Shown here: piece after piece, positions 1-64,000 of the stretch | Position numbering within the stretch: the first letter of the stretch is position 1 | Layout: each line of letters opens with the position of its first letter | NCBI GenBank assembly: GCA_964057225.1 | Contig: OZ059897.1 | Coordinates: 7,936,001 to 8,000,000 of the forward strand | Reading direction: 5' to 3' | DNA: 64,000 nt | Source: Auanema rhodensis | Lineage: Eukaryota; Animalia; Nematoda | Notes under the pieces: generated by a model | What the model was told of the DNA's origin: nothing | The model's input: the letters and a program-made list of their open reading frames with translations, nothing else | Databases searched by the model: none | Position numbers and translations under genes: made by a program

Positions 1-49
1 AATGACTTGTAGTTCGAACTTGATGTGCCAAGATATAACGAGAGCGTCA

Positions 50-122
50 GCCCGCGTGGCCTAATGGATAAGGCGTCTGACTTCTAATCAGAAGATTGTC
101 GGTTCGATCCCGGCCGTGGGCT
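50..122 (+). tRNA. tRNA-Arg(TCT), intronless, first of 36 copies (copy n starts at 50+194*(n-1))
   Basis: Cloverleaf: acceptor GCCCGCG/CGTGGGC, D-arm GCCT..AGGC, anticodon arm TCTGA-CT[TCT]AA-TCAGA, T-arm GTCGG-TTCGATC-CCGGC; followed by a T5-6 Pol III terminator. Confidence 0.96.
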
Positions 123-3100
123 TCATCTCTTTTTTCTTCAACACCTTTTGAATCTGGATAAAGTACATTTCTGATATTTTCAAAGTGTGGACCCAATGAC
201 TTGTAGTTCGAACTTGATGTGCCAAGATATAACGAGAGCGTCAGCCCGCGTGGCCTAATGGATAAGGCGTCTGACTTCTAATCAGAAGATTGTCGGTTCG
301 ATCCCGGCCGTGGGCTTCATCTCTTTTTGCTTCAACACCTTTTGAATCTGGATAAAGTACATTTCTGATATTTTCAAATTGTGGACCCAATGACTTGTAG
401 TTCGAACTTGATGTGCCAAGATATTAGGAGAGCGTCAGCCCGCGTGGCCTAATGGATAAGGCGTCTGACTTCTAATCAGAAGATTGTCGGTTCGATCCCG
501 GCCGTGGGCTTCATCTCTTTTTGCTTCAACACCTTTTGAATCTGGATAAAGTACATTTTTGATATTTTCAAATTGTGGACCCAATGACTTGTAGTTCGAA
601 CTTGATGTGCCAAGATATTAGGAGAGCGTCAGCCCGCGTGGCCTAATGGATAAGGCGTCTGACTTCTAATCAGAAGATTGTCGGTTCGATCCCGGCCGTG
701 GGCTTCATCTCTTTTTGCTTCAACACCTTTTGAATCTGGATAAAGTACATTTTTGATATTTTCAAACTCGGGACCCAATGACTTGTAGTTCGAACTTGAT
801 GTGCCAAGATATAAAGAGAGCGTCAGCCCGCGTGGCCTAATGGATAAGGCGTCTGACTTCTAATCAGAAGATTGTCGGTTCGATCCCGGCCGTGGGCTTC
901 ATCTCTTTTTGCTTCAACACCTTTTGAATCTGGATAAAGTACATTTTTGATATTTTCAAAGTCGGGACCCAATGACTTGTAGTTCGAACTTGATGTGCCA
1001 AGATATAACGAGAGCGTCAGCCCGCGTGGCCTAATGGATAAGGCGTCTGACTTCTAATCAGAAGATTGTCGGTTCGATCCCGGCCGTGGGCTTCATCTCT
1101 TTTTGCTTCAACACCTTTTGAATCTGGATAAAGTACATTTCTGATATTTTCAAAGTGTGGACCCAATGACTTGTAGTTCGAACTTGATGTGCCAAGATAT
1201 AACGAGAGCGTCAGCCCGCGTGGCCTAATGGATAAGGCGTCTGACTTCTAATCAGAAGATTGTCGGTTCGATCCCGGCCGTGGGCTTCATCTCTTTTTTC
1301 TTCAACACCTTTTGAATCTGGATAAAGTACATTTCTGATATTTTCAAAGTGTGGACCCAATGACTTGTAGTTCGAACTTGATGTGCCAAGATATAACGAG
1401 AGCGTCAGCCCGCGTGGCCTAATGGATAAGGCGTCTGACTTCTAATCAGAAGATTGTCGGTTCGATCCCGGCCGTGGGCTTCATCTCTTTTTGCTTCAAC
1501 ACCTTTTGAATCTGGATAAAGTACATTTTTGATATTTTCAAACTCGGGACCCAATGACTTGTAGTTCGAACTTGATGTGCCAAGATATAACGAGAGCGTC
1601 AGCCCGCGTGGCCTAATGGATAAGGCGTCTGACTTCTAATCAGAAGATTGTCGGTTCGATCCCGGCCGTGGGCTTCATCTCTTTTTGCTTCAACACCTTT
1701 TGAATCTGGATAAAGTACATTTCTGATATTTTCAAAGTGTGGACCCAATGACTTGTAGTTCGAACTTGATGTGCCAAGATATAACGAGAGCGTCAGCCCG
1801 CGTGGCCTAATGGATAAGGCGTCTGACTTCTAATCAGAAGATTGTCGGTTCGATCCCGGCCGTGGGCTTCATCTCTTTTTGCTTCAACACCTTTTGAATC
1901 TGGATAAAGTACATTTTTGATATTTTCAAAGTCGGGACCCAATGACTTGTAGTTCGAACTTGATGTGCCAAGATATAACGAGAGCGTCAGCCCGCGTGGC
2001 CTAATGGATAAGGCGTCTGACTTCTAATCAGAAGATTGTCGGTTCGATCCCGGCCGTGGGCTTCATCTCTTTTTGCTTCAACACCTTTTGAATCTGGATA
2101 AAGTACATTTCTGATATTTTCAAAGTGTGGACCCAATGACTTGTAGTTCGAACTTGATGTGCCAAGATATAACGAGAGCGTCAGCCCGCGTGGCCTAATG
2201 GATAAGGCGTCTGACTTCTAATCAGAAGATTGTCGGTTCGATCCCGGCCGTGGGCTTCATCTCTTTTTTCTTCAACACCTTTTGAATCTGGATAAAGTAC
2301 ATTTCTGATATTTTCAAAGTGTGGACCCAATGACTTGTAGTTCGAACTTGATGTGCCAAGATATAACGAGAGCGTCAGCCCGCGTGGCCTAATGGATAAG
2401 GCGTCTGACTTCTAATCAGAAGATTGTCGGTTCGATCCCGGCCGTGGGCTTCATCTCTTTTTGCTTCAACACCTTTTGAATCTGGATAAAGTACATTTTT
2501 GATATTTTCAAACTCGGGACCCAATGACTTGTAGTTCGAACTTGATGTGCCAAGATATAAAGAGAGCGTCAGCCCGCGTGGCCTAATGGATAAGGCGTCT
2601 GACTTCTAATCAGAAGATTGTCGGTTCGATCCCGGCCGTGGGCTTCATCTCTTTTTGCTTCAACACCTTTTGAATCTGGATAAAGTACATTTTTGATATT
2701 TTCAAAGTCGGGACCCAATGACTTGTAGTTCGAACTTGATGTGCCAAGATATAACGAGAGCGTCAGCCCGCGTGGCCTAATGGATAAGGCGTCTGACTTC
2801 TAATCAGAAGATTGTCGGTTCGATCCCGGCCGTGGGCTTCATCTCTTTTTGCTTCAACACCTTTTGAATCTGGATAAAGTACATTTCTGATATTTTCAAA
2901 GTGTGGACCCAATGACTTGTAGTTCGAACTTGATGTGCCAAGATATAACGAGAGCGTCAGCCCGCGTGGCCTAATGGATAAGGCGTCTGACTTCTAATCA
3001 GAAGATTGTCGGTTTGATCCCGGCCGTGGGCTTCATCTCTTTTTGCTTCAACACCTTTTGAATCTGGATAAAGTACATTTTTGATATTTTCAAAGTGTGG

Positions 3101-6100
3101 ACCCAATGACTTGTAGTTCGAACTTGATGTGCCAAGATATAACGAGAGCGTCAGCCCGCGTGGCCTAATGGATAAGGCGTCTGACTTCTAATCAGAAGAT
3201 TGTCGGTTCGATCCCGGCCGTGGGCTTCATCTCTTTTTGCTTCAACACCTTTTGAATCTGGATAAAGTACATTTCTGATATTTTCAAAGTGTGGACCCAA
3301 TGACTTGTAGTTCGAACTTGATGTGCCAAGATATAACGAGAGCGTCAGCCCGCGTGGCCTAATGGATAAGGCGTCTGACTTCTAATCAGAAGATTGTCGG
3401 TTCGATCCCGGCCGTGGGCTTCATCTCTTTTTGCTTCAACACCTTCTGAATCTGGATAAAGTACATTTTTGATATTTTCAAAGTCGGGACCCAATGACTT
3501 GTAGTTCGAACTTGATGTGCCAAGATATAACGGGAGCGTCAGCCCGCGTGGCCTAATGGATAAGGCGTCTGACTTCTAATCAGAAGATTGTCGGTTCGAT
3601 CCCGGCCGTGGGCTTCATCTCTTTTTGCTTCAACACCTTTTGAATCTGGATAAAGTACATTTTTGATATTTTCAAAGTCGGGACCCAATGACTTGTAGTT
3701 CGAACTTGATGTGCCAAGATATAACGAGAGCGTCAGCCCGCGTGGCCTAATGGATAAGGCGTCTGACTTCTAATCAGAAGATTGTCGGTTCGATCCCGGC
3801 CGTGGGCTTCATCTCTTTTTGCTTCAACACCTTTTGAATCTGGATAAAGTACATTTTTGATATTTTCAAACTCGGGACCCAATGACTTGTAGTTCGAACT
3901 TGATGTGCCAAGATATAAAGAGAGCGTCAGCCCGCGTGGCCTAATGGATAAGGCGTCTGACTTCTAATCAGAAGATTGTCGGTTCGATCCCGGCCGTGGG
4001 CTTCATCTCTTTTTGCTTCAACACCTTTTGAATCTGGATAAAGTACATTTTTGATATTTTCAAAGTCGGGACCCAATGACTTGTAGTTCGAACTTGATGT
4101 GCCAAGATATAACGAGAGCGTCAGCCCGCGTGGCCTAATGGATAAGGCGTCTGACTTCTAATCAGAAGATTGTCGGTTCGATCCCGGCCGTGGGCTTCAT
4201 CTCTTTTTGCTTCAACACCTTTTGAATCTGGATAAAGTACATTTCTGATATTTTCAAAGTGTGGACCCAATGACTTGTAGTTCGAACTTGATGTGCCAAG
4301 ATATAACGAGAGCGTCAGCCCGCGTGGCCTAATGGATAAGGCGTCTGACTTCTAATCAGAAGATTGTCGGTTCGATCCCGGCCGTGGGCTTCATCTCTTT
4401 TTTCTTCAACACCTTTTGAATGTGGATAAAGTACATTTCTGATATTTTCAAAGTGTGGACCCAATGACTTGTAGTTCGAACTTGATGTGCCAAGATATAA
4501 CGAGAGCGTCAGCCCGCGTGGCCTAATGGATAAGGCGTCTGACTTCTAATCAGAAGATTGTCGGTTTGATCCCGGCCGTGGGCTTCATCTCTTTTTGCTT
4601 CAACACCTTTTGAATCTGGATAAAGTACATTTTTGATATTTTCAAAGTGTGGACCCAATGACTTGTAGTTCGAACTTGATGTGCCAAGATATAACGAGAG
4701 CGTCAGCCCGCGTGGCCTAATGGATAAGGCGTCTGACTTCTAATCAGAAGATTGTCGGTTCGATCCCGGCCGTGGGCTTCATCTCTTTTTGCTTCAACAC
4801 CTTTTGAATCTGGATAAAGTACATTTTTGATATTTTCAAAGTCGGGACCCAATGACTTGTAGTTCGAACTTGATGTGCCAAGATATAACGAGAGCGTCAG
4901 CCCGCGTGGCCTAATGGATAAGGCGTCTGACTTCTAATCAGAAGATTGTCGGTTCGATCCCGGCCGTGGGCTTCATCTCTTTTTGCTTCAACACCTTTTG
5001 AATCTGGATAAAGTACATTTCTGATATTTTCAAAGTGTGGACCCAATGACTTGTAGTTCGAACTTGATGTGCCAAGATATAACGAGAGCGTCAGCCCGCG
5101 TGGCCTAATGGATAAGGCGTCTGACTTCTAATCAGAAGATTGTCGGTTCGATCCCGGCCGTGGGCTTCATCTCTTTTTTCTTCAACACCTTTTGAATGTG
5201 GATAAAGTACATTTCTGATATTTTCAAAGTGTGGACCCAATGACTTGTAGTTCGAACTTGATGTGCCAAGATATAACGAGAGCGTCAGCCCGCGTGGCCT
5301 AATGGATAAGGCGTCTGACTTCTAATCAGAAGATTGTCGGTTTGATCCCGGCCGTGGGCTTCATCTCTTTTTGCTTCAACACCTTTTGAATCTGGATAAA
5401 GTACATTTTTGATATTTTCAAAGTGTGGACCCAATGACTTGTAGTTCGAACTTGATGTGCCAAGATATAACGAGAGCGTCAGCCCGCGTGGCCTAATGGA
5501 TAAGGCGTCTGACTTCTAATCAGAAGATTGTCGGTTCGATCCCGGCCGTGGGCTTCATCTCTTTTTGCTTCAACACCTTTTGAATCTGGATAAAGTACAT
5601 TTCTGATATTTTCAAAGTGTGGACCCAATGACTTGTAGTTCGAACTTGATGTGCCAAGATATAACGAGAGCGTCAGCCCGCGTGGCCTAATGGATAAGGC
5701 GTCTGACTTCTAATCAGAAGATTGTCGGTTCGATCCCGGCCGTGGGCTTCATCTCTTTTTGCTTCAACACCTTCTGAATCTGGATAAAGTACATTTTTGA
5801 TATTTTCAAAGTCGGGACCCAATGACTTGTAGTTCGAACTTGATGTGCCAAGATATAACGGGAGCGTCAGCCCGCGTGGCCTAATGGATAAGGCGTCTGA
5901 CTTCTAATCAGAAGATTGTCGGTTCGATCCCGGCCGTGGGCTTCATCTCTTTTTGCTTCAACACCTTTTGAATCTGGATAAAGTACATTTTTGATATTTT
6001 CAAAGTCGGGACCCAATGACTTGTAGTTCGAACTTGATGTGCCAAGATATAACGAGAGCGTCAGCCCGCGTGGCCTAATGGATAAGGCGTCTGACTTCTA

Positions 6101-6839
6101 ATCAGAAGATTGTCGGTTCGATCCCGGCCGTGGGCTTCATCTCTTTTTTCTTCAACACCTTTTGAATCTGGATAAAGTACATTTCTGATATTTTCAAAGT
6201 GTGGACCCAATGACTTGTAGTTCGAACTTGATGTGCCAAGATATAACGGGAGCGTCAGCCCGCGTGGCCTAATGGATAAGGCGTCTGACTTCTAATCAGA
6301 AGATTGTCGGTTCGATCCCGGCCGTGGGCTTTATCTCTTTTTGCTTCAACACCTTCTGAATCTGGATAAAGTACATTTTTGATATTTTCAAACTCGGGAC
6401 CCAATGACTTGTAGTTCGAACTTGATGTGCCAAGATATAACGAGAGCGTCAGCCCGCGTGGCCTAATGGATAAGGCGTCTGACTTCTAATCAGAAGATTG
6501 TCGGTTCGATCCCGGCCGTGGGCTTCATCTCTTTTTGCTTCAACACCTTTTGAATGTGGATAAAGTACATTTCTGATATTTTCAAAGTCGGGACCCAATG
6601 ACTTGTAGTTCGAACTTGATGTGCCAAGATATAACGAGAGCGTCAGCCCGCGTGGCCTAATGGATAAGGCGTCTGACTTCTAATCAGAAGATTGTCGGTT
6701 CGATCCCGGCCGTGGGCTTCATCTCTTTTTGCTTCAACACCTTTTGAATCTGGATAAAGTACATTTTTGATATTTTCAAACTCGGGACCCAATGACTTGT
6801 AGTTCGAACTTGATGTGCCAAGATATAACGAAAGCGTCA

Positions 6840-6912
6840 GCCCGCGTGGCCTAATGGATAAGGCGTCTGACTTCTAATCAGAAGATTGTCGGTTCGATCC
6901 CGGCCGTGGGCT
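6840..6912 (+). tRNA. tRNA-Arg(TCT), last (36th) copy of the array
   Basis: Same sequence as the first copy. Confidence 0.95.
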
Positions 6913-7068
6913 TCATCTCTTTTTGCTTCAACACCTTTTGAATCTGGATAAAGTACATTTTTGATATTTTCAAAGTGTGGACCCAATGACTTGTAGTTCG
7001 ATCTTGATGTGCCAATAACGGGAGCGTTAACGACATCTAACATAGTGCAAACTCTCTTTTTATTTCAG

Positions 7069-7612
7069 CGTTTCGTTCCTCTACCAGCTTCCTCTCTTGC
7101 ATCATCTCTTAATTGTATCTTCATGAGGTGGAACGAGATGAAAACAGGTATTGAAGTTTATGACAAGGATGGTACTATTATTGGAGTCTCAAAAGTTGCT
7201 GCCCAAGCAGTATGTGATTAGTGCATAGACTCTTCAATTATTTAAATGTTTGCAGGCTGTTCGTGACACTACTCTAGTTAGAGCATTCCTCCCTGTACCT
7301 CTATTGTTAGCTCCTCCTTGTATATTACCATTTTTAGAAAAGTATGTTCGAATTATTCTAGTTTTACTGCATTGTACTGTCTAATTACTTGTAGGCTCAA
7401 ATGGGTTAAATCTTCGCCTGTTCGTCATTTACTTGTGAATGCTATGGTTTGTACTGTTTCATTTGCTTTATCACTTCCCGTAGCTTTGGCGCTTTTTCCT
7501 CAAGAATCTGCTGTAAGTTTTGAATTCAATATGCTTTCCCATTTTTTATTTTCAGATTCCAATCGAGAAACTGGAGAAAGAATTACAAGAAAAAACAAAA
7601 GCTACCGAACTC
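7069..7612 (+). CDS. sfxn-5: Sideroflexin (SFXN5-like), 3' exons 7069-7209, 7256-7341, 7395-7512, 7556-7612; last exon interrupted by the LTR element; 5' exons lie outside the window
   Basis: Spliced translation RFVPLPASSLASSLNCIFMRWNEMKTGIEVYDKDG..AVRDTTLVRAFLPVPLLLAPP..FALSLPVALALFPQESAIPIEKLEKELQEK matches the sideroflexin C-terminal half; GT-AG introns of 43-53 nt keep the frame. Confidence 0.9.
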
Positions 7613-7977
7613 GTTCCATTCGGAGACTCTATATATGTAACTGCAGGGTTAGAGCCAGACCGACTAGAGGAATGAGGAATGGCACCGCCTTCCCTCATGC
7701 CCCTATTCGGGAGTTCGCCCCTTTGCAAGCCCATGGACGGTTTGCATCTAACTTAGTTAATCTTATATATTAGTCTTTGTCTTGTAAATGTAGTTTACTT
7801 TATCCTTGTGTTAATGTATTGTAATGATATTGTATTGTGTATAATAAACCTATATATTTCCTTATCTTATGTAATCCTTATGCTCTGTTTCCATACCGCT
7901 ACACTTATGGAATACTATACGCGTAGTTGAGCAGACTACAATGGTCTGTTCAATATACGTAGGAGCATAATGGAACG
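7612..7977 (+). repeat. 5' LTR (366 bp)
   Basis: Direct repeat of 19320-19685 with no difference found by eye; terminal inverted repeat CGTTCCATT...AATGGAACG; TATATAT near 7630; AATAAA at 7843-7848. Confidence 0.97.
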
Positions 7978-7990
7978 TGGAGGTTCCACC
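7978..7990 (+). promoter_or_regulatory. Primer-binding site complementary to the tRNA-Gln 3' end
   Basis: TGGAGGTTCCACC directly after the 5' LTR is the reverse complement of GGTGGAACCT-CCA, the animal tRNA-Gln 3' end. Confidence 0.88.
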
Positions 7991-8960
7991 TCGAACTCAT
8001 TTTTGTCGCAAAAACTCGCATAAAAAGTCCATATTTTGATATCTAAATTAAAACTTCCTCCACGGTTAGCAACATAATGAGGGCGCCAACTTGTATAAGG
8101 TGCAGGTACAAGGGATCTCTCTTTTAGAGAGCTAGGACTACATAATTTTGAAATTTCACCCGCTGTCCCCACTCATAAAACCGTCTGAGTGTCCACCCTT
8201 ATAATACCGTATCCTGCACCGCTTCTCTTGCATTTTTTTTTGAGGACGTTTGGATCGAAATAGGGGACAATTTCACCAAACGAAATTTTGATTACATTAT
8301 TATTTGGCAACGAGGAGTTAGAATGAAATTTTGAAAGCGCACAAAGTTTAATATTTTATTGTGGTCAGGACTAGAGATTTGAAAGTTAAATTCAGGCGTA
8401 AAAGAGCATGCTAACTAAATATTTTTGCGGGAGCCGTTATTCGGTTTTTATTTTTTTTTTGATTGTGAGAATAGACCACACTAGTCCGAAAAATCCTGGC
8501 ACAAATTTTATTGCCTGTCAGGTCATTTTGGCGAAAGCACATGGGCTACGGATGTTTTCTTCTCCGTAGAATGTGTCACCTTCCTCAGCTCATTTTTGTT
8601 GCTAACATCATAAGATATTCCCACACACCTACCGTAGTATTCATATTGTAATATTCTATAAATTAGTAGAATGGTTTAAAGAAAAAAATTGCGTTTTATA
8701 AACGAGCTTTGGTCTCAGTCCATTAGTAAAATGAGCAATCTTTTTAAATATTCTCGGAATCTCATTAGCATGCCAAAATCATTCCGAAAAAGAATCGCCC
8801 ACGGCTTTTAATAATAACGTGCACATGAGCCATTTTCCCAAGGCGCACGCACTCCTTCTTTATTAATAAGCTCGACCAAAGTTTGTGTTATGGAAAAAAA
8901 AAAAAAAGAGAGAGAGAACAAATGAGTGAAATTAAGTATTTATTATATATGAAACAATTG

Positions 8961-9494
8961 TTAAAAGCCCCATTTAAAATGCAACTGTCTCACAAATTCT
9001 ATAGGCTGTGAGATGGGCTCATCGCTAGGCTCTAAATACTGCGAATACACCGAATCCGCAGAGGTCCTTAGCAATAAGCCCATAGGAGACTGTTCATAAA
9101 ATAAATAAATTTTAAACAAAATTTTAGACATATAATCATAAAAATCATGAGACTTATGCTCATACCAATTCCAAGGGGATGCGACCAGATTTGGGTTTTC
9201 ATACCAATGCGCGCACAAGTCGGTGAGGCACCATCGCCGGATAGCTGCAACCTCATCCGCTATTTCCTGCATTAGGGAGAAGTTTACTAATCCCCTTCCC
9301 AGATAATGCATCTTTAAATCCTCAATAAACTAAAAATTCTTATTAAGATAACATGTTTCTTTGTTTTAACCAACCATCTTAATTATGTCTGGGTGCGGCC
9401 TATAAGCTAACACTTCGTCTTGATCATACAAGACGAGGTCAGCGTACAGCTTCCTCAAGACAAAAGTCATTCCCGATAGACCTTCATAAGCCAT
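8961..9494 (-). CDS. Antisense two-exon accessory gene in the retroelement leader (exon 1 9494-9375, intron 9374-9330, exon 2 9329-8961), 162 aa, unknown function
   Basis: A 40-codon ATG exon joins the 116-aa ORF in frame through a 45-nt GTTGGT...TTTTTAG intron that contains an in-frame stop; A-rich sequence precedes the ATG. Confidence 0.7.
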
Positions 9495-9907
9495 TCTTTG
9501 ATTTATTTTTTTTTTTCAGCTCTACAAATATAAAGATTCTTATGCATAAAAAGGGGACATAAAACGACTGAAAATCTCTCTCATACTTTCAAGAATTCAA
9601 TTAGAGTAAAGTATTAAGATTGAGGCTAGAAAGAGCGAAGACCAAAAAAAATTTATAATTGATGAACATCTGTGAAATAGAATAAAGAAAAGAGAATACG
9701 GTAGATAGGCGGAGCCAGATCTCAGGCCAAGATTTTAAAACTCTTTCTCATCTAATAACGATTCTCGGCGAAAGACGCCACGTCTCAATCTTCAAACGTT
9801 TCTTACTTTTCCTATAACCGACCCGAATTTCTTGTCACTCATTCAACGTCAACATCCCCCATATAACGAAACACTCGCGGTTTTTCCGAACCAAGAGTGA
9901 TTCCAAA

Positions 9908-12900
9908 GTGGCACGAAGATACTCTTCGGCCGTCCCTGCTCTATACCCTTCTGAGTCCAGTGACGACATCGCAGTCGCCAGTCGAACCAGAAGCCGCACT
10001 CGACTCCTCAGTGTTCAGATTGAAGAGCCTGAACAAGAGGTAAAACCCAAAGTCGAGAAAACCTTCATTCCTCGAGAAGGCACGTATTCACCTCCGGACA
10101 ACACCGAGGAGGACCCTGATTTCTATATTCAGGACTACAATATTCAAACTTCAGCTTCAACTCCAAAGGTACACTCTTTTAAAAGTAATAAAAAGATTCA
10201 AAAAATTCAAAAACCAAAACAAATAACCTCTAATACTTCACCAGCCACTCCCCACCTAAACTTATCAACTTTATCAGTTAATACTGATAACGATCTTGCA
10301 TCTTCTTTTGAACTAACTCTAACACCGCAGGCATTTTCCACTCCGATAGAAAACTCACAACTTAATAAAACCTCATCTCTCACTATTCGCAAATCACCCT
10401 TATCAGTTATCACTGATAAGCTTGATTCGAAAAAGCTTGATTCTAAAAAAATTAATAAAAGAAAAACTAATACACCGCGTAGGCGCTCAACCTCTAATAA
10501 TCCCGTAGAACCAAATCAGGAAATTACCGAAGTTTTGCCCTTATCACTAACTACTGATAAGTTCAAAAGTAAGAAATCTTTAACAGCTCGCTTAATAAAA
10601 GTTTTGAATTTGTCTCCAGGGGAGGTAACAACAGAACAAGTTGATAACTCTCTTCACGTATCCTCCAACCCAACCCTTAATAAGTCAGATAGCGCTATAC
10701 CCAGCTCAAGCGTATCAATACATTCGACGCCTCAGGCAACGAGTCGAATTATCAAACTCCCAGGGAAGCGGTTCTCCTCAGCCGCCCCTACCATTAGTTA
10801 TCCAACATCTGGTAACTCGAAAAAGGGAGGTAAGAATTTAACGGCGAGAAGCTCAGGCAGTAAAGGGATTACGTCATCTCGCACATACCCTGAGGATATA
10901 CCAACCATGACGGAGACACCACGTCTTCCGGGAGCTGGTAAATCTACCATTGCGCACGCATTAAGCTCACCTTATTGCCCCATATACGACGGAAGTCGTA
11001 ACTTTAGAGATTTCGTGGCAAAGTTTAATACCTTTTCTAACGCCTTAGGCTTAGTGATGCCCGAAAGACTAACTATTTTACCATTACTATTGAAAAATGA
11101 TAGAGCAGAGGAAGCTTATTTAGAGCTACCTGACAAGGTCAGAACTGCTGGACCTTGGGTTACCCTAATAGAAGAGTTAACATCCAAGCTGTGTCCCGAA
11201 TACAATCAAGACCCTGCCCTTATCACACTTCAAAACAGCACTCAAGGCGATTTATCAATTGATGGTTTTGCACAAACGTTAAGAAACCTCAGCTTAAATG
11301 CTTTCTCTAATAGTGATACTCATAAAGATCACATTCTGAGGTCCACATTTTTGAGAGGCTTGAAAAATACGATACGCCCAGGGGTAATTCGAGCAAAACC
11401 CAAAACTTTTGCTGAGGCTGTTGATAGTGCTCGCTGGGAGGAATCAATTGCAAACCAAGTAGCAGACCCTCAGGCGCTATTGGTTAACGCAATTGAAAGA
11501 ACTTTCCCCCCGCGCAGAAACAATGGTGGGAGAGGTATGGCAAGAGGTTATCAATCTTTTAATAATAAAAATTATCAAAATTATAATAATTATAACAATT
11601 ATCATCCAAACTTTCAAAACAATCAAAATTATCATAAATTTTCAAAAAATCAAAAAGGCTGGAATTTCCAAAACCCATTTGCTAGGAACCGCAATTTTGG
11701 TGACCGCGGTCGAAATTATCAGAATCAAAATCAAAATGGGTATCAAAGAAGCCATAATGCATCACAAAATCAAGAAATGAGCAATAATAGACAGAGAAAT
11801 AACAGTACCTTTAGGGGAAATAACAACAATAGAGGCAGAGGTAGAGGCTCAAGAGTCAATAATTTGACTCTGATATCTCCTTTGACTTTAGCCGTAGCTT
11901 TATCAGTAATCTTATCACTGGTTACAACAGCTGAAGCATACCAGCTATGTACTAAAGCTACTGGAGGAGCCCTTCTCCGTCCCCCATCTCTCCGAAAATG
12001 CTTATTACCACCAATAAAGCATATCTTACGAACAAAAGTTCATCTTTATACAAGGAATCAAACGGCACATGAATGGGATGCATGGAGATGCTCCAAAGAA
12101 ATTCATAAAATGTGTATCAGAGACCTTTTGTTCCTTAGAGATACCAATACAACGATAGCGAGAATTGAAAAGATACCAGCTGCAGAATGCAGACTGGCAG
12201 TGAGAGATAGAAGATGGAATTGGAGTGAATTAAAGAAGATCGACAGCATAACATATGCAACTGACGAGCCTTCCTTCTCGCCAGGCCGATCTTTTAATAA
12301 TGAGCTATGTGAAGAGAAAGCCAGATTGGTTATCGAAAGAGGGGTTATGACACGGATGCCAGATGAAACTATAATCTCCAATTTAATACTAAATACTGAA
12401 GGATGCTTAGCGCATCATGGAGAATGTGCATCAGATACCTCAATCATCATATGGGAGAAACAGCCTTATGAATATCGATGCAACTATATCGACATGAGTG
12501 AATATGATGTGATAATTGGAGACGGCATTATTCTGTTACCAACCACTCAATCAGCCCTTGTAATCGATCAAAAAGAGATACCGAAGCAAATATCTTCTTG
12601 TTTTAAACAGCCAATCTTCCACACCACAACTGGCAATTACATTCTCTTACCACAGTACCCAAATGACACCAATATCCATGTTTTAATAGAGAGAGAATAT
12701 AAGAAACTTCCGGCGAAAAGAGATAAAAGAGCAATTGCGGAATGCACGGTTGAATTAAACAAGGAGTGGATACAAAAACAGGAAGATTTTGAAACTTTAA
12801 TATTAAATATTTGTCCTTATCCTTTCTTACGACCGGTGATGAGTAATCCTGGTATTTATCAGATAATACCGCTTATAAAGGCCAGACGAGCTGTCAACCC

Positions 12901-15900
12901 TTCATATTCAATTATTGACTGGGTTTCAGCACATCCCGAGAAGTTTTATTTCTTCTTAAGAAGTCCCGTATCTGATAAATCCATACAACGTTTCCTTCAA
13001 ACATACGAAATACACGACCCTGAGGAAGCAATACTTTATTTTCTTGCGCAAAAGGAACTGGCAGCAACCACTCGCGGCGCTATACGGTATTTAACCTCAC
13101 AACAATTATTAGAACAGATAGGTGACAGATTAACAGCACACGAATTTGACGAAAAACTGCTAGAAAAAGACGGATCCTACCGTGAAAGAGCCGAAAGCAT
13201 AGCGATGGAGTTAGCTTATACACCGGTAATATTTGAAAACAATCTGTCGGTACCATCAAGGCAAGAGGTTTTAAAATCCTTTGTGAACATGCCGCCGATC
13301 CGACCAACTCTAACAACTGACAATGCTGATGAGCGTATAGTACTTAGAAACACTCTTTACTTATACCATAACTTGATGACATTGCGAGTAATAAGGCCAA
13401 ATAAAACAGCAGCAGCCGTAGATGATGAAAAGTTCCGACAATTAACAATCAATGTGCCAGATACCAACAAATTATATCGAGATAAAGATTCTAACTACGG
13501 TATATCGATAGGGCCCCACCCTCGCATTCAAAACCCAAGCGCAGATACACGCCAGCTACTTATAAAAACATTTTTACCACTGTTAGAGGATATTGAAACA
13601 CCGCCTTATCTGACTAGAAGACTGTCATTAACGACAACAACGGACAAACCCGCTTCACTAGTTCAGGAGACAACTAAAAGCCATACGACTCGGATTCCGA
13701 CGACAACCACAGTTGAGACGACAACAGCCGCGATAACTACGACTCTCTCGCCAACAACATTAGCAACAGTCACTGACACGGCGTCACGAATCTTAAGGAA
13801 ACAAAGAACATCATCTCCACCCGTAGAAACCAGAGAAATTCAGGCTCAGGCAACGTATACAGCGTCAAAAGTGAACAACGAAATACAATTCAACCTCAAC
13901 GTATCTCGCAGAATAGCTCAAGATCATCTACAATATACAACAACACTCATACAAGAAGAGCTACAGAAACATTTCATGGAATCTTATGAATCCATATGTG
14001 AGATTCAAAATAGATACCTCGAGCTATGGCGTTCTATTTTACACATAGAACCTACAATAGCAATGAGGACTATTTTAGGAAGAGAGGATATTGCAGCCCG
14101 TTTCGTAGGCAGCGATATAGTTCATGTTCATATATGCCTACCTCTTCAACCTAAAGCTGTTTATCATAATCATAAGATCAATGATACATGCTATTTGGAA
14201 ACACCAGTAATAACAGAAGATGAGAGATTATATTTTGCTGCTCCAGGATCAAGAGACTTATTAACACATGGAAAAGAGATAGATTGCGAACATGTACCCA
14301 CAGATGTATACTATCAAAATGGAGAATGGATAAATATAAATGGATCGGTTGAAGTAAAACCAATATCACTCTTTGATAAAGCGCAATACCACCAATTAAC
14401 ACCTTTAAAGTTCACAGGCGCTAACTTATACACCAATTTATCATTGAGAGTTTACTCAATGTCAACAGCTATTGCATATGGAGCAAGTTTAGCATCCATA
14501 CGACAGAACCATGTTTTACATACTATTCACAACGATCCAAAAATTACGTCCGCCTTTAATCTTTTGAAAAAGGGCAGTGACTATATCTCTAAAGCAGCTG
14601 AGTTCACAACTTCCGCCTGGACTAGCGTAAAGCAATTTCTAATAGGATCAATTGAGAGAACACTCATCTTCATAGGATCAATGGTTACGATTGCCGCAGT
14701 ATTAATAATTCTTTTCGTTGTTGCTAAATTTTGGTTCTTCAGAGCCACTCCACTAACCGTAATGCATGTCCACGAAATAGATAATGAGCCCCCAAGCTAT
14801 GAAGAAACATTGGAACTTGTAAGCCGCCCAGACCAACAGATGCCAGATAACATCATGAAGCAATACTATCCTGCTTTAGTAACATTTATTCCAATCGCAA
14901 TACCATTTGTTGCTTCTATTGTATCAGCGGAAACAAAGTTACCATTAATATATATATCAGTTGAAGATAAACTGATTTTAGCTTTATGGGATTCAGGCTC
15001 ATCAGTGTCATATGTTAGGCTCTCCACCCTCAAATATCTGAACATGGCCGAAAATGTCAAGAAGAGACATTTAGTAGCGATGGCAGCCAACAAGTCCACT
15101 TTCACATTTTATGGAAAGATAAATCTTGTAATTGAAATTGCCGGTTACGAGATCGAACACACCTTTTTGGTCTCAAACGATCATGACTGTCCTGCTCCCG
15201 CTTTAATTGGACTAGATTTCATGAAAGCGCTTGACAGCGAAAACATCGACGTCAGCCTTAAACCATCCAAGAAGAGGTTGGAGATTGGAAACAATGCCAT
15301 CCCATTAATAGGAAACGAATCTATTAAGCATACGGAGATAACTGTGAATATCATTAATTTAAGAACAAAAACATTAAAGCCTGATGAAGAGGCACCTATC
15401 CCAATAAAGACAGATAAACCACTAGAATCTAACGAAGTGGTTGTCTTAGGGGATAGTGGAAGCGCATTAAAATCATTATATCCAACTGCGTTTCGTGATA
15501 CCAGTGGAGTATATGTTATGTTCCGTAACAATACCGATGAAACAATAGCTATGGAAGCTAATTCAGTCATCGGACAGGCAATAATTGGAGAAATTCCGGC
15601 TTGTGAACCCTTTAAGCATAAGCCAATTCTACCATATGTTCCGCCAGAGGCCGATTGGGAGAGTAAACTACCATATTTTCCAAGAGACTTCATAAAAGAT
15701 CTTGATCTAGAGAATGCTGATCTCACGAAAGAAGAAAAACATGAGCTTACAAAAATAATTGAAAGCCATCGTGAGGCATTTCTTAACGAGGACAGGAAAA
15801 TAGGCTTATTTAAAGGTCCTATAGAGCATACCATACCATTGAGAACAGATATGGATATGCCAAAGCCGAGAATAACACGTATTCCCTTAGGAAAACAGGA

Positions 15901-18613
15901 AGAAATTGAAAAACAAGTCAAAGAAATGCTTGAGCAAGGCATAATAGAGCCTTCTACATCTCTATTTAATAGCCCTGTAGTACTAGTTAAGAAGAAAGAT
16001 GACACGTATAGGTTTGTGACAGATTTTCGAGCTTTAAATAATGTCACACGCAAGCAAACTTATGTCATTCCAAGCATTTCTGACATAGTTGATTTGGCAG
16101 CAGGCGCCCAATTTTTCTCAAACTTCGATTTAGTGTCAGGATTTTTTCAAATATCCTTGAGAAAATCAGATCGACCACTAACAGCATTTACGACCACATC
16201 CGGCACATACCAGTACAAACGGATGCCGATGGGCCTTTGTGGAGCCCCTCATACCTTTCAAACAGCAGTAAGGTATTTGCAAAGTAAATGTTCTTGTAAA
16301 CTATTTGTTTATTTGGACGATCTATTAGTTATATCTGATACAAGAGAACAACATCTCAAAGATATCGATGATTTACTGCAAGCAGTAGAAGAATTGGGAA
16401 TGAAGATAAAGCTTAAGAAATGCGCTTTTGCTCAACCAGAAGTGAAATTTCTAGGACTTATTGTAGGACGTCAAGGTATAAAACCTGACCCTCAAAAAGT
16501 CGCCGCCATACAAGATTATCCGGCACCAAAGAATGCAACAGGTGTACGAGCATTCTTGGGAATGGTTGGATTCTTTCGCAAATTCATGAAAGATTTTGCA
16601 CGTATCGCAAGCCCTTTATACGATCTGACAAAGGCAGATACTGAATTCAAATGGGAAAACAAACATCAAGAAGCTTTAGACCTCCTTAAAAGAAGTTTAA
16701 TACAGGCACCCGTTTTAAGCCCACCTAAATCGGACCGCTTGTTTATAGTTGAAAGCGACGGTAGTAACATCGCCATAGGTGCTGTATTATTACAACCGGA
16801 AGATCCAAAACAACCTCTGAAAAATCTACACCCTATCGCATTTGCAAGCAGAAAACTAGTTAAAGCCGAACGTAACTACGCACCAATCGAGATAGAAGCA
16901 TTAGGCCTTGTATATGCATTAAATCAATTCCGTACATACATTCTTGGAACTCATACTATATGTATTACGGACCATCGACCTCTTACCAGCTTAATGACAC
17001 GCAGAGACTTATTTGGTCGTCTTGCGAAGTTCCAGCTGGTCATCCAAGAATATGATATTGAAATAAAATATCGCGCAGGCCAATTAAATAAAGTATGCGA
17101 TGCTCTATCTCGATATATAGGTGAAGAAGCTAACGATGCTAAGCCGGAAACAAAGAAGAAGAAAATGGAAGAAATTCACATTAACGCCATAAATACACCA
17201 ACAATAAAGGAAATTCAACTAAGCACCCCTTGGATTAAACGGACGATAGCGGAGATTGAATATAGAGCACAAAAGAACATGACAGCTAATGACAGATATT
17301 GTGTCATAAATGACTTGCTCTATACAAAACCAACAGACAAAAAGCCACAACCCGCTATCGTAATACCACAAGAACACCCCATAATTGAGGAAATAATCAA
17401 AGTTTTTCATGAGGATCCTACAATTGCAGCACATCAAGGAATTATTAAAACAAAAGAAGCAATTCTAAGAAGATTCTATTGGACAAATATGCAGAACGAC
17501 ATTACTATATTCATCAAGAACTGCATTAAATGTGCTCAAAGAAAAAAAGATCCACATTCCATGACGGTACAACCAATAGGTCATTTTGAGATACCAAGCA
17601 AGCCATTTGAACGAGTCCACATGGACGTAATGGGACCATTTCCCCCTTCAAAAAGAAACTGTACCTACGTCATTACCATGCAAGACGCATTTACAAAATG
17701 GTCAACAACAATTGCTGTACCACAAATAACAACGGAAATCACAATTGATCGATTTCTAAGACATTTCGTTTACATTTTTGGACCACCCCATCGCTTGATC
17801 ACCGATAGAGGTTCAAACTTTGTATCTAAAAAGTTCGAAGAAATGTGTACTAAACTTGGAATCAAACATGAACCAACACTACCACACCAAAAGAACTCAA
17901 ATGGACAAGTGGAAAGACTTCACCGAACCCTCGAAGAAGGATTAACCCACTACTTAAAAGAGGACCTTAGTGACTGGGATACTGTATTACCAAAAATCAC
18001 TTTTGCTATTAACAATATTCAGCACGCGACTACAGGGATTGCGCCATACATTGCATTATTCGGTAAAGAATGCAGAATGTCAATGGACGCTGAATTACCA
18101 GAAACGATCACCAAAATTCAAGAAATTTCTGAAGAATTACTCCAAAGAAGACCAGATATGGACAAGAGAGACGAAATAATAAAGAACCGCATAGCTAAAA
18201 ATCAAGAAAATGCGAAAAAGAAGAAAGATAGAACGCAAAGAGCACACCATAGAGACATTCAACCGGGCGACATGGTGATGACGACTATAAAATCACACCA
18301 AATCGGCCAAAAGCTTCGGAAAAGCTATGATGGACCATGCGAAGTCATCAACGTAGAAGGATCAAAAGTTCAAATCAGAAATTCATCAGGAAAACTACAA
18401 GATATCCACAAAGATAACTTGAAAATCTTCTCTCCTGCTTCACAAAACATCTCTTACAACACTCGCGCAAGGTTTCGAGAAAGTCAAGCAGAAGAAGATA
18501 GCGACATCGAAATAATAGAAGTGATCAACAGGAACAACAAGGATAGCATAGATACAGAGCCAGAAGATGAAAATGAAGACGAAATATGGCTTCCGAGGAA
18601 TGAAGAAGAATAA
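9908..18613 (+). CDS. Single polyprotein: S/T/K-rich extension, Gag capsid, N/Q/RG-rich region, signal peptide, gB-like Env, TM, protease, RT, RNase H, integrase (first ATG at 10907)
   Basis: Gag-CA-like [26 protein letters not shown] (10976-11440); LALWDSGS protease (D at 14990); YLDD (16310-16321); RNase H [20 protein letters not shown]..DALSR; integrase H..H..CIKC, HMD, TDRG, QVER. Confidence 0.96.
   Translation: [2901 protein letters not shown]
11864..14740 (+). other. env: Env-like region inside the polyprotein: class III (herpesvirus gB-like) fusion glycoprotein
   Basis: Signal-like [47 protein letters not shown]; furin site RDKR; [44 protein letters not shown]..TCY resembles the gB central helix region; several N-X-S/T sites; TM at ~14660-14740. 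Confidence 0.85.
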
Positions 18614-19308
18614 CAACAAGATAATGCTACGTTATTTAAATTATTGTAACAAAATAACGATGAATTAAAAAAAAAAAAAAAAAAATTAATGCTAAATAAC
18701 ATTCAAAATAAAAATAGCATTTAATAGAGATTGAGAAAGGAAAAATAAGGCAAATTCTAAACGAGGAGATGTTATGACTAATGGTTCCAAGTTACCGTAA
18801 TCCTATGCGGACTAGAGGACATTTTGACAACCATCCGAGCTCCATGTGCCTCTCCAAATAAGATGAGATGAACACTGGTAGGCGTATCAACCACAATTTC
18901 ATCTTAAGTGGTAGTCTCCATTAGTAATCAAGGATTCACTCTGGGAGACATATGGAGACACATTATTAAATCATAATCTCGGTTCAATTTAGAAATGAGT
19001 ACTTCTTGAGACCATTAGTCAAAATAATAACATATTCCCATTCATTACTAGCCCCTTTATTCTACAATCTCTATTAGGAAATGCTTGAATATTAAGATAA
19101 TTAATTTATGAAATTAATAATATTCTAATTCATCGTCCCTTCATATTATATTGAACCCTTCTTATAAATTATTGTAATTTTGTTTGTATACTAACTAAAA
19201 CTCTATCATACTATAGTTATTGTGAAGCTAAAACAATTGAACTCTAAAACTCAGTTACATATAAGCCCAAATTTTTGTTTAAAATATCGCGAGGTCGCGA
19301 CAATCTTT

Positions 19309-19317
19309 GAAAAAGGG
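19309..19317 (+). promoter_or_regulatory. Polypurine tract
   Basis: GAAAAAGGG just before the 3' LTR, preceded by a small TCGCGA-GG-TCGCGA hairpin. Confidence 0.75.
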
Positions 19318-19319
19318 CA

Positions 19320-19685
19320 CGTTCCATTCGGAGACTCTATATATGTAACTGCAGGGTTAGAGCCAGACCGACTAGAGGAATGAGGAATGGCACCGCCTTC
19401 CCTCATGCCCCTATTCGGGAGTTCGCCCCTTTGCAAGCCCATGGACGGTTTGCATCTAACTTAGTTAATCTTATATATTAGTCTTTGTCTTGTAAATGTA
19501 GTTTACTTTATCCTTGTGTTAATGTATTGTAATGATATTGTATTGTGTATAATAAACCTATATATTTCCTTATCTTATGTAATCCTTATGCTCTGTTTCC
19601 ATACCGCTACACTTATGGAATACTATACGCGTAGTTGAGCAGACTACAATGGTCTGTTCAATATACGTAGGAGCATAATGGAACG
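19320..19685 (+). repeat. 3' LTR (366 bp)
   Basis: Direct repeat of 7612-7977. Confidence 0.97.
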
Positions 19686-19690
19686 AACTC

Positions 19691-19711
19691 TTCTACAACA
19701 AAGGTCTTTAA
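19691..19711 (+). CDS. sfxn-5: Displaced final codons of sideroflexin (FYNKGL-stop) after the 3' LTR
   Basis: TTC TAC AAC AAA GGT CTT TAA directly follows the duplicated target site; NKGL is the conserved sideroflexin C-terminus. Confidence 0.92.
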   Translation, partial: FYNKGL

Positions 19712-22700
19712 GTTGATAATAATGACAGCAGTTATGATTTATGCATTTCGTCCTGATTGTTCTTCGAGAATATCAAATATCATTAGTTTAGTTATTGATC
19801 TAAATAAAGAATTGTGTTACTTTTTGAATAGAAATTATTTTTATAAGGAAATATACTGTATTCGATTGAACTGAAATTCAAAATTGATGAGATACCTGAG
19901 ATCTTGTTTGGAGTAGATTTATAGAAAGTATAGACGTATTGAAGAACTGTCATAGGTAGCAGAAACTGTAATAAAACCAAAAACATTGTTTATATAAAAT
20001 AAAAAAAAGATAATAATATCATCTAACATCATATGCAACTTTCACTATGTATATAATTTTATTTTGGTCTCTATTCGTTCTATTTTCCTTAATCTGGATA
20101 TTTATTGTATGCTTTGTCAACGTTAAGACAAACATTTACAGTAATATAATGAAAGATATAATTGTTTTTTCTTGTACTTAATCGAAATTCGTCAAATATA
20201 CAAAACGAAATCTTAATTAAAATCTTTAAAATACATTGTTCATATCAAGAATTCTCTGTCACAGTTCCATGAACCTACCATAGTACTTGCTCATTTCAAA
20301 TTGTGAACATTGCTTGGTCTTTTGAGTCTAATATGTTATGCACGATAGAGATTAAGTGACTCACTTATACGTATTATCAACACCTACAACCTAACTTAAA
20401 TACTATATAAACTTGGAGTTTAAATAGTTTTCTTACTATTTTACAATACTAGCTCATTGAAATAATTAGATTTGTTTTTAAAATTATATAAACTTCATCT
20501 ATAAACTATGCTAATTATAATCTTGTTCTATATTTATTTTAAATAAATATCTTATCAGAATTTTAATATATTTTTCTTTGCTCATAATAGTTTCCAAAAG
20601 AATATTTTTCTTTTCACATGTTTTCATTTTGTGAAATAACAGGGTCAAGTGTAGATCTTCTCATTTACATTTGTGATGTATGAGGTGATAGCAAAAACAT
20701 GAATAAGATACAATGAACAGAACATCTCTTTCTCATTCTCTCTATCTCATCTCTTCAAATTACTCATCTCTCAGATGTTCTTCAGTTATTTAAACGAAAA
20801 AGATTTAAAAATCAATAAAGATTTCAAGTTCAAAGTTTCAATGAAATCGAGATAAGTTTTAAGAAAGAACTTCATTAGCGTGTTGTGAGCTTTCAAACAG
20901 AAGAACATTACGAATAATTTAATAATGATCGATATGTAATAGTAATATGAACTATTTATCTTGAATATTTGCATTATGTTTCTTCAAGATTCATCTCATA
21001 ATTTCATTCTTCTTCTTCTCAAAGTACTGTATTTTGATTGCTTTCAGTCATGCTTCTGTGAGATTATTTAAATATATTTCCTATTTTATCTTTCTTATCT
21101 TCAATAATTCTTTTTCATATCGTTTCTAATGGACAATATACAATTATGCGTACGAATTATATAAAGAAAGGAAAATGCTACTGACCACTTCTCTCTTTCT
21201 CTCAATGCATTTATCATCAAATAGCTTTTCAACATCTTTTTCCCACAATATCATCTCATACAAACTCATAAACATTTTGTTCAAAAACAAACTCAGATGA
21301 TCATTATCCAAAGAGACACAACATATTTTCTAAACTGCAAACGATTTTTTTTTCAAGTCATCGTGCCCTCATGCGACGTCAAGCATTCCGGAGATAAAGC
21401 GAGAACGTGAAAATAAAGTTTAAATCTTTACTCCCAGTTTTTTCTTTTTTTTCCTTGTTTTTTTTTCTAAAATAATCTACGAACCCTTGTAAACAAAATG
21501 AACAGATTATGCTTTTAATTTAATTTTTTCATAACAACAAAACGGTTATTGTTTGTTTTTTGATTTATTCTGAATCTTTTAACTTTTCTATATAATGTGA
21601 AATGAATATTAGGTCTCTCTTATCACTCTTTTGGTTGCTTCCTGAGATCGGCTTGACCTTTTTGCCTTCTTCATAAAGCAGCACCTCTCTCTCTCTCTCT
21701 CTTTGTAGATGTGTGACCTCGTTGATAAGATATTTCTTGGACATCAAATGCTTTATAAAGATCAGTCTGTTTATCCTCAGGGGGTCCTTATGCATTTGAT
21801 TACCGATAAAGTCTCTTTCACCTATCTATCTCTATCAACTTCGTTGTCATTGTCTTAACACCATCATTCTCTCTATGATTTTGTCTTTGACCTCTTACTC
21901 TTTCTCTCTTTCGTATATTTCATCTCTCATCTCACAGCACCTCCCTCGTCACTCTCATTTACATTTGATATGTAACTGTCTCTACTTCTTTCTTCTCAAA
22001 ACATTCGATACTCATGTATCTGAAACTGAAAGAAGATAGTAAGATACTCCAGAAATTAGTGAAAAGCTGTTTGAAATGAACTCAGACACAAATCATTGGC
22101 GCTACTAATCACATGTCACAACAGTGCAACTAGAAAACAAATAAAAAACAATAAAGATGAACCTTATGATGAATAGAACTTAAAACCTCATTGATAAGTA
22201 AAATCTGTTGAAATTAAGTTCTAAAACCAATCCGATAGAGAGCTATTAGTGAGCTCTCAGAAAAGAAGAATGCGGACGAAAACCTGTTACTTTTCACTGA
22301 ATTTTCCGTTCCCCCATTTTCGAGTTTGTTTTGCTTCGTGATGTGTCAACAAACTTTGACTCTAACCCTCTATAAGGAAAAAATCTTTCGTTGACCAGCA
22401 CTCTGAGCACAATGAGACAAGAGATTCTCTCTATAATCGACAATTTCATATACATTTTGATATTTCTTTTCCTTTAAGTTTCATTTCAATTGTATTCAGA
22501 AATATCTAATAGTTATCTTCATATAGAACATCGTAATGTGTATGTTTCTAATCAACAATTACTTCTTGTGCTGTTAAGAATCTAAACTTGAATCAAGCTA
22601 GTTGCATGCTGTATCCAGTTCATAGGATTAAATCTCGTCTTTCCTCTTCATTGTTACATAAGATTTAAAGTTTGTGACGTTATTCGCTCTACTCAAGACG

Positions 22701-23840
22701 CTCTACTCAAGAAGATTTTGAGAATGATTAAAATAGATTCATCTAACCTATCTATTCTCTTCGCAGATAGTTCATGTTGAATCAAATTATGTGTAAAACT
22801 TCAGTCAGACCTGTTAAATCTACATTTCATCTAAGATTGAAACATTAAACTTGAGCCAATAATTTATTATTTTCGGAAAGTTTTTGTTCATTGAACTAAC
22901 TATAATATTTTTACAATAGCTATTTACTTTAAAATTCCTTTAATTAACAACTTATTCGAAGTTTTTCCTTCAGTTTTCAGGATGAAACTTATTCTCCTAA
23001 ACATATTCTTAAAAATATTATTTACTCAACTAAGAGTTTAACATAGCTGAAATCAACTTTTTTCTATATTTTTAGTTTCAATTCGAGTTTAAAGTTTTTA
23101 AAAGTTTTCAAAACATTCCGCCAATCTATATATTCATTTAAAATATTTCAATACAATTTTAATTTCAAATAATTATTAATTTTCATATGTAATTCTCTAT
23201 TTTTTTTTCGAAAGGTATCTTTGTGACAGAAGAAAGTTTCATAATTCTATTACAAACTAACATGGGTTCTTATATAAAGTTGTAATAGAAACAGATTTCA
23301 ATCTGTAATTCATAAACAGAAGTAATATTTCCATAAATAGTATGATCTATCTGTCCTTCAATTAATGTCCGAAAAACAATTCTGATCATTATTTAATCTC
23401 AATTTTCATTGTGCGTGTCTTGGAAAAAAGCAAAAAAAAACTCGTTTTCCCTCCCACAATCTCACAGTTCAATTTTTAAAAGTTTAGTTCTAACATTGAC
23501 TAGTAAGTAGAAGAATCATTTGTTCGTGTCCATTTGAGAAGTATTGAGATTATGACATCACTCAAATACCATTTCGATAATTAAATTCCTTTTTTCTGTT
23601 TTGTTTTGTTAGGAATAATATCATTAAATACATATATTTCTTTCGATTTTTGTTATTTTTAATATAACTAAATACATAAACACTTAGTATTATTATATAA
23701 TATTTAGGTCATTCTAACATCATCGTCTTTCTTTGTCTTTCAATCACATCGCTTTTCATGTATTTTCCCATCTTTTCCTTCCGTTTTTTCTAATCATACT
23801 TCAATCATTTCATCGTTTAAGCTTTTGAGCTTTTACAGAT

Positions 23841-26658
23841 ATGCCTTCTATATCAATTCATGTACTATCTATTGCGCTTTGTATGTCATCGGGATTTCAA
23901 CAAGGATATATTGCTTCTGTATTAAATCAACCATATATACAAATTGAACGGTTTATCAACGAATCATGGGTTGAAAGAACTGGCAATTCATTTTCTGATA
24001 GAACAATCGTAAGTTTTAACTTTATTTGGATAACTGTTGACTCATGATTACAGGACATTCTTTGGTCTTTACTGAATGTTACCTATCCAATTGCTACCAT
24101 TTTTGGTTCGTTTTTTTTTAACTTTGATCACATCAGTCGGACGTTAAAACATGGATTGCGTTATAGGTCAATTTCTCGCCGCTTATATGTGCAAATCACT
24201 TGGACGAAAGAAAACAGCCTTAATAGCGTCGTTCCTCTATATTCCTGGAACTTTGATATCATGTGCTTCAAAGTGGACAGGAAACTACTTTGAACTATTA
24301 TACGTTGGACGAATAATATGGTATTTTCCAAGAAGATATGTATAATTTGCTAAAACATATCTTCACAGGTCCCTAGCTAATGGAGTGAATACAGTTAATG
24401 CTACTGTGTGGATTGTGGAATGTGCTCCACCAAGAATAAGAGGACGTATGGCTGCTATGCAAGAATTTTTCATGGCCTGTGGTTAGTAAAATATACAATT
24501 TATATTATAAGTTACTATATGAATATATGGAGAAGACTATTTTAATTAAAATAGAAAACAAAACTTAGAAAAACTTCCATGTTAACTATTTCTTTTAAAA
24601 TAAATAAGTGCATTTCCACTTGACGTGACCTTCATATAGTTCACGCGTGCTTGATGTGCATGCCCGTCTAAACCAAATATGTCTGATGGAGTTGTTCGTT
24701 CGTTAGATTGATTTTTGACAAAAATCGAAAAACATTGTTTTGCAATAGAAACTTTATAATTTGGAAATTTTGAAACGTATTTTAGCTTTATAACCACATT
24801 TTTCATTTTTTTTTCATTTTAGGGTCTCTTCTGACACAAGCCGCTGGAGTTCCGTTTTCTTCCGAAAATAGTTGGCCACTAGTATTTCTTCCTAATTTGG
24901 TTGTAGTTATAATTTCTCTGGGCCTATTTGCTTTTGTTTATGAGTCTCCTCAGTTTATAATGGAAAAATATGGAGATGAAGAAAAGGTGGGCAAGCTTTA
25001 CTATCTCCTATCCAACTGAATAGCATTGTGTCCTTTAAGGCTCGTAAAGCATTAGCTTCTTATCACGGTGTATCACCAGATCATCAGTCAGTAGAAGCAG
25101 AAATGAGAATTTGTGAGGAAGCTGTCAAGAAAAGGGACGATAAGAAGACTCCACAGGTAAAGCAGCAATACTATGATCTGGACTGAATTTGACTGTTCAT
25201 AGGCTGGTCTTGAAGTAAATCATAGTGGAACTGCTATCCTTTTCAAGCCATGGGTAGCTAAAGATCCTGTTTCCCAACTTATTCGTTACTGTGCCTGGTT
25301 AGGTGTGATGGTTAAGGTGAATATCTCTGATTTCTTATCGATCATGAAACTAGTGAAATTCAGATTGCCTATGTCTTCACAGGAGCCCGAACTCTACGCT
25401 CTTACAGTACATTTATCCTTCATGGAATGAGTGGATGGTCATACGATAATGCATTATTATGCTCAGTCATTGTTGGTAAGTTTTCAATCTAACAAGCTGA
25501 AATGTTGCAACAAAGCTTGATACAGAGAGATCAATTGCTGAAACGTTGCAATAAATCTTGAAACATTGAGATCAATCGCTAAAGATATGTTCATTACAGG
25601 ATTAGTTCGTCTTCCAATTACATTACTGCCTGTATTCTTAGTGGATAGAATCGGAAGACGACCTCTTCTCATCTATTCCACATTCATCTCATTCATATCC
25701 CTTGCTACGATGATGTTGGGTATTGATCTTGGAGGACAATGGAAGGTTTGTTATCATTTTCATTTACAAAATTCCGAAGATTAACATTTTTGAATAATCC
25801 GTTACTCAATATTCTTTCCTCTTATCAACGTTTGAACGTAACTAACCTCTGATCATAACATGAAAATAGAATTATTTTTTGTTTGTTCTCGGTACAAAGT
25901 GAACTGAAATAAGGAAAAAACTTCCAAAATTGTTTCCTCTTCAAATTATTTCATTTTTCTTTAAGATCAATATTTTTTCTTAAGATTGCAACACTCACTG
26001 GTCTCTTCGCACTTCTTCTCATTAATGCTTGTGGCATAGGATCAGTTTCAAGATTTTATTCAGCTGAGGTATGGTTTTCATTTCATAAAACAAGAATCTT
26101 GTTTGAATTTCATCTTCAATGACATACTTTTCAGTTAGTGCCACGTAATCTTCTTTTGTCTTCCGTCTCATCTTTAGCCATGTTTGAAGCTTTAACTAAG
26201 ATTGCCATTGAATTTGCCTTCTATCCATTAGCTAACGTGGTAAGATATACAAGTAATTATTTTATAAAAGTAAAAATAAGCTTATTTGGCTATTTGCCTA
26301 ACTCATCGCATTCGAGAAAATGTTGGCAACATCACATCATTAATGAGTTATCATCTTAATAGGGATTACCTTAGGCTATTTGATATACATTACAATGATT
26401 AAGAAATATATTTCAATGTTTTTTCAATTCTATATTTCAAATTATGTTTTTCTAGATTGGAGCATCATCTCTTCTGATGTTCATGATACCCACTGCTATA
26501 TTCATGGTCTTAATTTGGTATGCATGTCCTGAAACAAGTCGAAAGACAGTTAATGAAGTCAGTTTAACTATATTAAAATCTGATACATCTTTTTATTTTT
26601 ACAGGTTTTAAATGAAGTAGCTGAACGAAAGAAGATGAAGGTTTCATTCCCCATGTAA
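23841..26658 (+). CDS. MFS/SLC2 (GLUT-like) sugar transporter, multi-exon (about 13 exons)
   Basis: SGFQQGYIASVLN, LGRKKT, LLYVGRII, WIVECAPPRIRGRM, YESPQF, LVDRIGRRPLL, CPETSRKT motifs in exons with GT-AG boundaries; stop at 26656-26658. Confidence 0.9.
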
Positions 26659-27585
26659 AATTCAGAAGAATTCATTGCACGTCTCCTTATACGAGTAGCA
26701 ACTTATGCTTAATTCCAAATATAGAGATATTCTCTAAATCATATATAAAAAGATGTAAATTTTCAAATTCATTATGTTAGTCTATGATTTGAAGTTACAA
26801 CGGGTTAGCAATAATCTTGAATATATTATATTCATCCAAATATATGTACTTTATAACATTTCAATATTATTTATATCTTTTTAAATTCACAAAGATATAT
26901 TGCTCATTGTTATTTTATGTTTTAGTCAAAAACAAATATTAAATTATTTTTTATTACTTGTAATTTTATTTTATTATAAACTTGTAAAATTCTGAACTCC
27001 ATAGCACCAACAATAAAACAATCATAGTTAAACTATGGAAAATAATTCTAAAGGATAATTTTTCTGTCATCATTGAGTATAAATGAATATTATAATTTAT
27101 AAAAGAATAGTTGATACGCTTGGTTATATAATTATGAGTTTGTATTATAATTTTCGTTAGTTCATCTAAGCCATATCATCTTTTTACATACATCATCATG
27201 TAATTACAGAATAAATTCTCAGGGCATAATTTTATGATTTCACAAAAAAAGTTTTTTGCACCTCTTGTGAATAATAATTTGAAAATAAAAAATAACGTCT
27301 ATTCTTGATGTTAAGATAGAAAAAACTACGGTATATTTAACTTAAAAATCAGTTCAATTTCAAGAAACTTTGGTATGCACGTTGTTTACAGATAAATTGT
27401 GCGCTTCTTGCAATTATGCTTGAAAATAAATAAACCATATCGGTTCAAATTCCAATATTTTTGAAGTTTCTTAAAGTGTTTCATGATGATTTTTGTTTAT
27501 TTATTTTTTGTAGCTGGCTTCTTATAATCCTTCTCGTAACAACTCAGAAGGGGTTTGTTCCCTTACAAATAGTAGTGAAGAAGGT

Positions 27586-28324
27586 ATGGCTGGTTTAAAC
27601 GAAAGAGCCCATCGGTATCCTTATTGTGTTGTGTGGACTCCATTACCTTTTATATCGTAGGAATAAAAATTTCTGTTCCTTCTATTCCTCTAATTTGTAT
27701 TTATAGATGGTTCATTCCCGTAATTGGACATTTGGGTATTGCAACAAGCAGAGGTGTTGTGAGAGATTTCGGTGGAAGTTGTTATGTTGCAGTAAGTTTT
27801 ACAAATATCATAATATAATTAGTTGATATTGTTTTCAACGAGATGTGTTTTAGGAAGATAACATGACTTTTGGTTGGCCAACAAAAATTTGGCAGTTAGA
27901 TCCTGCAATTGTGGCTGGAGGTGAAGAAACTTACGACAGAAGTGTCAAGGAAGCTTCTGATGAATATAGATCTCGCATGGTAAATGTTTATAATTAAATA
28001 TAATTTTTTTTAATTGTATGTTCGTACTTGCAGAATTTTTTAAAATTTTTATTTATTCGATTTTAGCATAATTTATTCTGTGATAATTGTCACTCCCATG
28101 TTGCGTTAGCTTTGAATCTCATGAAATATAAGGGTAGAACTGATTGGAACATGGTGAATGTAGCTTGGTATATCACTTTACAAGGAAAATATTTAGGGTA
28201 TAATTAGTTCTTTGGTCAATATAAATGTTTTTTTTTTAGATTTTTGGGTTTCCTTAAACAGTGGGGTCCTCTATTCATTGTTCTTGTGATTTCGGCTGTT
28301 ATATGGCTCCCATTATATTTGTAA
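27586..28324 (+). CDS. TMEM222: TMEM222/RTE1-like (DUF778) membrane protein, multi-exon; the frame stays open upstream to an acceptor at 27513, so the start may be earlier
   Basis: RYPYCVVWTPLP..WFIPVIGHLGIATSRGVVRDFGG..EDNMTFGWP..HNLFCDNCHSHVALALN. Confidence 0.9.
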
Positions 28325-28626
28325 ATATATATATATATATATATTACAGGATTATATCATTGTATATATTAATATTATTTGAACTTTTCATGTGTTCATC
28401 ATGATAATTACGTAAATCTTGTCAGTTATAAGCATTGTGCTATACGTTTCACTTTTCATAACAAAGTTGTGTGAAAAAGAAAGCCCCTTGGCGGGTCAAT
28501 TGGTTATTCATATATCGGATTTAATCTAAATTTTTATTTTCTTCGAAGTATTAATGATTTACGGTTGATACCACGTTTACTATATCTGATATTCATTCTT
28601 ATTTATTTTTTTAAATGATTTTGTAG

Positions 28627-29709
28627 ATGGTTCGCTTAACGGCTGAGCTGATTGATGACGCTCCTCAATATATCAACACCATTAAGGATCGAGAGCTGAA
28701 TCTGCGAGGATGCAAGCTTCCTGTCATCGAGAACATGGGAGTTACCAGAGTAAGGATATGACTTTATTATATTTATCTAAATTATTAAACTTTAGGACCA
28801 ATTTGATGTAATTGATCTTACTGACAATGATATCAAGAAATTGGACAATTTTCCTGTTTTGAAAAGATTGAGTACCTTATACTTTCACAATAACCGTGTC
28901 CAGTATGTGCTTCATTAACAATATAAAAACATTTTTTTTTATTTCAGATTTGTACAACCAGATATTGGAGACATGATTCCTAACTTGAAAACCTTGGCTT
29001 TGACCAATAATAATCTATGTGAATTAGGTGATATTGATCCTCTTGCTGGCTGTAAGAAACTCGAATATGTAACGTAAGTGTTTATAACTGAATTCCTTTT
29101 GTTCATTTTTCATCTATTCAAGTTTTATTGGAAACCCAATCGTACATAAACAGCATTATCGTGAATACGTGATATTCAAACTTCCCAAAGTTCGCGTAAT
29201 TGACTATAAAAGAGTTCGTTTATCTGTAAGTTAAACTATATATTGTTGTTTGATAAATTAATCGTTGTAGGAAAGGCAAACCGCCAAGAGACTCTTCAGG
29301 GGTAAAAAGGGAGAGAAAAATCTCAATGCTATCAACAGATCTGCTGCTCCTGTCGTTGAAGAGAATTATAATGAAAAGGAAAATGGTAACACTAGATCAG
29401 CGGCAAATCTTACTGATGAAGACCGCAAAAAGATTCAGGTAAGAGTATACATGTCAAGGTACATGAATCATTTTTCTCGTTTACAGGAAGCAATTGCAAA
29501 TACCAAATCACTTCAAGAAGTTGAGTATCTTAACTCTATTCTTGCTTCCGGTAAAGTTCCTGAGAAAGGCTGGAATCGGTCTCTCGATCTCGTAACCGAG
29601 ACTGCAAAAGAAAATAAGGAAGGGTACGTTCATTTTTATATTTTCGAAGCTAAGTTAAACTTCATTGTTCAGGTTCCAAGCTGAAAATGAAGAGATGGAA
29701 ACTGAGTAA
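28627..29709 (+). CDS. SNRPA1: U2 snRNP protein A' (LRR protein; mog-2/SNRPA1 orthologue), multi-exon
   Basis: MVRLTAELIDDAPQYINTIKDRELNLRGCKLPVIENMG..DQFDVIDLTDNDIKKLDNFP..YREYVIFKLPKVRVIDY..EAIANTKSLQEVEYLNSILASG. Confidence 0.95.
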
Positions 29710-30648
29710 TGAATGAAACAGGCGAATTGAGTAATATGGAAGCTAATTGTTTAATATAAGTTTGTTACTTTTTTGATTTCTCTTCCTGATTCTTTGGTCT
29801 CATGGAACACTTCTGTTGTTATTTATCTCTTATCTTTTTCGAAATTGTTTCTTCGATATAAATATGTCTAAGCGTTCTTATTTGTTTAATTCTTTACTCA
29901 GAATACAGACCATTACTCTGAATATCAGATATGATAGGAAATGCTTTATTAACAAACTTTATAACATAGTAGGATAGTTGAGAAGAACTTGTATGATGGT
30001 CATCACAGTTTTTGTTATCAGTGCAAAAGTATTTATCCCTCTCTTGGGATTTATAAGAACTCTGGTTATCCTTCGGCTAATTAGTTCTATGATTTCAGTT
30101 GTTTTCAGTATGTTTCAATAACTTTTCTAAAACTTAATGTTAAGAATCTGAACTAGTCAGCTGAGCAGATTTTTCTGAAGACACAGTCCGACTGACTGTC
30201 TAAATCAACCGGGTAAACGTCAGTTGATAATCCTCAAAGTATAAAGTTTTGTTTATATCATCTGGTTGATTTTGAATCGTAAGCTGCTTTTAAACAGCTC
30301 AAGTTTGAGTCGTGCACCAGGACTAATGAGAAATCGAGTTAGTCCTTCTGGATCGCAAATTGTCAAAGATTTCGAGGAGATTGTTTTTTTAACGGTATAC
30401 CTACACATACCAACTTTCAACATTAACAATTTGAGTTCTTGTTTCTTTTTAAGAGAAATGTTTAAAGTTAAATGCAGAAATGTTCTGAATTTGTTCTGCA
30501 AAATCAAAGAAACATCATGTTGAGCTGAACACCATTAGGCTGAAATCCGATAAGGTATTCCCAACGATGACGATGATGTTTATGATATCTCAGTGGCTGA
30601 TGACATCATCAATATAATTATATCATTAAAAACATTTATACATTTCAA

Positions 30649-30691
<43 letters not shown>

Positions 30692-32082
30692 TATTCTACA
30701 TTTTATATGGAGCCTACGATGAAGTTAGTATACTTCCATTTGTTCCTATTCATGTCCGGAACATGTAAATTGTACTTTAGTCGATGAAATTATCTTTATT
30801 CATCAAATCTTGACAAATAAGGTACGATGAAAAGCAGAATGATAATTTCAATATCACGGAAGCTGTATTCAAACATGGTCAAACGCATGTTCGTTCCGGT
30901 ATTTTATATCTTGAAAAGGAGTACAGATGAACGTAGTCGGCTGATTGTAACGTCCTTAACAATGTTCTTCGAATATACGCATCATTGTCATCTATAGTTA
31001 CCATCTTTTCTACAAAATTTTTAATGGTATTTTCTTTCCGTGTACGATAGATGATGAGGTTGTGGTAGCGGATGCTTGTGCTCGAGATTCTATTGATGTG
31101 AACAGTTTTCGCTGATTTTTGAATTTTCAACCAGATATAGAAGACCATTATTTGGAGTGAGCCATAATTATTCCGAATGAGAATAAGATGATAACAAAGT
31201 TTTTGCTACAATTTTGAGGAAATTTTGAAACTTGTTCGCTTGGAACGGATTTAATTATACTAATTATAATTCTGACTGTGTTGACTACGATTCTGAAGTT
31301 GATCTGTATAATCAGGAGAAAAGTATTCTGAAAGAAACCGAGGTAGTAATCATTTTAGATTCATGTGAATTTACTTTATATAATCTATATATTACATATA
31401 TGGAAGATATTATTTTCTAATATCTTCTATTTCATTATAGTTTATGATTACAGAATTGAAATGTGAACTTATTAACTTTATTAGTCTCATTGAATTGAAC
31501 ACAAAGAAAATTGTGATTTGATGGGACACTTTAGAATTAGAGAAATATGTTCTCCATTATTATAAAACTGATTGTCAACTCTATCATCTGAAGCTGAAAT
31601 GAGGTCACAAGTATAGCGAACTAAGCAACGGAGACTCGGGCCCATCGTGATCAAAACAGTAAAATATGGGAAAAAATTAATGAAATAGGGAAAAATTGGA
31701 TGATAGAAGAGAGAAAGAAAGAGAGAGAAAATAGAAAAAAATGTAGAAATAGAGGTTGCATGAAGAAAAATTTAAAGAATGAAAGATTAAAACGAGAATT
31801 TCTCATGTCCATTTGCGTATATATGGAAAAAGGCTAAGATAATAGTAAGCTATTTGTTCATATAATGAAATTTACATCATCATGAAACTGGATTATAACA
31901 AAAAAAAACTATCGAAAAGTTAAGTAAGGAAATATACAACAATTGGGTGTGAAAATTATATTAATAATATACGTATAATCATAAAAATACAGACAAATAA
32001 TGACTTCAGATCTAGACAGTAGTGGATACAACAGTTGAGGAAAGAATGATAAGAGATTCTGAATAGAAAGAAAGTATAGAAA

Positions 32083-32087
32083 AGAGA

Positions 32088-32142
<55 letters not shown>

Positions 32143-32157
32143 GGAGAGAGGGAGAGA
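32083..32157. repeat. (GA)n microsatellite; similar tracts at ~39050-39115, 44200-44252 and 54900-55037
   Basis: Read directly from the sequence. Confidence 0.95.
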
Positions 32158-32616
32158 TCACTAAAAGTTTGGTTCAAAAAATGAGTACAAGATAAAACCA
32201 ACACGGTTCTGGACTCGTTCAACTTCGCACTAACATATCTAATAATAAATAATATATCTTTTTCCGATAGAAGTTCTCCAAAAAAAAAACAATAAAACAT
32301 GAATCTTTTCTTTTTGGAAATGAAATGACTATCACTTCACAGAAGTTCTAGGACATCTAACTTAATAATATAATATTACAATTTGTGATTATGATTGTGA
32401 TGATGATCAATGATAGTATTAAACAATTATAGGTATAAGATATTCAACGATGGACAACGAGAAAGAGTGATTATGGGTGATGCCGGTGATGGTGCTGGGA
32501 GGGGGTTTTGAAGCATAGATGACCTAAAAAGGCACATGATGGCGCTTAGAGAGCTGCATCTGTCTGTCAGTCTATCTGCCGAAGTTGTCAGATAGTCTGC
32601 ACATAACGATTTAAGC

Positions 32617-34379
32617 CTATCTAGTGCAGCAGAATTCTTGTAGTACTTCGTCAGAACATCCACCTTGCTGGCAGCACATCTCCGTGATTGTCGGTCCCCG
32701 CTTCTGTACCGATCCATCTGAAAGAAGATGAGCATTAGTACACTGGTCAACAACAGAACATTAGCATCTTTAGTGATATTATGAAAATCAAAATGTTTGT
32801 TAATCATGTTGCTGTGTTTTTTCTTGTTTTATAACTGCAACTTTGTGAATAGAAATGAAACAAATATATTTTAATGACCGGAATTGACTCATGGGATTTG
32901 ATAGGACAAAAGATGAATTCAAATGATGAGCACCCTGTCTATTTGCTCTTGTTGTCATGACAGAATGTGATAATTGGTATAAAGAACATGTTACTTAAAC
33001 GAAAACTATATACATACAGATGTATATATATATATATATATGTTTCATTTATAATCTAAAACTTGTAATCATCTCATCAAGCTTCTCTGAGAACTTTTAA
33101 AATCTTATTTTCACATATGTATATGTATAACAACATCTGCAACATTCTTTCATTATTCTATGTAAGTTATGATTTGCGTATAAGCTAAAAAAAGAAAAAA
33201 TCATAAACTAAGAATAGATTTTCAACATTCATTAATGATATTTTAAGTTAATTAGGATAACCTAATGAACTAATTAATGTTGACTTTTCATATGCTGCTG
33301 ACAACAAAAATTTTCGTATTCAAATTTCACGCGAAAGTCACGTAAGTAATGATCTAAAAACGTCATTTAGATCTCTAAATATAGCAGGGAACGGTTGTGT
33401 TTTTTAAATTCAAAAAATTCACACTAGCTCACACGCTTAGATACTCACACACTCATTCATTCAATTATTTTCGACGTCTCCTTTCTGTCTACGTAACCTG
33501 AGTGAAACTCTCAATCAAATGTTTTCTACGTCTCTAATCATACATACTTAGATTATAGATATATCCATAGACATATATTCATACATATGTATATAGATAG
33601 ACATATAAGTATATAGATAGACGTTTTTCTTTGTTGAAATTTAATAAAGAGTGAGTATTTTATAATTATATGGTCGTCAGCTGTAAAAGGTGTATCGCAA
33701 ATTAGTTTCATTTCAATACTTGATTATCACAAATTGTTAGCCTGATACATATGTTTGTATGTTGTTTCTCAGGAACTTTTGAGATGAAAGATATGAATAA
33801 GTGGATCTTTAAAGACAAAACATTAGATGTGAACGTATATTTTTGGTGCTGGATCTCAATTAAGTAAGAAATTTAAAAATTACCTCGTTTGCGAGCTAGC
33901 TTTACAATACTGGCATCAAGAGGCTTGAAGCATCCCCTGCAACGTGTATGAAGAGTCTTGAATATCATCTCTCCGCAGATTCGTTGGGTTCTCCGGCGCA
34001 TGCGGTCGAAGAAGTGATGGCTCATATCGTTACCTTCGTCAGAAGTCATATCTTCCTTTGACAGATGATGGGACTGTTCGTCTGTATGCACAGGTTGATG
34101 ATGATTTTTCAATTCATCAGTCTCGGCAGGACGATGTTGAAAGATAGGTTGAGGACGTTGTAAACGAGGATAATGATGCCCTTCTGAGGATGAGCTGTCC
34201 GACGAGGGTAACATTAAAAATTCTGATCCTGCTGGTCGCTGTGGAAGTTCATATCCCATAAAGTCGAAAAGATCCTCATCGCTGGTGTCAAACTCATTCA
34301 TAGATTGAACTGGTGTTACTATCATTAATACTGTCAGCTTCGAAATGATGAATATCAGAAAATGACGACTGAAACTCAT
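32617..34379 (-). CDS. Insulin-like peptide precursor, beta-type (8 Cys), exons 34379-33884 and 32717-32617, 198 aa
   Basis: Signal peptide, long pro-region, RRR site, B chain TQRICGEMIFKTLHTRCRGC, RKR-DGSVQ-KR, A chain GPTITEMCCQQGGCSDEVLQEFCCTR; phase-1 GT-AG splice keeps the frame. Confidence 0.92.
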
Positions 34380-37300
34380 CCTGGATTCTAATAGTAGATG
34401 ATAGACGAAATTCGGAGTACAAAAGAGTTAGAGCAGTATAAGCGATGGCAAATTTAGAAGTAAGCAAAATTAAATAATATTTTGACTTCAACTGTAGATA
34501 TAGCCGTTGAACGACTCAAGTGATTGATACAAACGAATGTGATGATTCTGGACCGTCGTTGTCAGAAAGCTCGTTGGGCGGGCAGTAATATACAGAGGGG
34601 CGAAGCACTGGCTCTGCCACGCGACTTATAAGGCTAAGAAATGGGCGGAGTCTTGGAGGCCGGCTGTTACCCGGTGGGAGCCAATTAGACGGCCCGAACG
34701 ACGAGCACTCGGAGAAAAAGCTTAACAAAAGGGCGGCAAAACCCTGGCTCAAGTAGCAGAGGTTCCTGAAACGGAATACGATTAGATGAACAAGCATGTG
34801 TGACGCAATTAAACAAAAATGAGAAGAATTCAAAAAAACAGAAAGAGGAAATTCCAGAAATACCCAATATGTCAAATCAAATATATATAATAAGAATAGA
34901 AAATACATAAAATGAATCTGGCAAGACAAGCTAGTTATGAAATTTTATTCCAAACATGCGATGAGATTGGAGAATGAAGCACCCTAAGTAATTATTCAGA
35001 ACGTTATCCTTTCAAATATTAAAGAAAATAGTGTCAGTCCGGAAATTCAATTTGAACTGCTTGTTAAGATGATGATGTGCCGAGAAATATATGAAGCATG
35101 ATTCTAATGTTCTTCCTTTCATAATCATATTAACTATTTAACTATTAAACTTTCATTCGATCTTTGAAATATGTGAGCGTTCCTGAGAATCACATGTACG
35201 TGTATCTGAATGTTCTGAAACGGAACACAGAATATCCTTTTAAATGCCCTTCAGAATACGTTTTTTTATGGAAACTGCCTTGGCTTATAAAATCATTCGA
35301 ACATCATCTAATATATATCTATTCAAAAGTATTAATCTTTAGTTTATCAATATCAAATTAGTGTTATGTATATGTATGGAAATGAAAAATATTTAAAAGA
35401 TCTTGAAAAGACATGTTGTTACTAAAGTGCTTCAAAATTTCCAATAATAAAAATGTTATAACATCTAAACAATAGGAGGATGATTGTTGATATGTTTATC
35501 AGTGCTCATCTATACTTTTTCTTTTTTTTCTGATGAAACTTTTCAGAAAAAACAATGAAGTCGAGATAATTCTAAAAATCTATCTAGAGTTATACTTCAG
35601 AACTACGTGTTCTGCAGATCAGAGGAGACAACAACATCAGAAAACATCGTTCATAACGCTGACGGTATATGAGGTGACGTTGTGCAAATGAGATGGAAAC
35701 AAAAATACAGAAGGACAGTTGTATATAATTGGACATTAGAAGAGATAAAAAGATATATACAAGTAATTCTTTGCTCATGAGAGAGACATCTGAAGGCTGT
35801 ATGACGTCACTCTAGTGTATGTGTGTATGTGTTGGAATGATATGAAAGTAAATTGAAGAAGATGAAGGAGAAAGCAAGTAAAAGGAGTAGAAGAAGAAGA
35901 AGTTGATGATATTGATGATGTAGAGGATGAACATTAAGAAAAAGAAAAGAGGAAGATTCATTGGAAAGGAAACGTACTATCTCAATTCTATAATTGAAAT
36001 ATTTAGAATAATAACAATAAGACATTGATAAGCTATGATGAAGGTGGATTGTTCAAAAACTACAATTGAAAATCTCATTTACTGTCCTTTCTATCAGTTG
36101 GTGTTGTATGAATGAAAGTATGTTTAACCAAGTGAAAGCTGATAATTAGGATGAACAAACATCCCATTAATCTGAGCTCAAGATGCAAGACAGTTTTTGG
36201 GAAGAAAGACAACAACATTCGTAGTGAATGATACACGAGACTGACCGACTTCAAGTGTACTTCAAGCATTTAAAAAGTTTGTGATGACCACGAGTTTCAA
36301 AGACGACGATGCAGCAAAATAGCAGACAGCTAAGGCTTAACAGAATACTATATACACATAGTTAAATATAGTTTTCAGCATGCCTGAAATAGGCTTTTAG
36401 AACGCTTCATTGGATAGGACAATGTAAATGTGATATCTGCGGATATTTGTGTCTATTTCAAAACATAAAATATACTTCTCAAGCATAGCTTAACGGATTG
36501 TCATAGCTTTGCAGATTTTTATTTGTGATTGACCGATTTGGAATAATACTTCCAATCAATTTATTCCCTACAAATTATCGAACTTTAACAATTTTACGGA
36601 AAAAACCAAAAAAAATAGTGAAAAAATCTATTATTACATATAATAACTGATTAAAAATTAGCTATTTGCTCTCAAACCAGGAAGGTGCTGCCTCATTATG
36701 GAGGCGGCAGCTGAAGGTGGTTAACGTCTGTCCGGAATTTATAGATTTCATCTCACACACATCATACAGGTATTTTCATTCTTCTGGTTTTTTTCCTTTT
36801 TTTAGCTCAAAACAATAAATCTGTTCAATTGAACTTTTGCATTTTAGTTTTTTACTTACTTCATTCGGATAATTTTTGCAATTGCAAAATTGAAACAGTT
36901 TCCGATCATTATCGTCTGGGTTTACCATTCCATTTATTTGTTTGACGCAATATCAACAGCAGTTTTGTTTTATGAAAAAAGGTGAATTTCTCATTCTATT
37001 TCATTCCGGCTTGAATAGAATAATGGAGAATTTAATGAAGAAACTTTTTTTTTGATATTTGTTAAATTTGAAGCAAATTTAATCCAAGGGAATGATCAGA
37101 TAGCTACATCCAAAAAGGGCTTCAGCAAAATGTTGCTTAACAATTCTTCTGAATATAGCATATTGCATTCAGTTTTTTTTTCTGTATCACCTTTGTGGAA
37201 TTCAAATTCATAATAGATCTAGCAAAGGTGACTGATAAATAGTTGAAAAGAGCAGGACTTAAGCAAGAGAAGGGGGAGGAGAGACTCCAGAGATTGAGGA

Positions 37301-39074
37301 AGAAAATAAATACTCTTGTAGTTGGATGAAGGATATTATGCAATTGTCCATGCCAAAACGATGTTCGAATAAATGTTCGTAAAACTATTGCTAATCTGAT
37401 AACTGATGCAGGAATTCCCGAAATATTATTAAGCAAATACATATGCAGATGAGATTATCATTTAAAACATCTCGGCCATTTCATATTTTCTCATTTTTAA
37501 TCTCATTCTGTCAGCTGATTACACTTTGATTTTTTTTCCTCTTTTGATCATTGTATTCTAATCGAAAATTAATCATACAAACCGTCGTACTAGTCAGGAT
37601 TCATAAAGCAGAATGTCAGGATGTACTGAAAATTCCTTTAAATACTACGTGACGACAACGAAAAAAGAAAAAAAAGAACTAAAAACGGATAAGCAAAACA
37701 AGTTACGACAAAGCAATGTCGTGAATATTTGACAATTATATATAGAAGCCACTGATTACAAGTAGTGAAACAGGAAAAAAAAGATTTTAAAACAGTTGTT
37801 AATCAGAAAGATTGCAAAATATATTCTTATGTGATACGAAATCATAAATATCTTTGATTTCAATGTAAGCTATAAGGGCTGCTTCTAAATTTCTAAAATG
37901 CATGTGATCTCATAATCAACAATTGCAGATTATCTATAATAATATTTAAAAATAGTGAAAATACCTAAAAATTTGAACACAAATAGTATATAAAGCGATA
38001 ATCTATTCATATATCCGAGACAGAGCTACTCATTCACAATCAAGTTGTTCTTGCTCAAAGTTTATATGGTTGAATTGGTTTTCGCATTGGTGAAACTTCA
38101 CAAAACAGTCGATTTATACGAGCATGATGCTAATTCATCAATGTTTGTCTGGTTACATCGTTATTAGATGCATCACGAAGGGATGATAATGTAGAGAATG
38201 ATGATGTTGATGATGAAATTCTCAAATCGGTTGAGCAACATTTCCATCGACGCTTAGACATCAGGATGGAGGTCAACGACATCGAAAAGTTCAGATACAC
38301 AAGAAGCTATCGGATTCCGGATAACTAGATAATCGTTAATCAGAACAAAAATTTTTAATTAACATTAGAGATTATGCTATCATCTTACTCAGATGGCTAA
38401 CATATTGACCTTTTCTTTCCTACTATTCAGGAAAGAGGGAGAAAGAGAGTAAGCAATTAAGAGGAGAGAAGAGGAACAAGTTAGTGTAGTCTCGGATGAT
38501 CTTGATGTCAAAGAGTAGTGAGCAAAGTCCAAGGTAAGAATATGATGAGAAAAAAAAGAAAAAAAAGTACAAGTATAGCTTATTGCTACAACATTATTCA
38601 GGAAGATTCGTTAGTTTGGGAAGACAAAATAATGAATCTAAGCCATAGAGAAGTGAGGGCAGTTAGAATATGAATAGATCATGAAGTGATATAACTTGGA
38701 CTCTTTTTTTGCCACATGCTTCAAGAATAAATTATATTAATTTTTGATTATATAATATATGTATATGTATATATAAATATATATATATATATACATGTAC
38801 ATGAACTAAATATGTATATAGATACTACATCTATACTTTTATAATAAGAAAAAAGTTTTTTTTTGTCTTTCGTAGGTACATTGATATGTTTCTAAGCTAC
38901 AACTACGTAATGAGAAGATAATTCTATAGATGTTGACCACGTATTGTAGAGAAAATATAATCTAATCAACTGTATGGAATTAGTTAAAAAACATAACAGT
39001 GAACCGTTTTTTTCTTCTTTTTGTTGAAAAACTTCAAAAAAAAAAGAATGAGAGGGAGAAAGAAAGAGAGAGAG

Positions 39075-39116
<42 letters not shown>

Positions 39117-42100
39117 ATAAAAAAAGAAAGAACAAGGTAGTAGTAGTTGTGATAGAGGTTATGGAGGTGGAGAAGCTGTAGTGTTCATCTTCGTTATAAA
39201 AACGATAACAACTGTATGCTGATTCAATGAAGAGAGCAACTATAAAAGAAGAAATTTAAAAATTGAAGTTTACTTCCCAGAAGATCGCTGGCACTTGACT
39301 AATTAAAATTAAAATCTAATTTTAAATTTTTGCAGACTTCTACCCATCACATTACATGTATATGTATATATGTATTATGTGTATCATGGAAAAAGACACA
39401 AACATGTTCACTTTTATACAAAAAGAACAGAATGTTTCGTGATGTCAGAATATAGATTTCAGTTTGAAATGATTCAATTATTTTTTTTTCATTCAAATTT
39501 TTTTGTCCTGCTTGGAAATTTCTTCTTCCAATTTTTATGTCACTTCTCGTATTATTAGAAGAATGATAGATGAGATCAAGAAATGAGAGTAAGAGGTTGA
39601 AAACTGAAGATAGCAGGGAATGAAGGGAAATAAATATATGAATGTGATAATCAAGGATTGGATTCGAAATGATTATCTGATTTGATGGGCATGAATGTTT
39701 TTCCCTACTTAGATAGTGATAATCAAGTTAAAGAAGAGAACTACAATTCGGTTGAATAGTGCCAAAAGAGCCTAATCTCTTGCGCTAATCAAGGCTTTTG
39801 TCTCTTAAAATTTGAAATGAATCTCAGGTTCTTGTTTCGTTCAAATCTTCCAGAGGGCATATGCCCCTATTGAAGTGCGGTTGCGATGAAATCGGAGAAT
39901 ATGTTTCTAAAATTCAGATGAATTTCACCAAATTCAATCCGTTGGCCAGACCATTTTCTATCAAATTCATTTTCTTTTCTTCATATTTCGCTTCATGTGT
40001 GTACAAAGAGAGGAAAAGAAATAGAGATAGGGAGATAGTCAGAAAAGAGAGAAGTCGGAAGAGGTTTAGAGAGAGAGAGGAAAAGAGATACGAAGCCAAG
40101 AGCCACTGATTAGGTGAGCTGAGCTTGAGGTACAATAAAGTGCATCACTGCGGGCGAACATGAGCGGGGGGACAGCCCGCTCATTAGCACGCAGCTCCAA
40201 TGATGATGAAGGAAGAAGAAGCCAAAGACGATGAAGAACGAAGAAAAAGCAGAAAGAGAGATCGGATCCAGAGCATATATGTACATGGCCAAGACATCGA
40301 TAAGCAGGGAATCCACGGAGATACATGTATGTACATGATGTGTTTGGCGTGATGCAGTTCGTCGGTCAGATGAAGAGTTGACGTAAATGATGACAAGACG
40401 AGGACGACTGAGCTGTCGACAGGAAACAGGACGGCGACGATAATGATGCCATATGGATGACGAAGAGAAGTACGACTCAAAAGAATTTAGAAAAGAATAT
40501 GAAGAAAAACGAGCTGATGAAAAATGAAAAGGAAGAATAGTTGTTGAATTGAATGAAAAAAAGGGAAGAATGAATAAGGAAGACAAGATGCTCATAGAAA
40601 ATGGAATATGAACCAGGTTATAAATAAAAATTTTTTGAAAAATTGTTCTAAAGATTGAAGAAAAGACAAAAAAATGTAACTTAGTTTGCACATTCAATAC
40701 CTTTAAGAAATAATACGTATCAGATCATCTTCACTTAATCCCATACAATCACTGGATTTTGAAGTAAAGCAAGATCTGAATTATCTGGATAGTAGCAGAA
40801 TATCTTTAACTCGACGGTAGTTAACGGAAAACCTGAAGTTTTGCATGAAATAGATAAATCTCTCAAAAGATTCGTCAGCGTCAGCTATATCAATTTAGAT
40901 TCATAATGTAGAAAATGAGTTCTGGAATTGAGCGCAATTGCGAGGGAGAGGTAGCTAAAAGGGTAAAAGAGACGAAGATGAAATGAATGATTTAGTGAGA
41001 GGGTGGACTACGAGACGTTATAGAGAAGTAGAAAAAGATGCAAAGTCTGGAAACGGCACATTGAGTCTCATGAAAAGACATTTAAACGGGATCAGGTCTC
41101 TACGCCTAGCTGAATCGCTGAGCAAGGTTTACTCAGACGGACTGAGACTGAATTTCTGATGAGATCTCTTCAAACGATTCTGCTCCAGCTTAAATTCTTT
41201 ACGAGCCGCTCAGAATTCATTATCATTCATGAAGTTTCTATTTACCGATCATGTATTTTTGTTTTTTTTTTTGGTAATTGTGTTGACGCGAAATTCCACG
41301 TGCTGCACGTTCTTCCTGTTTAATTTTTTTTCTATTTTTGAAATTTGACAGACACAAAGCATATTGTGCAGTTTTAATTGTCGAGTTCCTCATTTTTGCG
41401 TTTCAATGATCATTTGACTTGATTTCATTCAACTACATGTTTAATATAGTTTGTAGTCTTTAGAAGTTTTTCCTCGTACCATGGCTTCAGAATGCGTCCT
41501 TAGCTCAGAAGGTTTAGTGTACAACCCGAATTTGGTCTCTGGATCCTCATCAGTTATTCGAAGAAGCTGCGAAGTGGTTCATGTCTGGAGTAGTAAAAGA
41601 AGCAGAACAGGATATACTGATAGAAAGATAGGAAGAGGGGTGGTGGGGGGGGGATAAAGAGAATGCAAGCTCTTAGAGTGAAAGAACAAACTCAGAAAAA
41701 TGAGTACAAGGGCAAGAATCGTGAAGCATAACAAAGTGAGTAAAAAGATCTATGTTAAGAAAAAAGAACAGAAAAAATCTCATTAGACGACGAAGGATTA
41801 AAATATGGAACAATAATAATCGCCGACTGATAAAAATACTATGTGGATCATTAGATTTTCAAAGCTTGCAAATGATTATCTAAAATAAGCTGAAAAATAC
41901 TTTCAAATATCAAAAAAAAATTTCGAAAAAACTGCAAATTTTACAGTTGATCGAGCATGCTTGAAAAAAAATTTAGATAATGAATCAAAAATAGATATTC
42001 AGACACAACAGATAGAACAACCAATCTGAGCTGACAGCAGAGAGAGAGATCAAAACTGATAGACATAGGCTGGCTTTGCTCACATGCTGCTTTTTTTCGA

Positions 42101-43914
42101 AGTGAGTTAAATTCAGAAGCGAACTAAAACCCAGAATATTTGAGCAGCTTCATCATTTCTATGATTATGATTAGCTACAATGTGCAAAAAGTCGTTTAAA
42201 TGCAAAATAACACTCAAATATCAAAAGGTGAAGTAGTAAGTTTAATCCAAATTGCCATAGGAAGATATGACAAAGATTTTTCTCATTTTACTTTCACTTT
42301 TTTTTTGTCTTTTAGACTTCTTATATAAACAGAAATATTTCCAAGAGTTTATTATTTGAATGATCTTTCAAATAATTGAATTTGCACAAGAAAACATTCT
42401 GAAATAATATAGTTCATCGTCATTACATTGTAGTCTCATCATGACCATACATTGACTTTTTTTTTTACATTATTTGATCTTTAAACATGTTTTAGCTGAT
42501 TTTTCTATGAATTAATATTTTTAAAATTCTAATTAACAATATAATTTATTAATTTCATTTATAATTATAAATTATTTTTTTATTATTTTTAATTATGATA
42601 TTGAGAACATGAAAAATTAGCAAATCAGCAGCCATGAACTTAAGTTGAGAACGAGGGGATATCTGGAAAAAATCTCAAATATACATATACATATGTATGT
42701 CTTTCTCAGCTTACTGCTCCTGCTTAATCATTCAAACCAATTGATATATTGTGAATCTATTCGTATATACATATAGATTATAAATGTATAAATGTTGAAA
42801 AACAAATGCCTGAGCTTTGCCCTCAAGCTGTTGTTCTGCGGTCCAGTTCTCACATGCTGAACGCGTGAATGGCTATGTAGTCAGCAGACTGAGGTCTTTT
42901 CTCATTCCTATTCTTTTCTCTTTTCTTTTTTTTTAGGTTGGCAGTTTAGGTTTATGTTTGCTCTTTTTTTCAAAGAACTAATTCAATACTACTCATATAA
43001 TCTAGCTCAAACTTAAGATAACTGTAATAAGTATTTATAACTTATGTATGTAGACATAATATATAATATTCAAATTTTATATATTTATATAGATAGATAG
43101 ATCTGATATATGTATATATCAATATAGCTATCTATATACTATATACTATATATATAAATATAAATATAATATAAATTAAGTTCTTCAATCCAATTGTAAT
43201 TGAGAACAATATTCTTATCAGATTGTAACAATAACTGAAGATGAACAAACGTCACAAAACTTTTATCACAAATTTTAGACAAATATAAAGAACAAAAATT
43301 GCAAAACATACTTTTCTATAATATATAGTAATACCTTTATTATACTTATACAATATTAATATTGAGTGTTCCGTAAGAAGTAACCATAGATCATAATGTC
43401 TCAAGATGGATCAAAATGTTTATTTTTTTTTTTGATTAAAGCTTAAATGGAATTGTAGTCTTGTCTGAAAACTGTAAATTCAAAAACCACCATACTTAAA
43501 GCGGTTATTTTCAAATAAAAGAGCAAAAACATGCGTATCAGAGAACGAATTTTTAAATTTATTTCAATTTTAAAATTAGAATTTGAGCAAAGATGAGAGA
43601 GAACAAGATAATTTTTTAATTTTTTTTTATCTGTAATCAGTTCTTCTAACTCATCAGACATGACGCAAAAGAATCTCAACAAACTATATGATGATGTATG
43701 AAGTGTTGCAAATGTTCTATAACATGATGTACGTAAGACACGTAATTACGTGAGTACGTGAGATAATGATACGAAATATATTAGTAGATTGAGAGAGTAA
43801 TATAGATATATACTATGCTAATTATGACGTAATATGAGAGGAATGATTTGTCATTTAACTATATTTAATCACTAGTAATCAGGGCTGTATATTTGAGATG
43901 TGTATGTAAATGTG

Positions 43915-43948
<34 letters not shown>

Positions 43949-44197
43949 GCTATATCTAGATGAAGCATCAATGAACGAAAAAGCTTCTTTTTTTTTCTCT
44001 TCAATTCATTTTGGTCAAGACAAGACAAGACAAGACATACCTAAATATGGAAATAATAATGGAAACATTAGTGCGAAAATGAAACAAAAAATGAATGAAT
44101 TTAGACAAATTCCCAAACTGCTAATGTCAGCTGGTATTAATCAGGTATGTTAGCATAATACTTTATTAAGGTTTTGTCTCATAGGTTATAAAAAGAT

Positions 44198-44242
<45 letters not shown>

Positions 44243-47200
44243 CAGAGAGAGAGAATGAATGAATAAAAAAAAAACTTTTTTGTTCCAAATTCCTATATTC
44301 AGTGCAAATTATGATTTGAATAAATAGATATTGAGATACAACGACGTCGAAGCAATCATATAATCATGTAATCCTTCCAACAAAATAATTGAAATGTCGG
44401 ATATTTGAGAAAATGCAGAAATGAAAGCATATGCAATATATGCTATGCAAATCTTTCTAAATATTTAAGGTTTCCAAATTTTATTTATATATTATATACA
44501 GCTATATATATTCCTCAGATTATACTCAAGTTTAATGTTTGGACTATGTAAGTCAGCAGCGTAATATATATGATAATTTTCTTTCATATTTACTCTACTA
44601 CAATATCATAGCAAAGGACCTATTTTCCGAAACAAATTGCAAAGATAATTGACCTTTTAATAGAAAAAGGAGATAAGAACGATATTTAGATGAAGTAATA
44701 ATCAGCAAATAATAAGACACAAGAGATCGAAATTCAGAAATTCATACACTCCTTGGTCAGTTCTTCTAAACTTTTTACGGCAATATAGCATTTCTGCTTC
44801 TTCTTTTTTTTTTGAACAAAAATGCAGGTGGAACGAAAATGTTCTATTTCTCGAGAATGCCTTCAGGCGAAATGGAAAAAATCTCGTGACAAATTGGTTT
44901 CATAGGTCTAAAGACTTTTGAATATTAATTAGGTGATAACACATGCTTATTTGTGCTTCTTGGGTACTTAGATATTCAAAATGACTTGCAAATCCCTTCT
45001 ATCGCAGAGAGTTCATGTTAGCTCTGCCTCGTTCTTTTGGGAATAAAAAAAGGGTATTAGGTCAATAGAGAAGGATAGTCTAACATTGGGAGGTCAGCTA
45101 AATCCTCGTGATCTAGGTCCTTGTATCATTATTTTACTGGTAAATAGCCACCCACAGTTTGTACTTTATTGTCTGCTCATAAACTTGTGGCTGTATGTGT
45201 CAAAAACTGTTTATAAACTGTTAGAAAAGAAATAAAAATATTTTTTTTCTGTTTGTTAGGAAAGTTAAGATATTAGTAAATTGCTGGGAGCCATTTTACA
45301 AGTGTTCACTTAGTTTTTAGGCTCTGTTTGTATTTGAAATGAAAAAAAAAACAGGAAAAATAGTCAGTTCTATTCTCGAACTTTATATTTATTTCCTATC
45401 TGCCACTGTCTCTCTCTCTCTCTCTGTTTCTCTCTCTGTTCATTTTTTTGTTGGTTACTGCCTGATAATAGTAATAACTAAGTACTAACTGTCGAATTAG
45501 TATCATGAAGTTTTATTTTTGTTCGTTAACTTGTACAAATGCCCTCTGGTTAATCAGTGTTTAGCCGGGGGCGTTATTGCCCAGTTTGAAGCGCATTTAT
45601 GATGAAATATAATACAGATTGAGCATATGATAGATTGACAATTTTCTATTTAGACATGATTTTTCATCTATTTCCAAAGCTCAAAAAACTTCATACCATA
45701 TGAGGAATATGTTACAAAGCAGGAGAACAAGGAAATGAACAGAAAATAGAATATCCTCCAATATGATTTGACAATGGAAGGTCATAAATATGGTTCTAGA
45801 TCCCGATTTGTAAACTGTTAAACAATGAACGGCAAAGAACTTGCGCCAGTCACACCATATGCGTTGGGTTAGTGCCATCATACTCCCACTTCCTCTCTCC
45901 CATTTTCTTTATTTCTTTCAATATTTTCTCTTTTCTCTCTCTCCTCTCTTGCGAAGTTTCTATCTTTGTAGCTAAGGTATTGCTTGGCATCTTGTGTTTC
46001 CCCTCGTATTTCACCAATCCTTAGCAGCTAGGAGAAGTAAATCAGATAAACTTAGTACAGCTAATACAAAGGTCAGCGATTATTGACCTTACAAATAAGG
46101 ATAGAAGTGCTGCAAGTTTAACAAGAACACCTGATTTATTTCTGAGATAACTCTCTACCCTTCCGTTAGAATTCTGCTCTTCCATGTTTTTGGCAAAATT
46201 TGTCTTGGTGACGGTTGCCTTCCGCTGTGTCTATTCCATAACTGTTAGATGGTAAACTGCCAGTCTGAGCACTGTTTTCGTTTTTTTTTCCGGAAACGGA
46301 AGAAAGATGCTTTTTAGACGTGACGGAATAGAAACGGCGCGAAATGACAGTCCCACGTACGCAATTTTTCAAAGAAATTTCAAATTCCGGTTCTGCCGTC
46401 ATCGACTCTAGGCTCTATCGCTCTGTTGCCCTCTCGATTTCTCTATATCTTTCATTGTATACTTCTGTATATCTCGTTTAAAGGAGAATGACTATCTGAG
46501 CTATGAACCCAGATGATGATGATGCCACGCTATTTCTTTTTTGGTTTATAACAAAAACAAATTGCTAAACGGCCATCTGGAGGCCCTCAGGCACCTGTGA
46601 ACATATCTTGTGGTTAAATTCCATGTTCAATATTCCTCGCAGAAATCTGAATCAACTTATGGCCTTTCTCCCTGATGCTGCCTTGAAGGAACAAAAAAAT
46701 TAGAAAAGATTGAGGTAATGGTCGACAGGAAAGACGAGGCACAAGGGGGCAGGGCTAATTATTCGGTGGGGTTGTCTCCCTCGGGCCGACCCTGCATGTC
46801 TGACTGTACGCCCTCCGACCTCTGTCTGCGTCTCATGACCTATCATGTTGTCTCAGCAAATTCTTGTTGTGTGTACTCTGTCTCTTGCCTCGCGGGCACT
46901 GTCGGCATTACCGTTCGAGGGCATTGCCACCACCACTCTCACTCCGGCACACACAGACGACGCTCATACACATACACTCACATTCATACACACACACACG
47001 CACACACACACACACATACAAATACACATATACTCTGTTCTAGGTCTCTCATTCAACCTCTTTCTTCTTCTTCTTCTTCTTCGTATTCTTACCTTTCTGC
47101 TACTATCAACTGATCTTAACTCTTGTTTTCTCTGTAATTTTTGATCCAATATGTTAGATAGTTTGATATAAATGACGTACACTAAATGATTTGTTGCTCT

Positions 47201-47564
47201 TCGTCTCTATATTATTTGAAAACTCTCTTCTACCTGAGGGGCATTACTATCAACGTCATTGTTTCTACTGTCAGTTTCTACACTATCGTCTGTCTCATTC
47301 AGTGCTTGTACCTGTGTCTCCATGATGTACTATTCGTTATGTCTTTTGTCGTTTACGTCTTTTCATTTTGTTTCTCCCCGTATTTCGAATTTTTCAGTTT
47401 TTCACGTTGCTTTCTCTATTCTCTATTGTCTATTATCTTTATACAGTTTGTTACCACATTTGTACTTGGTTTACATGCTTCTTCTTCTTATTTATTCTTA
47501 TGTTTCTGTTTATATATCTTTGTATTTCTCTCTCAACTTAATTTTTTACAGTCTGAACCTAATA

Positions 47565-50038
47565 ATGGCGAGCAAATTGTCGCTGATTGACCGAATCAGC
47601 GTGCAGCTTGCTGAAAGAGCTGCCGCAGAAGGACATGTAGTTAAGACCGGTACCTATATTTCTACTGCTATGCCTTCACCGGCTCTTTCGACTTCCTCTT
47701 CGATCCCGTCTCCTGCTATTCCTTCAGCTACAGCTACGTCTACTGTAGCAAATATATCATCTGCTAGCTCTGTGAATTCCGGGAGATCTAGTCCTGCAGA
47801 GAGCCTACCCTCCAAAATGTCCCCTGATTTCAAGTCGGGAAAAGACAATTCTCGGACTTCCGTTATTGGATCGCTCCCCAAAGCTGATCGTGCTCCACTA
47901 TCCAGTGATGCATTGAACCTACTGCTCAGTTCCCATTTTCCGCTGAATCCAACTCCCGCTTCAGTTCCTGGAAAGCGACCTGCTTCTCCAGAAGAGACCC
48001 AACCAAAGCGAGCCAGGTTGTCTCCAGAGGTTAGTATAGTAACTTTGTTTTCCTTATTTGTGACATTTTTCATTTTTGAGAAGAGTCTGAAATCTTTTTC
48101 GCCTTCTCTAAATGTTTACTGTATCATCTTTGTAATGTTTTCATGTTTCAGTCTTCCTTGTCTATCAAAACAGAGAACGAAGATTCCATCTCAATCGCCA
48201 CGGAAACCGAAGATTCCATACTGAGTTTGAGTGCTCTAAGCACAGCCGAACCTTCACCTGTTTTTTCACTGAGAGATGAATCCATCTTCTGTCAGGTTCC
48301 AGGCCGGTTGGCACTTCTGAACAATAACAGCAAATACCCAGTCACAATCAATGAGGTAATTTTTTTTATTTCTAAACTATTCTCATGGAGCTGAAATTCA
48401 CGTATACATAGCGTTTTCTTTCGTTCTCTAGATTTCGTTCTTTCTCATTTTTTGCTGGTAAAGTTTCTTGAAATTGTGTTCTCATCATCAACTGGTTGTT
48501 TGACTAATCAATAGACGTGGTTGTGTGCTTGGCATGCCGCTAGAAAGGACGGACGGTATTGTGCCTGCGGGGAGAGAGGGTCACGAGAGACACACAGAAG
48601 TGAGATGATGATATAAAGAACAGTCAGAGAGAGTGAGAGAATGAACCTATCTATCTCTCCCTCTCTTTCTCTTTTTTGCCTTCTCGCCCTTCCTCCTTCC
48701 CTCTTTGTCTTTCATGTTCTTTTTCACTCTTTAGCAATGCCCCTTTCTCTTTGTTTTTGTATGGCCGCAGAGGTCGCGTAGCAGCCATATTTTGCCCGAG
48801 AAATAGTGAGAGAGTGAGTGATGCACATACACAGACAAAAATTGTCAGACTGTAGAGTAAAGAGTGAAAGAATAGAGACCGCAGCAGGCATTCGTGGTAA
48901 ATCGTGATGGGTACTGTTGGGATGGAAAATTGAGGGTTGAGCTGATGGGACCAGAGGGCAAAAATGCCTGTTTCAAGCATAAGTATAAGATTGATTTTGT
49001 CATGAGTATGAATTATAAGCACCAATCACCAATCGTTTTTCATATTTGATTTGTAAATAAGTTCTTTGTTATCTATTTATATTCTTTCTAGATTCGTCGA
49101 CGGTTAGGAAATCCTGAAAGGCTGAACGCTTCTATATTGGGAGGAGTTTTACGACGAGCCAAGTCGAAAAATGGTGGAAAAGAGTTGCGTGATCAGCTGG
49201 AGCAAATTGGCCTCGATCTTCCTGCAGGCAAACGAAAAGCTTTTCACATGACGCTGTTCACGGCAATGGTTGAAGGTATGTTGACACTACTACCATCTCT
49301 TGGGATTCTCTCTTTTTCTCATACTCCCTCCTACTATCTGTCTCTCTTTATCGCTCCCACCTCTCCTACGAGTGTGTGTGCAAAGTGTTTGTCTACTGCC
49401 GGTAAAGAAAAAATGTCGATCGCCTCTTACCATCCTCTCCAGCATCTCATAAAAAAATACGGGGGCATATGTCATAATCATATTTTTTTCAGGAGAAGCT
49501 ACTCACCTGGCCAAAGATTTTGATTTTCTCTGTGAAACAGAATTTCCAACTGATATTTTGGCTGAATATGTCATGCAAAAAGAAATGGAAGATGCGGAAC
49601 GCAATAAACGAGATCTTGAAGGCACAGTGTATGTCATTGATATTCCTTGTCGAGCAAGTTAAGGCAATTGTGTTTTAGTCGTGTACTGAGCAGTCTTCTC
49701 TCTACTCTTCGTCAGGATCGTGCTCCTGTTTTCCTCAATAGTTTGATTCCCGTCCTACCTGAACGGGTTCAAGACGGCTTGACTCATTTCTCTCTTTGTA
49801 CTCATGGATTTGGTTCACCAGCTTTTGTGACTGTTTTGAATACCATGATGAAGTGAGTTTTAACTGAACCTTATATTTCTTACTTTGTGTTTTTAGGTAC
49901 ACCGAGAAGTCTTTGGCTAAGTTAAAAAGCATGGAAAACACTAAGAGTCAGATGACGTCGTTGAATCCTGCCGAACTGCAAGCTGTGTGGAAATATGTGA
50001 TTGATATGAATAACTTGAAGGCAGCTGGAGTCAAGTAG
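47565..50038 (+). CDS. AP-2 family transcription factor (aptf-like); exons start at 47565, 48152, 49092, 49493, ~49679 and ~49898
   Basis: [90 protein letters not shown]. Confidence 0.95.
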
Positions 50039-50660
50039 TTGTTTGTAATCTTCTTTTATTCTTTTTAGTACTTTTGTTCTTTTACACAATTTGACTTACT
50101 CTGTACGATTCAAAATCTCAGGTTTGCTGATCTCTCGATCAGGCCCAATTTTCCTCAAACCCAAGCCTTATTCTGGTATATATATATGTGTTTGTGAGAC
50201 AAGTTATACTTGTTCATTTCTTGATTTTCATTTAGCTTGATCAATTCTTATATTTCTTAATAACGTAGTATTGTAGTAGTATGACCAATGGAGTTTCAAC
50301 TCCTTGAATCAGTCTCATGAGAAAAAAAAGAGAATTTATCATACAATAACCGGTCGGTATCTCTCATACGATTGTTAATTGTAAAAAGGGTGCTTTAATT
50401 ATACTTAATAATTGTTCACTTATGTTGGCATTCTGCTCATATTCGAAACCAATCTGCCTTTTCTTATAACACGAGTGTATCATGTATTATATTAGTATTA
50501 ATGATATAAAGTTTATACATTTGATAACAGTTTGTACAATTTTTCAAATCAGATTGTAAAGTTTTTCGACATTTTGTCATGACATCAGACTCGCAATGCA
50601 ATATTTAGAATGTGTGTATATATGCTCTTTTTCTAAGAAAATTTCTGTCCCCTCTCTTCT

Positions 50661-53600
50661 TTAGCCGGAATACCCTTGTCCGATTAGAATGCACAGTACT
50701 ATGGTAATCATAAGAAGGGCACCAACGCCCCAACTGGCTAATGACAGTCTCATGGAATATCTCTGAAAAAGTCTTTCATTAGGCGCTTGCTGGGAATCTT
50801 GTGAACTTACAGCCTCGCGTTTTTCAATGTTCTCCGTGGGTCTGAGAGCTAGCGAGGCCACTGACAGCAAAATCAGTAATCCGGTTGGAGCTAACATGAG
50901 AATTCCTTGTAATATACGATTTTGCCATAGTTTGAAGTTCAATGCAGCGATGACCAAAGCAATAGCTGAAAAGAGGAATGTTAGAAAGTTTTGGTTACGC
51001 AAGTTCAGTTTAATGACAGGGGGAAATGTTTGCACCTGGCATGGCTTGGAGGTCTGAACCTTGCCTGCGGCATGATTTCAAGTTCGGCTTTGTTCGTGAA
51101 CTTAATTGATGGCACGGTCTGCTTTTTGCTTGGCTGTATAATTGGCAGCTACTCAACCTGTTGCATCGTTGTTCTATGTTTTGTGCTGTCTCGCTTTTCT
51201 CTATATTTTCATGGTCGAGACTATGTAGAACTTAGACTTGCGACTTCATTCACCGTCCACTTTACACAGCATTGTATTAAAGCTTGTATCTATAAACGGA
51301 TTTTTTTTCACGTACGTGACCCCCAGCGGCTATTGTCATCTTCAAATGGGTAACATGAAACATTTTTGCAACAGATTTACAACGTACGCCGCATGGGACA
51401 AGCTTATCAAGCTGTATACCATTCGCATTTCCAATATACGCGTAACTTTAGGGGTCTGTTCTGCTAGTTGCGTAAATTCTAAGACAGTTTCTTCTCAATC
51501 TCGGTCACTCATCTCGTGATTTTGTTATTTCCTCGTAATGGTTAATCTATTTGAATGGTTAACGGATAGTTGTCAACTCGTGATCCACGTCATAGAAGTT
51601 GCCTAATTCGCTATGACGTCCTCGTTCGATATTTTGCCAAAAGGCTATCCAATTCAAGTGACGACAGTCATTCTTCTGGATGCTGTCATGACCTCGAGGC
51701 CATAAATATGTTTTTTTTTCTCCAAATGACGAGAGTCGATTTCAGGGCCGACGCTTAGTTGTCGGTTTGTGTGCACTTGAAGTTTGTTAACTCGCAGCAA
51801 ATTTTGGAAAATGTGAGGGTTGCTCAGAAATGAATGCTTCTGATGACGTATCAAAATTTGCTTGAACCTTGACGGTAGGTATTAAAATTGTTCGGCGCTC
51901 AACAAATTTTTTTTCCAGTTGCATTTCTTTCACCCGTGGTCCATTTCTTTCATCTCTCACTCGCAAACTTTCCCTTACATGATCTCTCCCCCTAGAGAGA
52001 AAGGTCTCTCTCTCTCTTTCTCTCTGTTAAACTTTTCCTTCAGCTTGTCTCATGTTCGTTCCAAAACTCATTCTATCTGTCTCACTCTCTGGCTGATATT
52101 TAGTGGACAATCGACAAGGAATAAATGACAAATGACAGGCACTGTATCGAGTATTTTTAAAGTAAAGAAAACGTAAATGTAGCTAACCCTTCAGCTGCAT
52201 CATGCGAAAAAAGCGGGCAGTGACTCATGGATTCCACAAAAAAAACCGTCTGGATACTGTTTTTCGGAGAAATGATGGTTGAAAAGATGAGAAGTTTGTG
52301 AAAAGAAAATGTGTGAAGAAGTTTTGCCGTTGAGCTTTTTTAGATTGAAGAGGCGATGATTGAACTACAAATATCATAGAACGATATTGAAGTCTGAATG
52401 GCAAAATGGTACTCAGTTTCTGATTTCACTGTGCCTATCTGCCTAGTAGCTTTCCTATTGCAAATATTGTCAAACTCATCTACTTCAAGTTTGCCAAAAT
52501 TGCAAATTGCCAAGATTATCATAAATTGCAAGTACATAAACGGCCGCAATTATCAAACACGTGTTATTTTTTGTGAAATTGACGTAACGATCGGTTGTGC
52601 TTTCTCTCACTAAACTCCTTATTCTTTTTCCATTTTTTTTTCATTTTCGCTTCTTTACGCTCCTCTATTTCCCTTTCCCTTTTTAATCTCTCATCTCTGT
52701 TTTTCTCTCTCTCACCTGCTTAACTATCTCGTACTACGCGTCCTTCTACCTTGTTCTGGCTTCTCCTTCTCTCTGATTATACCGATAGTTCATTCAGGTC
52801 TGGGCAGTCTGCACTCTCGACGAAAAATATATTTCTGATTTTTCTCTTTCAGTTCAAAAACTCTGCCATCGGGGTTATAGAAAAAGAGAAACTGTGTAAA
52901 GACGAAAGGGAACGATCATTTCCATGTATTTCTTCCAATAAAAAGAAAAACTTACTGGCTAGCACATAGGATACAATTCCAATAAGACGGTGAGACCAGT
53001 TAAAAAGAGATCGTTGATCATGATTTGGAGGACATCTGAAAATAGTTAAATTAGATGGTCCTCCTCAAAACCTCTAGATGAGGCCATTTGCTCAATGTTT
53101 TTTCGTTCACTCTCTCTTTTTTTCTTTTTTTTTCTTCTATTTGAAGCATTATCTACTGCTATAATGCCCTTTTTAGATTTGAGTTTACTTTTCTTCACAT
53201 ATTGCAAATAGCTGAGATGAATCACCTGAGTAAGGAAAGAAAAGGCTGAAGAACAGCTAATGCTGTCGAGATCACTCCGGTTATTGTATGTATTTGCTTA
53301 GATGTTGAAGCATGTGATCCTGAAATTTATTTTCTCAGAATTATGCAAAGAGTTTCAAAGAGTTAACGATTTGTTCATGGTTATAATCGGAAAAGTGACA
53401 AAAAATATTCAGGAAAACATATTGTTTTCCACGGATTATCGCCGTTTAAGCAAAACATTCTGTGTCAACAGTTCATATTTTTCGATTTTCAGTCACTTTC
53501 TACCATGACAGTTTCCTCTCAATCTCACCTGGACCTATCCATCTCCAATCTTTTGAAATGAAAATTACAAGAATTGATGCTACCATCAGTATAATTCCAA

Positions 53601-55230
53601 TATAGTTAAACGTTCGGTGGACCTGAAAATCGATTATTTTAGTTTTATATAACTATTCCTTAGGCATGGTTTTTCCAACTTTCAGTTTCAATGGCTAACT
53701 TCTACACATGACCGGACAACTTTGTCTAGGGAGTGTCACCGTCGTTTTCGTTTTTCTACTCGTATGATGATCATCCGGTCACGTTGGTTCAGTGGTTGAC
53801 AATCACCAATGAGAAAAAAAAGGGAAAGAGGGAAAGGCTAGAGACAAAGAGAGGGCCAGAGAGAAAGCGAGGGTCAGAGAGAAAGAGAGGCAAAAGAAAA
53901 ATTGTGAACAGTTAAGACTGAGAGAAAGAGGTAGATAGACCTTCACGCGGCACTTCACTTCATGATTTTCTTGAAACCTTGTCGAATAAATAGTTAAGAA
54001 ATACAATTGGGGTTAAATACGTTGTTCGAATCATGTTTCTTAGATTATGTGTTTCAGTAGCAAAGTAAAAGGAGAATAATAAAGAAAAAAGGAAAAATAA
54101 TGATGAAGTGTTGAGCTTTCAAACGACTTACATGGAACCATACAGCTAATCCAAATGGTTTTCTATTACTAAAGCAATCACGAAGCATTCGAGCAAAAAC
54201 AAATGCTGAAGGTATGAAGAAGATCCATGCTAAAACCATTAAAATTCCTGAATGAATATGATTATTATTCTCTTATACATCATATATCGTATGAAACATA
54301 CCATGAACCTTATTCAATGTATGACGTGTTTCAATTGAAAATGAATAGCTAGAAACAACTGGAGGGTGAGCAGTTTCATTGGACACATAGTTAGATTGAA
54401 GAGAATTCTGTAAATAATAACAATCATATGTTTATAGAAATATAAATTAATTGTTTTATTTTTTACTATATTACTATTAAAAATCTTTTTAATTTTTTGT
54501 TTCCAAACTTTGTTATTACAACCAAAAAATTTATCTCGATTACGGTAGCTTTTTCTAAACAATTTTTTTTGAAAAAGATAGATAAGTTTTCTTCTAATCG
54601 ACATGATTTTCCAATTAAAATAGTCTTTTTTTCATTTCAACTAAATGCAACGACAGAAAGGTTTTTGTTGATATTTGAGGGAAAGATTTTGAGAAATAAG
54701 GCTAGATTGCTCGCATTTTCTTTTCTTTCGTGGTTTCTTTTTGATCAAAAAAAAAAAAGTTTCTAACAGCATCTCAATTATTGACATCAATTTTAAAATA
54801 ATTTTTGAGTTCTTTTGTTTTTTTTTGCTGAATTATTTGGGAAACACATTGGTTTACCGATGATTTTCCACTAGTCTTTCTCTTCGCCCCCTCTCCTCCC
54901 TCTCTCTCTTTCTCCTCCTCTTCTCTTTCTATCAATATCTCTCTCTCTCTCTCTCTCTTTCTCCTCCTTTTCTCTTTCTATCAATACCTCTCTCTCTTTC
55001 TCTCTCTCTACCCCCCCCCTCTCTCTCTCTCTCTCTCGTTTGTTCTCTGGAGGAATGCACAGGAGAAATATGATAAGAACTTCTATTTTTAATTTTTTTG
55101 GATGCAGAAGCATAATAGTACCAACAGCCAAGATTAAATTAAATTTTTTTTCAAAATTTAAATTTTAACTTACAGCTATTACTACAGATGAAGATAAAAT
55201 TCCAAAAAATGCTGTAACTAAAATGCCCAT
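50661..55230 (-). CDS. Cytochrome b561 (FRRS1-type) protein without DOMON; exons ~55230-55174, 54407-54302, 54247-54131, 53622-53529, ~53319-53226, ~53035-52956, 50965-50661
   Basis: KVHGILMVLAW..AVWFHVHRTFN..IHTITG..LQPF..RCPPNHDQRSLFNWSHRLIG carries four candidate heme-ligand His; the last exon is the 50661-51035 ORF and parallels the end of the upstream paralogue. Confidence 0.85.
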
Positions 55231-56423
55231 CTTATATATCTCAAACTTTGATAAAACTCTTGTAGGAACCTTTGTATACCTTAAAACAAATGAATTGTAT
55301 CTTATATTGAATCATCTGACGTAAATACTATGAAAAAGCAAAATTTTTGAAAATTAGCTTGAGAGGTTCTGGCCAGAAGTTTGTAAAGTTTTGAAGTTTC
55401 CTTATTTTTTTAAATAGGTTAATGGAAAGTAATATTTGATTATAAGATATTTGAAAATAATCGAGAAATATTGTTTTAATCCGTTTGGGTATTAGTTTGA
55501 AATGACATTTAATCCAAAAAAAAATATTTTTTGTTGTTGTTTTAATTACATCAAAATGTCATTTTTTTCCAAAAAAACTACTGAGAGGGAGACAGATCAT
55601 TTCTCAAATAATTAGAAGAATGATGAAAATGATCCGAATGAACTGTGGATATATTAAAAAGTAAAAATGTAAATAATGAGTAATAGTGAAAAGATGAGCA
55701 ACTCAAACTAAAACAAAAGTTTGAATAGAGATCAGAATCTATTACTCGACAAAGGGTAATGACCTAAACATGAACATGCATAAATGATGTTGTTCAGGAC
55801 AGATTCGATCTTAAAACAGATTCGAAACGTGAGAAACTTGAAAAATGAACATGATCATAGATTTGGTGGGAAAATGGTATGATGCTAGAAGGAAATACAA
55901 TCAGACAGGTCATTGGAGCTGCAGCAGATGAATGCTCAAATTGAAAAACACAATGCTAAATTAATGCATTGATTGAATGATATCAAGGAAAAGCTTTGAG
56001 TTTTGTCTCATTATTGGCCACTTGCACGTTGACATATCAAAGTTCAGAGATAAGAGTTGAATATGTAGTCCTGATAACAGTTCAGAGACGGTCTTTCAAG
56101 CAAGCTTTCAATTGAAAGACAGTCAGAGGGCGATTGTAAAATAGGTAGGATGCTGATCAGACATGAAATTAGTTACATATGTTGAAGAAGCAATTGTATA
56201 AAATTCCATCGTATGTTCACAACAGTTGTTAGCTTAATCTGATAGCTTTCAGAATTTATTGAATGATTCCAGATGAATAGGACTTTCTAAAGTGATTTCT
56301 GATTAAAATTTCAATTGCTATATTCAAGAACATTTGCTAGTGTCAGAGCAACTTCAGAAACCTTATGTTTAAAAATCATAGCACATACTGTTGATGTTTG
56401 ATTTCTTGTTTTTCAATAATTAA

Positions 56424-56466
56424 AAATAATTGTTTTATCTAATATTATTAGATAAAACAATTATTT
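56424..56466. repeat. Perfect AT-rich palindrome, 21-bp arms with a 1-nt centre
   Basis: AAATAATTGTTTTATCTAATA-T-TATTAGATAAAACAATTATTT. Confidence 0.9.
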
Positions 56467-56682
56467 CTTATATAAAAATAGTAAATCATATAGTTTTGAA
56501 ATGAAGTCTTCTCTCTCTAACTTAGTTTTGAATCAAGTCTTCTCTCTCTCTCTCTCTAACTTAGTCGTTGTAATTATTCTTTAAAAATTATATAAATTGA
56601 TAAGAAATAAAGATATTTGTATTTTCAATGATATGACAATATTTGAGAGATAATAATTATTTTCTTTGATTTTTCCAGTTAA

Positions 56683-59600
56683 TTATGGATTGCCAACACC
56701 AACTAGTATACATAAAGCAATAGCATCAGCAAATATGGCGATAAGTAAGACGAATACAACTATCTGGCGAATACGTTCAATCTAAAAATAATGTTATTGT
56801 TGTTTATTGTTGTTGTTGCTATTGTTGTTAGATCTTACCGAATTTTCATCTCCGAAATAGTCAATCATTGGTCCAAGTACGCATAAGAGAATCACAATAC
56901 CTATTGGTACGAGAGAGAGAGTTAGCTGAGCTACTGTATTATTCCAAATAAAGTCGAAATGATAGGCAGCTATACATAAAGCAGTTGCTAAATAAGATAA
57001 TTTGTAATTTCAATATAGATAGATGAATTAATTTGAATTATATGAGCTTAAATAAAGTAACACAATCTTCTAAAGACTAATACAATGAACTTACTAGCCA
57101 AGACATAAGAAGTTACTCCAATACCACGATGAATCCAATTGAAAATGAATCGATTTGGAGTATTTGGAGAGCATCTGAATGATTTGATAAGTTACATCAA
57201 TTGAGTTTTCATGTTTTAATACCTCATGGTACTGATAAATGGTTGTAGCCAAGCTAACACAAGAGCTATTAAGCCTGTCATGGTATGTGTTTGTCCCCAA
57301 TATGATCCAGGAGCTCCTAGAACAATTTAAGTAATTTCAGATCATCTTTTACAAATTAAACCTGGTCCGGTCCACTTCCAATTATTTGCAGTCAAGATGC
57401 AAGCAAATGATGCAATCATACAAAGAATTCCAGTAAGATTAGCTGTTCTATGAACCTGGAAATCCTCGTTAAAATAAGAAAAAAACGATAACAGTAGAAT
57501 CTTACATGGAACCAGATCAGCAAGCCTCCAGGACGCATAAGAGGCCATGAATTACGAAGTAAGCGAGCGAAAATCAGGGCAGTTGGAACAAAGCAACACC
57601 ACGACAATATCATAAGAATAGCTGAAAAAAGGAAAAGTTGGAATATATTCTGAAATACGGAATACCATGAGCTACTATGAGTCTATGTTTAACATCAGCA
57701 GACATTCCTTGTTTGATTTGAGCAATACTTCCTAGATCAACAGCTTCGCCAGATACACCAGTCTTTACATGTCTAGCCAAATCTTAAAAATTTGAGCTTA
57801 AAACTGCCTTTCTCGTTAATCTCAAGTACGAACCAGTTTCAGTAGTTGCTCCCATAGCAAGTAACAAATAATATTTAGATCCTTTCTTATAACTGAATAC
57901 CTAAAGCATTAAACGGATTTATCTGATATTAATAATAACTGAACAAACCTTTGAGCTTTCAGACCATCCATGAATATCTACAGTAGCTGAACAGTATAAC
58001 ATACCATCTTCAACTTTTTTATTATAATTAGTGAAATATGTGCTTTCAATTTTCTAAAATTTAAAATTTTTACTTTTAAAATTACGTATAACTAACTGAT
58101 TCTCCTGGAATTCTTTCATTTCTCAACGGATTAGCATTATTCCATGAAAACTTCATAGTGTAATCCTTTCCTGTTAAAGCTGAGCATTCAATAACGTAAT
58201 CATTTCCCTAAATTTAAGAATATCTGATAAAATATAAAAATTATAAATATCATACCATTCGATTATCTGAGGAAAAACCTAAAGCTATATACTTGTATGA
58301 TTGAGGAACAATAAGTTGTAGCTCAAGCATTGACTCATTTAAAAGCTAAAATACATTATTTAAGAACTAAGCTTCGATCAACATTTCCAAACCCTATATG
58401 TTGCTCCTGCTCCAGTACAGGTTGATGAACCGTCGGGGAAGAAGCAACCAAAAGATTTATAGCACTGACTACAATCAATATGTGAATTCGTTACAGGGGC
58501 TGGAGTTGAACTGCCAAATGTTTCCAAGTTCTTTGAATTTGGTGCGACAAACGCATTTCGTCCATGAGGTTTTAAGGCTGAAATTACGTTTTTTTAATTC
58601 AAGCGATTAATTAAGTTTGATATATTCTAACTTGTATTGTCAGTTGAACCACTTGCCAATAATAAATAATATGATTTCTTGTTATCATATTGGAAAATCT
58701 CAAAATAATTCACGATATATGTCTGATTCTGATTAGCTTTATGCTTTCATACCTTTGGAATACTACTACCACTTGTAACATTAACAACACCTTTACAGTA
58801 AGCATAACCATCTTTAACAGAATATGAAGTACCGGTAATATATGATTTACGAGCATCCTTAAAACAATTAAGAAATTAATTAATTAAGCTGAAATATTTG
58901 AAATTTAATTTATTTATACGTACCGGTTCGCCTGCAATACGTTCATTTGCTGGTTTACCATTATTATATGAAAATTTAATAGAATAATCTTGTCCAGTAA
59001 GTTGTGAACATTCAATAACTGATTCATTACCCTTGAAAAAAAAAGATTATTGAATTATATTCATAACTACCACAACGCATATACTACTTACCATTAGATT
59101 ATCATCAGAAAAGCCTACACCAACATATTTAGCGGCTGGAGATATAACAAATTCAACTAGCATCAGATGATCTTTTGTCCACTAAAAATTAATTTCATTA
59201 AGATAGTTAATTTATATGTGTTATAATTACTGAATAAGTGAATCCAAAACCATCACATTTGGCTTGTCCTTGTGGAAAGAAGCATCCTTTACTCAATCCG
59301 CATTCCGAACAATCAAAAGTCACCGGCACCTGCAGATAAGGATTTTATACTATTGCAATCAAAAAAAAAAAGCAAACGTAATCTATATGAATATACGATG
59401 ATGACGTGCTCTAAGTATACATGAGATATGATCTTATCAATTGTTTGGCACGTCATGTAATTTACATGAAATCTGATGAAAGCAAAAACTTACAATAGCC
59501 ATTGATTCTGATAGCAGAATAGGATAGTCAGCAACGACAGTATGCTCATGATGTTGAAGATCTAAGTTTTTATAAAAATTAGCATAATACTTGAAAAATA

Positions 59601-62430
59601 TCTTTTTACTTCCTGCAGATGTTGGTCCACTTGCTAACAAGAAATAGTAGGGTAACGTTGCATTATAAGTGAAAATCTAAAATTTTAGACTATTTTCACT
59701 AATTTTTCAGTTTAATTTCAATACCATTGGCACTTGAGGAATCCCTTGAACATTAATACTCGCTGAGCAATATAATGTTCCATCAGTAAAAATAATTTTT
59801 TCTTGACTGATAAGTTGTAGACGATAATCCTGAGAAAATTGATAAAAGTATATTTTGGGACCATACAATGTCATGTCATAATCTACCTGTTCGCTTGGAA
59901 TTCGCATGTTATACTTTGAATTAGCGTCAGCCTTATTATATGAATATTTAATAGAATATCCAGTACCAGTATCTGAGCATTCAACAACTGATTCATTACC
60001 CTAGAATTTCAATTAATAATAATATTTTCATATTCATTATACTATAATCGTTTATACCATTTCATCGTCGTCAGAAAAACCAACAGCTACATATAAGCTT
60101 GAAGTAGATGCAACACGTGATAGTTCAATGAACATTGTCTGATTATCATCAGATAGCTGAAATAATATCAAATTTGTCTTTGCTTAGGCTTGCAATGAAA
60201 GTACAACCTTATATGTGAAACTCATTCCATTACATCCACGGTAACATGTCTGAGGCACAAAACAACCTTTAGTATCACCACAATTATCTCTTATTTCTAT
60301 CGTCTGAAATAGAATGAACAACTATGATATAGATATAATCAATTTTTCATACATCATCATTTTTTAAAAGAGTGCTACGTTTGGATGAACAACGATTTGA
60401 ATAAGCATTTAAGCCTGAAAACTTAAAAATTATTTGGAAAGTTCAAATTTTGTTCAAATACCATCATTAGAAGTGGTTCCCGTTAATAGCAATAGATAAT
60501 ATTGTGTCAGAGGATTGTATTGAAAAAGCTAAAATTTCGAATTGTGAATAATCAATGGTATAGATCATACCACAGGATTTGAAATATTGACTATTCCTTT
60601 ACAATAGACATTACCATCCTGATAGATATCATGAGATTGTATGTATGATCCTCGATATTTCTGAAAATAACTTGTTAACTATACATATAGTAGTTAATAA
60701 TAAAATGAAAATTTCTAATATTGATTAAGTCTTAAGATCTGTACGAACTTCTTCATCAGGAATTCTCAAATTGTTGTTTGCATGGTTTACTGAGAATTTC
60801 ATGGATAAATTATCTGTACCAATGGCTGAGCACTCCAAAACACTACCATCACCCTGACAACGTTTTGATAAAAATAATTTCAATTCAAACATGTTAACTG
60901 TTGTAAGATCATCTGTGAAGACAGCAGCAACATAATAGCCTTTCTGTGCAGGAACTTTACCAACAATCTCAACTTCAAGTAAGTCATCTTGAATCATACT
61001 GTAATAATTTGTGGCTTATGAATTAGATCATAGAACTAGTTATAATTACTTATATGAAACCTTCATATTATCTGGTTCTGCTTCACATTCATTGGTAATA
61101 GGTAAAAAGCATCGTTTCGAAAGTCCACAACCGTTGGCATCAAAATTTGGTGCAATCTTAAAAGCCCATATTCAAATATGATTAAAGAAAATTTTAAAAT
61201 AAAAGGTGTTACATCTTGCAGATTAGTAGGTGGCGAAGTAGTATCATGTAGGTGATGACGTAAACCTAAATAAATAATATAGATAGAAAGCACATTATGA
61301 AATTGTCTTTCATACCATCCTCACTGGCTGGACCTGTTGCCATTAAAAGGTAATACATGACGGATGAATTATATTTGAAAAGTTGTGGCTCATTTGGACT
61401 TCCTGTTACTTTTACTAAGGCTGAACAGTAAGCCATGCCATCTGTGATCGAAGTTACAGCGCCTTGGAAGTAATTTGTATATTTTTCCTGTAAATTGAGC
61501 ATAGGTCTTTGATATTCAAAGTGCAGCTTACGCTATCCTTAATCCGTACATTCGTTGGTTCTTCATTTCCAACTTTAGAATTATAAGAAAATTTCAAAGA
61601 TAAGTCCTTATTCCCCAAAGATGAACATTCAATTACGTAGTCATCTCCCTTTAATGATAAGTTAGAGATAAGATAATTATAGTTTATAGTTAGTGGTAAT
61701 CATTCTTTCAATAAAATTTGCTCGAAATCATCATATCTTAGTTACATCTACACCAAAGACAGACAGATAACAGAGAAATAACATGTGCGCATACTTTGGA
61801 ATCAGCTCTCTTGACGTGATTATTTCGCCAAATCATTTAATCTTTCATAGATAATGTTTTATCGGGTGGCAAAGTGATGCTAGGTACAAAACGATGATAT
61901 TCAGTTCAACGACGAAAGACAAAGAAATTTCTGACTTTCATTCTATAGCACAAAATGTTTCATATCATATAAGCTTTCAACTTGTTATAAAATATTGATC
62001 AAAGTCAACAAACCATCATATCATCGTATGAAAAGCCTACAGCATAGTAAAAACCTGACTGCTTTTCAGCTTTTCCAAATATTTCGATCTGAAAACACAA
62101 AGTTTTACATGTAAATTTTATAGATTATTCGATACGCTCATATGTGTTTCGTCGAAGAATACGTAAGAAAATCCCATCTGATTGCATCCTTGATAGCATT
62201 CAGGATTTTTCGGTATAAAACAGCCTTTACTAACACCACATGTTGATGGATCAAACTTATTCTGAAAACTCTAAGCTTAAAAGAAGGTTCGAAAATCAAA
62301 AAAACACTAACTGCTTTAATCCTTAATAATAAAATGAATAATATAGTTAATGTTTTAAACATATTAATTAAATTTCCAAGATGTACTTCGTTTCACCTCT
62401 TCTTGCAATGGTATATTAGATAGAATATGC
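56683..62430 (-). CDS. Ferric-chelate reductase-like (FRRS1/CYBDOM) protein with five tandem DOMON repeats plus cytochrome b561; 5' end not resolved
   Basis: Repeated C-G-x-x-K-G-C-F, VGFSDDxxMGxDSVxECS, YCxxxxxV and YYLLxAxG blocks; then VAHAILMILSW..LIWFHVHRTAN..YHTMTG..FNWIHRGIG; stop TAA at 56685-56683. Confidence 0.88.
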
Positions 62431-63783
62431 TAAAAAATACAAATATCATTGAATAAAATGTACAAACTGGGTAAATATGCAGACAGTTTACCAACGAAAA
62501 CCTTAAAAAAGAAAAGAAAAGTACTTAGAACGGCTCTATAAAACTATTAAAACATTAATGTAATCCTTTATAATAATTTTTGAACCATAGGCCACACCTC
62601 TAAATATGTTATCAGTCTCTCTTATAAATATCTAAGTTTGAATCATAGATGAATCGACTACAAACACCGAGATAATTATTTACAGTATTGCATCAGTTGC
62701 TTGGGATCTACACAAAACTTAATTTATTCAAAATCTAGAACAGAAACAAAACAGCTTCAGAAGCTTCTGATTATTTAATTAGAAATATTTAAAAATGAGT
62801 CAAAAATTCATTTCAACATGCGATTAATGGAAGATTAATATTAATAATTCCAACTGACCTTGGATTTTATTTTTCATGCCTATTTTATCTAAAAAATGAG
62901 CAAAATCTTTCCAGGGGTTTTACTAAGAAGCATTGATGAATCTAAATATAAATGAAAATTTTCTGATAATCTTTCAATGTTTAATCACTCAAATTTGTCT
63001 TTTTCCTCTTCATTTTCATTATTTTTTTATTTTAAAAAATGTTTATAGAAGTTGAAAATCAATATAACTAACAATTTAGTCAAAAAGATTTCGACGTAAT
63101 GGAAAATACTTCAAAGAAAAAAAAGTTTAACTTACTATATGAAATAAAATGTTGGAGGTATATCCCGTATCATACACGTTTTCATTTCCTGTTTTATTAT
63201 CTGTTTCTCCTTTTTTACGTTCAATTTCGAGCATTCATCTGTTTCTCTTATGGTATTCAAATTTTTTCTTTCTGATCCATTCTGTGTTCATGCTTGCCAT
63301 AAACTATTCTGTCGATTTCGAGAGTTACCAAATTGTCAAGTGAATCATCTAAAAAAATTGAAGAATATATATTTATAATCAGAAAACTACAAGCTACAGC
63401 CTGGCCAATTCTATGCTGACAATTGGAGAATAAAATTAAAGTTAAAAAACAATAAAATACATTCATTAGGGTATTTAACTACACAATTCTATGTATTGAA
63501 GCCGATCCGGACATTTCTGTTTTCGTTTCTTCTATTTTTCCGGCAAGTAATAAGATTTATGAATGTGGTCGTTGACGTAAAAGTTCACGTATGTACTGTA
63601 TGACGGAATCGGTTGACGTAAAAGTTCACGTACGTATAAAAAACACTATCATAGCAGTTCCTGCACCTGTTCTATGAATGTAAGTATTATATGACATGTA
63701 CTACTATTTTATAAATCTTTTCAAACATATATAAGGAGTACACGTACTATTGTTTTATACTACAGATATGGAACTTTGCCGTA

Positions 63784-63856
63784 GCCTCGTTAGCTCAGCT
63801 GGTAGAGCGTTAGACTTTTAATCTAACGGTCAGGGGTTCGAGCCCCCTACGGGGCT
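63784..63856 (+). tRNA. tRNA-Lys(TTT)
   Basis: GCCTCGT/ACGGGGC acceptor, GCTC..GAGC D-arm, TTAGA-CT[TTT]AA-TCTAA, AGGGG-TTCGAGC-CCCCT; T-runs downstream. Confidence 0.96.
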
Positions 63857-64000
63857 AAATTTTACACTTTTATGTGTTTAAAACGAAAAAAATACGAGGA
63901 AGAATGATAACGATGTTCGTTTACTATCCTTTCTTTACTAAATAAAAAAAAGCTTACTATTAATTAAACCACATTTTATTTAAAATTATGTTTAAATACA

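What the first reader, a model, noticed from the sequence alone, without database searches (positions are those of the whole stretch)
8961..9494. Hidden intron-containing antisense gene in the retroelement leader
Seen: on the minus strand, ATG at 9494 opens MAYEGLSGMTFVLRKLYADLVLYDQDEVLAYRPHPDIIKM. A 45-nt GT-AG intron (host-typical size, in-frame TAA inside) then joins in frame to FIEDLKMHYLGRG...HFKWGF, giving 162 aa. The ORF track shows only part of exon 2. Because the intron is antisense to the genomic RNA, it would survive retrotransposition. Inference: an accessory protein (silencing suppressor, export factor or captured gene), conceptually like HTLV-1 HBZ. I recognise no family.
Basis: partly seen in the sequence, partly recalled or inferred. 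Interest (0 to 1): 0.8.

Follow-up and report, generated by a model that had tools for sequence, protein, structure and literature searches.

The report
Spliced antisense gene in nematode retroelement
A young, envelope-bearing retrotransposon of what is likely a nematode carries, backwards and in front of its gag gene, a two-exon gene that is spliced in RNA and conserved as protein, and whose unknown product likely helps the element persist by binding a host protein.

Summary
Confirmed. The minus-strand gene 9494-8961 (40 + 122 codons, 45-nt GT-AG intron) lies between the primer-binding site and gag of an intact gag-env-pol Ty3/gypsy element with identical LTRs. RNA contigs show exactly the predicted joint 9329/9375 (CT..AC on the plus strand) in 3 of 4 runs, all one study; 4 of 4 DNA runs laid show no joined form. 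Against a diverged variant, 12 of 16 exon changes are synonymous, and the only listed indels inside the gene fall in the intron. One homologue (59% identity) begins at the same acceptor. No family, solved relative or fold was found; the model is low-confidence and helical. The protein is acidic and aromatic, with no membrane or basic segment, so a protein-binding accessory factor is more likely than an RNA binder; function is untested. Antisense extra genes are known in plant and fungal LTR elements and HTLV, and sense accessory genes in Cer1, but ten literature searches showed no intron-bearing antisense gene in the leader of an animal gypsy element; the key 2022 family paper could not be read. 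New variant of a known kind.

The parts
9375..9494 (-). Exon 1 coding part, 40 codons from ATG 9494
   Evidence: Sequence; joined to exon 2 in RNA contigs; variant indels listed at 9501, 9505, 9511 lie just upstream of the ATG and none of the 12 shown rows lies in the exon (4 rows not shown)
9330..9374 (-). 45-nt phase-0 GT-AG intron, 22% GC
   Evidence: Skipped in 3 of 4 RNA runs; present in 4 of 4 DNA runs; 5 substitutions and a 6-7-nt insertion in variants, GT and AG unchanged
8961..9329 (-). Exon 2, 122 codons plus stop
   Evidence: 11 of 14 listed changes synonymous; homologue P0001 59% identical over the whole exon
8939..8944 (-). AATAAA 17 nt after the stop, followed by a T-rich tract: likely polyadenylation signal
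   Evidence: Sequence; use not shown
9522..9529 (-). Candidate splice or SL trans-splice acceptor lying downstream of all upstream ATGs; a second candidate ends at 9568
   Evidence: RNA contigs run across both without a listed loose end, a 22-nt leader would not show in contigs
7612..7977 (+). 5' LTR, 366 bp, ends CGTTCC...GGAACG
   Evidence: 100% identical to the 3' LTR; junctions
7978..7990 (+). Primer-binding site of the tRNA-Gln type
   Evidence: the same 12-mer is listed for 2 of 30 nematode rows seen in the supplement of PMC13524379, 8 of 30 are Gln type
9818..18613 (+). Single open frame: ATG-less 363-codon extension, then gag, gB-type env, protease, RT, RNase H, integrase (first ATG 10907)
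   Evidence: Pfam: fusion glycoprotein E 4.9e-15, glycoprotein B 5.2e-9, RT 5.4e-32, RNase H, integrase; capsid match weak, E 0.03
19320..19685 (+). 3' LTR, preceded by a purine tract and followed by the 4-bp target duplication

Best explanation
The element carries, on the strand opposite to gag, a two-exon gene that is spliced in RNA and kept under purifying selection, and its 162-residue product likely works as an accessory factor that binds a host protein and so likely helps the element stay expressed and inherited. Shown: position inside the LTRs, splicing, retention of the intron in DNA copies, selection on the frame, a homologue with the same intron. Follows from retroelement biology: the copy that is reverse-transcribed is the plus-strand RNA, on which this intron reads CT..AC and is not removed, so the minus strand is the one place where the element can keep a permanent intron. 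Inferred: the cassette is built like a host gene (host-sized intron, AATAAA, candidate trans-splice acceptor), so it would be expressed apart from the genomic RNA and would look like self to a germline that is reported to silence unspliced RNA. Inferred from composition only: a soluble, helical, acidic and aromatic protein without a basic patch acts through protein contact rather than by binding RNA; the most likely target is host silencing or antiviral machinery.
For: Joint in 3 of 4 RNA runs and spliced form alone accounts for the depth there. No joined form in 4 of 4 DNA runs. 12 of 15 changes synonymous over 9155-9426 against 23% expected, p 5e-6, uncorrected pN/pS about 0.07; 12 of 16 with the dropped non-synonymous row 9049. 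P0001, E 4e-38, 59%, opens with F-Q ahead of the aligned first residue of exon 2, the reading of a TTYCAG acceptor. Loose ends at 9094 and 9126 read by hand in the same frame give 10 + 10 stop-free codons resembling both proteins, a third relative (table 7). Patches of a diverged relative also appear at 7963-7996, 8202-8285, 8595 and 9974-10027, as expected of a sister element that kept the gene. Maximum 19-residue hydropathy 0.9, 22 acidic against 14 basic, 27 aromatic residues. Cer1 shows that nematode gypsy elements use accessory proteins, and that paper cites silencing of exported unspliced RNA (PMC10309623 passages).
Against: No function was tested and no family, structure or partner was found. 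The model has mean pLDDT 53.5. RNA comes from one study, at depth 4-6, as unstranded contigs; strand rests on the intron ends; translation is not shown. The variant differences cluster in 9185-9396 and were pooled over runs; the relatives' patches are not shown to lie on one molecule, and the DNA around P0001 was not seen. Only one homologue among 1.84 billion representatives means the gene is narrow in range or evolves fast, so it is not a general need of this element family as far as these databases show.
Confidence: 0.5

Rival explanations
1. The protein regulates the element's own cycle directly: it binds Gag, integrase or the genomic RNA complex (export, packaging, targeting) or damps sense transcription as HBZ does.
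For: Same evidence for a real selected gene. Head-to-head position 323 nt from the polyprotein frame. CERV exports Cer1 genomic RNA without a recognised RNA-binding motif (PMC10309623 passage); HBZ and APH-2 repress sense transcription (PMC3185765 passages).
Against: Net acidic, no KRKK-like cluster in the sequence, no bZIP or other nucleic-acid-binding family in Pfam.
Confidence: 0.27
2. It is cargo that acts on host physiology or inheritance (a benefit to the worm, or one half of a selfish toxin-antidote arrangement) and has no role in the element's replication or defence.
For: Host-like gene anatomy and expression in all three runs that cover it; rotifer LTR elements carry unrelated enzyme cargo (PMC5408684 passages).
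Against: No host homologue; no second gene model of 55 aa or more in the rest of the leader or the 3' untranslated part; no signal or membrane segment.
Confidence: 0.13
3. The antisense RNA or the act of transcription matters (double-stranded RNA, transcriptional interference) and the frame is incidental or a decaying passenger.
For: RNA contigs run on from exon 1 to 9923, into the polyprotein frame, so sense and antisense RNAs may overlap; non-coding antisense RNAs are known in micropia and others (PMC7264820 passage).
Against: Synonymous bias and indels confined to the intron; 59%-identical protein homologue with the same intron position; no Rfam match.
Confidence: 0.05

Closest known systems
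Nematode GAG-ENV-POL Ty3/gypsy elements with HSV/gB-type env (PMC13524379; Sacco et al. 2022, title only)
   Same: Gene order gag-env-pol, gB-type env, tRNA-Gln primer site, LTR length and overall size
   Different: The main text of PMC13524379 has 0 occurrences of 'antisense' or 'accessory'; no leader gene is described in the passages seen. Sacco 2022 was not held.
HTLV-1 HBZ and HTLV-2 APH-2 (PMC3185765)
   Same: Antisense, spliced, protein-coding, inside the provirus
   Different: They start in the 3' LTR and lie at the 3' end; HBZ is a bZIP factor. This gene lies in the 5' leader with a 45-nt intron, its own AATAAA, and no bZIP match.
Antisense extra ORFs of plant Tat/Retand, Grande, RIRE2 and fungal Boty brtn (PMC11963269, PMC7264820, PMC4408406)
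   Same: Conserved antisense gene of unknown function within a Ty3/gypsy element; Grande gene23 has its own antisense promoter
   Different: [quoted passage not shown] Plant extra ORFs upstream of gag are also reported. That brtn has an intron is my recall, not seen in any call.
C. elegans Cer1 CERV and Cer19 ORF2 (PMC10309623, PMC7084138)
   Same: Extra, lineage-restricted proteins in nematode LTR elements; CERV is made from a spliced mRNA
   Different: CERV is 517 aa, sense, shares exons with gag; Cer19 ORF2 has zinc knuckles. The orientation and introns of Cer19 ORF2 were not given in the passages seen.

Membership tests
Nematode GAG-ENV-POL gB-type Ty3/gypsy element (the carrier) | Two LTRs with target duplication | tested here: met
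   366 bp, 100% identical, 4-bp duplication
Nematode GAG-ENV-POL gB-type Ty3/gypsy element (the carrier) | Protease-RT-RNase H-integrase order | tested here: met
   Pfam positions
Nematode GAG-ENV-POL gB-type Ty3/gypsy element (the carrier) | gB-type env between gag and pol | tested here: met
   PF24664 and PF00606 at residues 1005-1148, both ahead of the protease; capsid match weak
Nematode GAG-ENV-POL gB-type Ty3/gypsy element (the carrier) | tRNA-Gln primer site as in Caenorhabditis members | tested here: met
Nematode GAG-ENV-POL gB-type Ty3/gypsy element (the carrier) | Placement in the nematode clades of an RT tree; nematode host | not tested
   No tree built. Host is an animal (AP-2 gene); nematode is inferred from 43-53-nt introns, acceptor sequences and the element type
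HBZ/APH-2 | Antisense, spliced transcript | tested here: met
HBZ/APH-2 | Coding exons between env and the 3' LTR, ATG in the 3' LTR | tested here: not met
   Both coding exons lie in the 5' leader
HBZ/APH-2 | Transcription starts in the 3' LTR | not testable with these tools
   Contigs show neither start nor strand
HBZ/APH-2 | bZIP domain (HBZ) | tested here: not met
   No Pfam family for either exon, the read-through or P0001
Plant Retand/Tat antisense ORFs | TRP28 or PMD domain, pol-3' LTR position | tested here: not met
   position
CERV | Sense spliced mRNA sharing exons with gag | tested here: not met
   Minus-strand gene, no overlap with the polyprotein frame
CERV | Needed for export of genomic RNA | not testable with these tools
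   Needs an experiment
BC-box (Elongin-binding) adaptor, as in Vif or SOCS proteins; pattern recalled | [STPA]-L-x-x-L-C-x-x-x-[ILVA] at the start of a helix, followed by a cullin box | tested here: not met
   Strict pattern absent from both proteins; a looser L-x-x-L-C-x3-aromatic pattern, chosen after seeing the sequence, is in both and in 257 of 20,000 shuffles; it lies inside helix 21-44 of a low-confidence model
Any known fold | Structural match | tested here: inconclusive
   Model pLDDT 53.5; Foldseek no E<=0.001 in viral or PDB sets; best VIA Z 5.3, rmsd 5.8 over 90 residues

The most novel reading that the evidence does not exclude
Envelope-bearing nematode retroelements encode a new family of counter-defence proteins, functional analogues of lentiviral Vif-type accessory factors, and hide the gene on the antisense strand with a permanent intron so that it is read as a host gene and escapes silencing of unspliced RNA; such genes are invisible to ORF-based element catalogues and may be common in long retroelement leaders.
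Probability: 0.2. Interest if true: 0.9.

Novelty: new variant of a known kind. Interest (0 to 1): 0.66.

Why it matters
Animal LTR retrotransposons are catalogued by gag, pol and env; a conserved, expressed, intron-bearing gene on the opposite strand of the leader is missed by those methods. Here it is shown by splicing and by selection, and its protein has no known family. It gives a small, concrete candidate for the open question of how retroelements cope with nematode germline silencing, and a simple screen (minus-strand two-exon models in leaders plus CT..AC joints in RNA) that can be run over the catalogued elements.

Tried and rejected
Homology: word search with exon 2 found no candidate; profile of exon 2 plus P0001 found only P0001 among 26 candidates and none among 1,164 longer candidates; HMMER over 1.84 billion representatives found 1. 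Pfam: none for the exons, the read-through or P0001. PDB sequences: best E 0.14, chance level. ESM Atlas: best 0.76 (peptidase S28) for exon 2 and 0.81 (DUF3800) for P0001, different families and chance level; the two exons together were not searched there. Folds: exon 2 pLDDT 53.5; read-through with the intron left in 41.5, not searched; no fold match. Related loci: none in metagenome or viral contigs with the gene, gag or RT, so no second full element could be read. No genome is held for the window. Rfam: none in 7600-11000. Earlier scan notes: nothing in four look-ups. No run was on record as RNA; the four guessed RNA runs proved to splice host introns. Lack of RNA cover at 8542-8984 is not used as evidence. 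Rejected: a plus-strand frame as the source of the third-position bias (the mirrored frame gives 10 of 16 synonymous and one new stop, and the best plus-strand model in the leader is 53 aa); a nested host gene (sits inside identical LTRs, tiles with gag in DNA contigs); membrane or secreted protein. Papers not held: Sacco 2022, Zhao 2011, Makeyeva 2021; titles seen in reference lists only. bioRxiv 10.64898/2026.03.22.711591: six terms, no occurrence; its supplements were not seen.

Full report
Observation. On the minus strand ATG 9494 opens 40 codons, a 45-nt intron (9374-9330) follows in phase 0, and exon 2 (9329-8961) adds 122 codons and a stop. The intron has the size and ends of three neighbouring host introns (43, 46, 53 nt) and is 22% GC between exons of 40-44%. 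An AATAAA lies 17 nt after the stop. In 300 dinucleotide shuffles of the leader none gave a model of 162 aa or more, and no other model of 55 aa or more exists in the rest of the leader or the 3' untranslated part.

The carrier. The gene lies between the primer-binding site and gag of a full-length element: LTRs 7612-7977 and 19320-19685, 100% identical, a 4-bp target duplication and a tRNA-Gln-type primer site, and one open frame 9818-18613 with a weak capsid match, gB-type fusion protein, protease, RT, RNase H and integrase in that order. This is the GAG-ENV-POL layout reported for nematodes, bryozoans and flatworms (PMC13524379, passages); 8 of the 30 nematode supplement rows I saw (of 36) have a Gln primer site and 2 have the same 12-mer. 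The host is an animal; nematode is my inference. No tree was built.

Splicing. Fifteen runs hold the stretch: 11 DNA and 4 guessed RNA. All four RNA runs were laid. All four splice the three host introns, so they hold mRNA. Three show the joint 9329/9375, 45 skipped, ends CT..AC, at depth 6.2, 5.4 and 3.9 with 57, 229 and 78 letters on the shorter side; the fourth shows no joint and its listed cover starts at 9412. CT..AC on the plus strand is GT..AG on the minus strand, which fixes the strand. Limits: one study, low depth, no starts or ends. Contigs run on from exon 1 to 9725 and 9923 across both candidate acceptors, so the 5' end and SL trans-splicing are unresolved.

DNA and selection. Four of the 11 DNA runs, one per organism label, were laid; X3 may be the window's source. 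None shows the joined form, which agrees with the intron surviving reverse transcription. Of 26 substitution rows, 21 fall in the gene and 5 outside (not used). Sixteen are exonic: 12 at third positions, 12 synonymous; five are intronic. Over the stretch covered by the variant contigs (9155-9426; the non-synonymous row 9049 lies outside and was dropped) 12 of 15 are synonymous against 23% expected, p 5e-6, uncorrected pN/pS about 0.07. Each change was scored alone and rows were pooled over runs. Of 12 indel rows shown (4 not shown) the only ones in the gene are 6- and 7-nt insertions in the intron; three lie 7-17 nt upstream of the ATG. GT and AG are unchanged. The mirrored plus-strand frame shares third positions but is not open. 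Loose ends at 9094 and 9126, read by hand, continue in the same frame for ten codons each without a stop and resemble the window protein and P0001: a third, more distant version. Further patches of a diverged relative at 7963-7996, 8202-8285, 8595 and 9974-10027 suggest a sister element, but they were not shown on one molecule.

Homologue. HMMER over 1.84 billion representatives found one protein, P0001, E 4e-38, 59% identical over all of exon 2, a singleton on a 1,035-nt contig. Its two residues ahead of the aligned start are F-Q, the reading of a TTYCAG acceptor, so the intron position is likely shared. Its surroundings could not be read.

The protein. No Pfam family, solved relative, Atlas look-alike above chance, or fold match. 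The exon 2 model is helical, mean pLDDT 53.5, best in helices 21-44 and 61-79. It has 22 acidic, 14 basic and 27 aromatic residues and no membrane-length hydrophobic segment. Conserved in both proteins are a C-L-x-D-L-C-A-H block and an aromatic C-terminus. The block loosely recalls an Elongin-binding BC box (recalled pattern), but the strict pattern is not met and the loose one was chosen after the fact: a lead only.

Mechanism. Shown: a selected, spliced, antisense gene inside a recently inserted element. From retroelement biology: only an antisense intron escapes removal from the packaged RNA. Inferred: host-like architecture lets it be expressed apart from the genomic RNA and be treated as self; PMC10309623 states that exported unspliced RNA can trigger silencing and cites Makeyeva 2021, of which I saw the title only. 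Inferred from composition: it acts by protein contact. I put 0.5 on a host-directed accessory role, 0.27 on regulation of the element's own cycle, 0.13 on host-directed cargo unrelated to replication, 0.05 on an RNA-level role or passenger, the rest on others. That it is a real protein-coding gene I put at about 0.95.

Comparison. [quoted passage not shown] HBZ and APH-2 are spliced antisense genes started in the 3' LTR (PMC3185765 passages). Nematode elements have sense CERV and Cer19 ORF2 (PMC10309623, PMC7084138 passages); rotifer and tunicate elements have extra ORFs or internal promoters (PMC5408684, PMC4402516 passages; PMC8220671 passages add nothing). Ten full-text searches listed no report of an intron-bearing antisense gene in the leader of an animal Ty3/gypsy element; the library lacks most subscription papers, including Sacco 2022 on this very family, and the strand of Cer19 ORF2 was not established. 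It works like the antisense accessory genes in layout, but fails the membership tests for HBZ, Retand ORFs and CERV.

Verdict. Real, expressed and selected; protein without a known family; function open. New variant of a known kind, interest 0.66.

Noticed in passing
window 9665-10906, plus strand: No ATG in any frame for 1,245 nt, more than twice the next longest gap in the window, although the polyprotein frame is open from 9818; 13.6 expected over 9818-10906, out-of-frame zero in 27-49 of 2,000 synonymous recodings, no Met in 363 codons p 0.0014. A GTG in good context lies in frame at 9908. Suggests a non-AUG start for a long Gag plus leaky scanning to 10907. A relative's loose ends at 9974 and 10027 read in the same frame by hand.
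   Followed up: partly
window 7612 and 7977; 19320 and 19685: LTR ends are CG...CG rather than the usual TG...CA (recalled rule); loose ends from other insertion sites break at the same places.
   Followed up: partly
window 7556-7675 and 19686-19712: The element sits in the last exon of a sideroflexin gene, just ahead of its final codons; the spliced host mRNA reads into the LTR and would end in about 20 LTR-coded residues.
   Followed up: partly
window 9513-9529: A perfect plus-strand acceptor ending at 9519 stands back to back with the minus-strand candidate at 9522; if both were trans-spliced the two mature RNAs would overlap by only 2 nt. RNA contigs span the site, so use is not shown.
   Followed up: partly
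window 9185-9396: The roughly 92%-identical variant is confined to this patch, with window-like sequence beside it in some runs: possibly a recombinant between subfamilies.
   Followed up: no
window 1-7030: Tandem array of about 36 units of 194 bp, 97-100% identical; the five units scanned each hold a tRNA-Arg(TCT) gene.
   Followed up: no
window about 13500-13800: The env part of the polyprotein holds a long Thr-rich, mucin-like stretch ahead of the gB match, and gag, env and pol are fused without a stop.
   Followed up: no
window 58100-61700, minus strand: Exon-sized repeats about 73% alike with similar translations; two scanned had no Pfam match.
   Followed up: no

Follow-up and report, generated by a model that had tools for sequence, protein, structure and literature searches.

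A probably intact Ty3/gypsy endogenous virus of Auanema rhodensis with a predicted class III fusion protein between Gag and Pol

Introduction

The env-bearing nematode elements of the BEL/Pao family (Tas, Cer7/13 and Atlas) carry a captured fusogen, and their env lies behind pol. The canonical plan of the Metaviridae and errantiviruses laid down by the ICTV also has env behind the integrase (PMC7879559). According to the text of PMC6431247, the planarian element Burro (GYPSM1) instead encodes one polyprotein in which an in-frame env, similar to the fusion glycoproteins of mononegaviruses, separates gag from pol. GAG-ENV-POL elements with a gB-type Env are described by Chary and Hayashi (eLife 2026; PMC13524379) for Nematoda, Bryozoa and Platyhelminthes; their text covers 36 nematode elements, 8 of which have a primer-binding site for tRNA-Gln, and credits the nematode layout to Sacco et al. 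2022, cited there for nematode endogenous retroviruses with flipped ENV and POL and for a metavirus that captured the glycoprotein of an RNA virus. The same text calls the entry mechanism of gB-type elements unknown and the mechanism of transmission elusive outside Drosophila.

Here, we analyzed a stretch of 64,000 nucleotides from the nematode Auanema rhodensis, referred to as the window, which holds a long element of this kind. An earlier note on this DNA had suspected that the layout was undescribed. As it is in print for Burro (PMC6431247) and for nematodes (PMC13524379), at least in the text of these papers, the window element is a new member of the described nematode gag-env-pol group. 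We consider it probable that the element belongs to this clade as a Ty3/gypsy endogenous virus that is intact and was inserted recently, with a polyprotein that is likely threaded through the endoplasmic reticulum (ER) and a predicted class III fusogen on the luminal side.

Compared with the known systems, the window element departs from the canonical errantivirus plan in that env lies between gag and the protease and not after the integrase. The BEL/Pao elements named above are likewise nematode LTR elements but belong to another family. The nematode errantiviruses in the text of PMC13524379 have the same order as the window element, with a gB-type Env between a signal and a transmembrane (TM) segment; none of the 36 listed elements is from Auanema, and the window element adds an Env insert of about 285 aa. 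The passages searched in that paper do not mention a single frame, a processing model, an antisense gene or a non-AUG start, all of which are treated here. Burro, as described in the text of PMC6431247, has a flatworm host, a length of 4,873-5,140 aa, CCHC knuckles and BIR, BCL2 and ankyrin cargo, none of which was seen in the window element.

Overall organization of the element

The features of the element are listed in Table 1. The 5′ and 3′ LTRs showed no difference across all 366 bp, as the earlier note had claimed. LTR termini are usually TG...CA; here, they were CG...CG within an inverted repeat of 8 bp (7612-7619 and 7970-7977). The target-site duplication could also be read as 6 bp with LTR ends that are one base shorter. 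The primer-binding site was the reverse complement of the 12 bases given for tRNA-Gln in the text of PMC13524379, and the same 12-mer is found there in Clat_errantivirus_4 and Ctro_errantivirus_1; the LTRs of Clat_1 and Crem_1 in that text are 370 and 372 bp long, respectively, compared with 366 bp here.

Table 1. Positions of the features of the window element, including the antisense gene in its leader.
Feature	Position	Strand	Remark
Left target-site duplication, 4 bp	7608-7611	+	repeat copy at 19686-19689; inside last exon of host sideroflexin gene
5′ LTR, 366 bp	7612-7977	+	inverted CG...CG ends
Primer-binding site, tRNA-Gln	7978-7989	+	directly 3′ of 5′ LTR
Antisense gene, exon 2	8961-9329	-	122 codons and stop
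Antisense gene, intron	9330-9374	-	45 nt, GT..AG
Antisense gene, exon 1, coding part	9375-9494	-	AUG 9494, 40 codons
AUG-free open stretch, 363 codons	9818-10906	+	Ser/Thr/Lys/Pro-rich; likely a non-AUG-initiated N-terminal Gag extension
Gag from first AUG	10907-11863	+	capsid and nucleocapsid-like part
Internal signal-peptide-like segment	11864-11938	+	ends AEA/Y, predicted cleavage
Env ectodomain	11939-14662	+	predicted class III fusion protein, gB/mononegavirus G type
Furin-type site RDKR	12719-12730	+	
Env insert of about 285 aa, predicted helical	12734-13591	+	followed by Thr/Ser-rich stretch to about 13850
Env transmembrane anchor	14666-14734	+	
Env tail and linker	14735-14929	+	protease-like motif, PPSY, Pro-containing hydrophobic segment
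Aspartyl protease	14957-15226	+	DSG intact; Pfam aa 1714-1803, E 7e-4, below cut-off
Reverse transcriptase and RNase H	15986-17053	+	YLDD intact; Pfam
Integrase and C-terminal tail up to stop	17381-18613	+	H2C2, core
Polypurine tract	19309-19317	+	ahead of 3′ LTR
3′ LTR, 366 bp	19320-19685	+	AATAAA at 19551

In the pol region, Pfam placed RVT_1 at aa 2057-2215, RNase H at aa 2279-2412 and the integrase at aa 2522-2690. When a profile of the family was compared with the PDB, Ty3 Gag-Pol was the best match, and Ty3 Gag-Pol and Ty3 RT were the top two. We found in the element two sets of characters used in the Metaviridae definition (PMC7879559), namely two LTRs with a primer-binding site after the 5′ LTR and a polypurine tract before the 3′ LTR, and a PR-RT-RH-IN order with a Ty3-type RT, which supports its earlier assignment to the Ty3/gypsy type.

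Polyprotein reading frame and Gag

A stop-free frame of 2931 codons spans capsid to integrase (9818-18613). Pfam and hydropathy revealed the order that the earlier note had read within it, in which Gag is followed by a signal, Env, a TM segment and PR-RT-RH-IN. The start given there as 9908 is a GTG codon; the first AUG is found at 10907 and gives a protein of 2568 aa.

AUG was absent from all frames between 9665 and 10906. The chance of 363 codons being open ahead of the first AUG was 3e-9, and codon shuffles of the stretch led us to expect a mean of 6.1 out-of-frame AUGs, where none was present (P 0.0004). The relative P0024 similarly has 313 Met-free residues upstream of the Met at its capsid. 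These features suggest a non-AUG start with scanning onward to AUG 10907. One copy in run X8 had a stop at codon 3 of the frame, so any non-AUG start must lie further downstream.

The match of Gag to Pfam Ty3_capsid was weak (E 0.003), and a profile built from capsid regions matched aa 385-548 with an E of 1.7e-34. The Metaviridae definition also includes capsid and nucleocapsid domains in gag, of which the capsid is present here. The nucleocapsid-like part is basic and rich in Asn, Gln, Arg and Gly; we searched Gag for a CCHC knuckle and found none, the Asn/Gln-rich basic part being in its place.

Structural comparison of the Env ectodomain with class III fusion proteins

The earlier note had asked whether the middle region has the fold of a fusion protein, and searches by sequence and by predicted structure both led to class III. 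Pfam Monjiviricetes_fusion matched aa 1371-1511 with an E of 5.7e-15 (above cut-off), and Glycoprotein_B matched aa 1368-1454 with an E of 6.4e-9 (below cut-off). In a sequence search of the PDB, all 44 of the 44 matches up to E 10 were herpesvirus gB, the best showing an E of 0.0003. An AlphaFold model from a 30-row alignment, used in place of an earlier one from an 8-row alignment (pLDDT 36), had a mean pLDDT of 67 and a pTM of 0.44; most values in the two conserved parts were 75-95, and the model was poor at the insert borders, in the Thr-rich stretch and in the membrane-proximal part. Foldseek matched this model to HSV-2 gB (E 7e-12) and to the G protein of a rhabdo-like virus (E 1e-15), and its matches also included G of nyami- and chu-like viruses, with Midway nyavirus G at rank 6; the global TM-scores were low because the domain arrangement of the model is uncertain. 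The top ten VIA-align matches were all class III fusogens, the best being HSV-1 prefusion gB with a Z-score of 10.1 and an rmsd of 7.2 for 394 aligned residues (model range 1-818). On the basis of these comparisons, the middle region is a predicted class III (gB-type) fusion protein.

The ectodomain had been described as Cys-rich and about 900 aa long. The length was right (909 aa), but the richness in Cys was not, as we counted only 16 Cys (1.8%, compared with 1.2% in Pol), of which 14 are conserved in relatives and the two non-conserved ones sit in the insert. The length of the ectodomain is due to this insert of about 285 aa, located behind the furin-type site, and to the Thr-rich stretch. 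Among the proteins compared, the insert was common only to those of Auanema, and it had no match in the atlas search, which otherwise gave matches of 0.76 only. A candidate identity of the insert as a PEG10 capsid-like domain (VIA-align Z 3.8) was rejected, as the capsid profile did not bear it out. A furin-type site was present in 13 of 17 ectodomains, 247-307 residues in, and N-glycan sequons were barely enriched in the ectodomain (1.1 versus 0.7 per 100 aa). No relatives of Env were found in viral contigs.

Antisense leader gene and transcripts

A small gene on the antisense strand of the leader comprises 162 codons in total, with exon 1 in phase with exon 2. We infer that the AUG at 9494 is used; those at 9470 and 9377 are likewise in phase. 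Four runs (X12-X15) were treated as RNA because three host introns are spliced in them, with no run being on record as RNA; the host introns spliced in their contigs are 43-53 nt long, a size that suggests a nematode host, as do the relatives in Auanema and Caenorhabditis. The antisense intron was skipped in contigs of three of these four runs, all from one study, and retained in DNA contigs. Among 1.84 billion representatives, exon 2 had one homologue, P0130, which was 58% identical from the first exon codon through to the shared C-terminus; no relatives of the exon were found in metagenome contigs or Pfam. The spliced antisense gene is thus probably real, and as to its function, an accessory regulator of expression or of host silencing is our guess.

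The nematode gypsy element Cer1 exports its RNA by means of a spliced accessory protein, as described in the text of PMC10309623. The accessory gene of Cer1 lies on the sense strand and that of the window element on the antisense strand, so the precedent is one in kind only. For gag-env-pol elements, we met neither an antisense gene nor a non-AUG start in the passages searched, although the figures of PMC13524379 or the paper of Sacco et al. 2022 may show them. Sacco et al. 2022 reportedly found a continuous gag-env-pro-pol frame, a likeness to nyamivirus glycoproteins and an extra small hypothetical ORF, with which the antisense gene described above may or may not be identical.

On the sense strand, RNA contigs covered the 3′ part of the element and ended at 19570-19589, just behind AATAAA. 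The long 3′ contigs of three RNA runs started at 16181-17069 (window 16181-19589), a pattern in which 3′ bias and a shorter transcript are indistinguishable.

Membrane segments and proposed processing of the polyprotein

The hydrophobic segment ending in AEA/Y was present as the earlier note had described it, and the TM segment that it had put at about 14660-14740 was also found. Among the proteins examined, a signal-like segment lay ahead of Env in all 18 of the 18 reaching upstream of Env, and Env was followed by one strong TM segment, about 100-145 residues before the protease Asp, in 26 of 26. Additionally, the stretch leading up to the protease contains a further hydrophobic segment, the third (14873-14929), which had been missed earlier. 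On an approximate scale of insertion energy, the signal scored 0.2 (relatives -0.8 to 1.8), the TM segment -2.3 and the third segment 2.3.

A V/I-N/H motif is present where the capsid borders on the nucleocapsid and where RNase H borders on the integrase. The same motif occurred just ahead of the signal in 10 of 18 proteins (background 6%) and just behind the TM segment in 11 of 26 (background 10%), in related proteins and with a motif picked after the sequences had been viewed. We take cuts at these motifs by the element's own protease, which would free Gag and Pol, as a lead. The PPxY motif in the Env tail was found only in the window element and P0002 among the proteins examined, and a role as a general budding motif was therefore ruled out.

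Flavivirus polyproteins consist of a capsid, an internal signal, a luminal glycoprotein, a TM segment and cytosolic enzymes, and they are cut by the signal peptidase of the host on the luminal side and by the viral protease on the cytosolic side. The likeness of the window element to them is one in the way of working only, without homology; the window element is a reverse-transcribing LTR element, and its fusogen is of class III and not of class II. The conserved signal, TM segment and furin sites fit an ER-threaded polyprotein with Gag in the cytosol, Env in the lumen and Pol in the cytosol. In such a scheme, translation would start at an upstream non-AUG codon, with scanning through to AUG 10907. 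The internal signal would enter the translocon and signal peptidase would cut after AEA, Gag staying held by its C-terminus like the flavivirus capsid. Env would fold, trimerise and be cut by furin at RDKR, and the TM segment would stop transfer so that Pol emerges on the cytosolic side. The protease, gathered on Env trimers, could then cut the V/I-N/H motifs before the signal and after the TM segment, freeing Gag and Pol. Finally, capsids would form and take Env-bearing membrane, allowing cell-to-cell spread towards the germ line, and the antisense leader gene would likely have an accessory role in regulating either expression or silencing by the host.

In most LTR elements, the packaging of Pol rests on a Gag-Pol fusion. 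Once signal peptidase has cut as predicted, Pol is no longer joined to Gag and would have to be packaged via RNA or membrane, or from chains that missed the signal. This packaging would be solved if one frame served two routes, with Env made by ER threading and packaged Pol made either from chains that miss the signal and remain in the cytosol as Gag-Env-Pol or from a message with env spliced out in frame. The weak score of the signal next to that of the TM segment speaks for these two routes, as does the use of splicing by the element in its antisense intron. However, the ORF contains a single TTTCAG acceptor, at 12924, with no other close to the border of env and pol, and the only strong splice donors found by a scan were at 9222 and 10829. 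An env-skipping joint was absent from the RNA contigs, but this absence carries no weight given their sparse coverage of env. Overall, we regard the two routes as rather unlikely.

One objection to a cytosolic Pol is that the third hydrophobic segment might direct it to the lumen instead. If this segment were a second membrane span, most Pol would be destroyed there, which would lower the ratio of Pol to Gag. Its mean hydropathy of 2.19 over 19 residues and its conservation in the Caenorhabditis/Auanema/Diploscapter subclade are in favor of such a span; against it, the segment contains 2-4 prolines, scores below 2.6 in only 2 of 25 proteins and is mostly missing from hookworm and Meloidogyne elements (5.5-12.6). 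We therefore give a second span very little weight, and the segment is more likely a surface-bound or re-entrant anchor.

Returning to ER threading with Pol on the cytosolic side, a broader proposal can be put forward tentatively, and we think it possible but not probable. Nematode elements of this group may follow a flavivirus-like life plan, with a non-AUG polyprotein, a Gag anchored to the ER by its C-terminus, Env trimers that activate the tethered protease, a Pol that is packaged although it is not fused to Gag, and an undescribed regulator or silencing suppressor encoded by a conserved, spliced gene antisense to the leader. The layout itself, being published, adds little; the extras are the antisense gene, the AUG-free extension, the Env insert, the protease-like motifs flanking Env and the proposed processing route. 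Of these, the antisense gene and the AUG-free extension would be regulatory parts beyond those described in the passages searched. The value of the element is as a young, multi-copy, transcribed example for asking how one frame gives rise to a capsid, to a fusogen in the lumen and to enzymes that are packaged; it also bears on whether gB-type elements outside Drosophila pass between cells.

Gene order in relatives and in other copies of the element

An RT-IN search gave 157 long proteins, of which the best 120 were examined. In a tree of 120 RT-RH rows, made with FastTree only, with SH-like support and exclusive of the published reference gag-env-pol elements' own sequences (P0002 and P0030 were too short and were left out), Env was ahead of RT in 25 rows including the window element, behind RT in one, and without a match in 94. 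The 25 rows with Env ahead formed one side of a branch with an SH-like support of 100, so the RT phylogeny that the earlier note had called for groups the order in one clade. At least 24 relatives share the gag-env-pol order, although most are gene predictions in which splices may be hidden; 22 of the 24 are named as nematodes, of the genera Caenorhabditis, Diploscapter, Ancylostoma, Oesophagostomum and Meloidogyne. The window element was placed among Caenorhabditis and Diploscapter elements, the nearest named ones being from Caenorhabditis. Gag, env, protease and RT are likewise joined in frame in an Auanema protein that is 46% identical. P0053, a long polyprotein that has a capsid and hydrophobic segments and for which PF24664 is listed, lies outside the nematode clade and was not scored as env-bearing; it may represent the gag-env-pol layout in a different lineage.

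The gag-env border was bridged by DNA contigs of four runs from three studies (X1, 10745-13158; X4, 11670-12454; X6, 11301-12267; X8, 7968-13158), and contigs of the same runs tiled the env-pol border. The best-matching DNA run may be the window's own source. In run X8, the host flank was mostly uncovered and the element nearly identical. Sibling copies were judged from sequencing runs. The env/pol depth ratio was 0.98-1.17 in three DNA runs, and the depth of the element was 18-41 times that of the flank, which suggests many env-bearing copies, though no copy number can be derived from it. Env differences between copies were synonymous in 13 of 23 cases and included 0 stops (P 0.0004-0.003).

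The order is unusual beside the canonical plan of PMC7879559, but it is extremely improbable that env arose by a single nested insertion, is decaying as a relic or results from misassembly, in view of the contigs across both borders, the relatives with the same order and the synonymous excess in env, and with the intact frame these agree with the working design that the earlier note had argued for.

Insertion site and flanking DNA

The host gene was identified as a sideroflexin by Pfam SFXNs on exons upstream of the element. The insertion severed its last six codons (window 7556-7675 and 19686-19713), and spliced RNA contigs run from the last sideroflexin exon into the 5′ LTR, whose frame adds 20 other residues and a stop. 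In all four RNA runs, contigs joined LTR sequence (window 7611-7996) to other flanks, a sign of additional transcribed insertions or of solo LTRs at other sites.

Upstream, a 194-bp unit with a tRNA-Arg(TCT) gene is repeated in tandem across window 1-6914; its 36 copies are 97-100% alike, and the element starts 700 bp behind this array. Downstream, a 328-codon open frame with a Ser/Pro-rich low-complexity middle and no Pfam match (window 47238-48224) is probably a host exon with flanking intron, and a single tRNA-Lys(TTT) gene lies at window 63783-63857.
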